Part shown: positions 1 to 45,643 of the stretch, piece after piece
Position numbering within the stretch: position 1 is the first letter of the stretch
Layout of the letters: each line of letters begins with the position of its first letter
Assembly: GCA_041690595.1 (NCBI GenBank)
Contig: JAWLHB010000057.1
Coordinates: forward strand, 1 to 45,643
Length of the DNA: 45,643 nt
Origin: Lentisphaeria bacterium
GTDB lineage: Bacteria; Verrucomicrobiota; Lentisphaeria; JABSQK01; JAWLHB01
Direction: 5' to 3'
The notes under the pieces: model-generated
What the model saw: the letters and a program-made list of their open reading frames with translations, nothing else
Told to the model about the DNA's origin: nothing
The model's database searches: none
Made by a program: the position numbers and the translations under genes

Positions 1-150
1 GACGCAGTGGACGCAGTGGACGCAGTGGACGCAGTGGACGCAGTGGACGCAGTGGACGCAGTGGACGCAGTGGACGCAGTGGACGCAGTGGACGCAGTGG
101 ACGCAGTGGACGCAGTGGACGCAGTGGACGCAGTGGACGCAGTGGACGTG
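1..150. repeat. Perfect 9-bp tandem repeat (GACGCAGTG) x16, plus one partial copy. It runs off the 5' edge of the window.
   Basis: Read directly. Units start at positions 1, 10, 19 ... 136, and a degenerate copy begins at 145. The same repeat gives the (DAV)n translation of track ORF 7..234. Confidence 0.95.
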
Positions 151-268
151 GATGCGAAAGGGAGTAAAAAGTCCGCTTTAAGATACGGTTGCATGAAAAA
201 GGACCGAAGTGTATTATGTACGGGGTTAACATGAAGTAAGTGGGAGCATCATTCAAAGGAGGTGATGG

Positions 269-871
269 ATGGGTACGGAGCCGCTGTTGCCGCCACATGG
301 CGGCTATCGCCGGATGCGGAGTTTTCAGGTGGCGCAACTGGTGTACGATGTGACGGTACGGTTCTGCGATCGGTATGTGGATCGGCGTAGCCGGACGCAT
401 GACCAGATGGTGCAGGCGGCACGGTCGGGGGTGCAGAATATTGCGGAGGGTTCGGAGGTGTCGGCGACTTCGAAGAAGATGGAGCTGAAGCTGACGCAGG
501 TGGCGCGGGCAAGTCTGGAGGAGTTGAAGCTGGATTATGAGGATTTTCTGCGCCAGCATGGTCTGCGCCAGTGGGAGCGGCAGGAGGGACTGCGGCAGGA
601 GTTGGTAGAGGCACGGCCGCGGACCGTGGATGAGGTGGCCAGTTGGGTGGCGGAGGCGGCGAGACGCCAGCGGTCGGCTGAGGGGAAAGGGGCGCCGGGT
701 GAGCTGTATCCTGAGCTTTCGGCGAATGCGGCGCTGACGCTGGCGACGGTGGCGGGGTACCTGCTGGATCGGCAGATCCGGGCACTGGGGGAAGGATTCG
801 AGGCGGAGGGTGGCTTCACGGAGCGACTGCATGGGGTACGGTCGGCCAAGCGGCGGCAGGGGATGGGGTAG
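269..871 (+). CDS. Four-helix-bundle protein (23S rRNA intervening-sequence protein / Avd-like family, TIGR02436-like) with a ~90-aa C-terminal suffix domain
   Basis: 200-aa ORF. The N-terminal ~110 aa carry motifs typical of the family (QNIAEGSE..., SLEELKLDYE). The C-terminal extension is Arg/Glu-rich. Confidence 0.7.
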   Translation: MGTEPLLPPHGGYRRMRSFQVAQLVYDVTVRFCDRYVDRRSRTHDQMVQAARSGVQNIAEGSEVSATSKKMELKLTQVARASLEELKLDYEDFLRQHGLRQWERQEGLRQELVEARPRTVDEVASWVAEAARRQRSAEGKGAPGELYPELSANAALTLATVAGYLLDRQIRALGEGFEAEGGFTERLHGVRSAKRRQGMG

Positions 872-915
872 CATGTCGGGGGCGGGAAGCTGGAGGCGGC
901 ATGTTAGGAGAGTGC

Positions 916-945
916 TTGACATGGGGTTTGGTTTGCTTCTATAGG
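916..945 (+). promoter_or_regulatory. Putative sigma70 promoter for the EncFtn-encapsulin operon: TTGACA at 916-921, 17-18-nt spacer, TATAGG at 940-945
   Basis: Near-consensus -35 hexamer and an A/T-rich -10 hexamer about 125 nt upstream of the 1070 start. The 13-bp palindrome TCGTGcgaCACGA at 965-977 lies just downstream. Confidence 0.4.
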
Positions 946-1069
946 TAGAAGCATTGGGTTCGCCTCGTGCGACACGAATAGAGAGTTGGGGAAGAGCGTG
1001 GGGCCAGAAGGGTCATGACGCGCTTGGAGCCCCGCTCGGAGGCGGCCGACACTTCAGCAGGAGTAGAGA

Positions 1070-1423
1070 ATGGAAACGGGATATCATGAAGAAGGTTTGT
1101 CCACCTTTGCGAAGGATCTTCATCGTGCACTGGTGAGTACGATGGAGGAGTTGGAGGCGGTGGATTGGTACAATCAGCGTATGGATGTGACGGGGGATGA
1201 GCAGTTGCGCAATATCCTGCGGCATAACCGCGACGAGGAGATCGAGCATGCCTGCATGATGCTGGAGTACCTGCGCCGGCTGATGCCAGAGTTCGATGAA
1301 CAGCTACGGACCTACCTGTTTACGGAGGCGCCGATCGAGCAGGTGGAAGAGCTGGCGGAATCGGGAGAAGGGGCTGACGTTGCCGCCGATCGCGGTTCTC
1401 TTCGCATCGGCAAGTTGAGTTGA
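1070..1423 (+). CDS. Encapsulin cargo: ferritin-like protein (EncFtn/Flp) with C-terminal cargo-loading peptide
   Basis: 117 aa. Contains an EEIEH (ExxH) di-iron motif region. The C-terminus ...DRGSLRIGKLS matches the family-1 encapsulin targeting-peptide consensus (GSLxIGxL). AGGAG Shine-Dalgarno 6 nt upstream. It sits immediately upstream of the shell gene. Confidence 0.85.
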   Translation: METGYHEEGLSTFAKDLHRALVSTMEELEAVDWYNQRMDVTGDEQLRNILRHNRDEEIEHACMMLEYLRRLMPEFDEQLRTYLFTEAPIEQVEELAESGEGADVAADRGSLRIGKLS

Positions 1424-1444
1424 AGATAAACAGGAGAGATCCAT

Positions 1445-2245
1445 ATGAGTATTTTGAAGCAGCACCTTGCCCCGATAACCGAAGGTGGGTGGGCAGAGAT
1501 CAATGAGCAGGCGAAGCGGACACTGTCGGCGAATCTGAGCGCTCGGCGCCTGGTAGATATCGTCGGGCCGCTTGGCTGGGAGGCGGCCGCGGTCAATCTT
1601 GGCAGACAGGATGTACAGGAAGGTGGTCCGGTAGCTGGTGTGCGCTGGGGAATCCGGAACGTGCAGCCGCTGATCGAGCTGCGGACGGCTTTCGAGCTGA
1701 ATATCTGGGATCTGGACGATGTCGACCGGGGCAGCAAAGTGCCCGACCTGGACTCGCTGGAGGAGGCGGCGCTGAAGACGGCGACCTTCGAGGAGCAGTG
1801 CATTTACCTTGGCTGCGAACAGGCTGGAATCAGTGGCTTGCTGGCGAGCAGCGGACATGACAAGCTGCCACTGGGCGAAAACATCGACGACATGCTGGTG
1901 AATATCGAAACGGCACTCTTTCGGCTTCATACGAGTGGTGTCGAAGGGCCGTATGCGCTCGTGCTTGGCGGACAGCCGTACCGGGAGTTGCTTTCGGGCG
2001 CGCCGGGCTGTTTCCCGATACGGCAGCGAGTACTTGACCTGCTTGGCGGCGGGGGCATCTACTGGAGTCCCGCGCTGCAGCAGGGGCTGGTGGTCAGCAC
2101 CCGGGGCGGCGACTTCGAGCTGACGCTGGGGGTGGACACCTCGATCGGCTACGAGAGCCACACGACGGAGATGGTGCAGCTCTACTTCACGGAATCGTTC
2201 ACCTTCCGGGTGCTCGAACCGAAGGCGGTCATCGCCTTCACGTAG
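1445..2245 (+). CDS. Family-1 encapsulin shell protein (HK97 fold, linocin_M18 family)
   Basis: 266 aa. It aligns along its whole length with the T. maritima encapsulin as I remember it (…HLAPITEGGWAEINEQAKR…, …GPLGWEAAAVNLG…, …GGDFELTLGVDTSIGYESHT…FTESFTFRVLEPKAVI…). AGGAGA Shine-Dalgarno 7 nt upstream of the ATG. Confidence 0.9.
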   Translation: MSILKQHLAPITEGGWAEINEQAKRTLSANLSARRLVDIVGPLGWEAAAVNLGRQDVQEGGPVAGVRWGIRNVQPLIELRTAFELNIWDLDDVDRGSKVPDLDSLEEAALKTATFEEQCIYLGCEQAGISGLLASSGHDKLPLGENIDDMLVNIETALFRLHTSGVEGPYALVLGGQPYRELLSGAPGCFPIRQRVLDLLGGGGIYWSPALQQGLVVSTRGGDFELTLGVDTSIGYESHTTEMVQLYFTESFTFRVLEPKAVIAFT

Positions 2246-2249
2246 GCGA

Positions 2250-2666
2250 TCAGGTGAGGCGCTCGCCGGTGGACGACATGGTGAGCGACGCGTGAATGAC
2301 GCCTCGCTGCTGCCCCAGGTGATTGACCAGGTGGCGCAGCGAGGTCGCCTTGCCGCGCGCGAGGATCATCTCGACGCACATTTCCTCGTTGAGGTGCACG
2401 TGGGTGGTGGCGAGGATGGAGTCGTGATGATGGTGCTGCAGCTCGGTCAGCTTCTGGCTGAGCATGCGCTGGTGATGGTTGTAGAGGAGGGTGATGGTGC
2501 CGACGACTTCAGCGTCGGCGTTCCATTCCTCGCGGACGAGTTGATCGCGGATCAGGTCGCGGAAGTACTCGGAGCGGTTTTCGTAGCCTTTCTCGGCAAC
2601 GAGTCGCTCGAGTTTTTCCTGCAAAGGTTTTTCGATGGACATGCTGAGGCGAACGAGATCTGACAT
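2250..2666 (-). CDS. nikR: Nickel-responsive transcriptional regulator NikR (RHH domain plus ACT-like metal-binding domain)
   Basis: 138 aa. N-terminal ribbon-helix-helix (RLSMSIEKPLQEKLERLVAEKGYENRSEYFRDLIR). Conserved HHHH plus downstream His/Cys ligands (…LQHHHHDSILATTHVHLNEEMC…). Confidence 0.85.
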   Translation of the reverse strand: MSDLVRLSMSIEKPLQEKLERLVAEKGYENRSEYFRDLIRDQLVREEWNADAEVVGTITLLYNHHQRMLSQKLTELQHHHHDSILATTHVHLNEEMCVEMILARGKATSLRHLVNHLGQQRGVIHASLTMSSTGERLT

Positions 2667-2676
2667 GGCGGCTCCG

Positions 2677-3147
2677 CTAGGACCGGCTTGTGCGGGTAGG
2701 CGACTTCTGCTTCAGTTCGACCAACAGCCACTTGCCCCCGCGGTATTCCCAGAGCATGGTGAGGTCCTGAAAGCGGTTTTCGGCGCCGGTGGCGTCGCCC
2801 CTGCGCATCTGGAGCATGAGGACAACCAGAATGGATTCCTTGTCGATTTCGCGCAGCTCGTCGACATGCAGAAAGATGTCGTTGGCCTTGGCTGCTTCCA
2901 GTTCGCCGAGGAACTGCTGGAGGCTGTTCTTGCCGAAGTTCCTGTTGTCTTCGTTGATGTAGCGGAAGTCAGCGGCAACGAGTTTGGCGGCGCGCTTCCA
3001 CTCTTTGTTGGAGAGCATGGCGCCGAAGTCGTTAAGGCGCGTGCGCAGCTGGCGCTCCCGAGAATAGAAAAGGGAGCAGCCCGGGAGGGTGAGGAGCAAC
3101 ATGGCAATGAGCAGATATGGAGTCAGGGAGTATGTGATGGTCTTCAT
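2677..3147 (-). CDS. Lipoprotein, probable NTF2/SnoaL-like fold, function unknown
   Basis: Signal peptide with lipobox LPGC. 156 aa. 4-nt overlap with the upstream hydrolase gene, so operonic. Confidence 0.55.
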   Translation of the reverse strand: MKTITYSLTPYLLIAMLLLTLPGCSLFYSRERQLRTRLNDFGAMLSNKEWKRAAKLVAADFRYINEDNRNFGKNSLQQFLGELEAAKANDIFLHVDELREIDKESILVVLMLQMRRGDATGAENRFQDLTMLWEYRGGKWLLVELKQKSPTRTSRS

Positions 3148-4052
3148 GGGTTCTCCTCGATCATCGCGTTGAGAGAATCAGCCAATTGGCGCTTCCATTC
3201 CTCGGAATAGAAGTTGTGGTTGGCTCCTGCGATAGTGGTCAGGTGCATAGTATAGTCGTTTTTCCGCTGGAAAGCTTCGAAATAGTCGTAAGAAGGCTGA
3301 AAATCCGGGTCGGCGTCACCATAGGTGATCTGGACGGGGATGGGGCGCAGGAGGAGTTTGTCCAGTGGTGACCGACGGGGTGGTTGGGGCTGGCTCTCGG
3401 GCTGCTCCTGCTGGAGGGCGTTGTCGGCCCGTCGTTTGTCCTTGCGGAATGGATTGGTGAGGACGCGCAGGACGCCGCCGTAGGATATCTCTCCCCGCAC
3501 GATCCGCTGCCAGGTACGCGGCTGCCAGAGCTTATCCCAGTAGAGCTTGAGAAAGTGAGCGGTGCGCCGGGCATCGCGGCTGAAGGAATCAGCCTCGCCA
3601 AAGGGGTAGACGGAGAGGAGCCACATGCCGGCGACCTCGGGCAGGCGGTCTATAATGCCGATGCCGACATTGCCGCCGGAGCAGATGCCGACGATCCAGA
3701 GCGGGCGCCGACCGAGGCGCGAAGCGAGAAAGCGGGCGGCGGCGACGGCATCGTCACCCATGTGCCCAAGGGTAATTTCCTCGGGGTCGAGGTCGCTTTC
3801 GCCTCTGCCGCGGAAGTCGAAGCGGAGGGAGGGGATGCCGGCGGCGGCAAGGTTGCGAGCGAGGTTGGTGAGGAGATTATGCGGGCCACCGCGGACGCCG
3901 CCCCAGCCGTGGAGAAAGAGGACCGCGGGAGCCTGACGTTCGCCGCCGCCGACCAGGTTGCCCTTGAGGGTATGCTGGCCAACGGGGATGCGCACGGCTT
4001 CTTCCCACATTCCCCGCGGCAGATCGAAGCGTTGCCGAAGCTGCATGGTCAC
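3144..4052 (-). CDS. Alpha/beta hydrolase (resembles exosortase-A-system-associated hydrolase 1 type)
   Basis: 302 aa. LFLHGWGG...LRFDFRGRGES N-terminal region and a nucleophile elbow near IVGICSGGNVG. 4-nt overlaps on both sides. Confidence 0.65.
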   Translation of the reverse strand: MTMQLRQRFDLPRGMWEEAVRIPVGQHTLKGNLVGGGERQAPAVLFLHGWGGVRGGPHNLLTNLARNLAAAGIPSLRFDFRGRGESDLDPEEITLGHMGDDAVAAARFLASRLGRRPLWIVGICSGGNVGIGIIDRLPEVAGMWLLSVYPFGEADSFSRDARRTAHFLKLYWDKLWQPRTWQRIVRGEISYGGVLRVLTNPFRKDKRRADNALQQEQPESQPQPPRRSPLDKLLLRPIPVQITYGDADPDFQPSYDYFEAFQRKNDYTMHLTTIAGANHNFYSEEWKRQLADSLNAMIEENP

Positions 4053-5278
4053 GGTGCTTTCACCGGGGGAGCCGGTGGATGATGCTTTTCGAGCCAGGAA
4101 TCCTGAATGACAAAGGCACGCCTGGCCGGCTCTTCCCCGGGATAGAGGACGAAGTTGTGGGAACCGCCGGGGATGATCTCATAGCGATAGGTCTTGTCGA
4201 GGGCCTGCAGGCGGTCAGTCAGGTCGTCATGGCTCTGGTGAAAGACGGAGCCATTGTAAGCGCCGCCCATGAAGAGGAGGAGTGGAGCCTGGATTTGTTC
4301 GGCATGATGAACGACGCTGCGGCGCATGAGGCCGCTCAGTTGCTCGGGAACGGTGCGCGCCTGCACGTACTGCTCCCAGGAGAGCCAGTTGTCCGCCCCG
4401 TCCCGGAGGCGGTCCCAGTAGTAACGAAAGGGATTGACCAGCCAGGCATCGTAGCTGACGACGCAGCTCACTTCCGAGGAACGGGCCGCGACCAGGAGTC
4501 CGACACCGGCGCCAAAGCTGTGGGCGAGAATGGCGAAGTCGCCCTCCCGGACGGAATCGAGTTTGCGGACGGCGGCGACCATGCCCAAGGCGTCGTTGAC
4601 TTCGCCATCGAGGTTTTCGATCTGGCCCTCACAGTGGTAATCCTGATCGAACTGCAGGTACTCCCTGCTGGCAAAGAGGGGCTCGCCGCGCAGGGCGGGG
4701 GCGGCGATGACGTATCCCCGGGCGGCGAGGCGCGAGAGCCACGGCAGGGAGTAGGCGGGAACGCCGAAGGCGGCACCATGGAGGTAGAGGATGAGCGGGT
4801 ACTTCCCTGGGGTCTCGGGTTCGAGGACGACGCCGTACTGGCGCAGGTTGTCGACGGAGAACTCGGCAACCCGGCAGCGGATGCCCGGAGCCGGTCGATC
4901 ATCAGGGCCGAAGAGGCGGGAGAGATCGGGGATGGGGACGGTTTCGCGCCACTCGAGGGTTACATCTGCAGGGTCGGGCGGCCAGGTGGTTTTCGGAAGG
5001 GGGGCGAGGTCTTCGAGGGAGGCCATGGCCTTGAGGTAAAGCTGGAGAGCTTCGCCGGCGTCGGCGGTTTCCGCGGCGAACCAAGCTTCGAGGGCCTCGG
5101 TAACGTCGAGTCCTTGCGCCATGGGGCGCTGGAGACGATAGGCGAGGTCGCGTTTGTAGGTCGTTCGGCGGGTATGGTCGGATTCGCCATACTGCCCGCA
5201 GGCGACGAAGGAGACAGCCAGGTTCAACAAGAGCGCCCTACCCCATGATTTGTTCGCCAAATGCGCCAACTTCACCAA
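4049..5278 (-). CDS. Secreted/lipid-anchored alpha/beta hydrolase (dienelactone hydrolase / S9-like esterase)
   Basis: 409 aa. N-terminal hydrophobic signal. LILYLHGAAFG and a nucleophile motif AHSFGAG. Confidence 0.65.
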   Translation of the reverse strand: MVKLAHLANKSWGRALLLNLAVSFVACGQYGESDHTRRTTYKRDLAYRLQRPMAQGLDVTEALEAWFAAETADAGEALQLYLKAMASLEDLAPLPKTTWPPDPADVTLEWRETVPIPDLSRLFGPDDRPAPGIRCRVAEFSVDNLRQYGVVLEPETPGKYPLILYLHGAAFGVPAYSLPWLSRLAARGYVIAAPALRGEPLFASREYLQFDQDYHCEGQIENLDGEVNDALGMVAAVRKLDSVREGDFAILAHSFGAGVGLLVAARSSEVSCVVSYDAWLVNPFRYYWDRLRDGADNWLSWEQYVQARTVPEQLSGLMRRSVVHHAEQIQAPLLLFMGGAYNGSVFHQSHDDLTDRLQALDKTYRYEIIPGGSHNFVLYPGEEPARRAFVIQDSWLEKHHPPAPPVKAP

Positions 5279-6053
5279 CGATCTCCTCGCTTGAGTGATG
5301 ATCCGTGCGTCCCCAGAAGGGTTTTTCGCGGACGGTTTTCAGGTTTCGATGCTCAGCGGCCTGGCAATGTTCCCCGATTGCGGCCCATTTGCCGGTCAGT
5401 TTTCTGGCGCCGCTGACGTGCAGCAGGAGCAGGGGCGATGCGGCAATGGGTTGCAGCTCGGAGATCAGGTCGAGAGCGCGCAACTGGCCGGCAAAGGCGG
5501 CGCCCATGCTGAAGCCGTCAAAATCGACGGGATGTCCGGCCGTCCAGGAGGATTCGGCGTCGTCGGCGATGCTGTTTGCCTTGCCTCCGCCCATCATCTC
5601 CTTGACCTGCTTGCGGCGCAGCAGCTCGTCGAGGTACTCGGCGCCGCTGACGAGAGGTTCGAGCAGGGCGATGCCATTGACGGGGGAATCGGCGGCGACT
5701 CGGGCGGCCATGAGGCCTCCCAGGCGGGCGCCAACGAGCAGGAGCGGACGGTCGGGAATCTCTTCGCGCACGTGACGGATGAGCAGGCGGGCATCGTCGA
5801 GCCAATCGTCGAGGGAGGCTTGGGCGAGGGAGCCGCTGCTTTCACCGGTTCCCCAGTAATCGAATCGGAGGGTGGCGATACCTGCCCGGGCGAGGTGGCG
5901 GGCCATGGTGTAGAGGAATCGGTAGGCACATTTGCGTTCTTCGCCGTAGGGGGCGAGGATGACGGCGGCGCCACGAACGACTCCGGCAGGCTGGTGCCAG
6001 GTGCAGTAGAGTTCGCCACGATTGCCTTTCATGTATCCGCTGACTTCTTCCAC
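5238..6053 (-). CDS. Alpha/beta hydrolase (resembles exosortase-A-system-associated hydrolase 2 type)
   Basis: 271 aa. VILAPYGEE...LRFDYWGTGES closely parallels the N-terminus of the 3144..4052 hydrolase. Probably the first gene of a 5-gene minus-strand operon that ends with nikR. Confidence 0.65.
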   Translation of the reverse strand: MEEVSGYMKGNRGELYCTWHQPAGVVRGAAVILAPYGEERKCAYRFLYTMARHLARAGIATLRFDYWGTGESSGSLAQASLDDWLDDARLLIRHVREEIPDRPLLLVGARLGGLMAARVAADSPVNGIALLEPLVSGAEYLDELLRRKQVKEMMGGGKANSIADDAESSWTAGHPVDFDGFSMGAAFAGQLRALDLISELQPIAASPLLLLHVSGARKLTGKWAAIGEHCQAAEHRNLKTVREKPFWGRTDHHSSEEIVGEVGAFGEQIMG

Positions 6054-6173
6054 GATTTCTACTCCCTGAATGTTGACGTGTGCAAGCGTACCCGCTTCCG
6101 GGCAAAAGGCAAGCGAGGGGGCAAGGATGAATCTCGGAAAGCACCTTGGCAGGGAGCAGCAGGTCGCCGCTCG

Positions 6174-6212
6174 GGCACGTTGCGGGGCCTGTCGAGGCTG
6201 AGCGTTTGAAGT
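6174..6212. repeat. Dispersed copy of the ~40-bp motif CAC(G/A)TTGC(C/G)GGGC(C/A)TGTCGAGGCT
   Basis: Matches the tandem pair at 6580-6660 when read directly. Confidence 0.6.
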
Positions 6213-6579
6213 TGAGCCTTAACAGAGGGATGGGCAAGGGCTTTGGGCTTTGACCACAAAGAACGCAGAGAGCGCAAAGCTCGAGCAGAGGGGACGCGGG
6301 GACGCCGTTCGGAGAGCGCCTCACTGACAGGTCCCGTAAAATTGAGCTCAGGCGGGCAGGAGTGTACGCCGTGGACGCAACCCCAAATGGGGTTGATGCG
6401 TGGGCGGGCAGTATACCCAGGGTAGCCCCAAGGGCAGCCCTGGACTATGAGACGCAGCCCCGTTGGGGCTAGGGCGAAAAGAGACGCCGGTTTCTGCGAA
6501 ATTGAGCTCAAGCGGGAGGATTGCATTGGTTTCGACTTATGAAGAAAAATGTCCGGCCAACGGCCGGGAGGGGACGCCC

Positions 6580-6660
6580 ACATTGCCGGGCATGTCGAGG
6601 CTAAGCCGGTGGGATAGCTATCACGTTGCCGGGCCTGTCGAGGCTGCACAGGTGGGATTA
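6580..6660. repeat. Tandem direct repeat (~40 bp x2) of the same motif, in the long intergenic region upstream of tRNA-Ala
   Basis: cacattgccgggcatgtcgaggctaagccggtgggata / cacgttgccgggcctgtcgaggctgcacaggtgggatta. A second short motif, AAATTGAGCTCA(G/A)GCGGG, is also present twice (about 6340 and 6501). Confidence 0.7.
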
Positions 6661-6770
6661 TTCTCGAACAGAAGCGTCAGGGCAACGAATAGCCGGGGAA
6701 CGGGTTGAAAAAAAGTGGATCGGGGTTGTTGAAAGTGTGGAGTGGGCGAGTAGTGTATAGGCGTTTTGGC

Positions 6771-6846
6771 GGGGCTGTAGCTCAGTTGGTAGAGCGATTG
6801 GTTCGCAATCAATAGGTCAGGGGTTCGACTCCCCTCAGCTCCACCA
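6771..6846 (+). tRNA. tRNA-Ala (anticodon CGC)
   Basis: Cloverleaf folded by hand. Acceptor stem GGGGCUG/CAGCUCC with the G3:U70 alanine identity pair. Anticodon loop UUCGCAA. T-arm AGGGG-UUCGACU-CCCCU. CCA is encoded. Confidence 0.93.
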
Positions 6847-6865
6847 CCCCCTTTTCGGAATTCAA

Positions 6866-6902
6866 CCCCGGTGGTCCCTCTCGATGGACCACCGGGGTTT
6901 TT
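6866..6902 (+). terminator. Rho-independent terminator hairpin (12-bp GC-rich stem, 8-nt loop, T5 tail) after tRNA-Ala. It may act in both directions for the convergent 6917..8965 gene.
   Basis: ccccggtggtcc-ctctcgat-ggaccaccgggg-ttttt, read directly. Confidence 0.65.
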
Positions 6903-6916
6903 CGTTTTCCGGAAGA

Positions 6917-8965
6917 TCAGCCGCGCGAAGTATCTTCCAGATTGAGCCACGCGAGTTCGTCGGGGGTCAGCTTGACGTTGAGACCGAGGGCGCTGGTATA
7001 GGTCTCTTCGACGGTGCGGGGGCCGATGAGGGCGAAGGTGGGAAAGGGCTGACAGAGCACGTAGGCCATGGCTATCTGGGTAGCGGTGACGCCTTTCTCC
7101 TCGGCCAACTGGCGCGCTCGCTCGAGGCGCTCGAAGTTGGGCTGGTTGTACCAACAGCGGACCATGTCACGGTTGGAGGTGTCGTCGGGGGAATAGCGGC
7201 CGGTGAAGAAGCCCTGAGCCTGGCTGCTCCAGGCGAAGAGTGGCATTTGGCGCTCCTCATGCCAGGCTCGTGCCTCGGGAGCGGAGGCGCTGACGCAACC
7301 TTCCCAGATGGGTTCGTTCCAGCGGGCAAGGCTGAGGTTGGGGCTGTTGCAGTCGAAGCCGCGCAGTCCGTGGCCGGCGGCGTAGGCATTGGCCTCGGCA
7401 AGGCGGTCGAGTGACCAGTTGGAGGCGCCATAGGCACGGATGCGCCCCGCCCGAAGATGCTCGTTGAGGCAGTCGACAAAGGCGGAGACGGGGAGCGCGG
7501 GGTTGTCGCGGTGCATCATCCAGATGTCGACATAGTCGGTTTTGAGCCGATCGAGAGATTCCCGCAGATGGCGGTCGATCCATTCGGGGGTGCAGCGTTC
7601 TGGGGAGGGAACGGCGCCTTTGGTGATGATGACGACTTCATCGCGGTTGCCACGCAGGGCGATCCAGTTGCCGATGGCCGGTTCGCTCTTGCCGCCCATG
7701 TAGATGTAGGCGGTATCGATGCAGGTACCACCCAGCTCGACAAAGTGGTCGAGCATGGCGCAGGTGAAGGGTTGGCGTTCGGGGGAGAAGATCATGGAGC
7801 CCATGACGAGGCGGGAGATGGGTTTGCCGACACCTTCGATTTCGCCATAGGTCATGTTGTGATCGTGGCGTGGGCTCAAGGGTCGATGGGCGATGGTCTG
7901 GCTCAAGCCGATGGTGGTTTCCTGATCGAACTGGAGGCCGACCTGGGCACGCCATGTGTCGAGCGCGTGCATGTTGGACATGGTGTCCTGCCAGGTCATG
8001 GCTGGGGCGGGAACTTCGCGGGCTTCGAGATGGTCGGCCACCACGTGCAGTTGGTTGGCATAGAGGCTGGCGTCGCACGGGGCCTCGTGGACGACCTCGT
8101 CGCTGCCGGCCGGGCGGACGATGACCTTGCCGTTGCAGAACCAGGGGCTGGTGACCTCGAGGTTGCCCTTGGTGCCCCAGAGGTGGACGCGATTATCCAT
8201 GGCGATCTGGGTGCCGCAGGCGATCTGTGCCTGGATGCCGCGGTCGAAGCGGAGGATGCCGGTTGCCCACTCGTCGACGCGGCTGATCTCGCCGATGTGG
8301 GCGGTGCCGCGGATCTCGACCGGTTCGGCGGGACCATCGAGGCCGAGAGCCGCACCAGCGAGGAGGCGGGCCATGGAGAGGCCGTAGCAGCCGACGTCCA
8401 TGATGCCGCCACCGCTGAGGGCATTGCTGAGCCGGATGTTGTCGTAGTGCGGTCCCATGTTATAGGCAAAGGCAGCCTGGATCATCCGGACGTCGCCGAT
8501 GGCCCCATCGCGGATCAGATCGAAGACGAGCCTGGTCTGGGGATGGCAGCGATACATGAAGGCTTCCATGAAAAAGACATCGTGGCGGCGGACGGCTTCG
8601 AGGGCGACCATGGCCTCGGCGGCGTTGGTGGTGAAGGGCTTCTCGCAGAGGATGTGCTTGCCGGCCTCGGCGCAGAGGATGGTCCACCGCGCGTGCAACT
8701 GGTTGGGCAGGGAGATGTAGACGGCATCGACAAGCGGGTCGGCGAGGAGCGCGTCATAGCTGCCATAGTGACGTTCAGCGGCAAACTCTCTGGCGAAGGC
8801 TTCGGCCCTGGTGGCGCCGCGGCTGGCAACGGCATGAAGGAGGGCGCTGCTGGATTCATTGATTGCCTGGGCCAGTTTTCGGGCGATCATACCCGTTCCG
8901 AGAATACCCCATCTTACTGTACGCATGGTCATGGTCCTTTTGGTCAGGGTTATGATGCTGGTCAT
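6917..8965 (-). CDS. Bifunctional oxidoreductase: N-terminal Gfo/Idh/MocA NAD(P)-binding oxidoreductase fused to a C-terminal aldo/keto reductase domain
   Basis: 682-aa single ORF. N-terminal …VRWGILGTGMIARK…ILCEKPF… (Gfo/Idh/MocA Rossmann). C-terminal …DTAYIYMGGKSEPAIG…GASNWS… (AKR signature). Confidence 0.75.
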   Translation of the reverse strand: MTSIITLTKRTMTMRTVRWGILGTGMIARKLAQAINESSSALLHAVASRGATRAEAFAREFAAERHYGSYDALLADPLVDAVYISLPNQLHARWTILCAEAGKHILCEKPFTTNAAEAMVALEAVRRHDVFFMEAFMYRCHPQTRLVFDLIRDGAIGDVRMIQAAFAYNMGPHYDNIRLSNALSGGGIMDVGCYGLSMARLLAGAALGLDGPAEPVEIRGTAHIGEISRVDEWATGILRFDRGIQAQIACGTQIAMDNRVHLWGTKGNLEVTSPWFCNGKVIVRPAGSDEVVHEAPCDASLYANQLHVVADHLEAREVPAPAMTWQDTMSNMHALDTWRAQVGLQFDQETTIGLSQTIAHRPLSPRHDHNMTYGEIEGVGKPISRLVMGSMIFSPERQPFTCAMLDHFVELGGTCIDTAYIYMGGKSEPAIGNWIALRGNRDEVVIITKGAVPSPERCTPEWIDRHLRESLDRLKTDYVDIWMMHRDNPALPVSAFVDCLNEHLRAGRIRAYGASNWSLDRLAEANAYAAGHGLRGFDCNSPNLSLARWNEPIWEGCVSASAPEARAWHEERQMPLFAWSSQAQGFFTGRYSPDDTSNRDMVRCWYNQPNFERLERARQLAEEKGVTATQIAMAYVLCQPFPTFALIGPRTVEETYTSALGLNVKLTPDELAWLNLEDTSRG

Positions 8966-9040
8966 GAGTCATAAGGTATGGCGACTGCCTGCCTCTGCAA
9001 GAGCGCTTGCAGGCGCGAATGGATAAGGTATTATTAAGGC

Positions 9041-9994
9041 ATGGAATTCTATTTGAATCCAATCCTTCAAGGCTGGGACCGAACAGTCAAGCGTCTTTTC
9101 CTGTCGAAAAGCGTTCGCAAGTATGCGCTGCTTGGCGTGGTGGCGTGGCTGCTCGATATCACGGTGGGGCTGAACCTGGCAGGCCGGCTGCTCTTTCTGC
9201 ATGTCGTTGACGGCGAAGCATTGGCTCAATGGTCGCGGGACGCCGTTATTTCCAGTGACCTGAATCTGGAGGAGGCACAGCGTATCCTGCTCGGGGTGTG
9301 GGCGGAGCACGGCGGTACGATCCTGGCAGTGGCCGGTGTATTCGTGGTGATTGCGCTGATCGCGATGTGGGTATGGGCTCATGCGGAGTTTATCCTGCTG
9401 CACAACGTGATCAACGATTCGGCGGAAATCGTGAGTCCGTGGCGCGCGTATGCCTCCAAGGCCAATGCTCTCTTCATCTTCCAGGTGGTGCTCAATGTGG
9501 TGGTCCTGCTGGTGCATCTGGGGACTCTGCTGGTGGCGGGGTATGCCATCTGGTATTTCCACGACAACAGCACCCTCGCCATGACAGTGCTGCTGGGCAT
9601 CATGCTGGTCGTTCCGCTGCAGGTGCTGCTTCTTATCGTTTTCGCTTACGTTCGCGTCTTCACCTTCAGCTTTGTCCTGCCGCTGATGGTGCGCTTCGAC
9701 ATGGGCATCCTGGAGGGGTGGAGCTACTTCGGGCGTCTTTTTCGCGCCAACGTGTGGCGGTTTCTGGTATTCGGGATCTTCTATCTTGGGGTAGCCATCA
9801 TCCTGGGGGTCTTGCTCGGGATCGTCGCCATGAGTTCGGGAGTTTTTGTCACGAAGTGGTATGGTAACATTCTTCAGATTCCGTACCTGAGTGCGCTGGT
9901 CTACCTGCCGGCGGCTTACTTCTTTCGGGCTTATACACTGGACTTTCTCTCCCAGTTCGACGAGAGCTACCGGCTGCTGCCGGAGGACGAGTAG
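9041..9994 (+). CDS. Polytopic inner-membrane protein of unknown function
   Basis: 317 aa with at least 6 long hydrophobic segments. The 369-aa antisense ORF 8969..10078 is His/Gln/Arg-rich and judged spurious. Confidence 0.6.
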   Translation: MEFYLNPILQGWDRTVKRLFLSKSVRKYALLGVVAWLLDITVGLNLAGRLLFLHVVDGEALAQWSRDAVISSDLNLEEAQRILLGVWAEHGGTILAVAGVFVVIALIAMWVWAHAEFILLHNVINDSAEIVSPWRAYASKANALFIFQVVLNVVVLLVHLGTLLVAGYAIWYFHDNSTLAMTVLLGIMLVVPLQVLLLIVFAYVRVFTFSFVLPLMVRFDMGILEGWSYFGRLFRANVWRFLVFGIFYLGVAIILGVLLGIVAMSSGVFVTKWYGNILQIPYLSALVYLPAAYFFRAYTLDFLSQFDESYRLLPEDE

Positions 9995-10002
9995 GCAACC
10001 CG

Positions 10003-11097
10003 TCAGGGCGCGCGAAGGCGCACCATCTGGCGGCGGGATCCCCAGGTGCCGGGGCGATCGGCGAAGAGTCCGGGACACCGGGTTCCGCAGCGTTTGCAGG
10101 CGCCGTCAGTGGCGAGGTTCCAGGTGCTCAGCTCGTACCAGTCGCGGCCGATGAGGAGGTTGCCGCAGTTGTGGCAGAAGGTGCTGCCACCGTCATGGTC
10201 GTGGACGTTGCCGGTGTAGGGATAGCGAATGCCGTGACTGAGGGCGATGGCACGGGCGCGGGTGAGGGTGGCGGGGGGCGTCGGCGGGATGTCCTGCATC
10301 TTGTAGTCAGGATGGAAGGCGGTGAAGTGCAGGGGGATATCGGGGCCGAGGTTGTCGACGATCCAGGCGCACATCTCGTTCAATTCGCTGTCGCTGTCAT
10401 TCTTTCCGGGGATGAGGAGGGTGGTCAGTTCAATCCAGACGCTGGTCTCCTGATGGAGGTACTTGAGGGTATCGAGGACCGGCTCCAGCTGGGCGAGGCA
10501 GAGCTTCTGGTAGAAGTCGCTGGTGAAGCCCTTGAGGTCAATATTGGCGGCATCGACGTGCTGGTAGAAGTCGCGTCGGGCTTCGGGTTCGATGTAGCCG
10601 GCGGTGACGGCCACGGACTTGATGCCAAGTTCGCGGCAGGCATCGGCCGTATCCATGGCGTACTCGATGAAGATAGTGGGGTCGTTGTAGGTGAAGGCGA
10701 CGCTGGAGCAGCCGAGTCGTCTGGCGGCCTGGGCGATTTCCTCGGGAGATGCCGCATCGGCGAGGGTGTCCATCTGCCGGGACTTACTCATGTCCCAGTT
10801 CTGACAGAAGCGGCAGCCGAGATTGCATCCGGCGGTACCGAAGGAAAGGATGGGGGTGCCGGGGAGGAAGTGGTTGAGGGGCTTCTTCTCGATGGGGTCG
10901 ATGCAGTAGCCGCTGCTGCGGCCGTAGGTAGTAAGGAGCATCTGGTCGCCACGGCGCTGGCGCACAAAGCACATGCCACGCTGGTCTTCATTGAGCCGGC
11001 AGTGACGGGGACAGACATCGCACTGGATCCGGCCGTCGGGGAGCGCATGCCAATAGCCCACGGGATATTCTCTGCTGATGTCCTCTTGCGTGCTCAT
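10003..11097 (-). CDS. AmmeMemoRadiSam-system-type radical SAM enzyme (AmrS-like, PFL-activase-like)
   Basis: 364 aa. CxxxCxxC is contained in GCNLGCRFCQNW. C-terminal Cys cluster (CHNCGNL…CKRCG). Overall similarity to AmrS family members as I recall them. Confidence 0.7.
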   Translation of the reverse strand: MSTQEDISREYPVGYWHALPDGRIQCDVCPRHCRLNEDQRGMCFVRQRRGDQMLLTTYGRSSGYCIDPIEKKPLNHFLPGTPILSFGTAGCNLGCRFCQNWDMSKSRQMDTLADAASPEEIAQAARRLGCSSVAFTYNDPTIFIEYAMDTADACRELGIKSVAVTAGYIEPEARRDFYQHVDAANIDLKGFTSDFYQKLCLAQLEPVLDTLKYLHQETSVWIELTTLLIPGKNDSDSELNEMCAWIVDNLGPDIPLHFTAFHPDYKMQDIPPTPPATLTRARAIALSHGIRYPYTGNVHDHDGGSTFCHNCGNLLIGRDWYELSTWNLATDGACKRCGTRCPGLFADRPGTWGSRRQMVRLRAP

Positions 11098-11163
11098 CGG
11101 GACCGGGGGGATGGGGTGATGGCCAGACCTAGTAAGGTATGGCGAATCCCGGCAAAAGGGAAG

Positions 11164-12288
11164 TCACTCGTCGACGATGTCAGCAGCGTCCTCTGGCCCG
11201 AGGTGTGAGGTGCGCTTGAGGGAGCGAGGGTCGCCCTTCTGGAGGATGCGCAACATGTCGCCGGCCTCTGCCTTGAAGAAGGGTTGATTGAGGGGGCTCT
11301 TGGCGCGCCGGTTGATGACGGCTTCGACGAGGTTGGCGCCGTCGCACAACCAGCGGATGCCGGAGCGGTTGTTGCGCCGCAGACGGGACATCACGCGCCA
11401 GGTCTGGTCGGGTACGGTGGGGGCGTGGCTGAAGAGGAAGCCGGTGAAGTGGTGGCGCGGATTGTCGCGACCGGACTTGGCAGCCATGCGCTGAATGAAA
11501 GGGAGGCCGAAGCGGTTGATGTGGAAGTGGCACCAGTTGTCGCTCCCCATGGGGCAGGGGGCGAGGCTGGTGCAGGGGAAGTTGACCTTCCAGTCGGCGG
11601 CCATATAGGCATCGCGCAAGGGAAGGAGGCGGTGGAAATCGTCGCGGGTACCGGGCTCGATGATCGCGACGAGGGCGGCGGGGAGGCGAGTGAGGGATGC
11701 CGGGTCGGGCAGCTCGTCGAGTTCAGTGAGGGTATTGCCGATGAGGACGATGGTCTCGTCGATATGTTGCAGTTCGCAGGTCCAATCGGTTTCCTTCCAG
11801 ACAAAGGCGAGGTGGGCGAAGGGTTGCTGGCTGCGCAGGCGATCGCCGAGGCGGCTGGCGACAGCGAGGAAATCGCGGTTGCGATCGAAGCCGCGGACCT
11901 GGGTCACCCGCGGCAGCAGCTCGGGATGGCGGTCGGCGAGGTAGAGGAGTAGAGCCCAGGTGAAGGTGGCGGGTCCACAGCCCATATCGGCGATGGTGAT
12001 CTGGCTGCGCTCGGCCAATGCGGCGCGGAGGACGGAAGCGGATCGTTCGAGCATCATCCAGAGCTTGGACATGTTGATGCTCATGTAGAAGAGGGAGTAG
12101 GCGCGTACCTGTGCGTGGGAATAGGGGAAGCCGGCGCGAGCGGTGGCGGCATCGCCGATCCAGGCATCGTGGAAGGTGTTGAGCGCTTCGAGCACCGCGG
12201 GGGCGCATTCCTCACCGGCGCGCACCTGCACACCACTGAGCAGCCATTCGTAGTACCATTCGGGATAATAATCGACAGGACGTGACAT
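11164..12288 (-). CDS. Class I SAM-dependent methyltransferase (Rsm22-like)
   Basis: Motif I DMGCGPATFTWAL. The track ORF extends to 12351, but the internal ATG at 12288 has a GAGG Shine-Dalgarno and avoids overlapping the rnr start. Confidence 0.6.
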   Translation of the reverse strand: MSRPVDYYPEWYYEWLLSGVQVRAGEECAPAVLEALNTFHDAWIGDAATARAGFPYSHAQVRAYSLFYMSINMSKLWMMLERSASVLRAALAERSQITIADMGCGPATFTWALLLYLADRHPELLPRVTQVRGFDRNRDFLAVASRLGDRLRSQQPFAHLAFVWKETDWTCELQHIDETIVLIGNTLTELDELPDPASLTRLPAALVAIIEPGTRDDFHRLLPLRDAYMAADWKVNFPCTSLAPCPMGSDNWCHFHINRFGLPFIQRMAAKSGRDNPRHHFTGFLFSHAPTVPDQTWRVMSRLRRNNRSGIRWLCDGANLVEAVINRRAKSPLNQPFFKAEAGDMLRILQKGDPRSLKRTSHLGPEDAADIVDE

Positions 12289-12366
12289 GCAACCTCGTTT
12301 GTATTGCGGTTCTCTGTTCAGTACTTTACATGCAGAATACACAAGAGCCACCAGCAGGAGAAAGAA

Positions 12367-14631
12367 GTGCCCCCACCGAAATCATCGCCAGCCACGCCGA
12401 GCCGCCGAGCCATCATCGATCTGCTCAGCGCCCCCGACTACCGTCCCCTCAATGCGGAGGAGCTGCAGTCGGCCCTCAAGGTCTCCGGCGGCGATCAAGC
12501 CGCGTTGAGACAGTTGCTGAAGGATCTGGAAAAGGACGGCATCGTCGTCCAGTTGAAGCGCAAGGGCTATGCGCTGGCGCAGAGCGCGGATCTGGTGGCG
12601 GGAACGATTCGTTTCACGCGCGCCGGATCGGGCATCGTCACCGCGAGCGACGGCAGTCGCGAGGTGTACTGTCCATCGGGAGAGACGGGTACGGCGCTGC
12701 CCGATGACCGGGTGCTGGTGCGCATATCCTCGAAGCGTGAGCGGGGCCCTGGCCGGGCGAGCCTGGAAGGGACGGTCATTCGGGTTACGGAGCGGCGGCG
12801 GCGCACCATTGTGGGGGTGCTCAAGAAGATGAGCCGCATCTATTACGTGAAGCCGATGCAGGCGAGCATCACGCACGACATCGTCGTTCCGGAAACAGGC
12901 GGGGCGCAGGTGGGCGACCGGGTGCTGGTCAACCTGCTGGCGTGGGATGAGCCCAACGTCTCGCCCGAAGGGGAGATCGTGGAGGTGATCGGCGCGGCGG
13001 ACGATGCGTCGCTGGACACGCTGGCGGTTTGCCGTTCGTACAATCTTCCGGATACGTTCTCCGAGGAAGCGATCCTGGAAGCGGAAGGGATCAGCATCGA
13101 CGAAGCGGCGCTGGAAGGGCGAATGGACCTGCGGCGGAAGTTCGTGTGGACGATCGATCCGGCGACGGCGCGGGACTTCGACGATGCGTTGTCGATCGAG
13201 CGCGCGACGGGGGGGAAATGGCGGCTGGGTGTGCATATCGCGGACGTGAGCCACTATATCCCGATGGGGTCGCAGCTGGACCGCGAGGCGATCGAGCGTG
13301 GCACGAGCGTCTATTTTCCGGATCGGGTGGTGCCGATGCTGCCGGAGCAGCTTTCGAACGGGCTCTGCAGCCTGAAACCGGATGTGGACCGGCTCTGCTT
13401 TTCGGTCTTCATCACGCTGGATGACGAGGGCAACATTTGCTCGACGCGCTTTGCGCGATCGGTGATCAAGTCGCGGCTGCGCCTGACGTATCAGGAGGCG
13501 CTGGCGATTCTGGAGACGCCGGAGGGTTCCGGGTACGCTGCGATGAAGCTGAACCCTGGAATCGTGGAGAAGATCAAGCAGGTGCATGTGCTGGCGCAGA
13601 AGGTGCGGGCGAAGCGCATGCTGGATGGGGCGCTTTCGATGGACATGCCCGAGGTGAAGTTCATTCTGGGCAAGGATGGGCGGATCGCGGACGTGGAGCC
13701 GCAGGAGAACGATGTTTCGCACCAGTTGATCGAAGAGTGCATGCTGATGGCGAACGAAGCGGTCTGCCGCGAGCTTTCACGGCTGGAGATACCGCTGATC
13801 CACCGCATTCACGACAAGCCGGATCCCGAGAAGCTGGCGCAGTTGGAGGAGAGCTTCCTGATCTTTGGCTGGCACCTTGGCGACCTGAGCCAGCCGGGCA
13901 CGATCAATCGTCTGTTGACGATGATCCGGGATCTACCGGAGCCGGAGGCGTGGTTTTCGGTGGTGCTTCGCGCGATGAAGCGGGCGATGTACAGCTCGGA
14001 GCGAGTCGGTCACTATGGCCTGGCCAAGGAGTACTATTCGCACTTCACGTCGCCGATCCGGCGGTATCCGGACCTGATCGTGCACCGGATCCTGGGTGCC
14101 GTGGTGGCGGGCAAGAAGAGCCCGTACCGGAAGAAGGAGTTGACGGAGCTGGCGCAACATTGTTCGGAGCGGGAGCAGGTGGCGACGGAAGCGGAACGGG
14201 AGCTGGTGGATCTCAAGAAGATGCGGTACTTCGCGGAGCAGATCGAGTCGGGCGAGATCCAGGAGTTTCGGGCGGTGGTGATGGATGTGCGGAATTTCGG
14301 CATGTTCGTGCACATTCACCAGGTGCAGGCTTATGGGCTGGTGCACGTATCGGAGCTGTCGGACGACTTCTATGACTTCAACCCGATGGGGCTGGAACTG
14401 AAAGGACGGCGTAACGGCAAGGTCTTCCGGGTCGGTTCGGTCCTGAAGGTGATCATCGCCAAGGTAGACATGGACAAGCAGCAGCTTGACTTCCAACTGG
14501 TGGAGGTGATCGAATCCGACGGCAGCCATGGCAAGGGCGGCGGCCGACAGGATAAAGGGGGCGGTGGCCGCGGGAAGCGTGGGAAGCAGGGAAAAGGGGG
14601 CGAGAATCGTCGGCGCGGGCGGCGCCGCTGA
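12367..14631 (+). CDS. rnr: Ribonuclease R
   Basis: RNB catalytic motifs (…WTIDPATARDFDDALSIE…, HFTSPIRRYPDLIVHR). C-terminal S1 domain and a Lys/Arg/Gly-rich tail. The GTG at 12367 is preferred over the track ATG at 12304 because AGGAGA sits 8 nt upstream. Confidence 0.88.
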   Translation: MPPPKSSPATPSRRAIIDLLSAPDYRPLNAEELQSALKVSGGDQAALRQLLKDLEKDGIVVQLKRKGYALAQSADLVAGTIRFTRAGSGIVTASDGSREVYCPSGETGTALPDDRVLVRISSKRERGPGRASLEGTVIRVTERRRRTIVGVLKKMSRIYYVKPMQASITHDIVVPETGGAQVGDRVLVNLLAWDEPNVSPEGEIVEVIGAADDASLDTLAVCRSYNLPDTFSEEAILEAEGISIDEAALEGRMDLRRKFVWTIDPATARDFDDALSIERATGGKWRLGVHIADVSHYIPMGSQLDREAIERGTSVYFPDRVVPMLPEQLSNGLCSLKPDVDRLCFSVFITLDDEGNICSTRFARSVIKSRLRLTYQEALAILETPEGSGYAAMKLNPGIVEKIKQVHVLAQKVRAKRMLDGALSMDMPEVKFILGKDGRIADVEPQENDVSHQLIEECMLMANEAVCRELSRLEIPLIHRIHDKPDPEKLAQLEESFLIFGWHLGDLSQPGTINRLLTMIRDLPEPEAWFSVVLRAMKRAMYSSERVGHYGLAKEYYSHFTSPIRRYPDLIVHRILGAVVAGKKSPYRKKELTELAQHCSEREQVATEAERELVDLKKMRYFAEQIESGEIQEFRAVVMDVRNFGMFVHIHQVQAYGLVHVSELSDDFYDFNPMGLELKGRRNGKVFRVGSVLKVIIAKVDMDKQQLDFQLVEVIESDGSHGKGGGRQDKGGGGRGKRGKQGKGGENRRRGRRR

Positions 14632-14661
14632 AGCCTGTGGAGAAAGCAGGGCGGAGTCGCT

Positions 14662-15951
14662 GTGGCAAGATGGCAAAATCAGGCTACACTTAAAGGCATG
14701 GATGTATATGATATACCACGTGCCGACTGGCTGCTGCATGGCAGTTGTGTAGAGGTGTTCAAGGTAACGCCTCCGTTGTTCTGTCCCTACTTCAACAAGT
14801 GGGGCCGGCGGAGCAATCTCCTGAATGAGGGTTTCGATCACAATCCCTTTGGCAGCCACGGGGAGTTGCTGAGCGGGGCGCCGGTCATCCAGGATGCGGC
14901 CGGTTTTTTTGTGGGGTTCGTGACCGACCATGCGTGGGAGGCGTGCCGGTTCTCGTTTGACGGGCGGCGTCTGCTTCGGGTGCGGGTACCCGCTGGGCAA
15001 TCGATCATTGTGGGGCATGAGGGAGAGCTTTCGTGGCGCCGCTACAACAGCCGGATCATGGAACGGCTGCAGTGGCCGGTGGTGACGGAGCCGCCGGCGC
15101 ATTGGCTGGCGGTGGAGTATACAACCTGGGTGGAACAGCGCAGGATCAACCCAGGCCGGGCGGCGACGAAGGTGATTTCGCACCATTTCGTGATGAACTA
15201 TCTGGAGCGGCTGAAGCAGTTTTCAATGCCGGCTGGACGGTTGACCATCGGCTATGGCTGGATGCATGAGGAAGGTTCGCGCTGGCAGGCGGATCCACAG
15301 CGCTTCCCTGATTTCCGCGGCACGCTGGAAGCGATCCAAGCCGCGGGTTTCACGCCGGGGGTATCGCTGACGCCGGGGTTCTCGTCGCTGGAGGCTGGTG
15401 CGGTGGAGGATGCTGAAACCAGGCGCGAGCCATGGCTGGACCAGTTCAGCGACATGGTACGCTGGCTGGCGGACGCGGGCGTGGGGGCGATCACGCTGGA
15501 TATTCCGGGTCAGGATCGGCGGGTGATGCTGCAGCAGTACCGGACGCTGTATACAACGGTGAAGGCGCTGGCGCCGGAGATGGCGGTCGAGATTCACCAG
15601 GCGGACCTGCAGTTCTCGCGTTTCACGGACAGCGTGCGGGTGAGCGACATTGTGTGCACGAGCGATTATTCGTGGGAGGAATGGGCGCGGGCGCTTCAGG
15701 AGGTATGGTATAAGTGCGCACCCGGCCGTCCCATCAACCTTGGCCCGATCGGGGGGAGCGATCCGGGGATCGATGCGGCGAGCTTCATGGGGCACCTGGA
15801 GTTGCAGCGCATGGCCTACGGGCATCCCGGGGTTTCGATGCTGGGCGATCACTGGAGCCATCATATCGCGGAGGCGCTGAGCGAGTTTTTGGCCCAGCCA
15901 CGGCCAGCAGCCCGGATCGTATCGGATTTTTACGATCGCAGGAGCATGTAG
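14662..15951 (+). CDS. Hypothetical protein, possible TIM-barrel glycosidase-like fold (degenerate DDGW-like motif IGYGW)
   Basis: 429 aa, no signal peptide. Operonic with the downstream URO-D-like and GH95-like genes. Confidence 0.45.
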   Translation: MARWQNQATLKGMDVYDIPRADWLLHGSCVEVFKVTPPLFCPYFNKWGRRSNLLNEGFDHNPFGSHGELLSGAPVIQDAAGFFVGFVTDHAWEACRFSFDGRRLLRVRVPAGQSIIVGHEGELSWRRYNSRIMERLQWPVVTEPPAHWLAVEYTTWVEQRRINPGRAATKVISHHFVMNYLERLKQFSMPAGRLTIGYGWMHEEGSRWQADPQRFPDFRGTLEAIQAAGFTPGVSLTPGFSSLEAGAVEDAETRREPWLDQFSDMVRWLADAGVGAITLDIPGQDRRVMLQQYRTLYTTVKALAPEMAVEIHQADLQFSRFTDSVRVSDIVCTSDYSWEEWARALQEVWYKCAPGRPINLGPIGGSDPGIDAASFMGHLELQRMAYGHPGVSMLGDHWSHHIAEALSEFLAQPRPAARIVSDFYDRRSM

Positions 15952-16002
15952 CGGCGTGCAGGCAGCGAACGGAGCACTACTTGGAGAGGTGGAGGAGCAG
16001 GG

Positions 16003-17238
16003 ATGAGTGATCGAGCAGTGATACGAGAGCTGGCCAGCCGCTATGCGGAGATCGCGGCAGCTCCGGAACAGGATGCGCGCCGGACGTTATGGCGGCAGGT
16101 CAACAGCCTGGAAGCGTCGCGGCCGGCGGTTCAGGTGGGTTACGGCATGTGGAACGTTTGGTGTCGGGAGGTCTTTGGAGATGCAACGCTCTCTTGCGGC
16201 GATCCATTCTGCCGGGGAATCGAGCGGGCCTTGCGGATGCAGCTCTTCCACGCGGAGATCGGGGACGATGCGGTCTTCAATCCCTGGTTCACGATCGGGG
16301 CGACACAGGCGCGCGGCTGGTCCAACCTCTGGGGCATCGAGATGCAGCACGAGAAGTCTCGGGACGAGGGGGGCGCCTGGCGATTCGATGCGGTGATCCG
16401 GGAGCCCGAGGATATCCGCAAGCTGTCAGCGCCGCCGCATGAGATCGACGAAGCGGCCACGGCGCGGGATGTGGAGCGGGCGAACGAGCTGATGGGGGAC
16501 ATTCTGCCGATCGACGTCAGCCGCAATCCGGTGTGCGCGGGATTTACGGCGGATATCTCGACGCATCTGGCGCAGCTTCGCGGTCTGGAGCAGCTCATGC
16601 TGGACATGTATGAACGGCCGGAGTGGCTGCATGGTCTGCTGGCCTTCATGCGTGATGGCATACTGGCCAATCAGGAGCAAGCGGAAGCGGCGGGGGATTG
16701 GAGCCTGACCGGGAGCTGCAATCAAGCTACCCCGTACTGCAAGGAGCTGGAGGCGCCCAAGCCCAACGCGGCTCCTCGTCAGCGCCGGGAGCTATGGGCG
16801 TTCTGCGCGGCGCAGGAGTTCACGGGAATCTCGCCGGCAATGCACGAGGAGTTTCTGCTGCGGTATCAGCGCCCGATCATGGAAGCCTTCGGTTTGAGCG
16901 CCTACGGGTGCTGCGAGGATCTGACGCGTAAGATCGAGATGTTGCGCAAGGTGAAGAACCTGCGGCGAATCGCGGTGACACCACGCGCGAACCTGGCTTC
17001 GTCGGTGGAGCAGATCGGCCGCGACTATGTGATCTCGTGGCGGCCGAACCCCACCAGCATGGTCTGTTGCGGCTTCGATCAGGAGAAGATCTCGCGGCAG
17101 CTCGGCGAAGGATTGCGGGTGGCTCGCGGCTGTCATCTGGATATAACGCTGAAAGATGTGGAGACGGTGGAAGGCGAACCGCAACGACTGAAGCGGTGGG
17201 TGCAACTGGTGCGCGAACAGATTGACCGGGTATGGTGA
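16003..17238 (+). CDS. Uroporphyrinogen-decarboxylase (URO-D)-family protein (non-heme context)
   Basis: 411 aa. Weak family-level resemblance from recall (…RIAVTPRANLASSVEQIGRDYVISWRPNP…). Low confidence in the family assignment. Confidence 0.45.
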   Translation: MSDRAVIRELASRYAEIAAAPEQDARRTLWRQVNSLEASRPAVQVGYGMWNVWCREVFGDATLSCGDPFCRGIERALRMQLFHAEIGDDAVFNPWFTIGATQARGWSNLWGIEMQHEKSRDEGGAWRFDAVIREPEDIRKLSAPPHEIDEAATARDVERANELMGDILPIDVSRNPVCAGFTADISTHLAQLRGLEQLMLDMYERPEWLHGLLAFMRDGILANQEQAEAAGDWSLTGSCNQATPYCKELEAPKPNAAPRQRRELWAFCAAQEFTGISPAMHEEFLLRYQRPIMEAFGLSAYGCCEDLTRKIEMLRKVKNLRRIAVTPRANLASSVEQIGRDYVISWRPNPTSMVCCGFDQEKISRQLGEGLRVARGCHLDITLKDVETVEGEPQRLKRWVQLVREQIDRVW

Positions 17239-19360
17239 TATGACTCCGCACGTGCTTGCCTTCACGGCGCCAGCGGCAAGCTGGCGCGATGGATTACCGA
17301 TTGGAAACGGGCGCCTGGCGGCGATGCTGACGGGCGGCGTACCCGAAGAGCGCATCAGCCTCAATCACGAGGAGCTTTGGCGCGGTGGCAGCGGGGAAGA
17401 GCCGGGGTGCTATCAGCCGGCAGGCGAGCTGCTGGTTCACGTGAGCGAAGCGGAGCTGGTGAACTATCACCGCGAGCTGAACCTGGAGCAGGGACTGGTG
17501 ACGGTGACGCACCAGGCGGGCGAGGCGCGGCTGAAACGGGAAGCGCTGGCGCATGCGGAGGCCGACATCATCGCCATGCGCATCGTGGCGGCTGGGCAGC
17601 GCACCTTTTCGTGCCAGTTGCGGCTGAAGCGCGCGACCATAAGTGGATGCACAACGACCTGCCAGACAACCGAGGCCGGCGCTGGAGCGGCTACGCTGGG
17701 CTGCAATGGGGCTTACGACGATGGCACCTGCCTCTCGATCCAGGCGCTGGTGATGGCTCCGAGCGGCATGCTGACGATCAAGGATGGGGTGATCAAGGTC
17801 GAGCGTTGCCACGAGGTGCTGGTTCTGCTGGCGATGCAGGTGGGCGAGAATGCGCAGGAGACGGAGCAGAAGGCGGCGGAGATGGTGGCGAAGGTGCTGA
17901 TGCGATACGATGGTCGGCAGGATCTGCTGTGGGACCGATTGCGCGGCGACCATGCCCTGAGCTGGCGCAATCTCTATGGCTGCAGCATGGTGCGGCTCGA
18001 CAGCAAGGCGCCTAACGCGACTCTGGCGGAGGCGATGAAGGCAGCCAGGAACACCTCTCCAGATCCGGCGCTGATGGCGTTGCTGTTCAATGTGGGCAAG
18101 TATCTGCTGATTGCCTCCAGCCAACGGGCAAGACTGCCGGTCGGCAGTTGGGGAAAATGGCTTTCGCGATCGGGTGCGGAAGGGGGCTGCCACAGCTATC
18201 GCCCCTACGACCTGCTGCCGATGACCTGCTGGCCGGCGGAGACTTGCGGGCTGGCGATGGCGAATCGTCTGCTGCTGGAGTTTGTCGAGCGACAGGGGGC
18301 AGGCGCCCGGCATGCGGCCAGGCGGCACCTGCAGAGCCGCGGCCTGCTCTTTGCCAGCCACGTCGATGGCCGGGGACGACCACAGCAGGTGGATGCGGCG
18401 GATGCGGGACTGGCCTGGCGGGTGCCCTTCCTCCTTCGCCAGCTCTGGCAACTCTGGGAATATGGCGGCGAGAAGCGCCTGCTGAAGGAGCATGTCTATC
18501 CGTTGCTCGAGCAGTCGGCCGCGTACTATGAGGATATTCTGGCGGCTTCGGGCGACGACCTCCTCGCTCCGCTGGCGGTTCTGCCGAAGGCCGAGCATTA
18601 TGTGCAGGTGTACGAAGCGCTCGAGCGGGCCATGCAGGCGGCCGAGGTGCTGGAGGTTGACGAGGCGTTGCGAAGTTGCTGGCGGCATCTCCATGCACGG
18701 CTGCCTGACTTGCAGGCACGGTTGGGAAACGGGATTGTCACACCGGGTCTGGATGCACTGCTGGCGATCTATCCGGGTATCGAGGATGAGCGGGAGGGGG
18801 AGAACTGGCCGGCGGTGGCGCTCCCGGTGGTGGAATGTGTCGAGGAGTGGCTGCGTGACGCACCGGCGGATGGCGTAGGCTGGGGATGGCTGGCACTCTG
18901 TTACGCGAGGCTGGCCGAAGGGAATCGGGCGCTCGACTGCCTGACGAAATTGACGCGGACCACGCTCTCCGCCTCGTTGCTGGGGCTGGGCGACCAGAGC
19001 GAACTTCTGGTGACGATCAACAGCGTCGCCACGATGGCGGTTGCCGAGATGCTGCTGCAGTCGCATGGAGAGCTCGTGCAGTTGCTGCCGGCGCTACCGG
19101 ACGCGTGGGAGGATGGGAGCTTTCAGAACCTTCGCGCCCGCGGCGGACTAACGATCGACCTGGAATGGGAAGGAGGCTTTCCGGTGCGGGGCAGAATCCG
19201 CACCACGACGGCCACCGCCTTGGTGCTCTCGACGCGCCGCTGGGACGTTCCGGAAGTCAGCATCGAAGGGGCGGAGCTGGCGCCAGAGGGCACGGCGAGC
19301 GACAGCGTCACCTTCATGCTGCCGGGGAAGAGCCTGGCGGATCTGAACTGGCTTGCGTAG
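17222..19360 (+). CDS. Glycoside hydrolase family 95-like (alpha-L-fucosidase-type) protein
   Basis: N-terminus …ASWRDGLPIGNGRLAAMLTGGVPEERISLNHEELWRGG… matches the GH95 N-terminal signature. 712 aa. Confidence 0.65.
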   Translation: MTGYGDMTPHVLAFTAPAASWRDGLPIGNGRLAAMLTGGVPEERISLNHEELWRGGSGEEPGCYQPAGELLVHVSEAELVNYHRELNLEQGLVTVTHQAGEARLKREALAHAEADIIAMRIVAAGQRTFSCQLRLKRATISGCTTTCQTTEAGAGAATLGCNGAYDDGTCLSIQALVMAPSGMLTIKDGVIKVERCHEVLVLLAMQVGENAQETEQKAAEMVAKVLMRYDGRQDLLWDRLRGDHALSWRNLYGCSMVRLDSKAPNATLAEAMKAARNTSPDPALMALLFNVGKYLLIASSQRARLPVGSWGKWLSRSGAEGGCHSYRPYDLLPMTCWPAETCGLAMANRLLLEFVERQGAGARHAARRHLQSRGLLFASHVDGRGRPQQVDAADAGLAWRVPFLLRQLWQLWEYGGEKRLLKEHVYPLLEQSAAYYEDILAASGDDLLAPLAVLPKAEHYVQVYEALERAMQAAEVLEVDEALRSCWRHLHARLPDLQARLGNGIVTPGLDALLAIYPGIEDEREGENWPAVALPVVECVEEWLRDAPADGVGWGWLALCYARLAEGNRALDCLTKLTRTTLSASLLGLGDQSELLVTINSVATMAVAEMLLQSHGELVQLLPALPDAWEDGSFQNLRARGGLTIDLEWEGGFPVRGRIRTTTATALVLSTRRWDVPEVSIEGAELAPEGTASDSVTFMLPGKSLADLNWLA

Positions 19361-19522
19361 AGCGGCTCTTCGATTGTGGGTGCCTGTCCACGGGGCGTGA
19401 GCACAAAGTGCATGGGGGCTCTTCCCATCGGCCGGAACTTCATCTACATTGATGTTTCAGCGGGGGCTTCACACTGACGACTCTCCCGGGATTGCCATCC
19501 CGCCATCCCCGCATCATACCGG

Positions 19523-21625
19523 ATGATGGAGAGTACAATGAGGGTTGGACAAGCAGGGGTAATCCTACTGTTGGCGGTGTGGCTGGGAGCAACGTCAATG
19601 GCGGACGAGAAGCGGCCCGCGCACCGGTTACCGGATGTTGTCGTGGAAGCGCCGGCCGAGGATGTCGGGACGGCTTCGCTTGGGGAAACGGAGGAGGAAG
19701 CCGGGCGTCACCTGAATCTGGGCAGCGCGATCGACGAGGTGCCCGGGGTGGCGACTGTCGTGCGCGGGGCCGGGGCAAATGAACCGGTGATCCGGGGGTT
19801 GGGCTGGGAACGGGTCAGCACCCAACTGGGAGAGCTGACGCTGCATGGGGCGTGCCCGTCGCGGATGGATCCGCCGCTCACCTACCTGCAGGGGAGCATG
19901 GCGGAGCGAATCGTTATCGTCAAGGCCTTGGATTCGGTGACGTACGGCCCTTTCAGCACGGGTGGCCGCATCATCGTCGATCCCTTCTATGAACGGGCGG
20001 ATTCCACGCAAAGCGAGTTCGGCGGTTGGCTGGCGGCCAGCTACGAGAGCAACCGGGATGGCAGTCGAGGGGAGTTGGGGCTGGAGGGCGGCTTTCCGAA
20101 TGTCGACCTGCGGCTGACGGCGGAAGGTCTCAACTATGACGACTACGAGAGCGCGGACGGCATCCGTGTACCGGCGACACGACGCACCGGCAGCACGTCG
20201 CTTTCGCTGGGTTGGGAACCGGTCGCGGATCACCGCTGGTCGCACTTCGTCACGTACGTGCAGGAAGACGCGGTGGAGTACCCCTCGCTGCCGATGAACC
20301 TTGACGAGAGCGAGTTTCTGGCTTACCTGACCCGCTACACCGTGCATGTCGATCGACCGGTGCTACAGCAGGTCGAGGTCACGCTGGGGGCTCAACGGGT
20401 GGATCATGTGATGAGCAACCGGGGCAAGCCCAACCGTGCGATCATGGAGGCAGAGACGCCCAGTGAAACGCGGTCACTGTCGGGGACGGCGAAGCTGCAT
20501 CTGGCGCTGTCGCCGGACGCGTTGCTGATCGCGGGGGTCGATGGCCGGTATCTGAGCCGGGACGCGCTGCGCACCCGCCACATGGTAAGCAGTGGCATGA
20601 CGATGCACGATCGTATCTGGCCGGACGCCACCCAGTGGGGGACGGGCGCGTTCGGGGAGCTGAATCTCGCCCTTACGGACAGGCTGGAACTGCGTGCCGG
20701 ATTGCGGGCGGACATGCTGCGCAGCGATGCCGCTGCCGCTGACACGCGGGGGCTTGGCGGAAAGACGATCCGGCAACACTACATCGACAACTATGGCCCT
20801 GACGCGGAAGATGTCAGCGACAATGAGCTGCTGGCCGGGGGCAATCTGCTGCTGACCTGGCGGCCGACGGAGGTCTGGAGTGCATACGGTGGCATCGGTT
20901 TTCATCCCCGTGCCGCCAGCGTCACCGAGCGATACTTTGCCTTCGCGCCAGCGCCGGGGGGCTACCTGATCGGTAACCCGTCGCTGGATGTCGAGGAGGA
21001 GGTGGAGATTGCGGGCGGGATGGAATGGACGAGTACCTGGCTGGACGTGAAGCTGGAGGCCTACCACAGTTGGGTCGACAACTATATCCTGCCGACGACT
21101 ATCGATCGACGCGATGTGAATGGGGACGGTACGCCGGATCTGGTGAAGGGCTACCGCAACGTCGACGCAGAGCTGTATGGGGGAGAGATCAGTCTGGTCG
21201 GGAAACTGGGTTCGCACTGGAGCCTGCCGTGCAGCGTGGCGCACGTGCGAGGCAGAAATGCGACGACGGGGGGAGATCTGCCGGAGATTCCCGCGCTGGA
21301 TGTGCGGGTGGCCGTGCGGGCAACAGGGGGCGAGGTGCGTCCCTGGTGGGTCGAGTTCGGAGCCCGGCTGGCGGACGAGCAGAAACGGGTTGACAACGCC
21401 TTTCCGGAAGACGAGACTCCCGGCTATACGCTCTTTCACCTGCGCGGCGCCTGGCAGATCAGCGATCATCTGACCGTGGAGGCAAGCGTGGAGAATCTCT
21501 TCGATGAAGCCTATCACGACCACCTCAGCCGCGAGGCGGCCATGGCGGCAGGTGATCTGGCTGCCGGTGATGAAGTACCATCCCCCGGCCGAAGCTTCTA
21601 CGCCGGACTCATCTACCGATTCTGA
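19523..21625 (+). CDS. TonB-dependent outer-membrane receptor
   Basis: Signal peptide, plug-domain motifs (DVVVEA…, RGLGWERVSTQLGELT), 700 aa, and a C-terminal aromatic residue (…GLIYRF). Confidence 0.8.
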   Translation: MMESTMRVGQAGVILLLAVWLGATSMADEKRPAHRLPDVVVEAPAEDVGTASLGETEEEAGRHLNLGSAIDEVPGVATVVRGAGANEPVIRGLGWERVSTQLGELTLHGACPSRMDPPLTYLQGSMAERIVIVKALDSVTYGPFSTGGRIIVDPFYERADSTQSEFGGWLAASYESNRDGSRGELGLEGGFPNVDLRLTAEGLNYDDYESADGIRVPATRRTGSTSLSLGWEPVADHRWSHFVTYVQEDAVEYPSLPMNLDESEFLAYLTRYTVHVDRPVLQQVEVTLGAQRVDHVMSNRGKPNRAIMEAETPSETRSLSGTAKLHLALSPDALLIAGVDGRYLSRDALRTRHMVSSGMTMHDRIWPDATQWGTGAFGELNLALTDRLELRAGLRADMLRSDAAAADTRGLGGKTIRQHYIDNYGPDAEDVSDNELLAGGNLLLTWRPTEVWSAYGGIGFHPRAASVTERYFAFAPAPGGYLIGNPSLDVEEEVEIAGGMEWTSTWLDVKLEAYHSWVDNYILPTTIDRRDVNGDGTPDLVKGYRNVDAELYGGEISLVGKLGSHWSLPCSVAHVRGRNATTGGDLPEIPALDVRVAVRATGGEVRPWWVEFGARLADEQKRVDNAFPEDETPGYTLFHLRGAWQISDHLTVEASVENLFDEAYHDHLSREAAMAAGDLAAGDEVPSPGRSFYAGLIYRF

Positions 21626-21660
21626 CCGCCGCGGAAGCATGGGCCACGAACTTGAGGGGC

Positions 21661-22674
21661 TTAGACCGCTTTTACGGGGACGAGCCGACGGAAGGCGTCG
21701 AGGACGTCTTTGGTGCCTTGGCCAAGGACGGCACAGACGGGATAGATGTCGAGAGAGGCGACGGCGCGAAGTCGTTCGAGATTCTCGGCGGCTCCTGCCT
21801 CGTCCATCTTGTTGGCGATAATGATGGCGGGGCGCTTGCTGAGTCCTTCCTGATAGGCTTCGAGTTCGAACTGCAGGTCGACCAGATCCTGTAGGGGGTC
21901 GCGATCGTCGGTGCCTGCCATGTCGAGGACATACGCGAGGGCGTGCGTTCTCTCGATATGACGCAGAAAGTCATGGCCGAGGCCGACATTGCGGTGAGCG
22001 CCAAGGACAAGGCCGGGAATGTCGGCGATCATCAAGCGGGCAAAATCCTCATACTCGACCATGCCGACATGGGGAGTGACCGTGGTGAAGGGATAGGCGC
22101 CGGTTTCGGGATCGGCATTGGTGGTGGCGCCAAGAAAGGTGGACTTGCCGGCATTTGGATAGCCAACAAGGCCGATATGGGCAATGATCTTGAGTTCGAG
22201 CTCGAGTTCGACTTCTTCGCCGGGGGTGCCGGGATCGCTGCGGCGGGGGGCGCGATTGACGCTGCTGACAAAGCGGAGGTTGCCGCGGCCGCCACGACCA
22301 CCTTTCGCGGCGATGAAACGCTGGCCGATATCGTCGAGGTCGACCAGAAGGCGGCGTTCACCATCGGGAAGGATTTCCTTGATCACGGTGCCGACAGGAA
22401 CGGGGACGACGATGTCGGCACCCCGCTTGCCATGGCACTGCGACCCCATGCCATGCTGGCCATTGTCAGCTTCGTAGTGTGGCATGTATCTGAGGGCGAT
22501 GAGACTCTGTTCGTTGCGGGTTGCTTCGAAGATGACGCTGCCGCCATCGCCGCCATCGCCGCCATCGGGTCCGCCTTTGGGGACGAACTTTTCGCGCCGG
22601 AAGCTGACGCAGCCGCTGCCGCCATTGCCGCCTCGAATCTTGATTTCAACACGATCGACAAAGAACTGACTCAC
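21661..22674 (-). CDS. obg: GTPase Obg/CgtA
   Basis: N-terminal Obg fold with Gly-rich repeats (FVDRVEIKIRGGNGGSGCVSFRREKFVPKGGPDGGDGG). G1 box GYPNAGKST. Confidence 0.9.
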   Translation of the reverse strand: MSQFFVDRVEIKIRGGNGGSGCVSFRREKFVPKGGPDGGDGGDGGSVIFEATRNEQSLIALRYMPHYEADNGQHGMGSQCHGKRGADIVVPVPVGTVIKEILPDGERRLLVDLDDIGQRFIAAKGGRGGRGNLRFVSSVNRAPRRSDPGTPGEEVELELELKIIAHIGLVGYPNAGKSTFLGATTNADPETGAYPFTTVTPHVGMVEYEDFARLMIADIPGLVLGAHRNVGLGHDFLRHIERTHALAYVLDMAGTDDRDPLQDLVDLQFELEAYQEGLSKRPAIIIANKMDEAGAAENLERLRAVASLDIYPVCAVLGQGTKDVLDAFRRLVPVKAV

Positions 22675-23588
22675 TTTCGTGCCTCGGGTGCGCCGGCAAT
22701 TTCCTCGGCATCCATGGTGGGTAAACTGACATCGTTGAAGTCACTGCCGTCGCGAGCGCGCCGTCCACCGGCGATCATGACGCGGCCGATGTCGGGGTCA
22801 CGGATCAGACGGGGGATGGGTAGCTCGGGCTCGACAATGTAATGGGCCTCTTCCTTGAGGGTGCCGTCGACGTCGAAGGCGTAATGGCTGAAGAGACGCG
22901 GCTGGGTCTGGGTAAAGAAGTGAATGTGACTGCGCGCGTCGACTTCGATCTGCGGCGCGACGCCGCGAACATGCGGGGCCAGCCGCCGCAGGGAGTAGAC
23001 GAAGTCTTCGTCGCGGATGAAGAGGTAGTAGAGCTGGCTCTTGTCGGCCTGGAAGATATTAACGCTGACATGGCGGAAGGGGATGTCGTCTCCAGAGCCG
23101 GGAACGCCGATATCACGCTCCCATTTGACCAAGCCTTCGCCGATCTTGATCTGGATGGGTGTAGAGATGTAATCGTGGCGCATACGCGGGTGATGGATGC
23201 GGACTTCGATCCGGTAGAAGCCGGTGCGGGAAAACTTGTAGAATTCGTTGATGGGAACAAGGACGGACTTGTTGATGCCGGGAGGCAGAATCAGGCCATT
23301 GGCCGCGTTGAGATAGGCGGGCTCGCGATCATTGGGCGCGGAAGGCATGGTGAGCTTCACGCCCTGAGGGTCGGTGACGTAAATACGGATATAAGCTTCG
23401 GCATCTTCGCCGCTGCCAAAGGCAAGATTGTTGCCGGAATTGTTCTGCAGGGTGATTTTGAGCATGATCTCTTCATAGCGGATATAGAGATGGCGATCGG
23501 TCTCCACATTGATGGTGACCTGGCCGACCGCGGTGAAGGCTCCGGCCAAGGTAATAACCAGCAGAGGAAGAAGACGGAATGATCTCAT
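22671..23588 (-). CDS. Secreted hypothetical protein
   Basis: 305 aa with an N-terminal signal peptide (MRSFRLLPLLVITLAGAFTAVGQ). 4-nt overlaps with both neighbours. Confidence 0.5.
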   Translation of the reverse strand: MRSFRLLPLLVITLAGAFTAVGQVTINVETDRHLYIRYEEIMLKITLQNNSGNNLAFGSGEDAEAYIRIYVTDPQGVKLTMPSAPNDREPAYLNAANGLILPPGINKSVLVPINEFYKFSRTGFYRIEVRIHHPRMRHDYISTPIQIKIGEGLVKWERDIGVPGSGDDIPFRHVSVNIFQADKSQLYYLFIRDEDFVYSLRRLAPHVRGVAPQIEVDARSHIHFFTQTQPRLFSHYAFDVDGTLKEEAHYIVEPELPIPRLIRDPDIGRVMIAGGRRARDGSDFNDVSLPTMDAEEIAGAPEARK

Positions 23589-24633
23589 GAGGGAATCTCC
23601 GGTTTGATCAAGTACTCGACTATATGCCCGCTGACGCGCTCCGGCGAGATGACATCATCGCGGCACAGCTGCCTCGGGAGCGGACACACACGATGGAAAC
23701 ATGGTGAACACTCCACATTGGAACGAAAGACATGATGCCCAGCCCCATAGGGTCCGGTGCGTGTTGCATCGGTTGGACCGAAAAGAGCCACGGTTGGTAT
23801 TTCCATCGCGGCTGCAACGTGCATCGGTCCACTGTCGTTGGTCAACAACATAGCGCTTCGACGCAAAAGTGCAAGCATGGTGGGCAGACTGGTGCGTCCC
23901 ATGAGGTTGGCGACGTTGGGGCCGGCCTCCGCGACTATACGCTCTCCGACCTGCCGCTCTTCGGAGCTGCCAAGCAGCCAGCAGACGACGCGACGGTCGC
24001 TCTGTTGAACGATCCGATCGATGCTTTCCACGAAGAAGCTTTCGGGCCAGGTCTTGCTGACCCATCGTGATGCGGGGGCGACTGCGAGGAGCAGTTGATC
24101 ATCGCGAAGGGCAAGCTCGCGGAGCAGACGATCCGCCTCGTTCGCCACGGATTCGCTCTCGCGGAAGGTGGCAGGCTGGTAGTCGAGTTCGATCTCCAGC
24201 GCGGCACTGGCTACGTGCAGATTTCGCTCGACTGCATGGCGTCGCTGGGCGGGAACGCGTACGGCTTCATGATAGAAGACGGAGGCGAACTCACGGGCAT
24301 CGGCAAAGCCGACCTTGCGAGGAGCCTTGGCGAAGAAGGTGCAAAGACCGCTGCGAAAGAGTCCCTGCAGGTCGATGACGAGATCGAACTGGCGCCGATG
24401 CAGGTCGCGGAGGAAGCGCCAGAGGTCGCCCGCATGCCGCAGCTGATTCCATTCGTGGCGTTTGAAGAGGATGATGTCGTCCACCTCCCGGCACTGCTCG
24501 AGGAGCGTGCAGAGGGAATCGTTGACGAGCCAGGTCACCCGTGCGGCGGGCACTTTTTTTTTAGGCTTGCCGCGACGGGCAGGGCATGGCAGATATCACC
24601 GAGGCTGCTTGGCTTGACGATAAGCACGTGCAT
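23585..24633 (-). pseudogene. GT9 ADP-heptose:LPS heptosyltransferase, disrupted by a +/-1 frameshift inside a poly(A)9 tract at 24554-24562
   Basis: The N-terminal 27 aa (MHVLIVKPSSLGDICHALPVAASLKKK) are in one frame, ending at a stop at 24535. The rest (…PAARVTWLVNDS… onward, 322 aa) is in the +2 frame. One extra A would restore a continuous ORF. Confidence 0.75.
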
Positions 24634-24640
24634 GGCAGCA

Positions 24641-25366
24641 TCAGGTTCCCTTTTCGAGGCGCAGGGCGAGCCGCTCAGGGAGACCGCACTTGATGATCTT
24701 CTCCTGGGCCTTCTTGATGTCGTAGGGGATGCGATGGAGGGTGATGAGGTTCTCTTCGGTGTCGAAAACGACAAAGGCGGAGCGCCAGTCGCCATCACGT
24801 GGCTGACCGACACTGCCCACGTTGACGAGGTACTTGTGGCCGGCCTGAACGCGGATTTCCTTGTACTTGCCGCCCTGGATGGAACCGAACTTCTCGAAAG
24901 CGAGAGGAACGTGGGAATGGCCACAGAAGCAGATCTGGGAAAACTGGTAGCTGAAACTGGCGCCGGCGGAGTGCTTGTCAAAGATGTATCCCCAGCGTCG
25001 GGGACTGTCGAGCGTGGCATGGACGAGGGTGATCTTGCCGAGCTGCAGGGAGAGCTTGAGAGAGCCGAGCCAGCGTCGCTGCTCATCGGTAAGCTGCTTT
25101 CGGGTCCATTCGATGGCAAATGCCGCCTGGGGATTGAATCCGACGAGGTCGGTGTCTTCGGAAGCCATTTCGTCATGGTTGCCCATGGTAACGCCGGCCA
25201 TGGGGAGCTGTTTGATCAGCTCGACGCATTCACCTGGATTGGCGTTGTAACCGACGATGTCGCCAATGCACAAGTACTTGTCCACCCCATTCTTCTCGCA
25301 TTGTTCGACGACCGTCTCCAGCGCTTCCAAGTTGGCGTGAATATCCCCTAAGACAGCGTATCTCAT
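24641..25366 (-). CDS. Calcineurin-like metallophosphoesterase
   Basis: MRYAVLGDIHANLEALE…GNHD…GHSH motifs. The start was moved to the internal ATG at 25366, because the upstream part of track ORF 24641..25651 has no family similarity. Confidence 0.7.
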   Translation of the reverse strand: MRYAVLGDIHANLEALETVVEQCEKNGVDKYLCIGDIVGYNANPGECVELIKQLPMAGVTMGNHDEMASEDTDLVGFNPQAAFAIEWTRKQLTDEQRRWLGSLKLSLQLGKITLVHATLDSPRRWGYIFDKHSAGASFSYQFSQICFCGHSHVPLAFEKFGSIQGGKYKEIRVQAGHKYLVNVGSVGQPRDGDWRSAFVVFDTEENLITLHRIPYDIKKAQEKIIKCGLPERLALRLEKGT

Positions 25367-25545
25367 GAAGGTGTCCCTGAGTTTTTCCGTAAATTGCGTT
25401 CCAGGATGGGGCCCGGCACCTGAGAATCCAGAACAATGGCAGTTAGAAAGTATAGTCGGTTTCCCCTGAAGTGCAACAAGACCGACAGGCGAATTTTGAA
25501 AATAGCGTGAGGCTGCAAAGGCTGCCCTCAAGCTGATGGCATGTA

Positions 25546-26973
25546 TCACGCATGACACCAATCGCGATAGACCTTGAGGACACCCTGCTGCGCGCAGGCG
25601 TTGCGGATAATGCCGGCGGCGCGTGTCGGCGGCACGAAAAGGAAGTGGCAAGCCTCGGTGAGCACACGGTTGTTCTGCAGGCGGGGCAACGCGGCCAGGA
25701 TGGCGCGCCCACGCTGGCAGAGGGCCGGATCGGCATGGAGAAAGCCACTGGCAAAGAGTAGTGGAACGGCCAGGTTGACGATGAGATCGTTGATGCGCGA
25801 CTCGCCCAGAAGGGCGGCGGGCTTACTCAACTGGCGGGTAAAGTCATAGAAGGGATGGTAGATCTCGCTATCGCCGCGGGCAAAGAGGTCGCGCAGCCGC
25901 TGCAGGGCGTGCGCCGGATCGTCGTCGCCGCTCATGACATCGATCAGCGCCTGGCCGGGACGATGGCGCGTGGCCACGAGGAAGAGCCAGGCAGCCAGTA
26001 CCCGCCGTTCCGGAGCATTGTAGGGGCGCATGCGCTGACGATTCCAGCGGATGGGGCGCCAGCTTTTGTGGTGCGGCCACCATGCTTGCCAGAGGCGCCG
26101 CAGCCAGAAGCGATGCTGATCGAGCACGGGCTGCTGGGAAGGATCCGGCAGCAGCCCACCGGCGCCCAGGAGCATGGCCAGGCCGGTCTCGTTATCGACC
26201 TGAGCGAGTCGCTCCAGCGGGAGAGCGTCGGCAAGTTGGGCAAAGGGTTCGCGATTGCTCTTGTAGCCCATGGCGTCGAGGAGGCGGGTATAGACGGTCT
26301 GCTCAAGGCCGGACGCGGTAATCTCGGCGCAGATGCGCTGTGCCTTGTGGAGGATGTGGGCGATGCCGTATGACTGAAAGAGGTCGCGCAGGAAGCCGTC
26401 GTTCATGTGGGCGATGGTCTGGGCCAGTTCGCCTGGCGGAACCTGCCGGGCGTAGGGGTAGGCGGTGAGATTGATCGTGTCGATGATCTCCGCGAGGGGT
26501 CTGTCGATGCACGTCTCGAGGGTGATGAGTGGAATGCCAAGCGGGTATTCGCGATGCCCATGGGGATTGTTCCAGACGACGTGGAGCACGACGTTGTCGT
26601 AGTCGCGGTTGTGCTGGTGGTGGTGCTGCGTCCATTGCTCGGGCTGGTGATGGATCTCGATGCTTCCGCGGCGCATGACGCCATCAACGACGATGACGGC
26701 ATCATGAAAATCCGGCCCGCTCTCGACGTTCCAAACGCCGCGATGGATGACGCGCAGATCCTGTCCCGCCACGCTCCGCAGGCTCTCGTGAACCAGCTGT
26801 TCGTTCCAGATCGCCTGCAGGAGCTTCTCCTGGAAGTAGGCTTCCTGCGGCTCGAAGAGAAAGAGACCTTCGCCGAAGAGGAGGGAGTAGAAACCATCCA
26901 GCGGCGTGGATGGTAAGACTGTTTCAGTTGATTTCACCGTGTGCCCGCAATAGTTTACTGGGTGATCAGCCAT
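25546..26973 (-). CDS. DUF2851-family protein (start uncertain, probably an internal non-ATG start)
   Basis: …LLQAIWNEQL…GPDFHDAVIVVDG…HGHREY… resembles DUF2851 as recalled. Confidence 0.5.
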   Translation of the reverse strand: MADHPVNYCGHTVKSTETVLPSTPLDGFYSLLFGEGLFLFEPQEAYFQEKLLQAIWNEQLVHESLRSVAGQDLRVIHRGVWNVESGPDFHDAVIVVDGVMRRGSIEIHHQPEQWTQHHHQHNRDYDNVVLHVVWNNPHGHREYPLGIPLITLETCIDRPLAEIIDTINLTAYPYARQVPPGELAQTIAHMNDGFLRDLFQSYGIAHILHKAQRICAEITASGLEQTVYTRLLDAMGYKSNREPFAQLADALPLERLAQVDNETGLAMLLGAGGLLPDPSQQPVLDQHRFWLRRLWQAWWPHHKSWRPIRWNRQRMRPYNAPERRVLAAWLFLVATRHRPGQALIDVMSGDDDPAHALQRLRDLFARGDSEIYHPFYDFTRQLSKPAALLGESRINDLIVNLAVPLLFASGFLHADPALCQRGRAILAALPRLQNNRVLTEACHFLFVPPTRAAGIIRNACAQQGVLKVYRDWCHA

Positions 26974-27006
26974 TGTGTTTCAATCCTTTAAGCGAGGAAC
27001 CCTGCT

Positions 27007-28416
27007 GTGCGTCCACTGCGATACCTGTTCTGCCTGTTGGCCGCGTCGTGCTTTGGCACGGCACTGGCACAAGATACGAACGGCACCGGCGCACCGTCCG
27101 GCACCGACAAACGGTCCAGTCGCCAGACGCCGGTTACGAACGCCGTGGCCAAAGCCCTCCCATCGGTTGTGAATATCAGCACGGAGCGGATAATCTCGCA
27201 ACAATATCGCAGATATGGCTCCAATGATCCCTTTTCTGACTTTTTCAATCAGTACTTTGGCCCTTCAGAACGCCATTACAAGACCAATTCTCTGGGCAGC
27301 GGGGTGATCATTGACTCGTCGGGTTTGATCATCACGAATGACCATGTCGTGCAGCGGGCGTCGCGAATCCTGATCACTCTCGCCGATGGCACCAATCTGG
27401 AAGCAACGCCCGTCGCCACCGACGAGAAGAACGATCTCGCCCTCCTTCGCATCAATGAAGTGCCTCCCAGCCTGAAGCTGGTTGCCATCGAATTTGCTGA
27501 GCCGGATGATCTGATCCTCGGCGAGACGGTGATCACCGTCGGCAATCCCTTCGGGCTCGGGCAAAGCGTCGCAGCCGGAGTTCTCAGCGCGATCGGCCGG
27601 AAAGCGATTCATGAAGGCGACATTCTCTTCGACGACATCCTGCAGACGGATGCCGCCATCAACCCCGGCAACAGCGGCGGGCCGCTGGTCAATGTCAACG
27701 GCCAGATGATCGGCATTAACCTGGCGATTCAGCGCGATGCGGAAGGTATCGGCTTTGCGATACCGCTGAGGCGCATCGAGGACATCGTCTGCCACTGGCT
27801 GATACCCGAGCGATTCAATCAAGCCGACCTGGGGCTGGTGCCAGGCACCCGAAGTGCAAGCCCCGGCCAGGTTCAGGCCATCGTGGTCGAAGTGCGCCCG
27901 GAGAGTCCTGCCGCAAAGGCCGGGCTCAAGGAGGGCGATGTCATTCTTCGCGTCGATGGTGAAGAGGTGCAGCAGGGGCTGGTGGTCAGTCGACATCTCT
28001 GGCACCTGCAACCGGGCAAGAGCGTGAGCCTGGCGCTGGCCGACGGGCGTACTCTGGAAATCACGCTGGAGGTAATGCCCCGCCTGAGTGGTCCCGAGCT
28101 GGCGCGAGAGAGGTTGCAGGTCGAACTGCAGGAGCTGACCCCACGCCTCGCGAGCGCGCTCAAGTTGCCCTACTCCCGCGGACTGGTGGTGACCGACATC
28201 GAGGAGAAGGGAGTGCTCGGCCGCCGGGGCGTGATCAAGGGCGACGTCATCATTCAGGCCGGCGAAGTACCCGTCTCGGATTTCGGAGATTTCGCGCTGG
28301 CATTCGAGCATGTTCACGATGGCGATGTGATCGAATTGGTGGTGGATCGGGTGGTGGAGCGAGCGCGACATTACTTTTTACAGAGATTTGTTGTGGATAT
28401 CCCTTTCAGGCTGTGA
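27007..28416 (+). CDS. Periplasmic serine endoprotease DegP/HtrA family with two PDZ domains
   Basis: Signal peptide. Catalytic-triad motifs (TNDHVV, DLALL, GNSGGPLVN). GTG start. Confidence 0.9.
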   Translation: MRPLRYLFCLLAASCFGTALAQDTNGTGAPSGTDKRSSRQTPVTNAVAKALPSVVNISTERIISQQYRRYGSNDPFSDFFNQYFGPSERHYKTNSLGSGVIIDSSGLIITNDHVVQRASRILITLADGTNLEATPVATDEKNDLALLRINEVPPSLKLVAIEFAEPDDLILGETVITVGNPFGLGQSVAAGVLSAIGRKAIHEGDILFDDILQTDAAINPGNSGGPLVNVNGQMIGINLAIQRDAEGIGFAIPLRRIEDIVCHWLIPERFNQADLGLVPGTRSASPGQVQAIVVEVRPESPAAKAGLKEGDVILRVDGEEVQQGLVVSRHLWHLQPGKSVSLALADGRTLEITLEVMPRLSGPELARERLQVELQELTPRLASALKLPYSRGLVVTDIEEKGVLGRRGVIKGDVIIQAGEVPVSDFGDFALAFEHVHDGDVIELVVDRVVERARHYFLQRFVVDIPFRL

Positions 28417-28453
28417 ATTCGTTGCTATGTTAGGGTAACGGGAGATAGATACT

Positions 28454-28756
28454 GTGTTGAACCGAACCGCCTTGGCCATCCTGCTCTTCAGCTTGTTGGT
28501 TGCATTTGGCGCTTACCTTCTGGTTCCGACCATAAGTGAGCACCAGAAGACGAACCATGAATTGCAGCAGGCCAACCGCAAGCTGCTCGAGCACAAGGAA
28601 GAGAATCAGAAGCTGCGCAGCGAAATCCAGATGTTGAACAGTGACGCGCGTACCATCGAACGGGTGGCGCGAGACAAGTTCGGCTACGTCATGCCCAACG
28701 AGACGGTTTACGACTTCACCAAGCCCCTCCCCGCGCCGAAGCCTCGCATCCAGTAG
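28454..28756 (+). CDS. Cell division protein FtsB/DivIC-like (septum formation initiator)
   Basis: 100 aa with one N-terminal TM helix, a coiled-coil, and a C-terminal …RVARDKFGYVMPNETVY motif. Confidence 0.6.
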   Translation: MLNRTALAILLFSLLVAFGAYLLVPTISEHQKTNHELQQANRKLLEHKEENQKLRSEIQMLNSDARTIERVARDKFGYVMPNETVYDFTKPLPAPKPRIQ

Positions 28757-28793
28757 ACGCCGCCACATCGCGACAAGATCTGCTACTGATCGT

Positions 28794-28825
28794 TGAGCCA
28801 GCGCCGGCACTCGCCAACGCTGGCT
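28794..28825. terminator. Possible bidirectional hairpin between convergent ftsB-like and serA genes (9-bp stem GAGCCAGCG/CGCTGGCTC)
   Basis: Read directly. No clear U-tract on either strand. Confidence 0.3.
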
Positions 28826-28848
28826 CATGAAGTCAGCCTGCTCCCGGC

Positions 28849-30420
28849 TCAGATCTGCAGGTAAACGGCCTTTACAAAACCATCATGGGCAAGAATCTCG
28901 CCCAGAGCCTGATCGCTCACTGCCTTGTTGACCTTGAGTACCGCGAGCGAATTGCCGGTGCGAGGGTCGTGCGGTGAACGTATGTCTTCGATATTGACAT
29001 CATTGGCCGCCATGACCGACGTGATCTTTGCCAGCATTCCCGGACGATCGTTGTAGACAACGAGGACGCTGTGACCGGTGGGCTCGAAATAGAGCCGATC
29101 GAAGTTGTTGATGCGCGAGACCATGATGGCACCTTCCGCAATCGTACCGCGCACGCTGACACTGCTGAAGCTCTGGTCCTTACCTTCCAGCAGGTCGATG
29201 GTGATGGAGTTGCCATAGCCCTTGCTTTCGTCCGCCCCGCGGCTGACATGGGTGATCCCTTTCTCGCCCAGATAGTCGGTCGCCTGCTGATAGTCGAAGA
29301 ATGGGTCGAAATTGCTGGCCAACCCGAGCACGACAGGACCGAGCAACCAATTCTCGAACTGATTCAGATCGCCATAGAAGCTGGTCTCGATACGGCGCGG
29401 CTGTACCCCCTTCCCGAGGTAACCGCGGGCGATGCGGGTAAGATAGTAGGCCAGGAGCTGGTAGTTCTCGCTGAGACCTTCCGGAATACCGCGATTGACG
29501 ACGCAGGTGCTGATGCCGCGCTCGAAATAACCGACCAGTTGATCCGCCGCCCGCTTGGCGGCATTGAAGTTCGCTTCCTGCGTGTTGGCGCCAAGATGCG
29601 GCAACATGATGTCGGCGACATCCGCGACGCTCTTGGGGCCCGCTTCATCCTTGGGATAGACGTCGTTGCAGTAGATCAGCGACTTCGTCGCCTTGACGCT
29701 GCGAAGATCGGCCTCGTTGACCACGCCCGCGCGAGCGCAGTTCACCAACATGGCCCCGTCCTTCATCTGCTCCAGAACCGTCTTGTTGATCATGCCGCGC
29801 GTCTCCTCCGTCTCCGGAAGATGCAGAGACACAACGTCCGACCGCCCGAAAAGGTCGCTCAGCGTGCAAAGCTCGACATTGAGTTCTTCGGCGCGTCTGC
29901 TCGACAGAATGGGATCATAGGCGAGCACGGTCAATTCGAAGCCGTTCAGGCGCTTGACGAGGAGCTGCCCGATGTTACCGAGGCCGACGATGCCGATTGT
30001 TTTTCCGGCAAGCTCGCGCCCCATCAGCTTCTTCTTCTCCCACCCGCCGGCGCGAGTCGTCTGATCGCCGCGCACGACATGCCGGTAAGCGGCAAGAATG
30101 AGGGCGACCACCTCTTCGGCAACGGCGTTGGCATTGGCGCCCGGGGTGTTCATGACATCGACGCCCTGGCGCCTGGCGTGCTTGATGTCGATGGTGTTGA
30201 AGCCGGCGCCGGCGCGCACGACAAGGCGAAGATTGGGCAGCGCATCGAGGATGGCCTGGTCCACCTTTTCACTGCGGACGATGACAGCGGTGGTCTCTGG
30301 ATGACGCGCCACCAGCTCTCCAATAGGAGTGTCGGCATCCTGCACAACATCGTAGCCTTGGGCACGCAGGGTATCCGCCGCAACGGCATCCAGCTTTGTC
30401 GGGATCAGTACTTTACGCAT
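28849..30420 (-). CDS. serA: D-3-phosphoglycerate dehydrogenase with C-terminal ACT domain
   Basis: MRKVLIPTKLD… start chosen; the track ORF extends further upstream. NAD-binding motif GIVGLGNIGQ. 524 aa. Confidence 0.88.
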   Translation of the reverse strand: MRKVLIPTKLDAVAADTLRAQGYDVVQDADTPIGELVARHPETTAVIVRSEKVDQAILDALPNLRLVVRAGAGFNTIDIKHARRQGVDVMNTPGANANAVAEEVVALILAAYRHVVRGDQTTRAGGWEKKKLMGRELAGKTIGIVGLGNIGQLLVKRLNGFELTVLAYDPILSSRRAEELNVELCTLSDLFGRSDVVSLHLPETEETRGMINKTVLEQMKDGAMLVNCARAGVVNEADLRSVKATKSLIYCNDVYPKDEAGPKSVADVADIMLPHLGANTQEANFNAAKRAADQLVGYFERGISTCVVNRGIPEGLSENYQLLAYYLTRIARGYLGKGVQPRRIETSFYGDLNQFENWLLGPVVLGLASNFDPFFDYQQATDYLGEKGITHVSRGADESKGYGNSITIDLLEGKDQSFSSVSVRGTIAEGAIMVSRINNFDRLYFEPTGHSVLVVYNDRPGMLAKITSVMAANDVNIEDIRSPHDPRTGNSLAVLKVNKAVSDQALGEILAHDGFVKAVYLQI

Positions 30421-30517
30421 TATGTAGTCCATATCATGCTGAAGGTTGGTCTTGCGATCGCTACACCATTCCCTACTGCCAGGCTGTAGCACGACCTGGC
30501 TGGCCCCCACCCGTAGA

Positions 30518-32260
30518 TCACTGACTGTCTTCCTCAAGATACGGGACGACAATGCTATACTGCTTGGCCAGTCTCTCGATCTCCTGGCGGGTCGCTGCAT
30601 CGTTCCGAACAGTCCACTCCGCGATGAGGTGGTAGATCTTCTGCGCGGCCCAACGGGTCGCCAGTTCCCCCTTGGCGGTGCCGGCTTCCGACAGATCGGC
30701 GGTTACCACCAGCTCCTCTTCCTTACCCTCGCGGTTGAGGCCGATGACCTGGATGCCCAATGTCTCGGTCCCCTTGGGCACTCGACCGTATACGGTCAAC
30801 GGATGCCCCCGGAAAAGGTGCTGCAACTGCCGTGGATAAATATCCTCCTGGACCTCACCCGTCACCTGACACCGGGGGTCGGCAACGATGATGTCCGTCA
30901 ACCCGCCAACATAACCGGTGAGCTGCGTAACCGTATTGTCGAGCTTCTCCGCGTGGACGCTGAGGCCGCGGTTTCTGTAGGAGAGGAAGTTCATCAGAAA
31001 CATGTTCGCTTCCTTGCCGGCACTGAAGGAGAAGATCGACGCATTGGCGCGATTCTCGCTGCTGACGCGCCGGATGAAGGCGTTGTTGGCAAGCTTGTGC
31101 CCCGTGGTGGTGAGCCCGTCACTAAGCATGAAAATCAGGTAGGGACGGCTCTCGTCCGTGCGTTCGATCGCGATGTATGGCGCCAGGCCGGCATAGACAT
31201 CCGTCTTGCCCCGCGACTTGAGCTGCTTCAGAAATTCGCGGGCTGCTTCGACACTCTCGGGCGTAACGGGCCGAAGCCGGTCGAAGAGCGGCCTTGGCTC
31301 TTCGCGGAAAGCGACGACGTCGAACCGATCCTCCGGCTGCAGATAGTCAAAAGCCTGATCCAGACCATTCCGAAACTCGCGCAGCTTCTCCCAGCCGATA
31401 CTGGCGCTGGAATCCACCAGGAAGAGCACATCCTTCGGGATGGTCACCAGGCGGTCGGCCTTTTCGTTCGGCATGATCGTGATCTCCACGTAGCCATCAG
31501 CCGTCTGCTCATCCCAGTAGACGGCCACGTCCACCTGCATCAGGGAATCCAGCACATTGGCTTCGGGGCTGATAAGCTCCGGCTTCGTCTGGGTAATGGA
31601 TTTGGGCAGCTCCGGCCGTTTCACCACGGGCAGCGGCGGCAGTTCAGTCGGCCGTCTGGCTGGCAGCTTGAGGCGCATGCCCAGCTCGACCGCTTCCGGT
31701 TGCCCGAGGCCAGTCCCGCCAGGGCTGGTTGACGTGATCGATGGCACGACAGATTCCGTCAGCAGCTTGCGCTCGATCTCCGGGATGATCTGCCGCTCGC
31801 TCATTGCCCGCGTCGGCGGCAACTCACGGGCGCGTATCGACAGGATCTCCGGCGGCGGTGAGCTCATGGGAGCCGTGCCGATAGACTCGTTCGACTTCTT
31901 CTTCGGGATCGCCACCACCTTTTTGAGCAGATCCCTGCCCAGCCCCGTAAGCTGCGGTTTGAGTTCCGGCTTCACCTGGTCGACAAGCTTCTCCTGCTCG
32001 AAGAGCTTGTGCAGGCGCTCCTCCTGTTGATCCAGAATCCGCTTCTTGCTCTCCGTGCGCGGCAGCAGGGGCGGCTTCACCAGCTCATCGAGGTCAATGG
32101 AGCGTACCGTCACCTGCTGCGACGGCCGGTCGATCGCCTTTGCTGGCGTAAAAAGCGGCACTTCCATATGCGAGGCAACCTGCCACAGCAGAGCGTGTAT
32201 CAGCAGTGAAACCACCACCGAGACCAGCAGGAAATACCCAGTCTGTCCATTATCATTCAT
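30518..32260 (-). CDS. Membrane-anchored von Willebrand factor A (VWA) domain protein with a Pro-rich linker
   Basis: Start chosen at MNDNGQTGYFLL…, with Shine-Dalgarno GGAGAGGG upstream. One N-terminal TM helix. VWA region …VLFLVDSSASIG… (MIDAS-like DxSxS). Confidence 0.65.
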   Translation of the reverse strand: MNDNGQTGYFLLVSVVVSLLIHALLWQVASHMEVPLFTPAKAIDRPSQQVTVRSIDLDELVKPPLLPRTESKKRILDQQEERLHKLFEQEKLVDQVKPELKPQLTGLGRDLLKKVVAIPKKKSNESIGTAPMSSPPPEILSIRARELPPTRAMSERQIIPEIERKLLTESVVPSITSTSPGGTGLGQPEAVELGMRLKLPARRPTELPPLPVVKRPELPKSITQTKPELISPEANVLDSLMQVDVAVYWDEQTADGYVEITIMPNEKADRLVTIPKDVLFLVDSSASIGWEKLREFRNGLDQAFDYLQPEDRFDVVAFREEPRPLFDRLRPVTPESVEAAREFLKQLKSRGKTDVYAGLAPYIAIERTDESRPYLIFMLSDGLTTTGHKLANNAFIRRVSSENRANASIFSFSAGKEANMFLMNFLSYRNRGLSVHAEKLDNTVTQLTGYVGGLTDIIVADPRCQVTGEVQEDIYPRQLQHLFRGHPLTVYGRVPKGTETLGIQVIGLNREGKEEELVVTADLSEAGTAKGELATRWAAQKIYHLIAEWTVRNDAATRQEIERLAKQYSIVVPYLEEDSQ

Positions 32261-32437
32261 CTTCTTCCACCCTCTCCTGACCGCTGATTTGCGGCGCACA
32301 TCCCGATAGACGCACTAGTATACTCCGGTTTCCGCACATTGCGAAGCCTCTCTCCACACATGGGTTTGACAGTAGCCCAGCTCCAGTGTTCCCGACGCTT
32401 GCCGCGTGCCGCACCGGACCGATGCCGCGCATTCGCC

Positions 32438-32466
32438 TTGCAACTCACCGGCTGAATGTGTACACT
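32438..32466 (+). promoter_or_regulatory. Putative sigma70 promoter: TTGCAA at 32438-32443, 17-nt spacer, TACACT at 32461-32466
   Basis: Read directly. 38 nt upstream of the 32505 ATG. Confidence 0.4.
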
Positions 32467-32504
32467 CTACTCAACCTCCAATCCATACTAAAGTGAAAAC
32501 ATAC

Positions 32505-33254
32505 ATGAAGAGACAGAGACGCTTTACCCTGATCGAACTTCTGGTGGTTGTGGCGATAATCGCCATTCTCGCCAGCATGCTGCTCCCTGCCCTCAGCAAT
32601 GCCCGTGAACGCGCTCGGCGCTCAAGCTGCCTCAACAACGTCAAGCAGCTCAATACCGCCAATTTCTTTTACCTGGAAGACAACGACTACTTCATGTATC
32701 TGCCTTTCTCCAACTACGGCATGTACATCCAGCACCCCTCCAACGGCACCCCCGTCGGCATGGGATTCCTCACGACCGAAGGCTACATCGGCGGCGGCGG
32801 TAACTACTACTGCCCTGCAGCCGAAGTGGCCACCACCTTTGTCAATTGGGATTCTGCCCTGCACACGCAAACCAGCTTCGATCAGAATTTCCAGAAGACC
32901 AATTCACGCGTCGGCTCCCAGTATACCTTCAACGTCGTCTGGCTGAACTACCTGATCGGCAGTGTACCCAACCACTTCGATGGCGGTAGCTTGATTCGCT
33001 CCAAGGTCAATCTCGGCGTTCCCAATCATGACAAGCAACCCATGTTTGCCGATGCCATCGGCAACAACAGCGGCAACAGCAAGCGCTTCATCAACCACAA
33101 GTTCGAAGGTTTCAACGTCGGCTACATGGGCGGACACACCAAATGGATCTCCATGTCCCGCGCCGCCGATCCGCTGGCCTTCTTCGAAAGTGGCAATGTC
33201 ACCAACGGCAACCAGATGAGCAACTTCTGGTTCTTCTATCAGAACAGCCAGTGA
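32505..33254 (+). CDS. Prepilin-type N-terminal cleavage/methylation domain protein with DUF1559-like body (H-X9-DG-type, PVC-lineage hallmark)
   Basis: [30 protein letters not shown]… class III signal. The start was moved to the internal ATG at 32505. Confidence 0.8.
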
Positions 33255-34985
33255 TCACGCCCGACAGCGCGCCGCCACCTCCTCCTTGATGAAGGTCACC
33301 ACCTGCGCCAGGGGCAGCATCTCCTTGCGGGAACCGTCGCGAGTCTTGAACTCCACCTCTCCGCTTTCCAGATTGCGCGGCGAAATCACCAGGCGCAGCG
33401 GCACCCCGATCAGGTCCGCGTCATTGAACTGAAAGCCCGCCTTCTCGTTGCGGTCGTCGATCAGCACCTCGATGCCTGCCGCGGTCAGCTCCCCATAAAG
33501 GCGATCGGCGACCTCACCCACCTCGCCCTTGTTGATGTTGAGCACGCACATGTGCACCTGGTACGGCGCGATGCTGAAGGGCCACACGGGGCCGTACTCG
33601 TCGTGGCTCTGCTCGATCACCGCGGCCATCGCCCGCCCTACCCCGATGCCATAGCAGCCCATGATCATCGTCTGACTCCGCCCATTCTCGTCCAGGAAGT
33701 TGCAGTTCATGGCGGCGCTGTACTTGGTCCCGAGCTGAAAGATGTTGCCCACCTCGATCCCGCGCCGCTCCAGCAGCGGTTCGCCGGTCACCGGGCAAGG
33801 CTCTCCGGCCTTCACGTTGCGCACATCGACGACCTCGGCCTTGCTCGCCAGATCCCCCATGTCCCGCGTGAAGTTGAAGTTCCGGTAATGGTAATCTTCC
33901 TCGTTGGCCCCGACCACCAGATTGGCCGACTCCCGGGCCGATGGATCGAAGATGATGCGCACCTTCTCCCCAGTCACCTCCATTGGCGAGGCATAGCCAG
34001 GAACGCTGCCCACTGCGCGGATCTCCTCATCCCCCGCAAATCGCAGCTCCGACACCTTCAGGTAATTCTTGAGCTTGGTCTCGTTGATCTCGAAGTCGCC
34101 GCGGATCACCGCCAGCACCAACTGCTCGTCCGCCGTCATGTAGAAGACCGCCTTGCCCGTCCGGGCCGTGGAGACACCCAGAAACTCCGCCACCTCTTCG
34201 ATCGACTTCCGGCCTGGCGTGTGCACCTTGTCCAGCACTTCCGCCGGCCCGCCGTCAAAGGTCACCGCGCTGGTCGCCACCTCGCGATTGGCCCGGTAGC
34301 GGCCATCGGGCGACATGAAAATGGTATCTTCGCCGCACTCGGCCAGCGCCATGAACTCGTGCGCGACCTTGCCGCCCATCATCCCCGTGTCCGACTGGAT
34401 CGAGAGAACCTCCGCCATCCCCAACCGACGGAAGATCCGCTCGTACGCCTCATGCGCTCGGGCGTAATAGCGCTCCAGGCACTCCTGGCTGGTATGGAAC
34501 GAATAGCCGTCTTTCATGGTGAACTCACGCACCCGAATCAGTCCCGCCCGCGCCCGCGCCTCGTCACGGTACTTCGTCTGGACCTGGTACAGCATCACCG
34601 GCAGCTGCTTGTAGGAATTGATCTCCGTCCGCACCAGGTGCACCACCGCTTCCTCATGCGTCATGCCCAGCAGCATCGCCTTGTCGTTGCGATCACGGAA
34701 GCGCAGCAGCTCCGGCCCCACGGTCGCGTACCGCCCGCTCTCCTCCCACAGCTCCGCCGGCAGCACCACCGGCAGCAGCACTTCCTGCCCGTCGATCCGG
34801 TCCATCTCCTCCCGAATGATCCGCTCGATCTTCGCGATCACCCGCTTCCCCAGCGGCAGCAGCGAGAAGATCCCCGTCGATACCGGCCGCACATAGCCGC
34901 CACGAATCGAAAATATATGACTGGCGGTCTGCGCCTCACGGGGCGTCTCTTTCATCCGCCGCCCAACCAGTTGCGACATCTTCAT
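33255..34985 (-). CDS. proS: Proline--tRNA ligase (bacterial type with editing domain)
   Basis: 576 aa. Class II aaRS motifs. N-terminus MKMSQLVGRRMKETPREAQTASH… typical of ProRS. Confidence 0.9.
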   Translation of the reverse strand: MKMSQLVGRRMKETPREAQTASHIFSIRGGYVRPVSTGIFSLLPLGKRVIAKIERIIREEMDRIDGQEVLLPVVLPAELWEESGRYATVGPELLRFRDRNDKAMLLGMTHEEAVVHLVRTEINSYKQLPVMLYQVQTKYRDEARARAGLIRVREFTMKDGYSFHTSQECLERYYARAHEAYERIFRRLGMAEVLSIQSDTGMMGGKVAHEFMALAECGEDTIFMSPDGRYRANREVATSAVTFDGGPAEVLDKVHTPGRKSIEEVAEFLGVSTARTGKAVFYMTADEQLVLAVIRGDFEINETKLKNYLKVSELRFAGDEEIRAVGSVPGYASPMEVTGEKVRIIFDPSARESANLVVGANEEDYHYRNFNFTRDMGDLASKAEVVDVRNVKAGEPCPVTGEPLLERRGIEVGNIFQLGTKYSAAMNCNFLDENGRSQTMIMGCYGIGVGRAMAAVIEQSHDEYGPVWPFSIAPYQVHMCVLNINKGEVGEVADRLYGELTAAGIEVLIDDRNEKAGFQFNDADLIGVPLRLVISPRNLESGEVEFKTRDGSRKEMLPLAQVVTFIKEEVAARCRA

Positions 34986-35214
34986 AGCGTCGTCTCGTCC
35001 TTAGTAAGTAAAAAAACTATGCCAATTGTGATCCAGAAGCTCATCCCGGCGACACCTCGGTGCACCCCGCGGGCAGCCACTAAACTACGCCCATACTCCC
35101 TCACTCTCAACCCCCTTCCCCCAATTTGTCCCCCACCCGCCCCCACCCCCGACAGGAATTTCTTCATCCTCCCCCGAATTCGCCTTGTCGGCATCCATAT
35201 CAGGTGCTTAGTTT

Positions 35215-36579
<1,365 letters not shown>

Positions 36580-38422
36580 CGGCCCCTTCCACCAGCCAGC
36601 GCACCTGATAAGGGCCCAGCGGCACGCTCCCTCCGGCCAGCCTCTCTCCCGTCAGCAGATCCACCGCCCCACCCTGCCCCGCCTCCACCGCGATCAGTCC
36701 CGGCGTCACATTGTGCAGCGCCGTCAGCCGGCGATCTCCCGCCGTCCGGCGCAGCGCGAAGCAGCCGCTGCCCAGCTCCAGCACCTCCTGCTCCGCATCC
36801 GGATGCAGGCAAGGCTCCGTCGCGCGTATCTCCAGCAGGCGGCAGTACTCCGCAAAGACCATCGCCCGCAACGACTCCGGCTCCGCCAGCTCCGCATCCA
36901 GCTCTCCCTCCACCAGTTGCTCCCGGTTGATCGACCGAGCCCGACCGCTCCGCGCCACCCCCGCCAGGTCGTTGCGGCTGCCGAGCAGGCTGTGAATGTA
37001 GATCCCCGGAATCCCGATAAAACTCAGCGGGATCGCCTGCGAAAGCATGAAGCGACGCACCTGCACCGCCATCGGCTCATCGCTGTCCGGATGGTTCACC
37101 GCGTCGAAGTAATTCAGATTCAGCTCGTACGGCGCGATCGAGCCATCCGGATTCCGTTTCCCCGTGATGTCGCCATGATGCTCGCGCGCCAGTTCCAGCA
37201 GCACCTGGCGCTGCTCCTCACTCAGCAGCCCCTCCGTCGGCCGCATGCCGATACCGTCATGAGTCGCCGTGATGTTGAGGTACGTCGCCCCATCGCCCAC
37301 CTTGCGCACCCCCGCCGCCCAAGCCGTCAGGTGCGTCGCATCCCCCACCGCGATCGAAAAGAGAATGAGCGGCGCAAGACTGAAGTTGTAGATCACCTGC
37401 GCCTCGTCCCCACGATCCCCGAAATAGGCCATATTCTCCTCGTGCGGCACATTCGTCTCCGTCAGCAGCAACACATGCGGCGCCACCGCATCCAGCACCC
37501 GCCGCAGCAGCTTGATGATCGCATGCGTCTCCGGCAGGTGCGCACACGAACTCCCCAGCCGCTTCCACAGGTACGGAATCGCGTCCAGGCGAATCATCCG
37601 AGCCCCCCGCGCCGCATAGAACAGCAACACATCCACCATCTCCAGCAACACCGCCGGGTTCTGGTAATTCAGATCCACCTGATCCCGGCTGAAGGTCGTC
37701 CACAGCCAGACCGTCGTCCCATCCCCCTTCCGGTAGTCATGCAGCAGCGGCAGGTTCCGCGTTCGCAGCACGCTCCGCGTATCCGTCTCTGGCGGCAGCG
37801 CGATCGCAAAATTTGCATACCGCGGATCGTCAGCCAGAAAACCGCGAATGTACGCACTCTCCTGTGACACATGATTGATCACCCCATCCACTGCCAGCCG
37901 GTACTCCCGCCCCAGCGCCTCCACCTCCTCCCAGCCGCCCACCTTCTCCTCTACCTCACGGAAATCCACCACCGAAAAACCATCGTCCGAACTCCACGGA
38001 AAGAACGGCAGCAGATGCACAAAACTAACCCGCTTCCCCACATGCCGACGCAGAAACCGGTGCAGCACCGCCAGCGGCACCGCATCCTCCCCCACAATGC
38101 TGTCCGCGTACGTAATCAGCAGCGCGTCCCCCTGGTCCCACCGCCGCTGCTGCACCGGTGGCCCGATCCGCCCGCGATACCCCGCGACCAGCTCCGCCAG
38201 CTCCTTGCTGACACCCGGCGCGCGATCCTCGCCGTACAACATCGCCAGCGTGCGCTCCACCCATTCCCCCAAGCTCTCCTCCATCATACTCTCCTCATCC
38301 CTTGTTGACGCAGCCACTATCGGTAAGCAGGCTACTATATCCCACACCAGCCCCAGGCACACCCCAAACCCGGAACGTCCGGCCCCCGATGCACAGGTGG
38401 TCCCCCGAAATGTTCTCGCCAG

Positions 38423-38698
38423 AAAAGATCGGTCGAAAGGTCGGTCCGTAAAACCTCGGTCCCACTTCCGAAAAGATCGGTCGAAAGGTCGGTCCATCGG
38501 CGCCACCCACTCGCGTCCGTTTCGTCCGTACACATCCCCGTCCCAGGAACGTCACGCCCTCCTGCTGCTGCATCGCTACCTCCCAAAAGATCGGTCGAAA
38601 GGTCGGTCCGCAAAACCTCGGTCCCACTTCCGAAAAGATCGGTCGAAAGGTCGGTCCATCGGCGCCACCCACTCGCGTCCGTTTCGTCAGACACATCC
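38423..38698. repeat. Duplicated ~115-bp element (copy 1 at 38423-38537, copy 2 at 38585-38698). Each copy has two 24-bp AAAGATCGGTCGAAAGGTCGGTCC motifs, giving four GGTCG-AAA-GGTCG direct-repeat sites in total.
   Basis: Read directly. The copies differ at 3-4 positions. Track ORFs 38295..38837 and 38335..38781 come from this repeat and are judged spurious. Confidence 0.85.
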
Positions 38699-39089
38699 GC
38701 GGCGCGCATCCCAAAGGCCATACTTCCCCTATTCCCATCCTTCCCTCTCCCGGGCATCCCACTACCCAAGCACGTTCCCACCCTTCATGACCTCTACATC
38801 TAACTATAAACATACACCCCCATAACCCAAAAGTCAAGCCCTAAAAACAAAAAGAGTACCCTTCCGCCCCGCCTCATGTAACATCCGTCCACGGACCGCG
38901 TCCACCAGGCGCCACATGCTCCGGGCTGCGTAGCTAATGGTTGTCGACAATCCGCTTCACCCCGGCTCGATAGCTGGCCGGGTCGACCGGCTTGCGCGTT
39001 GTCGCGTCAAGCTGCAAGCGTTGCGACTGGATGAGCCAGATAGCGATCCGAATATTGTCTCACCCGCCACACCATGTCCGACTTGTCCG

Positions 39090-39165
39090 ACTCGTCCGAC
39101 CACAGACCACCCCGCCTCCCCAGCGGGGACCGGGGCAGCTCCCCACCGATGGTCTCGCGTCCGCC
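39090..39165. repeat. REP-like GC-rich palindromic repeat, copy 1 (…ctcgtccgaccacagaccaccccgcctccccagcggggaccggggcagctcccc…)
   Basis: Shares the core CCTCCCCAGCGG(G/A)G(A/T)CCGGGGCAGC with the copies near 43011, 44289 and 44793. Lies immediately 3' of the 1251-aa gene. Confidence 0.75.
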
Positions 39166-39169
39166 CTCG

Positions 39170-42100
39170 CTACTCTCCTTCCCCAGTCTCCGCGGGAATG
39201 GGAACTGCCCGTAGCCCAGTTGTCGAGCAACGTTCACGGTCCCATGTGAAGAAGCATTCGGCTTCAACGGCAATCTCGCTCTCGTCTTGATTGGTCGAGT
39301 AAATAACGCGCGTGCCATTGCTTTGCAGCCAATCCTTCACCCCACCTGCCGTGCCACGCAAAAACGAGTCAGTCGATGCCAACAGCTCCCCCCATCCTGG
39401 TCGTTCGAGGGTGATCCTCTCGATAGCTCCGCTGGTTCCGACGAAGTCAATCCTGTATAGACCGATAATCTCATCCACTTGCCAGTTGAAGCCATTGGGT
39501 GCGGATATCGAAAACCCACTTTCCGGGTCCTCCACCACTGCCTCTTCCGGCAGCAACTGCAAGCGCTTCGTCCGTCCCCAGAAGACCCAGGCACGGGCAG
39601 CACTTATGCAAATGTCGACAATACTGGCACGTACGCTGTCACGCGTCGGAACGCCAACCTCAGGATGAAACGCAAAGTCAACCGTGGATGAGGCGATCCC
39701 CTGCCCCAACAACCTGTACTCCCTGCCCTCAAAATCGGCACGTTGCAGGCCCAGCGTCGCCGAATTCTCTGCAAGTATCAGCTGCTCTCCCTGCCAAAGC
39801 TCCACTCCTGGACCAATCGAGATCGAGTAGCTCCCTTCAGTAGACGCAGGCATATAGCTGTCGAAGTGAATACTGCCTGCCGTATTGGTCGCGATCAGCG
39901 CCCCATACAGCTCTTCGTTCAAGTCGCTCAGCCGATTCCCGGTGCCGTCGAAAATCGTCACGTCGACACCGATCACCGTGACCACCAGCTTCCCTCCCTG
40001 CGGCGTTGTCACCGTGTACTCCCCCGGATGCAGCCCCACAAAGCGGCTGCCATCATAATTGCCGACCCAGGCCGTACTCTCCGCGCACTCTATCCAGGCA
40101 GGAATACTCAGCACGTGGCGCTCCGTCCACGGCTCGCCCGAATCCCATTGGCCATTGCTGTTCAGATCCAGATACTCCGATTCCACCGGATCTCTCACGC
40201 CATTCAAGGGAATCGCACTGCACTCATACCACACGTTCGCCTGAACAGGCAATTCCTGCCCGGGCTGCACATACGGCGTGGCGCAGCCGATGATCACCCC
40301 GATCTGCTTGAGGCTGACGTCAAGATGGACATCGTCACCGGCTCCACCACCTGCGCCTCCTCGGTCGACGTTCATAGCGGCCAATGCCCCTTGTACCTGC
40401 TTCAGTTCTTCCACCGTTCCGAAGCGGTTGCTCCAGACCTCTCCCGTCGTCGTTCCATCCAGCCACAGCCGCAGCGTCTCCACCTTTTTCTTCTGCTCGT
40501 GAAGATCGCTGATCTTCTGGGCCGTGAAGGTTGCCCTCACCGGGGCGGACTCGTTGCCGGCACGGTCGACGGCCACCACCTCCACGGTGCATGTCTCGCC
40601 TTCCGTCAGGCCACTGATTGTTCTGGTGTTGACCACCGCGGCATCCTGCGGTTCGCCATTCACCTTATACTGCACGGCGTCCAACGAAGGTGATGGCAGC
40701 CACATGGCGACGCCGCCGACTGCATCAACCGACGGATACGCATGCAGGGGGCCTGGGGGCTCCGGAGGCGTGGTGTCCTTGCCGTAATACAGACGGCTCC
40801 ATGTCACATTCTCCGCACTGTCCTCCAGCATCACAAAAACGTAGTGAAGCCCTTCTTCAGCATCGAGATCCACGGATACGGGCCCTGGTTCGTCAAGGAT
40901 GTACGCATAGGTAGCAGGGTCCGAATAGTGCGTGATTGTGAGCGTGTAGGGCGGCAGCCCTCCACCAATGCTGCCGCTCAGACATACCTTGTCGCCCGAC
41001 GTCCAGAACAACGAGTCGGGCTCAGCTCCGTCGAGAACGAGACGCAGCTCGTCCTGATAGAGGAATGGCAACGACGCCTCACCCCATTCTGTCGAGACCA
41101 CCACGTCGACTGTCCCAGGCGCACAAGCTGGAGACAAAGCCTTCATCTCTCCACGGTGCAGCAAACTCACCTCTCGTGCTGGAACGCCGCCAAAGGTTAC
41201 GGCTGTCTCGCCAGTGAACCACGATCCGGAAAGGGTTATCCATTTGCCTCCACTGGCAGTGTCGAAAGCTGGCTGCACCTGCACCAGCGTCGGAGGCCGC
41301 GGAACGGCAATATCAAACCTGCTGACCGCACTGGTCACGTTTCCCGCCACATCCTTGGCCAGGATGAACAGGCTGTAGGTACCGTTCTCCCAATCCATCG
41401 CAGGCGTGTACGTTAGCTCTCCATTCTCCAGTGTGGGCGTGAGTTCCCCAATCGGATCGACGGACAAGCTGACGGATTCCAGCGCGATTCCACTAAGCTC
41501 ATCGGCAAGTCGTGCCCGAATAGTCGGACGCGAAGTCGTCAGTTCGGCTCTGTTGGCAGGAAAGAGCACCTCCAGTTCCGGAGGCGTCAGATCGAGCTTC
41601 ACCTCGACAGTCGATGGCTCTTCCTCATTGCCATGCAGATCGATACTGTAGAAGGTCAAGGTATGCAGGCCTTCTGTCTGGATGATGGCATGGACGCCCG
41701 TCTCCATGGCTCCACCATCGATGCTGAAGCGAGTCATGGCCAAGCCGAATTCATCTGTCGCCGACAGGATAATGAACGCCGATTCCGAACTCCACTGCCC
41801 ATCATGCTCATAGTCATGCACGGTCACTGGTGGAGTCGTATCGGGTGGGTCCATCTGGTCGAAGGCAAAGACGACCGCCCCGGGAATGGCGATCCTTTCA
41901 CTGAAGTGGGTACCTCCGGCATACTCTACACCGAACGTCACTTCAGGATGCGTCTCTGCCTCCACTCTGAAGCGCGCAATGCCTTCTCCGTTCGTTAGTT
42001 CCTCCATGCCAAGATAGGTGCTCTTGCTCGCATCCCACATCTGAACCACACGACCAGCGACCGGCTGATCGATCGCGGTAATCCTCACCGTCGTCAACAC

Positions 42101-42925
42101 TGGAGTATCCAGCACCGTTGATTCGGGCGCAGTGAGCACGTCGGTCCAAAGATCGATCCCACTCTCCTCGTGATCCACAAGCCGCAGCTTCACCGCGACC
42201 CCGGGGGAAACGTAGAACACCGCCTTCCCAGCGACAGTGGTCCGTCGCTCCTGGCCGAGGAAGATGCTCCCCGTTTCGTCCCAAAGCTGCACGCGACAAT
42301 CCCGCATCGACGCGCCGCCAGATGTGATCGTGACACACACCAGCGACAAGGCGGTAAGACCCTCTGCCGGAACTCCGGTCGAATCGGCCGCGAGGGGAAT
42401 GCTCGCGCATACACTCGCCGGTGCCGTAACGATGTCCGTGAAAAAGTGCCGCCCGGCATCCGTGACACGAAAGCGAAAGCGCTCATCCGCCGCGACCGGG
42501 AAGGATACCTCACCTGCCGTATCGCTCACCAGTCGCTCGCCCAGATAGGCCTTTCCCGATTCATCCCATAGCTCAACGATCCGTCCTCCCGCCGGTTGAT
42601 CCCCCCAGACAAGCGTGAGCACGGAACCGACAGGCAGGTCAATCGTGCCGCTTTCGTTTGCGGTCAGCAGCGGCGTCCAGAATGCGATCCCGCAATAACG
42701 CGTGCAGAATTTCAGCGATCGATCGGGAGCAAGGTCGAAGACTGCTCGTCCATCCCCTCCGGTCATCTCCGCAACTCCCGCAAAGACGCCGTCTTCACCA
42801 TACCCAAAGACAAATGCATTCGGACAGGGCTCGTTATCCACCCTCACCGTGATCGTCACCGGCCCTGCGTTTACACATCTCCATCCAACCAGAATCAGAA
42901 CCAGAATGGCTATCCTCATCACCAC
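39170..42925 (-). CDS. Large secreted multidomain cell-surface protein (tandem CarD/Cna-B-like modules, OmpL47-type/Ig-like and IPT/TIG-like domains)
   Basis: 1251 aa. N-terminal signal peptide. About three ~110-aa N-terminal repeats (…AGGRIVELWDESGKAYLG… / …RVQLWDETGSIFLG… / …RVVQMWDASKSTYLG…). A DGQW…YSIDLHGNEE… OmpL47-like motif. An IPT-like segment. Confidence 0.7.
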   Translation of the reverse strand: MVMRIAILVLILVGWRCVNAGPVTITVRVDNEPCPNAFVFGYGEDGVFAGVAEMTGGDGRAVFDLAPDRSLKFCTRYCGIAFWTPLLTANESGTIDLPVGSVLTLVWGDQPAGGRIVELWDESGKAYLGERLVSDTAGEVSFPVAADERFRFRVTDAGRHFFTDIVTAPASVCASIPLAADSTGVPAEGLTALSLVCVTITSGGASMRDCRVQLWDETGSIFLGQERRTTVAGKAVFYVSPGVAVKLRLVDHEESGIDLWTDVLTAPESTVLDTPVLTTVRITAIDQPVAGRVVQMWDASKSTYLGMEELTNGEGIARFRVEAETHPEVTFGVEYAGGTHFSERIAIPGAVVFAFDQMDPPDTTPPVTVHDYEHDGQWSSESAFIILSATDEFGLAMTRFSIDGGAMETGVHAIIQTEGLHTLTFYSIDLHGNEEEPSTVEVKLDLTPPELEVLFPANRAELTTSRPTIRARLADELSGIALESVSLSVDPIGELTPTLENGELTYTPAMDWENGTYSLFILAKDVAGNVTSAVSRFDIAVPRPPTLVQVQPAFDTASGGKWITLSGSWFTGETAVTFGGVPAREVSLLHRGEMKALSPACAPGTVDVVVSTEWGEASLPFLYQDELRLVLDGAEPDSLFWTSGDKVCLSGSIGGGLPPYTLTITHYSDPATYAYILDEPGPVSVDLDAEEGLHYVFVMLEDSAENVTWSRLYYGKDTTPPEPPGPLHAYPSVDAVGGVAMWLPSPSLDAVQYKVNGEPQDAAVVNTRTISGLTEGETCTVEVVAVDRAGNESAPVRATFTAQKISDLHEQKKKVETLRLWLDGTTTGEVWSNRFGTVEELKQVQGALAAMNVDRGGAGGGAGDDVHLDVSLKQIGVIIGCATPYVQPGQELPVQANVWYECSAIPLNGVRDPVESEYLDLNSNGQWDSGEPWTERHVLSIPAWIECAESTAWVGNYDGSRFVGLHPGEYTVTTPQGGKLVVTVIGVDVTIFDGTGNRLSDLNEELYGALIATNTAGSIHFDSYMPASTEGSYSISIGPGVELWQGEQLILAENSATLGLQRADFEGREYRLLGQGIASSTVDFAFHPEVGVPTRDSVRASIVDICISAARAWVFWGRTKRLQLLPEEAVVEDPESGFSISAPNGFNWQVDEIIGLYRIDFVGTSGAIERITLERPGWGELLASTDSFLRGTAGGVKDWLQSNGTRVIYSTNQDESEIAVEAECFFTWDRERCSTTGLRAVPIPAETGEGE

Positions 42926-43010
42926 GCTACTCCATCAATAGATGTCGCAGTTTGCAGATCCCTTTGCTACTATAGCGACACCTGCGGTCGCAGACCAGCA
43001 GAGTATCGAG

Positions 43011-43062
43011 TGGTCTGGGGAGGTGCTGCCTCCCCAGCGGGGTCCGGGGCAGCGCTCCGCGC
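43011..43062. repeat. REP-like palindromic repeat, copy 2 (GGTCTGGGGAGG-tgctg-CCTCCCCAG hairpin plus a GGGGC-agc-GCTCC hairpin)
   Basis: Read directly. Nearly identical to copy 4. Confidence 0.8.
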
Positions 43063-43098
43063 GTCGTGCAGATAGAAAAAGATGCTGCAAGCCGCACA

Positions 43099-43659
43099 TC
43101 AGGCCGAACTGCTCAACTTGCGCATTGCATGAATGAATCCAGCAGACAGAAGCACAACATTTCCACTACTGTAGGAAACAGCATCGTCCATGCCCCTATA
43201 TATACATCGACATACCGAAGCTACACTTCGAAACATCTCCAACCTTCCAACACCACGACGGTCCTTTTTACTAACCACCTCGAACACCAGCGAGCATCTT
43301 GGCAATAGCACGGACTTGAACTGCTCCCAAAAAGATGGCGAAACAATGATGAACTGCTCGTCTCTTCCATCATCAAGCACAATCCACTCCTTTGGCGTCA
43401 GAAAAGCCAATCCTCCTCCAAGCTCTATTAAAGACGGATTGCGTTCACCTTGTGGCGCATTTTCCCCGAAGACTATCTCACCACGGTTTCCAAACAGGCC
43501 GCGAAACTCAAACGTAGCCACCGCCACATCATCTGAATACCACGTAAACCGATGTTTCCTGAAAACCACAACATACTTATCCCGGCAATCCACGGGTAAG
43601 CATCCAGCCTCAACCTGAAACACCGTGAAAAGAAGATTAGCATGTATGCTCAGAAACAT
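43099..43659 (-). CDS. Hypothetical cytoplasmic protein in the lower-GC islet
   Basis: 186 aa with no recognisable family. Local GC is visibly lower than its surroundings. Confidence 0.45.
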   Translation of the reverse strand: MFLSIHANLLFTVFQVEAGCLPVDCRDKYVVVFRKHRFTWYSDDVAVATFEFRGLFGNRGEIVFGENAPQGERNPSLIELGGGLAFLTPKEWIVLDDGRDEQFIIVSPSFWEQFKSVLLPRCSLVFEVVSKKDRRGVGRLEMFRSVASVCRCIYRGMDDAVSYSSGNVVLLSAGFIHAMRKLSSSA

Positions 43660-43718
43660 CTGTTTATCCTGCTGATCATGTCAGAAACAATCAAGGGAAG
43701 TCATGAAGCCTTGACGTT

Positions 43719-44198
43719 TTAGCAAGTCATACACGTACTCCGCCTAACCTTGATCAACGTATACCCAAACAAGAATCCCCCGGCACCGAGCAGAAGATAC
43801 ACAGTGCAGTCGCCAATCCAAAATGGATCGGCAAGTACTACCAGCGCTACGGGAGGAGATTGGCTCAGCCAAAGCGCCAGGTAAAATGCAAGGCCCTTGG
43901 CTATCCAAAGGGAGAACGACAAGGTGACGCATATCAAGAACACGGCAACTATGGACTCGAGAGGATTCCTGAGCAAATACACCACCATCGCCGAGTTAAT
44001 GAAGATGACAAATAGCAGCAGATATCCAGAAAGCTCAAGCGGAACCTCAAATCCCAAGACAAGGAGCTCAACATCGCCTGGGCCGAGACGGAACCTGCTC
44101 ACAAACAAACCGAGCCATGCGATCACATACAACACGTGAACCGCCAGTTCGACCATAGCTGCCATAAGTAGTCTGGTCATCGTCATTCCAAGCGCCAT
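43719..44198 (-). CDS. Hypothetical integral membrane protein (4-5 TM helices) in the lower-GC islet
   Basis: 159 aa, strongly hydrophobic. Sits 59 nt upstream of the 186-aa gene on the same strand. Confidence 0.5.
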   Translation of the reverse strand: MALGMTMTRLLMAAMVELAVHVLYVIAWLGLFVSRFRLGPGDVELLVLGFEVPLELSGYLLLFVIFINSAMVVYLLRNPLESIVAVFLICVTLSFSLWIAKGLAFYLALWLSQSPPVALVVLADPFWIGDCTVYLLLGAGGFLFGYTLIKVRRSTCMTC

Positions 44199-44288
44199 TC
44201 TTTATTCAAGATTGTAGCTGCTTCGGCTGTCACTGACTTGCGTTGACATCGCCAACCATTCTCTCCGCCCCTTCCGACCCCGGCCGCC

Positions 44289-44365
44289 TCGTCCGACCAC
44301 AGACCACCTCGCCTCCCCAGCGGAGTCCGGGGCAGCGCCCCGCCGATCGTCCCCACGTCCCGTCC
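44289..44365. repeat. REP-like palindromic repeat, copy 3
   Basis: …ctcgtccgaccacagaccacctcgcctccccagcggagtccggggcagcgccccgccgatcgtcccc…. Confidence 0.75.
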
Positions 44366-44369
44366 GATT

Positions 44370-44720
44370 TCATTCCAGATTGAAGCCGCAGCGACGGCAC
44401 CGCTTTGGCCAACTCCCGATGAACCCCAGTGCTCTCTGGCAGGAAGGACATCTATAATTCCTCGTGTAGATAAAACTGGTGCATATGATCACTACCAAAG
44501 TGACCGCAATGCCGATGTATAACTCACCCATGATCATCTGCATCTTGGTCTCAATATCGGATTGATCGACAAAAGTCCAGTACAGAGCAAACATGCTCTG
44601 CGCGACCATAAGCAAAAGAGGAATCGTCGCCACAAGCATGCAGTTCCTCTTCCGCCTCTTCCAGATGCGTCTCAGGTCATCATCTTCCTCATTTCTCACT
44701 TCTGTTTCCACGCCAGACAT
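44370..44720 (-). CDS. Small membrane protein with C-terminal CxxC…CxxC zinc-ribbon
   Basis: 116 aa. Two hydrophobic helices, then CPSCQRALGF…CRRCG. Confidence 0.45.
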   Translation of the reverse strand: MSGVETEVRNEEDDDLRRIWKRRKRNCMLVATIPLLLMVAQSMFALYWTFVDQSDIETKMQMIMGELYIGIAVTLVVIICTSFIYTRNYRCPSCQRALGFIGSWPKRCRRCGFNLE

Positions 44721-44792
44721 CCTCGTCGCTGAGTTTCAACCCTACACTGTAGTCATCAGCATCATCGCTTGTCAAGCAACAAGACGTATCGA

Positions 44793-44880
44793 GGGGTCTG
44801 GGGAGGTGCTGCCTCCCCAGCGGGGTCCGGGGCAGCGCCCCGCCGATCGTCCCCGCGTCTCCGCGTCCCCGCGTCTCCCT
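44793..44880. repeat. REP-like palindromic repeat, copy 4
   Basis: …ggtctggggaggtgctgcctccccagcggggtccggggcagcgccccgccgatcgtccccgcgtctccgcgtccccgcgtctccc…. Confidence 0.8.
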
Positions 44881-44983
44881 TCACCGTCTCTTCATGCAGG
44901 CTTAACCGTTGGGCGCTCCGAAGCGGCGCCACGTCGACTACACTATAAGCAACACGAAAAGCATGAGACACAAGGAGACCAGT

Positions 44984-45469
44984 ATGACAACCAGAGACCA
45001 TCAGGTGCGGGAGCTCATCAGCCAGTTCCAGGAGCTCTTCCCGCCGGTACATTCACTCGACCTCGGCTTCCGCGATTGCGCCTGCCGCCTCTACTCCAAC
45101 GCCCCGCCCCTCCTCGACAAGCTGCGGCTCCATTACCACGGCTGCATCGCCGGCCGCGCCTCCCCGGAGCTGCTCATCACCCTCCTGCAGACGCCGCCCT
45201 TCCTCCTCGACGACGCCTACGACATCAAGCTCGCCGGCAGACGCGGCCCCACCATCGGCGGCGACGCCGTCGACGACCTCGATGGGCGACTCATCCACAA
45301 CCGCGAGTGCGGCATGCTCGCCCTGCTCGACAGCAACCGCTTCCTGATCATGGGACCGGGCCTGGAGAAGACCAGTGTCATCATCGACTTCATTTACGGC
45401 GTTTATCACCTCTGGCTCTGCCGGAAGTTGAGACAAAGCCAGTCGGCGCCCTGCCCGCAGTTGCCGTAA
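44984..45469 (+). CDS. Hypothetical protein (start chosen at ATG 44984, which has an AAGGAGA Shine-Dalgarno)
   Basis: 162 aa, no family recognised. The overlapping 335-aa track ORF 44593..45600 is Arg/Pro-rich, spans the repeat, and is judged spurious. Confidence 0.4.
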   Translation: MTTRDHQVRELISQFQELFPPVHSLDLGFRDCACRLYSNAPPLLDKLRLHYHGCIAGRASPELLITLLQTPPFLLDDAYDIKLAGRRGPTIGGDAVDDLDGRLIHNRECGMLALLDSNRFLIMGPGLEKTSVIIDFIYGVYHLWLCRKLRQSQSAPCPQLP

Positions 45470-45643
45470 AGAGCGCGCCATTCTCGACACGCCCGGCAAG
45501 GCGGGAGGGGTTCTCCGAACCGCGACTTGCGCTTTGCCATCTCTCCAACTATGTATGCCTTCAAGTGTTCATGGCTAAAAGATCTCCAGATTTTTTGTGA
45601 ATGGCTGCGACGAGTGCGTCAATAAAATGTTGATAACTCTGGT

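Follow-up and report, generated by a model that had tools for sequence, protein, structure and literature searches.

A self-contained family-1 encapsulin operon with EncFtn cargo from a Lentisphaeria bacterium, very probably independent of its neighbours

Does an encapsulin operon that is found between a four-helix-bundle gene and a convergent nikR belong to a larger functional system, or does it stand on its own? The question is raised by a 45,643-nucleotide stretch of DNA from a Lentisphaeria bacterium, the whole of which is here called the window. Its positions 269-2666 hold four ORFs, all at the coordinates given in a preliminary description of this DNA, which had considered the company that the encapsulin keeps to be unusual. 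The features are the following:

269-871, plus strand: four-helix-bundle (4HB) suffix-domain protein, 200 aa
916-953, plus strand: candidate promoter/operator of the EncFtn-shell operon, read from the sequence, with a putative function
1070-1423, plus strand: EncFtn (encapsulated ferritin-like protein), the cargo, 117 aa
1394-1420, plus strand: targeting peptide GSLRIGKLS, EncFtn residues 109-117, in the tail ...DRGSLRIGKLS
1445-2245, plus strand: family-1 encapsulin shell protein, HK97 fold, 266 aa
2250-2666, minus strand: NikR, 138 aa, convergent to the shell gene

In our reading, to which we assign a probability of about 0.9, the region 1070-2245 is a self-contained two-gene family-1 encapsulin system with EncFtn cargo, and the flanking features are independent of it. 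The four ORF positions and every family assignment made earlier agree with the ORF listing and the profile searches, and only the distance between the shell and nikR stop codons, previously put at 5 nt, has to be corrected to 4 nt (shell stop 2243-2245, nikR stop 2250-2252). The EncFtn stop and the shell ATG are separated by 21 nt, and the end of the 4HB gene and the EncFtn start, on the same strand, by a spacer of 198 nt. A stretch of 268 nt separates the 4HB gene from the contig edge before it, near which there is a 9-bp tandem repeat, and the six window proteins that were checked are all singletons at 90% identity.

Family membership is directly supported for both proteins of the pair, as the encapsulin and EncFtn profile searches suggested in the preliminary description both gave significant matches, well over the curated cutoffs. 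The shell protein matches the family-1 encapsulin profile NF041155 (encap_f1) end to end (274.2 bits against a cutoff of 100, profile positions 1-261 of 261), as well as PF04454 (266.4 bits, 1-253 of 253), it has no N-terminal or cNMP extension of the family-2 kind, and the best-scoring solved shell is the T. maritima encapsulin (maritimacin, 3DKT, with Flp cargo), aligned over 1-264 at 2.5e-64; the identification of the 266-aa gene as an HK97-fold encapsulin is thus confirmed. The two best solved relatives, 3DKT and H. ochraceum 7ODW (1.7e-59), are both T=1 shells, and these similarities lie far above those to the T=3 shell EncA (approximately 4e-13) or to a T=4 shell (approximately 1e-5). 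For this reason, the protein is predicted to build a T=1 cage of 60 subunits. The shell here is at most 56% identical to any public sequence, this value being reached at locus L001, which holds only EncFtn and shell. A scan of genome contigs with the shell protein alone gave zero relatives and was redone with a 37-sequence alignment. All 81 homologous loci show the EncFtn gene immediately 5' of the shell gene and in the same orientation; cargo and shell genes adjoin in this way here too, and the shell gene has its own AGGAG.

The cargo protein scores 140.3 bits with TIGR04535 (cutoff 125) and 125.9 bits with PF22277 (EncFtn-like), and it matches the solved EncFtn chains in the PDB at 1e-29 to 1e-23. 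Its ATG is preceded, at 9 nt, by an AGGAG Shine-Dalgarno sequence. The catalytic domain comprises approximately residues 7-86 and is followed by an acidic linker and then by the C-terminal targeting peptide. In R. rubrum EncFtn, the di-iron ferroxidase centre consists of E32, E62, H65 and Y39, the entry site of E31, E34 and W38, and the outer site of H57, E61 and E64 (PMC5012862). In an ungapped alignment, these ten positions correspond, in the same order, to 27, 57, 60, 34, 26, 29, 33, 52, 56 and 59 of the present protein, and every residue is kept: E27, E57, H60 and Y34 in the ferroxidase centre, E26, E29 and W33 in the entry site, and H52, E56 and E59 in the outer site.

What about the peptide by which the cargo would be recognised? 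The published targeting-peptide consensus is SDGSLGIGSLKRS, with the core LGIGxL (PMC8346489). The tail DRGSLRIGKLS that had been reported for this protein is indeed present, and it fits both this consensus and the one drawn from 81 homologous cargos. In particular, SLRIGKLS agrees with (S/D)LGIG(S/K/N)L(K/R) save for one Gly-to-Arg change: S, L, I, G, K and L are retained, and the first Gly is Arg. That said, calling the peptide canonical was a slight overstatement, since the first Gly of LGIG, Arg here, is nearly invariant, being Gly in nearly all of the 81 cargos and Asn or Ala in some. The T. maritima cargo tail, GGDLGIRKL, likewise deviates from LGIGSL in having an Arg, at the position of the second Gly in that protein (LGIRKL) and of the first in the present one (LRIGKL). 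No other ORF of the window carries a tail of this kind, and a search for extra cargo proteins by this feature gave none.

The closest characterised systems are the EncFtn-encapsulins of R. rubrum and H. ochraceum (5DA5, 7OE2/7ODW; PMC5012862, PMC8791618). Their gene order is the same, EncFtn preceding a shell gene whose product has approximately 265 aa, their ferroxidase, entry-site and outer-site residues are identical, and the cargo protein ends, there as here, in an acidic linker and a targeting peptide, which reads SLGIGSL there and SLRIGKL here. Profiles, sequence and active-site residues therefore bear out the earlier claim of a complete family-1 encapsulin operon with EncFtn cargo and a C-terminal targeting peptide. 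For assembly state, cargo loading, iron mineralisation and regulation, our picture is borrowed from these characterised homologues. Namely, EncFtn would form annular decamers, with di-iron ferroxidase centres at the dimer interfaces, and the GSLRIGKLS peptide would dock in an inward-facing pocket of the shell protein, so packaging the decamers as some 60 shell subunits come together into an icosahedral T=1 cage. Fe(II) entering through the shell pores could then be oxidised by EncFtn and deposited as a ferric mineral within the cage, and the compartment would presumably serve in iron storage and in protection against oxidative stress. With this locus, the family-1 EncFtn systems gain one divergent member, from an under-sampled lineage that is probably part of the PVC group, judging by gene content and by the named matches of neighbouring genes; the understanding of such compartments stays as it was. 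The targeting peptide, as a naturally occurring Gly-to-Arg variant, may interest engineers of cargo loading.

How the operon is expressed can be approached through the 198-nt spacer. It contains TTGACA at 916-921 and a weak -10 candidate, CTATAG/TATAGG, at 939-945, which is overlapped by a perfect palindrome, TGCTTCTA-TAGG-TAGAAGCA, at 934-953 (8/8 complementary). The palindrome has no other exact match in the window, where four other matches have 3 mismatches each, and it is absent 5' of all 81 other EncFtn operons. The EncFtn-shell operon probably has its own promoter within the spacer, and a regulator of unassigned type possibly binds the palindrome and governs the operon. The candidate promoter fails the consensus scan for sigma-70 promoters, and co-transcription with the upstream 4HB gene may therefore occur. 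Rfam, at gathering thresholds, finds only a tRNA-Ala in its search and no riboswitch or leader in 872-1069, the fold of the putative 5' UTR (925-1075) is unexceptional (z = -1.3), and aligning the upstream regions with those of the four nearest PVC-type loci gives no conserved block.

Should the 4HB gene, then, be counted as part of the operon? Its product could be imagined as a co-transcribed accessory of the encapsulin, be it a chaperone, a secondary cargo or a regulator, and its gene does share the strand of EncFtn, which starts 198 nt further on, with no convincing terminator in between (the one candidate is limited to 3 G-C pairs, and its tail is poor). However, the intervening spacer has TTGACA and then a -10-like element, the 4HB protein lacks a tail resembling the targeting peptide, and, above all, the association does not recur. 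None of the 81 encapsulin operons is adjoined by a 4HB homologue, and neither EncFtn nor shell nor NikR is seen at any of 80 metagenomic loci with 4HB-suffix homologues. Encapsulins are equally absent from beside these homologues at 13 further loci; the loci of six sampled homologue clusters and one plasmid locus have none. What is more, a comparison at the DNA level with the closest relative, at locus L003, shows conservation that is confined to the coding sequence and does not extend into the flanks, a pattern to be expected of a self-contained gene cassette. We therefore regard an accessory role in the encapsulin system as extremely unlikely.

The 4HB protein itself matches TIGR04258 (4helix_suffix) with 63.3 bits (cutoff 40) over residues 148-196 and TIGR02436 with 34.5 bits (cutoff 24); its score with PF05635, 31.7 bits, is slightly under the gathering score of 33.8. 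A PDB search with its sequence gives nothing. Its AlphaFold2 model (pLDDT 86.7), used in a fold search, finds 2GSC and 2RLD best, with a target-normalised TM-score on 2GSC of 0.81-0.82 at a probability of 1.00 and an E-value of just 0.055. The protein thus shares NCBIfam profile scores and a superposable predicted bundle with the 2GSC/2RLD family (23S rRNA IVS protein, or 'S23 ribosomal protein').

Could it be the Avd of a diversity-generating retroelement (DGR) located near the encapsulin? The PF05635/TIGR02436 superfamily is related to Avd (PMC10053308), and the matches of the model to 2GSC and 2RLD, with target-normalised TM-scores up to 0.82, place the protein in the four-helix bundles of the PF05635/cd16375 superfamily. 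Yet Avd itself (4DWL) is not among the best 50 fold matches, no reverse-transcriptase domain is present in those large ORFs of the 45.6-kb window that were scanned, and there is no template/variable repeat pair in the window, so that both the adjacent reverse transcriptase and the repeats that go with a DGR Avd are missing. The suffix architecture of TIGR04258, moreover, is found elsewhere alone or in type I restriction-modification (R-M) operons. On these grounds we reject the identity with a DGR Avd within this contig and give it next to no chance of being right. In other words, the earlier label "Avd-like" is apt at the level of fold and superfamily, and the same-strand upstream position and the suffix domain were also correctly described, but the protein is not a DGR component.

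To our knowledge, no function has been assigned to the TIGR04258/TIGR02436 family beyond the Avd of DGRs, and a literature search on the function of TIGR04258 or four-helix-bundle suffix proteins found essentially nothing. The family is promiscuous, highly conserved and almost unstudied: homologues 61-75% identical to the present protein are spread across Desulfobacterota, Lentisphaerota and other phyla, and the motif GGFTERL is conserved in the suffix alignment of 39 homologues. Type I R-M genes are present at no fewer than 20 of the 80 loci and are associated with three to four of the six sampled clusters; this context, though frequent, does not define the family. Many loci have hsdR directly downstream, a place taken here by EncFtn, and this repeated placement immediately before hsdR suggests that the family has some uncharacterised accessory function in type I R-M. 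Compared with its TIGR04258/TIGR02436 homologues, the protein studied here lacks the downstream hsdR and has an unusually short variable linker. The window has no second 4HB copy. Searches with PADLOC and PHROGs on the 4HB protein, EncFtn and the shell, and with PADLOC also on NikR, returned no meaningful matches.

On the other side of the operon, NikR is identified by NF003381 (150.9 bits, cutoff 105), PF08753 (NikR_C, 95.7 bits) and PF01402 (RHH_1, 22.2 bits), and by matches to PDB NikR chains at 2e-34 to 4e-22. It shares the RHH plus NikR_C architecture with the NikR proteins of P. horikoshii (2BJ1), H. pylori (2CA9) and E. coli (1Q5V), and its H78, H89, H91 and C97 align with the His/His/His/Cys positions of the H. 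pylori and P. horikoshii proteins. We take these residues to form the high-affinity nickel site, in keeping with their established roles. Unlike those NikRs, the present one is encoded by a gene that closes an alpha/beta-hydrolase/DUF4440 operon and has no nickel transporter, hydrogenase or urease for a neighbour. The operon runs on the minus strand in the order 196-aa ORF, three alpha/beta-hydrolases, a DUF4440/SnoaL-like protein (probably with a lipoprotein signal) and NikR, neighbouring genes having 4-nt overlaps or short gaps, so that gene order and tight spacing uphold the view that nikR is its last gene. The closest NikR homologues, 74% and 72% identical, keep the hydrolase/DUF4440 synteny: the hyd2-hyd1-DUF4440-NikR block recurs in one related contig (L102), a second (L103) has DUF4440-NikR, and neither has an encapsulin. 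From this we conclude that NikR belongs to the hydrolase operon.

It might still be argued that NikR controls the encapsulin operon and couples nickel sensing to the iron compartment, either by binding in 872-1069 or through convergent transcription (interference or antisense RNA). Its nickel site is intact, and with the shell and nikR stop codons only 4 nt apart each transcript must end within the other gene; moreover, the plus-strand RNA of 2215-2345 has a folding energy of -68.2 kcal/mol (z = -4.2), an unusual stability that not one of 200 shuffles reached. Against this, 872-1069, where a NikR or Fur box had been thought worth seeking, contains neither in consensus scans. Namely, four NikR operator patterns, which follow literature consensus sequences that may not be this lineage's, have no match with up to 4 mismatches in the intergenic regions 850-1100 and 6040-6780, and no Fur or PerR box, likewise by literature consensus and within the limits used, occurs in the relevant spacers. 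NikR operators have widely spaced half-sites, and the 8-N4-8 geometry of the 934-953 palindrome is unlike them. Finally, NikR is missing from all 81 other EncFtn-shell loci, and its closest homologues stand in their hydrolase/DUF4440 context with no encapsulin downstream. Control of the compartment by NikR is, in our judgment, very unlikely.

Taken over the neighbourhood as a whole, conservation sets the EncFtn-shell pair apart. Within 6 kb of the 81 other encapsulin loci, the 4HB protein, NikR, DUF4440 and the hydrolases are found in none, whereas the pair itself recurs in 81/81; together with the 4HB loci free of encapsulin (0/80) and the NikR block that exists elsewhere without it, this reduces the co-localisation to mere adjacency. 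From gene order and sequence comparison, we judge that the 4HB gene, NikR and the hydrolase operon are independent units abutting the EncFtn-shell operon by chance. With the nearest shell just 56% identical and the proteins singletons at 90%, a lineage-specific link among the neighbours is formally conceivable. One such scheme would have nickel status coupled to the iron compartment by a regulator at the 934-953 palindrome and by head-on nikR/hydrolase transcription over the 4-nt junction with its stable 2215-2345 RNA, with the 4HB-suffix protein separately acting as an accessory of type I R-M; we consider it a long shot. The self-contained two-gene system is what we retain, and the result is a useful negative: an encapsulin beside NikR, a hydrolase operon and a 4HB protein does not constitute a new encapsulin context. 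Two by-products have some follow-up value, namely the extremely conserved TIGR04258 family, often located in type I R-M operons, and the conserved occurrence of NikR at the end of an alpha/beta-hydrolase/DUF4440 operon.

The EncFtn (encapsulated ferritin-like) cargo and the shell encoded behind it belong to the family-1 Flp/EncFtn encapsulins, a well-described class, every testable defining feature of which was found here. All genes listed in the preliminary description were recovered where it had placed them by an ORF map and profile searches, as follows.

Genes of the encapsulin operon and its neighbours
269-871, plus strand: four-helix-bundle (4HB) suffix protein, 200 aa; TIGR04258 63.3 bits (cutoff 40), TIGR02436 34.5 bits (cutoff 24)
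1070-1423, plus strand: EncFtn, 117 aa; PF22277 125.9 bits, TIGR04535 140.3 bits (cutoff 125)
1445-2245, plus strand: family-1 encapsulin shell, 266 aa; NF041155 274.2 bits (full model), PF04454 266.4 bits
2250-2666, minus strand: NikR, 138 aa; NF003381 150.9 bits
3147-2677, minus strand: DUF4440/SnoaL-like putative lipoprotein with an LPGC lipobox-like signal
6053-5238, 5278-4049 and 4052-3144, minus strand: three alpha/beta-hydrolases
6649-6059, minus strand: unknown protein

In a PDB sequence search, solved EncFtn chains align with the window EncFtn without gaps (1e-29 to 1e-23), R. rubrum numbering being that of the window protein plus 5. Taking the published R. rubrum metal-site residues as a reference (PMC5012862), every mapped residue is kept in this alignment.

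Metal sites of R. rubrum EncFtn and the window EncFtn
Ferroxidase centre: Glu32, Glu62, His65, Tyr39; E27, E57, H60, Y34
Entry site: Glu31, Glu34 (with Trp38); E26, E29 (with W33)
Outer site: His57, Glu61, Glu64; H52, E56, E59

The cargo C-termini of 81 homologous operons yield the tail consensus (S/D)LGIG(S/K/N)L(K/R), in agreement with the published targeting-peptide consensus SDGSLGIGSLKRS (PMC8346489), and the window tail GSLRIGKLS follows it apart from an Arg for the first Gly. Since Asn or Ala replaces this Gly in several natural cargos of the same set, we regard the tail as a variant and not as a failure of the test. Profiles, residues and tail thus agree with the earlier claim of an EncFtn bearing a targeting peptide, and no similar tail was found in other ORFs of the window.

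Among solved shells, the most similar to the window shell are the T=1 shells of T. maritima (2.5e-64) and H. ochraceum (1.7e-59), the T=3 EncA (about 4e-13) and a T=4 shell (about 1e-5) being far less similar, and for this reason we infer a 60-subunit cage. An AGGAG ribosome-binding site precedes both genes, which are spaced by 21 nt. The mechanism is taken from characterised homologues: by analogy, EncFtn decamers would be held within the cage by their tails and would oxidise Fe(II), and ferric mineral would be laid down in the shell lumen. The system has a divergent sequence, and its lineage is poorly sampled. At 90% identity, each of the six window proteins checked is a singleton; the closest shell, on the metagenomic contig L001, is 56% identical. 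A DUF1559 protein adjoins that shell.

Does the neighbourhood, which the preliminary description had called unusual, carry meaning? We compared 81 shell loci, namely L001 and 80 from species-representative genomes of many phyla, collected with a 37-sequence shell alignment. By tblastn, EncFtn lies directly upstream of the shell in 81/81, and none of the 81 has the 4HB protein, NikR, DUF4440 or any of the three hydrolases within about 6 kb. On all the evidence available, with comparison loci all from outside the host's genus or family, the neighbourhood is coincidental, and the encapsulin operon simply abuts the NikR/hydrolase operon in this genome.

The neighbours were also followed from their own side. 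As proposed earlier, a minus-strand hydrolase operon (6649-2250) ends with nikR, behind the unknown protein, the three hydrolases and the DUF4440/SnoaL-like gene, with 4-nt overlaps or very short gaps between adjacent genes and a promoter-like site at 6685-6657. All three hydrolases score below the cutoffs for exosortase-associated hydrolases 1 and 2, which they nevertheless resemble. In the locus of the closest NikR homologue (L102, 74% identity), homologues of hyd2 (77%), hyd1 (58%) and DUF4440 (37%) precede NikR and unrelated genes follow it; in that of the next closest (L103, 72%), a DUF4440 homologue precedes NikR (segments compared: window 2250-6649, minus strand; L102 1-2463; L103 73-968). 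Because L102 keeps the hydrolases and DUF4440 before NikR, L103 keeps DUF4440, and neither contig contains an encapsulin, NikR and the hydrolase operon form, judging by gene order, one conserved unit. Such an operon is an unusual setting for a nickel regulator; no nickel transporter, hydrogenase, urease or recognisable NikR box was found in the window. Named NikR matches include Planctomycetota.

The 4HB protein, with more than 8000 matches, is extremely well conserved: homologues in Desulfobacterota, Lentisphaerota and many metagenomic lineages are 61-75% identical to it. Across phyla, conservation in the TIGR04258 family (L005-L014, L095-L101, L106-L185 and window 269-871) covers the N-terminal ~125 aa and the C-terminal ~50 aa, with a hypervariable S/T/G/Q-rich linker between them. 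Of six sampled clusters, three are part of type I R-M operons, immediately upstream of hsdR with a stop/start overlap, one adjoins a fragment of hsdR within a toxin-antitoxin/IS66 island and two are solitary, as is a Prevotella plasmid copy. Another 80 metagenomic loci were compared: type I R-M genes are present in at least 20 of them, and EncFtn, shell or NikR in none. Against its closest relative at the DNA level, the ORF alone aligns and its flanks do not. No functional literature on the family was found. The contig, which is identical with the window, opens with a perfect tandem repeat (1-148; 9-bp unit GACGCAGTG, 16.4 copies), probably an assembly break point, which hides whatever precedes the 4HB gene, such as a type I R-M operon.

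The label "Avd-like" holds for the fold or superfamily only. The AlphaFold2 model (pLDDT 86.7, pTM 0.80) is a helical bundle (17-36, 42-64, 69-96, 143-179) with two short helices (107-138) inserted between the third and fourth, and a terminal helix (183-198). Its top PDB fold matches, 2GSC and 2RLD (target-normalised TM-score up to 0.82, probability 1.00, but an E-value of only 0.055), represent PF05635, a superfamily related to Avd (PMC10053308); the PF05635 profile itself gives 31.7 bits, slightly under its gathering score of 33.8. A role as the Avd of a diversity-generating retroelement (DGR) was rejected, as the large ORFs scanned contain no reverse-transcriptase domain and the window no template/variable repeat pair.

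The 198-nt spacer upstream of EncFtn (872-1069), suggested earlier as a place to look for a NikR or Fur box, has no acceptable match to Fur, PerR or four NikR consensus patterns. It contains TTGACA (916-921) and a weak -10 candidate (939-945), a pair that fails the criteria of a sigma-70 scan; Rfam gave no match, leader folding is ordinary (z = -1.3), and the region is not alignable with relatives' upstream regions. Overlapping the -10 candidate is a perfect 8-N4-8 palindrome, TGCTTCTA-TAGG-TAGAAGCA (934-953). Nothing else in the window matches its pattern exactly, and the upstream regions of 81 other EncFtn operons lack it; it is a candidate operator, which a regulator may bind.

At the other end, the convergent abutment on nikR is as described, with 4 nt, not 5, between the two stops. 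Plus-strand RNA from 2215-2345, just past the shell stop and antisense to the 3' end of nikR, has an unusually stable fold of -68.2 kcal/mol (z = -4.2; 0/200 shuffles equally stable), contains no U tract and could form a 3' end structure for either transcript.

The window also encodes an N-terminal-methylation-motif protein, a GH95 and a TonB-dependent receptor; with the DUF1559 protein beside the closest shell and the Planctomycetota among the NikR matches, they point to a host from the PVC group. GC skew is strongly positive in the first ~27 kb (+0.1 to +0.38) and then negative, down to -0.34; the change of sign near 27000-30000, irrespective of gene orientation, resembles the skew switch of a replication terminus or origin, or else a chimeric join. 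A ~65-nt GC-rich repeat with CCTCCCCAGCGGGGnCCGGGGCAGC has four copies in the last 7 kb (39087-39154, 43003-43067, 44284-44351, 44784-44851), and a direct repeat of 104 nt is present at 38423-38526 and 38585-38688 (two copies, 99% identical, 162 nt apart).

Follow-up and report, generated by a model that had tools for sequence, protein, structure and literature searches.

The window, a 45.6-kb stretch of DNA whose sequence is represented by a single contig, carries on its minus strand a GT9 heptosyltransferase gene that is interrupted near its start by a run of nine A residues (A9), one A short of the in-frame length. This A9 is probably a fixed, evolutionarily maintained frameshift site in a functional gene, whose frame would be restored by obligatory -1 recoding. 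The same one-short break recurs in ten divergent lineages and in many assemblies, and it is therefore most likely a corrected frameshift rather than an error or a switch. From conservation alone, we infer that the correction takes place at the level of RNA or the ribosome; the split between these mechanisms, the efficiency, and the regulatory purpose are proposed in addition. The features of the gene are as follows.

23585..24633, minus strand: whole recoded GT9 gene, which would encode 349 aa once the frame shifts by -1 or an A is added
24563..24633, minus strand: 0-frame N-terminal segment, codons 1-24 plus the first A of the tract, covering strand beta1, the KPSSLGD loop that bears the catalytic Asp13, and the greater part of helix alpha1
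24554..24562, minus strand: A9 slippery tract (T9 on the plus strand), read from the sequence
24553..24559, minus strand: A_AAA_AAG heptamer, a dnaX-type -1 slippery site in the 0 frame, read from the sequence
24535..24552, minus strand: 0-frame tail beyond the tract, CPPHG plus TGA, which ends the 32-aa product
23585..24553, minus strand: -1-frame body, 322 codons from GTG 24553 to the stop at 23585, encoding the remainder of the GT-B enzyme with K194 and D267

The presence of A9 inside a GT9 heptosyltransferase with a broken frame, as originally predicted, is confirmed by the sequence and by Pfam (PF01075). No other homopolymer in the window is as long; the A/T runs that come next measure 7 nt, and only about 0.03 A or T runs of at least 9 are expected per window at its base composition. 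The GC content is 61%, not the roughly 65% first stated. On the minus strand, the surrounding sequence reads ...GCA AGC CTA AAA AAA AAG TGC CCG CCG CAC GGG TGA, and in the 0 frame the tract starts with the final A of CTA, runs through two AAA codons, and ends with the first two bases of AAG (CT[A AAA AAA AA]G). Hence the run does supply codons for KKK, as had been noted, although the third Lys codon is AAG and the run begins in CTA. The 0-frame ORF extends from ATG 24633 to TGA 24535 with the product MHVLIVKPSSLGDICHALPVAASLKKKCPPHG, and ribosomes that do not shift on an unedited mRNA would end there, leaving 32 aa. On one side of A9 thus lies an N-terminal piece of 24 codons and on the other a body of 322 codons, read in the -1 frame that was formerly called '+2'. 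When tract length is varied in silico, A10 (or A7) yields a single ORF of 349 aa, bearing out the uninterrupted enzyme of about 350 aa proposed for a 10-A allele, and A8 and A11 do not. A -1 shift at A_AAA_AAG gives the same junction, ...SLKKK-VPAARVTW..., as the A10 product. The site combines a frame-setting A9 inside an ORF, as in hypermutable repeats, with a heptamer of the X_XXY_YYZ type in the 0 frame, from which the -1 frame is open into the functional ORF.

The restored 349-aa protein matches PF01075 (Glyco_transf_9) over residues 72-319 (E 2.5e-53, 181.4 bits against a cutoff of 22), and its alignment with the NCBIfam heptosyltransferase I and II models begins at residue 3. It scores just below the cutoff of TIGR02193 (HepI, the WaaC equivalog for transfer of the first heptose to Kdo2-lipid A; 184.5 against 185.3 bits) and above that of TIGR02195 (HepII; 155.6 against 134.6 bits). 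Escherichia coli WaaC (2GT1/2H1H/6DFE) aligns from residue 1 (E 4e-23), and D13, K194, and D267 of the restored protein align with WaaC D13, K192, and D261. These three residues are invariant across 12 orthologs, as are K7, P8, S9, S10, G12, D13, H16, and P19 in the 12 tract-bearing orthologs. The AF2 model of an in-frame ortholog, P0005, which is 53% identical to the window protein and not that protein itself, has a pLDDT of 95.6; it provides the secondary structure of the N-terminal segment (beta1, alpha1), and its top Foldseek matches are WaaC (2H1H/2GT1/6DFE), WaaF (1PSW), and 3TOV, with TM values of 0.73-0.83. The gene is thus predicted to encode a GT9 HepI/HepII-like ADP-heptose:LPS heptosyltransferase. 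In HepI, D13, K192, and D261 act as catalytic residues, and the D13A substitution causes a 4688-fold loss of activity (PMC5713226).

The upstream half is indispensable to the enzyme, as it holds beta1 and Asp13, and the body lacks a conserved start codon. The starts called in the orthologs differ in every lineage, lying 3 to 73 codons past the tract or upstream in the wrong frame. The public record for the window annotates only a 317-aa truncated product of the body (P0001, MTWLV...); an exact look-up of the window's called product returned no record, and no cluster names are given for the window's proteins. A split enzyme, with the N-terminal peptide and the body made apart and then assembled, was considered and rejected, given the varying starts of the body and the need for a peptide to bring in a core beta strand and the catalytic Asp.

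The gene belongs to a conserved cluster and an apparent operon, with the following neighbors.

24641..25360, minus strand: calcineurin-like metallophosphoesterase (Pfam PF12850, PF00149), the upstream gene of the conserved cluster
22671..23588, minus strand: conserved hypothetical protein of 305 aa with an N-terminal signal-like sequence and no Pfam match, the downstream gene
21661..22674, minus strand: Obg GTPase (Pfam PF01018, PF01926)

The metallophosphoesterase gene stops 7 nt ahead of the GT9 ATG, and this neighbor is present at all ortholog loci whose contig extends far enough upstream; partial upstream genes in L028, L029, and L125 have no Pfam call, and no upstream gene is called in L126. 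Downstream, the 305-aa gene has an ATG that shares bases with the stop of the GT9 gene (ATGA), and L020, L025, L028, and L125 have a gene of about 296-310 aa in this position. Obg, whose GTG overlaps the stop of the gene before it (GTGA), closes the apparent operon. The ProRS encoded in the window is closest to those of Lentisphaeria and Victivallales MAGs, which supports the PVC-type host suggested earlier and, on sequence grounds, makes the host an uncultured Lentisphaerota bacterium.

In all 11 related lineages, syntenic orthologs that are 45-67% identical have poly-A at matching L/I/V-K-K-K codons. The tract is one A short of in-frame in 10 of the 11 distinct lineages and in 26 of 28 contigs checked, although the ten do not represent ten independent events, since the lineages share ancestry. 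The contigs come from SPAdes, MEGAHIT, Logan/Minia, JGI, and NCBI assemblies of independent samples. Frameshifted lineages have A9, A10, or A11 where A10, A11, or A12 would be needed, so that a run of slippage-prone length (about 9 or longer) sits at the frame junction in all ten, and these lineages share the -1 state, with no +1 case among them. The tract codons vary as follows.

Window: CTA AAA AAA AAG
L020, L126, and L125: NTA AAA AAA AAC
L025/L111, L029, and L030: NTA AAA AAA AAG
L028: GTA AAA AAA AAT
L021: A10 followed by T
L115: A11 followed by T

The heptamer is accordingly present as A_AAA_AAG or as its AAC, AAU, or AAA variants, whereas neither the length nor the sequence of the 0-frame tail is conserved (products of 31-64 aa). 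Within lineages, tract length is constant over 3, 4, and 10 separate samples in consensus assemblies, a type of sequence that hides minority tract lengths. For one Lentisphaeria sub-lineage, 43 distinct protein variants are catalogued in the three largest clusters, of 26, 9, and 8 members; among the 32 cluster members listed, none is full length, and all but one are truncated products of 297-299 aa, the exception being a 132-aa fragment.

A single in-frame lineage is known, with A10 in two contigs (L023, L024), and a profile search found no additional in-frame KKK members. Because this lineage is nested among frameshifted ones, length changes at the DNA level do occur. That it does well was counted against obligatory recoding. 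Close relatives P0002, P0015, and P0016 have no tract, having lost it or never had it, and the enzyme family can therefore do without the frameshift. A metagenome-contig search with the clade alignment matched generic GT9 motifs, and the 80 loci kept among the matches listed are at most 45% identical, in frame, and tract-less; these in-frame loci also served as negative controls, 58 of them in the RNA-structure comparisons below. A genome-contig search with the restored protein returned only GT9 genes of proteobacteria and others at about 25-33% identity, which gave no insight into the tract.

Both halves of the gene are under purifying selection, with dN/dS of 0.04-0.3 overall. Between frameshifted lineages, dN/dS is 0.04-0.16 for the N-terminal 24 codons (pN/pS 0.00-0.17, with pS up to 0.9) and 0.13-0.32 for the body, which has no further lesions; these values match those of pairs that include the in-frame lineage. 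A conserved arrangement of two ORFs joined at a run, both under purifying selection, is what genes expressed through slippage display. Selection also acts on the nucleotides of the tract itself. In this window, CTA accounts for 1.3% of Leu codons and AAA for 21% of Lys codons, the remaining KKK tripeptides use AAG, and the synonymous sites flanking the tract are near saturation. The rare NNA and AAA codons hold the run at a length of at least 9, which points to the frameshifted tract as a target of selection in its own right. Across about 98 kb examined, it is the only coding A/T run of at least 9, and the genomes that carry it have 50-67% GC.

One weak hairpin begins 1 nt past the tract.

24536..24552, minus strand: weak hairpin, UGCCCG-5 nt-CGGGUG

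It is probably incidental: compared with the 58 GT9 controls that are in frame and lack the tract, hairpins at this position are neither more stable nor more common (p = 0.10 and 0.48). More specifically, stems that begin no more than 5 nt from the tract (p = 0.10) and MFE z-scores of the downstream 45 nt (p = 0.48) do not differ from these controls, and neither do those of the upstream 45 nt, which lean toward less structure (p = 0.07). Inspection by eye of the upstream sequences of the orthologs revealed no conserved SD-like motif. The conserved stimulators of -1 programmed ribosomal frameshifting (PRF), a stem-loop or pseudoknot at 5-8 nt and/or an SD-like element, were not found beside the tract, which is neutral for transcriptional slippage and weakens a strong-PRF model. 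On the plus strand, the hairpin and T9 together (24538-24562) are called as terminator-like; this call was judged incidental because no plus-strand gene ends there and the stem is weak.

As encoded, the gene would yield only the 32-aa peptide, and the 349-aa enzyme would require a -1 change or one extra A. The most likely route is programmed transcriptional slippage on A9 or longer, in which RNA polymerase, with a hybrid made up entirely of rA:dT pairs on the T9 template, would realign and add one untemplated A to some transcripts; these would then read MHVL...SLKKK-VPAARVTW... in one frame. A run of about 9 is the threshold for efficient slippage by bacterial RNA polymerase (PMC1088944), and slippage on 9A/9T mainly adds nucleotides (PMC5009743). 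The frameshifted tracts, all of at least 9 and all in need of one more A, match both this threshold and the bias toward additions. In addition, -1 ribosomal frameshifting or sliding on the in-frame A_AAA_AAG or A_AAA_AAA heptamers would produce an identical protein and possibly adds to the correction.

Several other explanations for the broken frame have to be weighed. Phase variation, as initially proposed for this LPS-core candidate, would have replication slippage alternate between A9 (OFF) and A10 (ON), generating subpopulations with and without a heptosylated core, of which the assemblies would show the OFF majority. A long homopolymer within a surface-glycan glycosyltransferase is the classic architecture of such switches, poly-A/T is slippery for DNA polymerase as well (PMC3711429), and both the conserved tract nucleotides and the in-frame A10 lineage nested among frameshifted ones are in keeping with it. 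Selection on both halves would also be expected if ON variants were periodically favored, and minority ON alleles could coexist, hidden by the consensus. However, phase variation predicts ON and both OFF lengths among close relatives, and the data differ: close samples show no ON/OFF mixture at the level of consensus assemblies, contigs other than the two A10 ones are OFF and always -1, tract length does not change within lineages, and no listed protein variant is full length. Moreover, A9 is short for an efficient DNA-level switch, and the hosts are free-living environmental Lentisphaerota rather than host-adapted pathogens. The slippery frameshift site in a GT9 gene is real, whereas on/off switching is disfavored by the fixed one-short length and appears unlikely. 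A homopolymer sequencing or assembly error, with a true length of A10, is far less probable. Homopolymers are error-prone on some platforms and the window is known from a single contig, yet the one-short state appears in 25 other contigs from several assemblers at lengths of 9, 10, and 11, and the in-frame A10 ortholog was assembled correctly twice. The ten largest ORFs of the window and the GT9 neighbors, which were the ORFs scanned, have near-full-length Pfam domain matches, and no further split or broken gene is seen in its ORF map. Recurrence in 10 lineages and 26 contigs effectively excludes the error that had been named as the alternative.

A tolerated ('savior' or compensated) indel is a closer competitor in mechanism, differing from programmed recoding only on whether the slippage is programmed or tolerated. 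Here, a deletion in an ancestral A10 would have been fixed by drift, with background slippage sufficing for expression and no regulatory role. A single ancient frameshift that was merely tolerated would give a similar cross-lineage pattern. Conserved poly(A) frameshifts rescued by transcriptional slippage in Buchnera and Blochmannia offer a precedent (Tamas 2008 and Wernegreen 2010, cited in PMC3017870), and the missing dedicated stimulator and the in-frame and tract-less relatives are compatible with it. Nevertheless, this explanation is rather improbable: drift should be weak in GC-rich (50-67%), presumably large free-living populations, reversion from A9 to A10 should be frequent, yet the frameshift persists across synonymously saturated lineages, and the rare codons have been kept so that the run stays at 9 or more. 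The remaining explanation, a pseudogene or an independent gene that starts at GTG 24553 or at the annotated 317-aa start, has the public annotation of P0001 and the GTG directly after the tract in its favor, but it is the least probable of all. The intact, selected body speaks against a pseudogene, and an independent gene would leave as untranslated junk 24 upstream codons that are even more strongly conserved than the body and encode beta1 and the catalytic Asp13. With these codons conserved and no start codon conserved past the tract, the independent functional gene that had been envisaged downstream is effectively excluded, as is a pseudogene.

If programmed recoding holds, the amount of heptosyltransferase would be capped by design, and the translationally coupled downstream genes, encoding the conserved secreted protein and Obg, may be affected too. 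It is plausible, if still tentative, that the frameshift is a selected regulatory device that sets or modulates heptosyltransferase dosage across this Lentisphaerota clade. A GC-rich, free-living clade would then make its inner-core heptosyltransferase only via programmed slippage by RNA polymerase and/or the ribosome, and coupling or polarity could tune the secreted protein and Obg to transcription or translation conditions. One may then ask whether these bacteria deliberately keep the heptosylation of their LPS core sub-stoichiometric or let it vary with conditions.

Conserved obligatory frameshifts are rare in bacterial genes that are neither mobile nor viral, with prfB, dnaX, copA, and mxiE as examples. 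The GT9 gene would add to them a cell-envelope biosynthesis gene from a phylum that has received little study, and the comparative evidence behind it is unusually clean. In the literature searched, no prior description of slippage or frameshifting was found for a heptosyltransferase or for Lentisphaerae; judged by that search, LPS biosynthesis would here gain its first conserved recoding event, and non-mobile bacterial housekeeping genes one of very few. There is also a practical consequence, as annotation pipelines call this gene as a truncated protein of 297-340 aa in dozens of MAGs, and such calls should be annotated as full-length recoded genes rather than pseudogenes or fragments. Furthermore, the tract variants (A9+G, A9+C, A9+U, A10+U, A11+U, and in-frame A10) form a compact natural test set with which transcriptional slippage and -1 ribosomal frameshifting could be told apart against a GC-rich background.

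Among known systems, the phase-variable LOS/LPS glycosyltransferases share with this gene a homopolymer or short repeat that controls the frame of a surface-glycan ORF. Neisseria lgtA/C/D/G, Haemophilus lic/lgtC, Campylobacter wlaN, and Helicobacter futA/B appear in a supplementary list of phase-variable genes, where the transferases belong to Glycos_transf_2 and Glyco_transf_8 rather than GT9 (PMC3711429). Their repeats are usually poly-G/C or tetranucleotides, their lengths vary by isolate with ON and OFF both common, and the bacteria are host-adapted pathogens, whereas the present tract stays at its OFF length both within lineages and between them. In Buchnera and Blochmannia, frameshifts in tracts of at least A9 are conserved across populations and species without gene decay, and heterogeneous mRNA yields full-length protein (PMC3017870, citing Tamas 2008 and Wernegreen 2010). 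Those genomes are AT-rich, reduced, and dominated by drift, with more than 100 such tracts each; the present tract is the single one in about 98 kb at 50-67% GC, is made of rare codons, and persists over much deeper divergence.

The dnaX gene has identical slippery sequences (A_AAA_AAG in the 0 frame; A9/A10), and the properties of this motif have been described (PMC3711429; PMC4066793). Its orthologs use either mechanism, -1 PRF in E. coli and slippage at A9-A10 in Thermus thermophilus and Chlorobi (PMC3711429). In dnaX, however, the shift provides a shorter second product (gamma) beside the standard one, and E. coli relies on SD-like and stem-loop stimulators. The present gene depends on the shift for its sole plausible functional product, and the analysis detected no stimulators beside it. 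The closest likeness is with mxiE of Shigella flexneri (along with spa13, mxiA, and spa33), a chromosomal or virulence-plasmid (non-IS) gene in which a 9-nt A/T run marks the break between two overlapping frames. In mxiE, the frames are fused by one untemplated nucleotide in some mRNAs, as needed for the full-length product (PMC1088944; PMC5009743). That gene encodes a transcription activator, is confined to one genus, and has been verified experimentally, whereas the gene described here, known from sequence, is an LPS glycosyltransferase whose site lies 24 codons from the start and is conserved across lineages about 50% identical.

The poly-A tract lies near the start of a minus-strand gene, at ATG CAC GTG ... 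GCA AGC CTA AAA AAA AAG TGC CCG CCG CAC GGG TGA. It is the longest homopolymer of the window, a complete 45,643-bp contig of the NCBI assembly. The second-longest A/T runs reach 7 nt, and only about 0.03 A/T runs of at least nine are expected at 61% GC.

Features at the locus
24554-24562, minus strand: A9 tract
24633 to 24535, minus strand: open reading frame (ORF) of the upstream ATG piece (0 frame), with its stop five codons past the Lys codons
24553 (GTG) to 23585, minus strand: ORF of the remaining enzyme (body), 322 codons, -1 frame
22671-23588, minus strand: conserved hypothetical gene, 305 aa, signal-like N-terminus, lacking Pfam matches; ATGA overlap with the GT9 stop at 23585-23588
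22671-22674, minus strand: GTG of obg, overlapping the stop of the hypothetical gene (GTGA)

With the run set to A10 in silico there is one ORF of 349 codons, and with A7 one of 348, while A8 and A11 yield no single ORF. The original prediction, that A9 frameshifts a GT9 heptosyltransferase which continues in a shifted frame after KKK and which one more A restores to about 350 aa, thus agrees with the reading frames. The public product of this gene is truncated to 317 aa (P0001). Two shadow ORFs of a kind typical of GC-rich DNA cover the GT9 and metallophosphoesterase genes: one of 418 aa (24095-25351, plus strand) and one of 213 aa (24535-25176, minus strand), the latter being the short 0-frame piece with an upstream extension that reads the metallophosphoesterase gene in a different frame.

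By sequence comparison, the restored protein is identified as a GT9 heptosyltransferase. It matches PF01075 (E 2.5e-53), TIGR02193 (HepI; 184.5 bits, alignment starting at residue 3) and TIGR02195 (HepII; 155.6 bits), and aligns residue for residue with E. coli WaaC (2GT1, 2H1H, 6DFE) from Met1 (E 4e-23). The AF2 model of an in-frame ortholog (P0005, pLDDT 95.6) is grouped by Foldseek with WaaC, WaaF and 3TOV (TM 0.73-0.83), and places beta1 at residues 2-6 and alpha1 at 11-27, with KKK as its final turn. The upstream fragment is thus predicted to encode beta1 and most of alpha1 of the N-terminal Rossmann-like domain. Asp13 lies in it as well; this residue is the proposed catalytic base in HepI, and its replacement (D13A) cuts activity 4688-fold (PMC5713226). 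The corresponding position of a distant GT9 homolog (36% identical; L032:~1569, metagenome contig Ga0233437_1000012) holds an A8 run that is in frame (…LKILKKRFPEV…), so the frameshifted clade is not alone in having Lys-rich, A-rich codons where alpha1 ends.

The nearest homologs are merely ~45-55% identical to the restored protein and share its neighbourhood (DUF2851, metallophosphoesterase, GT9, a ~300-aa hypothetical protein and, in several loci, Obg). Numerous homologs are called as N-terminally truncated proteins. The DNA of every one of these has a poly-A tract exactly at the codons of window L24-K25-K26-K27, its first A being the third base of the codon ahead of the lysines, and the body always lies in the -1 frame, so that one extra A is needed.

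Tract context by lineage (L numbers denote ortholog-bearing contigs or loci)
Window: CTA AAA AAA AAG TGC; A9, one A short
L020: ATA AAA AAA AAC ATC; A9, one A short
L021/L022: ATA AAA AAA AAA TCC; A10, needs A11
L025-27 and L111-114: CTA AAA AAA AAG ATC; A9, one A short
L115-124: ATA + A10, then TCC; A11, needs A12
L028: GTA AAA AAA AAT GGC; A9, one A short
L125: TTA AAA AAA AAC GGC; A9, one A short
L029: ATA AAA AAA AAG ATC; A9, one A short
L030: TTA AAA AAA AAG ATC; A9, one A short
L126: ATA AAA AAA AAC ACC; A9, one A short
L023/L024: ATA AAA AAA AAA CAT; A10, sole in-frame lineage

Ten lineages (26 contigs) are frameshifted versus one (2 contigs) in frame. The contigs derive from differing samples and from SPAdes ('NODE_'), MEGAHIT ('k141_'), Logan, JGI and NCBI assemblies, and tract length is constant inside lineages (3, 4 and 10 separate samples). 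The best-sampled sub-lineage ('Lentisphaeria bacterium' per NCBI) comprises three 90%-identity clusters with 26, 9 and 8 distinct sequences on dozens of contigs; among the 32 members listed, 31 have 297-299 aa and the other is a fragment of 132 aa, so that no full-length protein is among them. A profile search based on 12 restored proteins found no further in-frame KKK member and one additional, probably truncated, candidate (P0160). Because of the tract, public calls in Lentisphaeria MAGs (P0001; clusters P0011, P0013, P0014, P0017 and others) are systematically truncated (274-340 aa), their starts being placed arbitrarily inside the gene or in the wrong frame. Their NCBI names are 'glycosyltransferase family 9 protein' and 'hypothetical protein', with no frameshift flag.

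The one-short state at lengths 9, 10 and 11 in independent assemblies, together with an in-frame A10 assembled correctly twice, refutes the homopolymer sequencing error that the original prediction had offered as its alternative. The window's ORF map contains no other split gene, and the other large ORFs scanned have near-full-length Pfam domain matches. A pseudogene is ruled out by dN/dS between frameshifted lineages of 0.13-0.32 for the body and 0.04-0.16 for the 24 upstream codons (synonymous divergence up to 0.9), ranges that are the same against the in-frame lineage. Nor is the GTG-initiated downstream part an independent gene, since the upstream fragment, with its structural elements and catalytic residue, is the better conserved and no start codon after the tract is conserved among orthologs. 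With these readings excluded, the two pieces must be joined in one polypeptide although the DNA keeps them out of frame.

The tract nucleotides themselves are unusual. In the window, AAA supplies 21% of Lys codons and CTA 1.3% of Leu codons, and the three remaining KKK tripeptides are coded AAG AAG AAG or AAG AAA AAG. In orthologs the lysines are preceded without exception by a rare NNA codon (CTA, ATA, GTA or TTA), which lengthens the run to at least nine, while neighbouring synonymous sites have diverged almost to saturation. Tract-less relatives have K-[RDQH]-[QH] in frame at these positions. In a neighbour-joining tree they are scattered among tract-bearing lineages, and in-frame L023 is nested between frameshifted L021 and L126, which suggests that the tract is old and has now and then been lost or has reverted. 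No other coding A/T run of at least nine occurs in ~98 kb of window and related loci. L021 has a second A10 run (7093-7102) where a gamma-glutamyltranspeptidase gene is called to begin, on or slightly past its start and in AT-rich surroundings (ATGCGAACTTCCAAAAAAAAAAGAAAAATC); this run may be intergenic, or the start mis-called.

Length switching at the tract, the phase-variable LPS-core gene originally predicted, shares its architecture with this locus, and L023 indicates that DNA-level length change does occur on evolutionary time. However, the available consensus assemblies of close relatives show no polymorphism with ON and OFF alleles, and all OFF states are identical, which makes phase variation improbable. 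A related reading is that an ancient indel is merely tolerated, slippage supplying enough enzyme, as with the poly(A) frameshifts of Blochmannia and Buchnera (PMC3017870). Its mechanism is identical to that of recoding, the difference being whether the state is selected; the upkeep of the run by rare codons, and its survival in free-living bacteria of high GC, would argue for selection.

Recoding could proceed by two known RNA-level routes, each of which would yield exactly the required ...SLKKK|VPAARVTW: transcriptional slippage on A9, adding a nucleotide to the mRNA, or -1 ribosomal frameshifting on A_AAA_AAG. The two can coexist, and slippage is favoured as the main route because the conserved feature is a run of at least nine, including a base that the heptamer does not require, because the run may be followed by G, C or U, and because these genes do not differ from 58 in-frame, tract-less GT9 controls in any stimulatory structure or SD-like element. 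Stems starting 1-3 nt from the tract are frequent in orthologs but no more so than in controls. On the plus strand, T9 with its preceding hairpin CCCGTGCGGCGGG (24538-24562) has an intrinsic-terminator-like score antisense to the GT9 gene; no plus-strand gene ends there.

The hypothetical gene is probably translationally coupled to the GT9 gene through the ATGA overlap, and a 296-310 aa gene with no Pfam match follows GT9 in L020, L025, L028 and L125. Because non-shifting ribosomes would stop ~950 nt ahead of the next gene, the frameshift could, speculatively, also lower downstream expression via lost coupling or polarity. Downstream of the in-frame ortholog, L023:5240-5740 holds a ~190-nt unit in three tandem copies, each ending ...CCAAAAACCCACCCCATAGGCGGGCCGG(C/T)CA(C/A)ATTAGTCCGGTCCG then T8-T10. 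Each has a terminator-like hairpin and T-run, with a promoter-like TTGCAA...TATTAT/TATATA ahead; they may be tandem small-RNA genes. Matches of the window prolyl-tRNA synthetase at 65-78% identity are proteins named mostly for Lentisphaeria, Lentisphaerae or Victivallales MAGs, and the best-sampled orthologs are likewise named Lentisphaeria. These matches identify the host as an uncultured member of Lentisphaerota (PVC superphylum), in keeping with the PVC-type bacteria named in the original prediction.

Taken together, the site appears to be a real, conserved recoding site. The GeneTack conserved-frameshift survey with its supplement, the 2016 recoding review and a full-text literature search for heptosyltransferase or Lentisphaerae with slippage or frameshifting contain no mention of the case. 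Runs of nine A or T mark the length where slippage turns efficient and is counter-selected in many bacteria, and are exploited in T. thermophilus dnaX, Shigella mxiE and IS elements (PMC1088944; PMC3711429). Slippage on 9A/9T chiefly adds nucleotides (PMC5009743), consistent with the universal need for +1. The window's 0 frame offers A_AAA_AAG, the dnaX heptamer and one of the most efficient in E. coli (PMC4066793); orthologs offer A_AAA_AAC, AAU or AAA there. Ribosome sliding along iterated AAA codons is also documented (PMC4363877). Mechanisms of this kind are already known; what is new is the gene family and the clade.

Follow-up and report, generated by a model that had tools for sequence, protein, structure and literature searches.

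We conclude that the four GC-rich repeats near the end of the window, which is the entire 45,643-nt stretch of DNA analysed, are probably (at roughly 55%) decaying copies of a REP/BIME-like intergenic element that lie at the gene boundaries of an accessory islet. The first-pass annotation of this DNA had reported four same-orientation copies of a double-hairpin repeat, and their number and orientation are real: a 27-nt core is found at four plus-strand positions with at most one mismatch (39115-39141, 43029-43055, 44312-44338 and 44812-44838), at spacings of 3914, 1283 and 500 nt, and its expectation by chance is 0 (100 shuffles). When a covariance model of the element was applied to the full window without filters, no fifth site emerged in the 45.6-kb contig. 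The copies are not uniform, with two left-arm types (A in copies 1 and 3, B in copies 2 and 4) and right extensions of unequal length. The copies and the tandem micro-repeats that touch two of them are as follows.

39077..39162, plus strand: repeat copy 1, type A (covariance model score of 14.2 bits, module 2 only)
43003..43067, plus strand: repeat copy 2, type B, complete double module (76.4 bits)
44273..44360, plus strand: repeat copy 3, type A (21.6 bits)
44786..44890, plus strand: repeat copy 4, type B (78.4 bits; 96% identity to the Roseomonas copy, L001)
39075..39100, plus strand: 9-nt tandem micro-repeat (TGTCCGACT, 2.9 units), which enters the left arm of copy 1
44848..44878, plus strand: 8-nt tandem micro-repeat (CGTCCCCG/CGTCTCCG, 3.5 units), which is the right extension of copy 4

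In its intact form, the element comprises a first module, GGGGT-CTGGGGAGG-loop-CCTCCCCAG, and a second module in tandem, C-GGGGT-CCGGGGC-AGC-GCCCCG, to which this lineage adds a right extension of approximately 25-45 nt on the 3' side. Copies 2 and 4 are full tandem pairs of such GGGGT-plus-hairpin modules. Only copy 4, which reads GGGGTCTGGGGAGG-TGCTG-CCTCCCCAG C GGGGTCCGGGGC-AGC-GCCCCG followed by the right extension, is intact and unchanged from the family consensus, and copy 2 departs from it by two point changes; its module-1 head is mutated (GTGGT) and its stem 2 contains a G-T pair. In copy 1, the left arm CTCGTCCGACCACAGACCACC is joined to the 3' half of hairpin 1 (CCTCCCCAG), which is followed by a module 2 in degraded form (GGGGACCGGGGCAGCTCCCCA) and the right extension, with a weaker similarity to copy 4 that extends to 39190 and takes in the 1251-aa ORF's stop codon. 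Copy 3 has the same hairpin-1 loop junction as copy 1 and a mutated module-2 head (GGAGT). In both of these copies, the 5' arm of hairpin 1 is missing from the identical junction and another left arm is found instead. Copies 1 and 3 are descendants of a single ancestral copy, with the 5' arm of hairpin 1 swapped at the loop, and the repeats are a mosaic of two arm types with common junctions. The exact stretches common to the copies span only 21-44 nt. Point changes in copies 1-3 disrupt the heads and stems, as would be expected of decaying copies. In pairwise alignments of the copies, homology stops at differing points, and neither the inverted termini nor the duplicated flanks of a MITE or transposon remnant were detected. 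Separately, the complement of the 8-nt micro-repeat of copy 4, GGGGACGC, recurs at 6290-6305.

The two adjacent perfect hairpins described in the first-pass annotation are not the relevant ones, as its CCCC-AGC-GGGG pairing consists of 4 bp and spans two modules. The hairpins that are kept among relatives of the element are CTGGGGAGG/CCTCCCCAG, which requires the left arm that copies 2 and 4 alone carry, and CGGGGC-AGC-GCCCCG, which no copies other than 3 and 4 have in perfect form. The folding energy of the 86-nt regions was mostly no better than that of shuffles (z from +1.4 to -2.5). Among seven aligned copies, two from the window and five from other loci, 13 of 15 base pairs are invariant, and for that reason covariation gives no support for the structure. 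Two further identities were considered and dropped: a G-quadruplex formed from four GGGG tracts, which are present only in type-B copies, and Tn3-type ends, for which only the GGGGTCTG start matches.

The repeats lie in what appears by composition to be a 6-kb islet of foreign-looking DNA at the contig end, which is bounded on the right by a truncated native gene and on the left by a native sugar phosphorylase gene. The genes of this region are listed below.

36548..38284, minus strand: native sugar phosphorylase gene at the left boundary (P0001)
39170..42925, minus strand: gene for a 1251-aa secreted protein with Ig-like domains (Big_13, TIG, OmpL47-type), GC3 0.66
43099..43659, minus strand: 186-aa ORF, GC3 0.47
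43719..44198, minus strand: 159-aa ORF, GC3 0.60
44370..44720, minus strand: 116-aa ORF, GC3 0.62
44984..45469, plus strand: right-boundary gene of native composition (GC3 0.88) whose match to HprK-related kinase B (TIGR04355) covers just the N-terminal third

The four minus-strand cargo genes have GC3 values of 0.47-0.66, compared with 0.70-0.88 in native genes, and are without detectable full-length relatives. Relatives of the 1251-aa protein align at the domain level only. The 186-aa ORF had no homologue among 5.8 billion proteins, and its AlphaFold model (pLDDT 40) was unusable. No homologue was found for the 159-aa ORF, which reads as a putative multi-pass membrane protein, or for the 116-aa ORF, which reads as a candidate protein with two hydrophobic segments and a C-terminal CxxC...CxxC zinc-ribbon. 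A concatenated query of the 116-, 159- and 161-aa ORFs returned nothing, and because self-matches were also missing, these ORFs were probably uncalled in the source annotation. PADLOC and PHROGs returned nothing for the four cargo ORFs. At the right boundary, the kinase gene appears to be truncated near 45407, and the DNA past 45470 has a GC content of 0.51. On the left, an 800-nt leader with tandem repeats of its own precedes the sugar phosphorylase gene; among the closest relatives of that gene (65% identity), synteny is not conserved and the repeat is absent from the corresponding loci.

Within the contig, the repeat occupies four of the five spacers in the islet and none of the 18 elsewhere (Fisher p = 5.6e-4), which indicates that the cassette-like layout is a real local association with no integron. 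The first-pass annotation had held that hundreds of copies, placed uniformly after ordinary housekeeping genes and without a tie to low-GC cargo, would count against its view, and this contig shows no such pattern, as the repeats are found only in the low-GC3 islet. Its statement that each copy lies just 3' of a minus-strand gene holds for copies 1, 2 and 3, which end 8, 32 and 10 nt from the stops of the 1251-, 186- and 116-aa ORFs, and fails for copy 4, which lies 3' of no gene in the divergent spacer between the start of the 116-aa gene at 44720 and the plus-strand gene at 44984-45469. The additional unit that had been assigned to copy 4 is thus not confirmed, and a 96-aa minus-strand ORF there looks spurious from its position across the repeat and antisense to the start of the plus-strand gene. 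For copies 2-4, the next start codon is 66-78 nt away.

These distances would also fit host-selected terminators or 3'-end stabilising hairpins that have no mobile-element history and were duplicated with, or selected after, every transcription unit. A promoter-like site at 44775-44746, upstream of the 116-aa gene and just downstream of copy 4, is consistent with such a role, as are a T-run-bearing Roseomonas copy that resembles a canonical bidirectional terminator and another relative, at locus L031, that is likewise placed after a stop codon. However, a terminator scan of 38800-45643 identified three sites, none of which is at a repeat, and no U-tract or T-run follows the window hairpins on either strand; the sole T-run after the 1251-aa gene sits 250 nt beyond copy 1. 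The element is antisense to the upstream gene in the window and L031, whereas it is sense in Roseomonas. Furthermore, hairpin 1 is lost in copies 1 and 3, stems are broken by mutations, copy 4 follows no gene and the other 18 spacers of the contig do not use the element. We hold a purely RNA-level origin of the repeats to be unlikely.

We also considered whether an assembler had chained unrelated segments through a common repeat. The window is an entire MAG contig with the four copies in its final 6.5 kb and with repeats at or near either end, which would be compatible with such an artefact. In metagenome assembly, the final k-mers of common assemblers exceed 21-44 nt, the full range of the exact stretches shared here, and the copies are not alike. 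GC skew is continuous through the region (-0.15 to -0.20), and we regard an assembly artefact as exceedingly improbable.

The element is no attC site of an integron. Integrase-less clusters of attC sites (CALINs) are recognised by at least two same-strand sites with under 4 kb between them in the absence of intI (PMC4889954), and the spacings of the repeats on the plus strand conform to this rule, a point of layout only. The putative cassettes are small ORFs without detectable relatives, and a palindrome resembling RYYYAAC-G-GTTRRRY is present at 44899-44915, near the array head; approximately 0.4-0.8 adjacent RYYYAAC/GTTRRRY pairs were calculated to occur by chance in such a window. In contrast, no RYYYAAC...GTTRRRY pair 50-150 nt apart was detected on either strand of 38800-45643, and the window's one such pair sits in a coding region (28693-28798). 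A scan of both strands confirmed that the repeats lack GTTRRRY core sites, as the first-pass annotation had noted, and also lack RYYYAAC; no repeat contains even a GTT or AAC triplet. The search for intI that it had suggested yielded no integrase on the 45.6-kb contig, i.e., no tyrosine recombinase domain (Phage_integrase) in its plausible genes, with the contig ending 800 nt past copy 4, and the gene at the array head is the HprK-related kinase B fragment. What stands of the integron-like appearance is the local association of the repeats with the islet, without attC core sites or an integrase, and an integron cassette array or CALIN has next to no chance of being the explanation.

Relatives of the element in other bacteria point toward the REP-like reading. 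In Roseomonas sp. GC11, convergent ordinary genes are separated by a double module with 96% identity over 50 nt, which features an extended stem and a T-run. Double modules of 90-92% identity are present at L006/L017, which 90%-identity protein clusters assign to Roseomonas, and at L011 and L031, and the double module also occurs 3' of ordinary genes in a metagenome contig with a GC content of 0.61. The match at L031 covers approximately 85 nt, including the right extension, and sits 3' of a minus-strand gene, oriented relative to it as in the window. GGGGT-headed hairpins with other stems are found nearby in both orientations at L006, L011, L021, L039, L050 and L051. Hairpin 1 alone was detected at 51 metagenome loci, where it is mostly intergenic and near gene 3' ends when gene calls are clean. 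The Roseomonas and L031 elements each follow ordinary genes singly, with no arrays. Because relatives follow ordinary genes and cluster with similar hairpins in both orientations, the pattern is REP-like.

Outside these loci, searches for the element returned little. The exact core was absent from JGI metagenome contigs, viral contigs scanned for the core and the type-A arm gave nothing, and a plasmid search produced only 30-nt, chance-level matches in Cereibacter. Rfam assigned neither the repeats nor 20 related loci to a family, and a literature search on the repeat sequence strings returned only papers on human G-quadruplexes. No protein family is common to the Roseomonas locus and the 51 metagenome loci, and at none of them does the surrounding 1.5 kb of the hairpin contain an HUH-motif ORF.

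The evidence therefore favours the suggestion in the first-pass annotation that the repeats are REP/BIME elements or RNA hairpins rather than integron sites, and stops short of full REP membership, as all copies are direct. Like REPs, the element is a short, extragenic imperfect palindrome, with all four copies in spacers and its relatives intergenic. Inverted doublets and alternating clusters are absent from the window, in which all copies and both modules are direct, whereas inverted pairs are typical of REPINs and BIMEs (PMC3116915). Also counted against the REP reading are the absence of a RAYT- or HUH-like ORF near any copy, the mostly shuffle-level folding and the near-identity of a 50-mer between an alphaproteobacterium and a MAG that is probably of the PVC group, which is unusual for REPs. 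No transposase-type family was matched on the contig. High copy number is a hallmark of REPs, and the exact core was found in only one of 185,579 species-representative genomes, with the remaining 39 kb of the contig free of copies, which weighs in the same direction. REPIN-RAYT systems are described, in at least part of their literature, as mostly vertically inherited within lineages. Under the REP-like reading, the element would spread or duplicate at the DNA level in the manner of REP-type elements and then decay. Its hairpins probably mark transcript ends or insulate one unit from the next, a role suggested by their position 8-32 nt past stops and 66-78 nt before the next start, and the shared core of 40-65 nt probably provided short homology for joining or exchanging segments as the islet formed.

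A more active role is conceivable, in which the repeats serve as sites of recombination in a cassette system other than an integron. The hairpin-1 loop would be cut by a recombinase whose gene lies elsewhere, units consisting of a B arm, a gene and a core would be excised as circles with a complete double hairpin, and these circles would enter a resident half-site to build an A-B-A-B array. The four spaced direct copies are suggestive of such a system, as is their chimeric look, with two left-arm types on a common core and an identical hairpin-loop junction. As circles, the 116-aa and 1251-aa units would each restore a complete double hairpin. The low-GC3 cargo without detectable full-length relatives and the position of the islet beside a truncated native gene also fit. 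However, the 45.6-kb contig encodes no recombinase of any kind, the middle unit (159 + 186 aa) would bear the half-site type rather than a complete site, and the A, B, A, B alternation is ill-suited to simple serial insertion at one site. Moreover, the copies are decaying in their heads and stems, and the single Roseomonas and L031 copies after ordinary genes form no arrays. We therefore consider such a system quite unlikely. Simple tandem accretion at one att site was rejected, since it predicts one boundary arm and identical internal arms and the arms run A-B-A-B. Modules of the Xer/pdif type were likewise rejected, as the sites do not resemble dif and the core repeats directly, with no alternation; no E. 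coli-type dif site was detected near the GC-skew switch. In a looser form, the double hairpin might be a portable joining site that stitches foreign genes into arrays independently of integrons, either because the near-identical hairpin supplies short cross-species homology or because its loop is the target of a specific recombinase encoded elsewhere. The loop junction shared by copies 1 and 3 is compatible with such a site, as are the complete sites that the 116-aa and 1251-aa circles would restore, and we nonetheless hold it to be a long shot. If the repeats were joining points for acquired DNA, they would represent a simple, overlooked way to build accessory gene arrays.

On present evidence, the outcome is mostly housekeeping, in that a false integron lead is removed. 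The analysis also documents a family of GGGGT-headed, REP-like hairpins with 90-96% identity that is common to Roseomonas and at least two other lineages. A non-coding 50-mer that is kept in sequence, beyond structure, between what are probably different phyla is mildly interesting, as is the strict confinement of the repeat within the contig to a small islet of genes with an atypical composition and no full-length relatives detected.

Among known systems, the REP/BIME/REPIN-RAYT elements of E. coli and Pseudomonas (PMC3116915, PMC3337134, PMC3686654) share with the repeats the short, GC-rich imperfect palindromes that are confined to spacers. They also share hairpin variants clustered in either orientation, as at the Roseomonas and L021 loci, and isolated copies that resemble decaying remnants. 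A short conserved head at the hairpin foot is a further likeness, which is GGGGT here and GTAG in E. coli REPs. In contrast, the window copies are direct, their modules form a tandem rather than an inverted doublet and a RAYT gene was not seen; the 90-96% identity that this MAG, probably of another phylum, shows to Roseomonas also differs from REP families, which are usually lineage-specific. Rho-independent terminators are similar in that GC-rich hairpins follow stops by a few nucleotides and the Roseomonas copy carries a T-run, whereas the window copies have no U-tract, two of them lack one hairpin and orientation varies between organisms.

The likeness to attC sites and CALINs (PMC4889954) consists of same-strand imperfect palindromes less than 4 kb apart after small, mostly relative-less ORFs, a chimeric look of the sites and, as in CALINs, no integrase nearby. 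However, the repeats have neither R''/R' core sites (RYYYAAC / GTTRRRY) nor intI, they do not form a single long bulged hairpin with pairing ends and at other loci their relatives stand singly behind ordinary genes. The promoter-stem-loop (PeSL) cassettes reportedly described by Arbiol et al. in 2010 from the hyperplastic regions of T4-type phages are also comparable, as repeated regulatory hairpins flank small relative-less genes in one orientation and are considered to give short homology for modular gene shuffling. PeSLs are AT-rich, phage-borne and include a defined early promoter, whereas the window repeat contains no promoter and its context is a bacterial chromosome. In Neisseria intergenic mosaic elements (NIMEs), which are very abundant in the genome, dRS3 repeats flank RS blocks; dRS3 is the target of a known recombinase-bearing phage, and NIMEs are enriched beside genes for surface proteins and accessory functions and serve as sites of recombination or insertion. 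Although their sequences are unrelated to the repeats of the window, both are mosaic intergenic repeats of interchangeable short blocks that are placed next to surface-protein and accessory genes.

We recovered on the forward strand the four same-orientation repeats described in the first-pass annotation, since a 27-nt core occurs four times where shuffled sequence is expected to give none:

39115-39141, forward strand, core of copy 1, at most one mismatch to the 27-nt core
43029-43055, forward strand, core of copy 2, at most one mismatch to the 27-nt core
44312-44338, forward strand, core of copy 3, at most one mismatch to the 27-nt core
44812-44838, forward strand, core of copy 4, at most one mismatch to the 27-nt core

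Across the 45,643-nt window, which is an entire NCBI MAG contig, no fifth copy was found by sub-motif searches or by a covariance model run with filters off, for which the next best matches had E > 0.4. Alignment and pairwise BLAST revealed a mosaic make-up, in which only about 31-40 nt are common to all four copies. Copies 2 and 4 (type B) have 65 nt in common at 92% identity, and copies 1 and 3 (type A) have 88 nt in common at 84% identity, with a left arm, CTCGTCCGACCACAGACCACC, that is unlike that of type B and meets the common core at the identical point in both. To the right, similarity reaches 39190/44890 for copies 1 and 4 and 44359/44859 for copies 3 and 4, while copy 2 has hardly any extension in common with the others.

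Type B comprises two modules in tandem, each with a hairpin after a GGGGT head: GGGGT-CTGGGGAGG-TGCTG-CCTCCCCAG and GGGGT-CCGGGGC-AGC-GCCCCG. The CCCC-AGC-GGGG hairpin previously proposed as the first of the pair turned out only to span the junction between these modules. Type A keeps the 3' half of hairpin 1 and module 2, the break being within the loop of hairpin 1. Copy 4 alone agrees with the family consensus along its whole length; in copy 2 the first head reads GTGGT and stem 2 contains a G-T pair, the second heads of copies 1 and 3 are mutated to GGGGA and GGAGT, respectively, and two pairs of stem 2 are broken in copy 1. Folding energies of the 86-nt regions were mostly no different from those of shuffles. 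In an alignment of seven copies, two from the window and five from other loci, every pair forms and 13 of 15 pairs are invariant, which is evidence that the sequence is conserved, not that the structure covaries. That the sites look chimeric and the copies lie in direct orientation hints at a non-integron site-specific cassette system cut at the hairpin-1 loop. However, no recombinase was found, the order is A-B-A-B and copies are solitary in other genomes, and we consider such a system improbable. Antisense to the genes, the type-B copies (44793-44832 and 43012-43049, forward strand) also contain four GGGG tracts, GGGG-TCT-GGGG...GGGG-TCC-GGGG, from which a long-loop G-quadruplex could theoretically fold; two of these tracts are absent from type-A copies.

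The claim that each copy lies 3' of a minus-strand gene holds for copies 1, 2 and 3, which end 8, 32 and 10 nt from the stops of the 1251-, 186- and 116-aa ORFs, but fails for copy 4, which follows no gene. Copy 4 instead occupies a divergent spacer ahead of a plus-strand gene, which means that the additional unit postulated there does not exist. Copies 2, 3 and 4 precede the next start codon by 78, 75 and 66 nt. We also weighed whether the repeats act purely at the RNA level, as terminator or stabiliser, which we regard as possible but doubtful. A consensus terminator scan did not call them, no T-run follows them on either strand, and the sole T-run past the 1251-aa gene does not come until 250 nt beyond copy 1. 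The copy in Roseomonas sp. GC11 has a T-run and an extended second stem, and relative to the upstream gene it points the other way from the copies in the window.

The array's layout by itself agrees with the CALIN spacing rule (PMC4889954). As the first-pass annotation had stated, GTTRRRY sites are lacking: the array contains no RYYYAAC...GTTRRRY pair at attC spacing, the repeats contain zero GTT or AAC triplets, and no recombinase domain turned up in any plausible contig gene. Integron family membership is therefore rejected, and a canonical integron is extremely unlikely. A palindrome between copy 4 and the plus-strand gene, GCTTAAC-C-GTTGGGC (44899-44915), is RYYYAAC/GTTRRRY-like and resembles a simple attI-type site, but chance alone should give ~0.4-0.8 pairs of this kind in a window of this size.

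The copies are restricted to a low-GC3 islet, where the element occupies 4 of 5 spacers, against none of the 18 spacers ≥40 nt in the rest of the contig (Fisher p = 5.6e-4). GC3 is 0.66, 0.47, 0.60 and 0.62 for the 1251-, 186-, 159- and 116-aa genes and 0.70-0.88 for native genes. A search of 5.8 billion proteins gave no homologue for any of the three small ORFs, and the 1251-aa protein has relatives at the domain level only. The rest of the contig holds ordinary chromosomal genes (encapsulin, RNase R, GH95, TonB-dependent receptor, HtrA, SerA, ProRS, response-regulator kinase and sugar phosphorylase). Named relatives of the phosphorylase (57-60% identity) belong mostly to the PVC group, which suggests that the organism's phylum probably, though not certainly, differs from that of Roseomonas. 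On its left the array is bounded by the phosphorylase gene with a repeat-rich leader of 800 nt, and on its right by a native-composition gene (44984-45469, plus strand, GC3 0.88) whose similarity to HprK-related kinase B is limited to the first third of that protein.

Several features of the contig were observed alongside the array. Homology to HprK-related kinase B ends near residue 141 of 161, against a profile of 351 positions, and within 45407-45643 the last 170 nt have a GC of 0.51; foreign DNA, perhaps a repeated mobile element with which the contig ends, seems to interrupt the native gene. After a promoter-like site (38837-38809), the phosphorylase leader (38285-38840, minus strand) contains a tandem duplication of 162 nt (38423-38526 and 38585-38688, 99% identical) with two GGACCGACCTTTCGACCGATCTTTT units per copy. 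The leader has no Rfam match and might represent a leader or regulatory RNA that has escaped recognition, and an overlapping 180-aa ORF looks spurious. Upstream of tRNA-Ala(CGC) (6771-6846), a 560-nt non-coding stretch (6210-6770, plus strand) contains several repeat families, including GGGGACGC twice at 6290 and aaattgagctcaRgcggg twice; CACGTTGCSGGGCMTGTCGAGGCTR occurs at 6176, 6579 and 6622. The contig starts with a perfect 9-nt tandem array, (GACGCAGTG) x16.4 (1-148), and related GACGC/GGACG micro-repeats flank copies 1 and 4 and recur at 6290. These seem to be a recurring trait of the genome's spacers and likely cause assembly breaks; that the array itself is a misassembly is highly unlikely. 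GC skew switches from about +0.15 to about -0.2 at ~26700-32000 and is negative even over plus-strand genes in the right half (35215-36579, -0.32; 44984-45469, -0.22), which indicates that the skew follows the replication strand and not the coding strand. A replication terminus may lie within the contig; a search near the switch gave no E. coli-type dif site.

Among 185,579 representative genomes, only Roseomonas sp. GC11 contains the exact core, within a 50-nt stretch 96% identical to copy 4 and flanked by convergent luciferase-like oxidoreductase and Uma2-family genes. A metagenome scan located hairpin 1 alone at 51 loci (GC 0.37 to 0.73), many of which are probably independent families with a common stable G-run/C-run stem. 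The full double module occurs at 90-92% identity in loci L006/L017 (Roseomonas), L011 and L031. In L031, on a GC-0.61 contig, ~85 nt are in common with the window element, right extension included, and the element directly adjoins a minus-strand gene at its stop, oriented to it as in the window. The Roseomonas and metagenome loci with the hairpin have no protein family and no HUH-type ORF in common.

Further patterns emerged among these loci. The hairpin follows orthologous luciferase-like oxidoreductase genes on two Roseomonas-like contigs, L001 (the GC11 locus; 5499-6521) and L004 (2359-3381). Relative to the gene, the GGGGT head is on one side in L001 and on the other in L004, which points to a local inversion or to separate insertions into the same spacer. 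A low-GC family (GC 0.41-0.48; L007, L014/L032, L015/L033, L018, L022, L023, L026, L046, L053), without an Rfam match, has the hairpin GGGGTCTGGGGAGG...CCTCCCCAG, in most loci followed by an A-run and, ~25 nt later, a conserved AAATGG-N5-TTTTGGTGCAT motif; another GGGAGGGGG/CCCCCTCCC hairpin often lies ahead. In L013, L019, L030, L042 and L043 (GC 0.58-0.65; LULE01 contigs and others), the hairpin comes after a conserved TTCATAAGTATCCCGGA-like flank and before a second, variable hairpin. Read on the other strand, the first of these hairpins precedes a possible start codon by ~15 nt and may belong to the 5' leader of a conserved gene.

Taken together, family membership by sequence, modular anatomy, islet restriction and the absence of integron features are established, and the first-pass preference for REP/BIME-type elements or RNA hairpins over an integron stands in its integron part. 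We find best supported, at a probability of roughly 0.55, that the repeats are a REP/BIME-like dispersed hairpin element, with copies at various stages of decay that mark gene boundaries of a small accessory islet. Such an element would have spread at the DNA level, its copies may serve as hairpin insulators or transcript ends, and the common core may have provided short homology during islet assembly. Only two points are unusual: a non-coding 50-mer is near-identical across probably different phyla, and the element keeps to a low-GC3 islet whose genes have no detectable relatives. In L006, L011, L021, L039, L050 and L051, the element has further hairpins with a GGGGT head but other stems nearby, in either orientation, and this mixed-orientation arrangement is that of REP/BIME clusters.

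What the first reader, a model, noticed from the sequence alone, without database searches (positions are those of the whole stretch)
43099..44720. Lower-GC islet of three small uncharacterised genes (two membrane proteins, one with a zinc ribbon, plus a 186-aa soluble protein) next to the giant surface protein
By eye, the 43.1-44.7 kb stretch is markedly more AT-rich than the rest of the window, which suggests horizontal acquisition. None of the three products resembles a known family. A membrane-protein/soluble-protein pair plus a small TM plus C4 zinc-ribbon protein, delimited by palindromic repeats, fits the general pattern of toxin-immunity or small anti-phage modules. I cannot assign a mechanism.
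Basis: partly seen in the sequence, partly recalled or inferred. Interest (0 to 1): 0.55.

Follow-up and report, generated by a model that had tools for sequence, protein, structure and literature searches.

The report
Low-GC islet of orphan membrane genes
A 1.6-kb stretch with clearly foreign-looking base composition carries three small genes that have no relatives in any searched database; it is an ordinary small accessory islet, and nothing found here shows it to be a toxin-immunity or anti-phage system.

Summary
Region 43099-44720 has GC 0.504, against 0.616 +/- 0.022 for same-size windows elsewhere (z = -5.1, lowest in the contig). It is also below the host's own intergenic DNA (0.56-0.61).

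Three minus-strand ORFs fill 85% of it, a packing reached by 0 of 3000 shuffles. Their third-position GC and codon usage are 3-7 sd from 24 Pfam-supported genes.
- p159 has 4-5 predicted transmembrane (TM) helices.
- p116 has two TM helices and a C-terminal CPSC-x13-CRRC zinc ribbon.
- p186 has no TM segment, and its coding evidence is the weakest.

All three are singletons among 5.8 billion proteins. None passes a curated cut-off in Pfam or NCBIfam, and PADLOC and PHROGs gave no significant match. Phage, plasmid and viral-contig searches found nothing.

The "palindromic repeats" are four same-orientation copies of a 65-68-nt, 74-77% GC element that looks like a REP (repetitive extragenic palindrome). 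Three sit just 3' of the giant gene, p186 and p116. One therefore splits the islet into two cassettes. They lack integron attC motifs.

Best reading: horizontally acquired or strain-variable orphan cargo in a mosaic region beside a truncated kinase gene and the contig end. A foreign origin is compositionally supported but not testable, because the closest sampled relatives are only 60% identical and not syntenic. The toxin-immunity or defence idea remains pure speculation. Interest is low.

The parts
43099..43659 (-). p186: 186-aa ORF with no TM segment. It is an orphan and its coding status is the least certain of the three.
   Evidence: ORF. GC 0.476, GC3 0.471. AGGA lies 7 nt before the ATG. 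Only a self-hit among 5.8 billion proteins. A full HMMER search of 1.84 billion representatives gave only a 25-residue Big_2-like motif match. Three-base periodicity is not significant. The AlphaFold2 single-sequence model has pLDDT 40.
43719..44198 (-). p159: 159-aa integral membrane protein with 4-5 predicted TM helices. It lies 59 nt upstream of p186, so the two probably share an operon.
   Evidence: ORF. Hydropathy. T makes up 0.49 of codon position 2, and periodicity beats all 1000 shuffles. Only a self-hit, which NCBI calls as 153 aa.
44370..44720 (-). p116: small membrane protein. It has a charged N-terminus (RRIWKRRKRN), TM helices at about 28-50 and 62-86, and a C-terminal zinc ribbon CPSC-x13-CRRC. 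NCBI calls it as 89 aa starting at M28.
   Evidence: The AlphaFold2 model shows a two-helix hairpin at pLDDT 67, with the ribbon unresolved. Weak sub-threshold matches to PRK02935 (22.7 bits, cut-off 108) and PF11023 DUF2614 (16.5 bits, cut-off 21).
44746..44775 (-). Sigma70-like promoter match TTGACA-18-TACAGT, ending 26 nt upstream of the p116 ATG.
   Evidence: 10 of 12 positions match. The region holds no more such sites than its shuffles, so this is a consensus match only.
43003..43067 (+). REP-like repeat, type A, with a 9-bp hairpin CTGGGGAGG-TGCTG-CCTCCCCAG. It lies just 3' of p186, between p186 and the giant gene.
   Evidence: GC 0.738.
44284..44351 (+). REP-like repeat, type B. It shares the core with type A but has a different left arm. 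It lies just 3' of p116 and splits the islet in two.
   Evidence: It is 90% identical to the copy at 39087-39154. GC 0.765.
44786..44850 (+). REP-like repeat, type A, the most complete copy. It lies between p116 and the diverging kinase fragment and is followed by a 16-nt tandem at 44848-44878.
   Evidence: It is 92% identical to the copy at 43003-43067.
39087..39154 (+). REP-like repeat, type B, just 3' of the giant surface-protein gene.
39170..42925 (-). Context: a 1251-aa secreted or surface protein with Ig-like domains. Its composition is the most atypical among the Pfam-supported genes.
   Evidence: Pfam Big_13, Big_7 and TIG. GC3 0.662 and codon score 0.034, both the lowest of 24 genes.
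44909..45469 (+). Context: a truncated HprK-related kinase B gene holding only the N-terminal ~40% of the family profile, with host-like GC3 of 0.87.
   Evidence: TIGR04355 profile positions 3-135 of 351, E 4.8e-13. No continuation in other frames. The last 104 nt of the contig have GC 0.40.

Best explanation
The islet is a small piece of accessory ('flexible') DNA of foreign or strain-variable origin. It sits in a mosaic, repeat-rich stretch of an otherwise ordinary chromosomal contig from a poorly sampled PVC-type bacterium.

It consists of two low-GC cassettes, not one module:
- **p159-p186:** a 4-5-TM inner-membrane protein followed 59 nt later by a non-membrane ORF. These are probably one transcript.
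- **p116:** a monocistronic small membrane protein with its own sigma70-like promoter match. Its N-terminus and its C-terminal C4 zinc ribbon are both predicted to face the cytoplasm, on either side of a two-helix membrane hairpin.

Each cassette, and the neighbouring giant surface-protein gene, is followed at its 3' end by a copy of a host-type, GC-rich, hairpin-forming REP-like element. These elements most plausibly act as mRNA 3' stabiliser or terminator structures and as recombination substrates that let cassettes be gained and lost.

**Shown:** the composition, the ORF packing, the TM and zinc-ribbon features, the orphan status and the repeat layout.

**Inferred:** foreign origin, operon structure, membrane topology and the role of the repeats.

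The most likely product function is small, dispensable envelope-associated proteins. No specific biochemical activity can be assigned.
For: **Composition.**
- GC is 0.504, at z = -5.1 and the lowest of all same-size windows.
- GC3 and codon usage lie 2.8-6.9 sd from 24 Pfam-supported genes.
- The islet's ORFs and spacers (0.42-0.51) are below the host's intergenic GC of 0.56-0.61. This argues for a lower-GC donor rather than host non-coding DNA.

**Coding.**
- ORF packing is reached by 0 of 3000 shuffles.
- Periodicity is significant for p159 and p116.
- The basic stretch before TM1 of p116 fits the positive-inside rule, and CPxC...CxxCG is a classical zinc-ribbon pattern.

**Orphan status.** Each protein is a singleton among 5.8 billion proteins. 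p186 was also searched against 1.84 billion representatives without a word filter.

**Two units.** Repeat B and a 171-nt gap separate p116 from p159, and a promoter match lies upstream of p116.

**Host linkage.** The same repeat family lies inside the islet, on both sides of it, and 3' of the giant gene. All copies have one orientation, and 0 matches are expected by chance.

**Mosaic surroundings.** A truncated HprK-related kinase B gene, another GC-0.40 stretch and the contig end lie within 900 nt. The giant gene is also compositionally atypical.
Against: - No integrase, transposase, tRNA or other mobility mark lies next to the islet. The only tRNA is at 6771.
- There is no match in phage, plasmid or viral collections that would name a donor.
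- No close relative was available to show presence or absence. In so poorly sampled a lineage, orphan status alone is weak evidence.
- p186 has no significant codon periodicity, and its structure model has low confidence.
- The repeat folds are no more stable than composition-matched shuffles (z -0.5 to -1.4, and +1.3 for one copy). No U-tract follows them, so a terminator role is unproven.
Confidence: 0.55

Rival explanations
1. The ORFs form a toxin-immunity or small anti-phage module. A membrane protein (p159 or p116) would act as a membrane-disrupting effector or an immunity protein, p186 as its partner, and the zinc-ribbon protein as a sensor or regulator.
For: Only generic features support this:
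- small genes that are orphans and compositionally foreign;
- a membrane-protein/non-membrane-protein pair 59 nt apart;
- a small 2TM protein.

Small TM effectors and fast-evolving immunity genes are common in conflict systems. This last point is general knowledge and was not tested here.
Against: - PADLOC gave no hits at E <= 1.
- No toxin, antitoxin, immunity, Abi or SUKH family appears in Pfam or NCBIfam.
- PHROGs gave only E 0.22 noise.
- No known defence, secretion-system or polymorphic-toxin gene was identified in the 45.6-kb contig.
- A systematically recurring defence system would be expected to have homologues elsewhere, yet these proteins have none in 5.8 billion proteins.
- The three ORFs are split into two units by a repeat.
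Confidence: 0.1
2. The region is decaying or non-functional DNA. It would be the remnant of an old insertion or of broken genes, and the three ORFs (or at least p186) would be fortuitous or no longer expressed. The T-rich minus strand would make spurious ORFs look like membrane proteins.
For: - p186 shows no significant three-base periodicity (90 of 1000 shuffles reach it).
- Single open stretches of 193 codons or more occur in 6% of shuffles.
- The minus strand is 29% T and 31% G, which favours hydrophobic codons.
- The adjacent kinase gene is truncated.
- There are no homologues at all.
- The p186 structure model has pLDDT 40.
Against: - Joint same-strand ORF packing is reached by 0 of 3000 shuffles for the whole islet and for the p186+p159 block, and by 10 of 3000 for p116.
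- p159 and p116 have significant periodicity.
- The charged N-terminus, two TM helices and zinc ribbon of p116 are arranged in an ordered way.
- GC is below the host's non-coding level.
- Each start codon lies within 0-7 codons of the upstream in-frame stop.
Confidence: 0.2
3. The islet is a metagenome-assembly chimera. Low-GC DNA from another organism would have been joined in through the short repeats near a contig end.
For: - The islet lies within 2.5 kb of the contig end.
- It is flanked by 65-nt repeats that are 92% identical.
- All three proteins are reported from a single contig of 45643 nt, the same length as this window.
Against: - Host-like sequence resumes on the far side: the kinase fragment has GC3 0.87.
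- The same repeat family occurs inside the islet and 4 kb away next to the giant gene. A chimera would therefore need several independent mis-joins through a repeat unique to this genome.
- The repeat core has no match in metagenome or viral collections.
Confidence: 0.05
4. The region is an integron-like cassette array. Each gene or gene pair plus its 3' repeat would be a mobile cassette, with the repeat serving as the recombination site.
For: - The gene-then-repeat layout is co-oriented and recurs three times: giant gene, p159-p186 and p116.
- The cassettes are small, orphan and compositionally atypical.
- The repeats form hairpins.
Against: - No RYYYAAC ... GTTRRRY pair (the attC R''/R' boxes) lies anywhere in 38-45.6 kb on either strand.
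- The best copy folds as a branched structure with two inner hairpins, not the single long imperfect hairpin of attC.
- No integrase gene was identified in the contig, although not every ORF was scanned.
- A 3.7-kb 'cassette' would be unusually large.
Confidence: 0.04

Closest known systems
Small low-GC genomic islets carrying orphan (ORFan) genes in bacterial chromosomes
   Same: The composition and codon usage are atypical. The genes are short and have no homologues. The islet lies in a repeat-rich, rearranged region next to a surface-protein gene and a broken gene.
   Different: No integrase, tRNA or direct-repeat att site marks the borders. Absence from relatives could not be shown.
UPF0295 / DUF2614 (PF11023; NCBIfam PRK02935; Bacillus YgzB), a family of unknown function
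   Same: p116 has the same architecture: two TM helices followed by a C-terminal C4 zinc ribbon. The weak alignment spans most of the profile (positions 14-93 of 118).
   Different: Scores are far below the curated cut-offs: 22.7 against 108 bits, and 16.5 against 21 bits. p116 also has an extra charged N-terminal segment. The match may be driven by TM composition. The family has no known function, so membership would explain little (one search found no functional study).
REP/BIME-type repetitive extragenic palindromes
   Same: The elements are 65-68 nt long, 74-77% GC, intergenic and present in several copies, with imperfect palindromes. Three of the four copies lie just 3' of genes. The left arms are mosaic, in two types, A and B.
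   Different: Only four copies can be seen, and all lie in 39-45 kb of this contig, with none in the other 39 kb. Genome-wide abundance is unknown, as is any RAYT (REP-associated tyrosine transposase). There is no match outside this contig.
Integron gene cassettes with attC sites
   Same: Co-oriented small orphan genes are each followed by a conserved hairpin-forming repeat.
   Different: The attC R''/R' consensus boxes are absent. No integrase was identified in the contig. The fold is branched rather than a single hairpin.

Membership tests
UPF0295 / DUF2614 (YgzB-like) for p116 | Score at or above the curated family cut-off | tested here: not met
   PRK02935 scored 22.7 bits against a cut-off of 108. 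PF11023 scored 16.5 bits against a gathering score of 21.
UPF0295 / DUF2614 (YgzB-like) for p116 | Two TM helices followed by a C-terminal CxxC...CxxC zinc ribbon | tested here: met
   TM helices at about 28-50 and 62-86, then CPSC-x13-CRRC at residues 91-111. The model shows a helical hairpin.
Known anti-phage defence systems (PADLOC-DB 2.0) | At least one protein matching a model of a known or candidate defence system | tested here: not met
   No families at E <= 1 for p186, p159, p116 or the neighbouring kinase fragment.
Toxin-antitoxin or polymorphic-toxin immunity modules | A recognisable toxin, antitoxin or immunity domain in either partner | tested here: not met
   Pfam and NCBIfam gave none. 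PDB sequence searches gave only E 0.16-0.2 noise. A by-eye resemblance of p186 residues 77-120 to SUKH immunity proteins got no support from any model.
Toxin-antitoxin or polymorphic-toxin immunity modules | Toxicity of one product, neutralised by the adjacent product | not testable with these tools
   This needs expression experiments.
Integron cassette array | attC sites with R'' (RYYYAAC) and R' (GTTRRRY) boxes 40-130 nt apart | tested here: not met
   No such pair lies in 38-45.6 kb on either strand. There are two in the whole window, both elsewhere.
Integron cassette array | An integron integrase (intI) nearby | tested here: inconclusive
   None was found among the Pfam-scanned genes of the contig. 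The contig ends 0.9 kb past the islet.
REP/BIME-like extragenic repeats | Short intergenic imperfect palindromes present in several copies | tested here: met
   Four copies against 0 expected. All are intergenic. Type A carries a perfect 9-bp hairpin.
REP/BIME-like extragenic repeats | Tens to hundreds of copies genome-wide, and often a RAYT transposase | not testable with these tools
   Only this contig of the genome is available. The core has no match in metagenome or viral collections or in 97 fetched loci.
Horizontally acquired genomic islet | Base composition and codon usage deviating from the host | tested here: met
   GC z = -5.1. Codon-score z = -4.3 to -6.9. GC is below the host's intergenic level.
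Horizontally acquired genomic islet | Absent from the same locus in close relatives | not testable with these tools
   The closest genomes are 60% identical in the flanking amylase-family protein and share no synteny. Metagenome hits are at most 59% identical.
Horizontally acquired genomic islet | Mobility marks at the borders (integrase, tRNA, att direct repeats) | tested here: not met
   The only tRNA is at 6771-6846. No flanking direct repeats exist other than the REP-like copies.
Big_2 Ig-like domain for p186 | A match to the domain over most of its ~80 residues | tested here: not met
   Pfam gave no hit. A profile built from the repeats of P0004 and P0005 matches only 25 residues at 14.8 bits. 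The E-values are inflated by eight near-identical repeats in the targets.

The most novel reading that the evidence does not exclude
The cassettes could encode a previously unseen, lineage-restricted membrane conflict system. For example, p116 (2TM plus cytoplasmic zinc ribbon) would act as a membrane-anchored sensor or effector, and p159-p186 as a membrane toxin/partner pair. The GC-rich repeat family would serve as the recombination site of a new cassette-exchange mechanism that also moves the giant surface-protein gene.
Probability: 0.06. Interest if true: 0.6.

Novelty: new member of a known kind. Interest (0 to 1): 0.2.

Why it matters
As it stands, the finding matters little. Small low-GC islets of orphan genes are common, and this one gives no handle on function.

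Its modest value is as a clean example from a very poorly sampled PVC-type lineage. Compositionally foreign mini-cassettes there are each capped by a host-type GC-rich palindromic repeat, next to a variable surface protein and a broken gene. If more genomes of this lineage appear, the locus would be a good place to test whether such repeats mediate gain and loss of accessory genes.

Tried and rejected
1. **Homology for all three ORFs.** The 5.8-billion-protein search returned only self-hits. Cluster look-up confirmed singletons. A full HMMER scan of 1.84 billion representatives with p186 gave two Big_2-repeat proteins. I rejected these: the match is a 25-residue motif at 14.8 bits, multiplied by eight near-identical target repeats.
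2. **Family libraries.** Pfam, NCBIfam, PADLOC and PHROGs gave nothing above cut-off. Alternative-frame ORFs also gave nothing.
3. **PDB sequence search.** Only noise for p186 and p116. p159 was not searched.
4. **Structure.**
   - The p116 model is a helical hairpin, and its Foldseek PDB hits all have E > 2.
   - The AFDB50 library was unavailable.
5. **Mobile-element origin.**
   - No DNA match in phages, and only a 31-nt match in one plasmid record.
   - No protein match in either collection.
   - No match in viral contigs.
6. **Relatives for presence/absence.** I used the flanking amylase-family gene in genome and metagenome collections. The best hits were 60% and 47-59% identical, with no synteny and no islet homologues. 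Exact look-ups of contig proteins were not on record.
7. **Repeat.**
   - No match in Rfam.
   - No match in the metagenome or viral scans, or in the fetched loci.
   - Its fold is not more stable than shuffles.
   - It lacks attC motifs.
   - It is not followed by a U-tract terminator.
8. **Literature.** Searches on YgzB and on HprK-related kinases found no functional studies.
Full report

Yes.

*Base composition.*
- Interval 43099-44720 has GC 0.504.
- Same-size windows in the rest of the contig average 0.6155 (sd 0.0216) and never fall below 0.571, so z = -5.1 (1-kb profile).
- At 200-nt resolution the dip forms two blocks: 43.1-44.2 kb at 0.45-0.52 and 44.4-44.7 kb at 0.47-0.51. A GC-rich segment (0.635 at 44201-44400) separates them.

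*The ORFs.* The three ORFs lie exactly where stated, all on the minus strand:
- 43099-43659, 186 aa ('p186');
- 43719-44198, 159 aa ('p159');
- 44370-44720, 116 aa ('p116').

*Codon composition.*
- Third-position GC is 0.47, 0.60 and 0.62, against 0.761 +/- 0.050 in 24 genes of this contig that have Pfam support.
- A leave-one-out synonymous-codon score places the three ORFs at z = -6.9, -5.2 and -4.3.
- Host intergenic DNA is 0.56-0.61 GC, whereas the islet's own spacers are 0.42-0.49.
- The islet is therefore more AT-rich than even non-coding host DNA.

**2. Are the ORFs genes?**

The evidence is mixed.

*Against reading too much into ORF length.* A single 193-codon open stretch occurs in 6% of dinucleotide shuffles of the region. 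The summed length of the top three open stretches is reached in 1.6% of shuffles.

*For coding.*
- The real arrangement is three non-overlapping ORFs on one strand covering 1392 of 1641 nt. No shuffle out of 3000 reached this for the whole islet or for the p186+p159 block. For p116, 10 of 3000 did.
- Three-base periodicity is significant for p159 (0 of 1000 shuffles reach it; T makes up 0.49 of codon position 2) and for p116 (1 of 1000). It is not significant for p186 (90 of 1000).

*Start sites.*
- p186 has AGGA 7 nt before its ATG.
- p116 has GAGG 6 nt before the internal M28, which NCBI uses as the start (89 aa). A TTGACA-18-TACAGT promoter match ends 26 nt before its first ATG.

I treat p159 and p116 as probably real and p186 as uncertain.

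**3. What do the products look like?**

- **p159.** Kyte-Doolittle analysis gives 4-5 TM segments.
- **p116.** It has an acidic-then-basic N-terminus (EEDDD...RRIWKRRKRN) and two TM helices at about 28-50 and 62-86. Five residues after the second helix comes CPSC-x13-CRRC-GF, a classical C4 zinc-ribbon pattern. By the positive-inside rule, both termini, and hence the ribbon, would be cytoplasmic; this is an inference. AlphaFold2 without an alignment gives a two-helix hairpin at pLDDT 67 with the ribbon unresolved. Foldseek against the PDB finds only generic helical hairpins with E > 2.

**4. Homology.**

*Database searches.*
- Each protein hits only itself among 5.8 billion proteins. Each is a one-member cluster from one NCBI contig of 45643 nt, the same length as this window.
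- A full HMMER scan of 1.84 billion representatives with p186 found two multi-repeat Big_2 proteins, at E 6e-8 and 5e-7.
  - The similarity is a 25-residue motif (FTWYSDDVAVATFEFRGLF against FSWASSDVAVATVDAGGLV).
  - It scores 14.8 bits against a profile of those repeats and is multiplied by eight near-identical repeats in the targets.
  - Pfam's Big_2 model does not hit.
  - I reject it as evidence.

*Family libraries.*
- Pfam, NCBIfam, PADLOC and PHROGs give nothing above cut-off.
- The only lead is p116 against PRK02935 and DUF2614, the YgzB family of unknown function, which has the same 2TM-plus-zinc-ribbon layout. The scores are 22.7 bits against a cut-off of 108, and 16.5 against 21. This is a resemblance in architecture, not membership.

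*Other collections.* PDB sequence searches for p186 and p116, phage and plasmid DNA and protein searches and viral-contig scans are all negative, apart from a single 31-nt DNA match in one plasmid record.

**5. The repeats.**

*Copies and sequence.*
- The 'palindromic repeats' are four copies of one family, all in the same orientation, at 39087-39154, 43003-43067, 44284-44351 and 44786-44850. None is expected by chance.
- They share the core GCCTCCCCAGCGGGGTCCGGGGCAGCGCCCCGCC and are 74-77% GC.
- They have two alternative left arms:
  - Type A (43003, 44786) carries a perfect 9-bp hairpin, CTGGGGAGG-TGCTG-CCTCCCCAG.
  - Type B (39087, 44284) does not.

*Position.*
- Three of the copies sit just 3' of a minus-strand gene or operon (giant gene, p186, p116). 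The fourth lies between p116 and the diverging kinase fragment.
- All four lie in 39-45 kb, and none in the other 39 kb.
- One copy therefore splits the 'islet' into two cassettes. The flanking pair is not specific to the islet.

*What they are not.*
- Their folds are not more stable than composition-matched shuffles, and no U-tract follows them.
- There is no Rfam match.
- The core is absent from the metagenome and viral collections and from 97 fetched loci.
- The integron attC boxes (RYYYAAC ... GTTRRRY) are absent.

'REP-like' is the best description.

**6. Context.**

*The contig.*
- It is ordinary chromosome. It encodes ProRS, RNase R, Obg, HtrA, SerA, a GH95 glycosidase, a TonB-dependent receptor, an encapsulin operon and a Ser/Thr kinase. 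It also encodes an N-methyl/DUF1559 protein typical of PVC bacteria.
- The closest sampled genomes are a Victivallales MAG and a 'Brocadiia' MAG. They are only 60% and 57% identical in the flanking amylase-family protein and are not syntenic. Metagenome hits are at most 59% identical.
- The presence/absence test was therefore impossible. Orphan status is also less striking than it would be in a well-sampled lineage.

*The islet's neighbours.*
- On one side is the 1251-aa Ig-domain surface protein, itself the compositional outlier among the Pfam-supported genes (GC3 0.66).
- On the other side is only the N-terminal ~40% of an HprK-related kinase B gene with host-like GC3 of 0.87. It has no continuation in any frame. 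A further GC-0.40 stretch and the contig end follow.
- The locus is thus a mosaic with signs of rearrangement.

**7. Interpretation.**

*Best reading (confidence about 0.55).* These are two small accessory cassettes of foreign or strain-variable origin. They encode dispensable small inner-membrane proteins (p159 with p186, and p116). Each is capped by a host REP-like element, which may stabilise or terminate transcripts and provide homology for gain and loss.

*Rivals.*
- Decaying or non-functional DNA, with p186 in particular being spurious: 0.2.
- A toxin-immunity or defence module: 0.1. It rests only on generic features, and no diagnostic domain, partner gene or recurrence elsewhere supports it.
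- An assembly chimera: 0.05. Host-type repeats inside and on both sides of the islet argue against it.
- An integron-like cassette array: 0.04. The attC boxes are absent and no integrase was identified.

**8. Verdict.**

The horizontal-acquisition inference is compositionally supported but unproven. The toxin-immunity or anti-phage suggestion is unsupported. This is an ordinary orphan islet: a new member of a known kind, of low interest unless future genomes or experiments give the orphan proteins a phenotype.

Noticed in passing
window 1-148: A perfect 9-nt tandem array, GACGCAGTG x16.4, lies at the very start of the contig. It may be why the assembly broke there.
   Followed up: no
window ~26500-28500: GC skew is positive over 1-27 kb and negative over 28-45.6 kb, although genes lie on both strands in the first part. 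The cumulative-skew maximum near 28 kb suggests a replication terminus region.
   Followed up: no
window 38423-38526 and 38585-38688: A 104-nt direct repeat, 99% identical with copies 162 nt apart and with internal sub-repeats, lies in the ~640-nt gap between the amylase-family gene and the giant gene. It is a second, unrelated intergenic repeat in the same atypical zone.
   Followed up: partly
window 44909-45643: The HprK-related kinase B gene (TIGR04355) holds only profile positions 3-135 of 351, and no other frame continues it. The last 104 nt of the contig drop to GC 0.40. This points to a truncated gene beside a second low-GC segment that runs off the contig.
   Followed up: partly
window 39170-42925: The giant Ig-domain surface-protein gene has the lowest GC3 (0.66) and codon-usage score of the 24 Pfam-supported genes. 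A REP-like repeat copy sits at each of its ends. The compositionally atypical zone is therefore about 39.2-44.7 kb, not just the islet.
   Followed up: partly
window 872-2245: An ordinary family-1 encapsulin operon. An encapsulin shell gene (Linocin_M18, 1445-2245) follows a small ORF that looks ferritin-like by eye and ends in ...GSLRIGKLS, which resembles a cargo-targeting peptide.
   Followed up: no
window 44848-44878: A 16-nt tandem, CGTCCCCGCGTCTCCG x1.9, directly abuts the repeat copy at 44786-44850.
   Followed up: no
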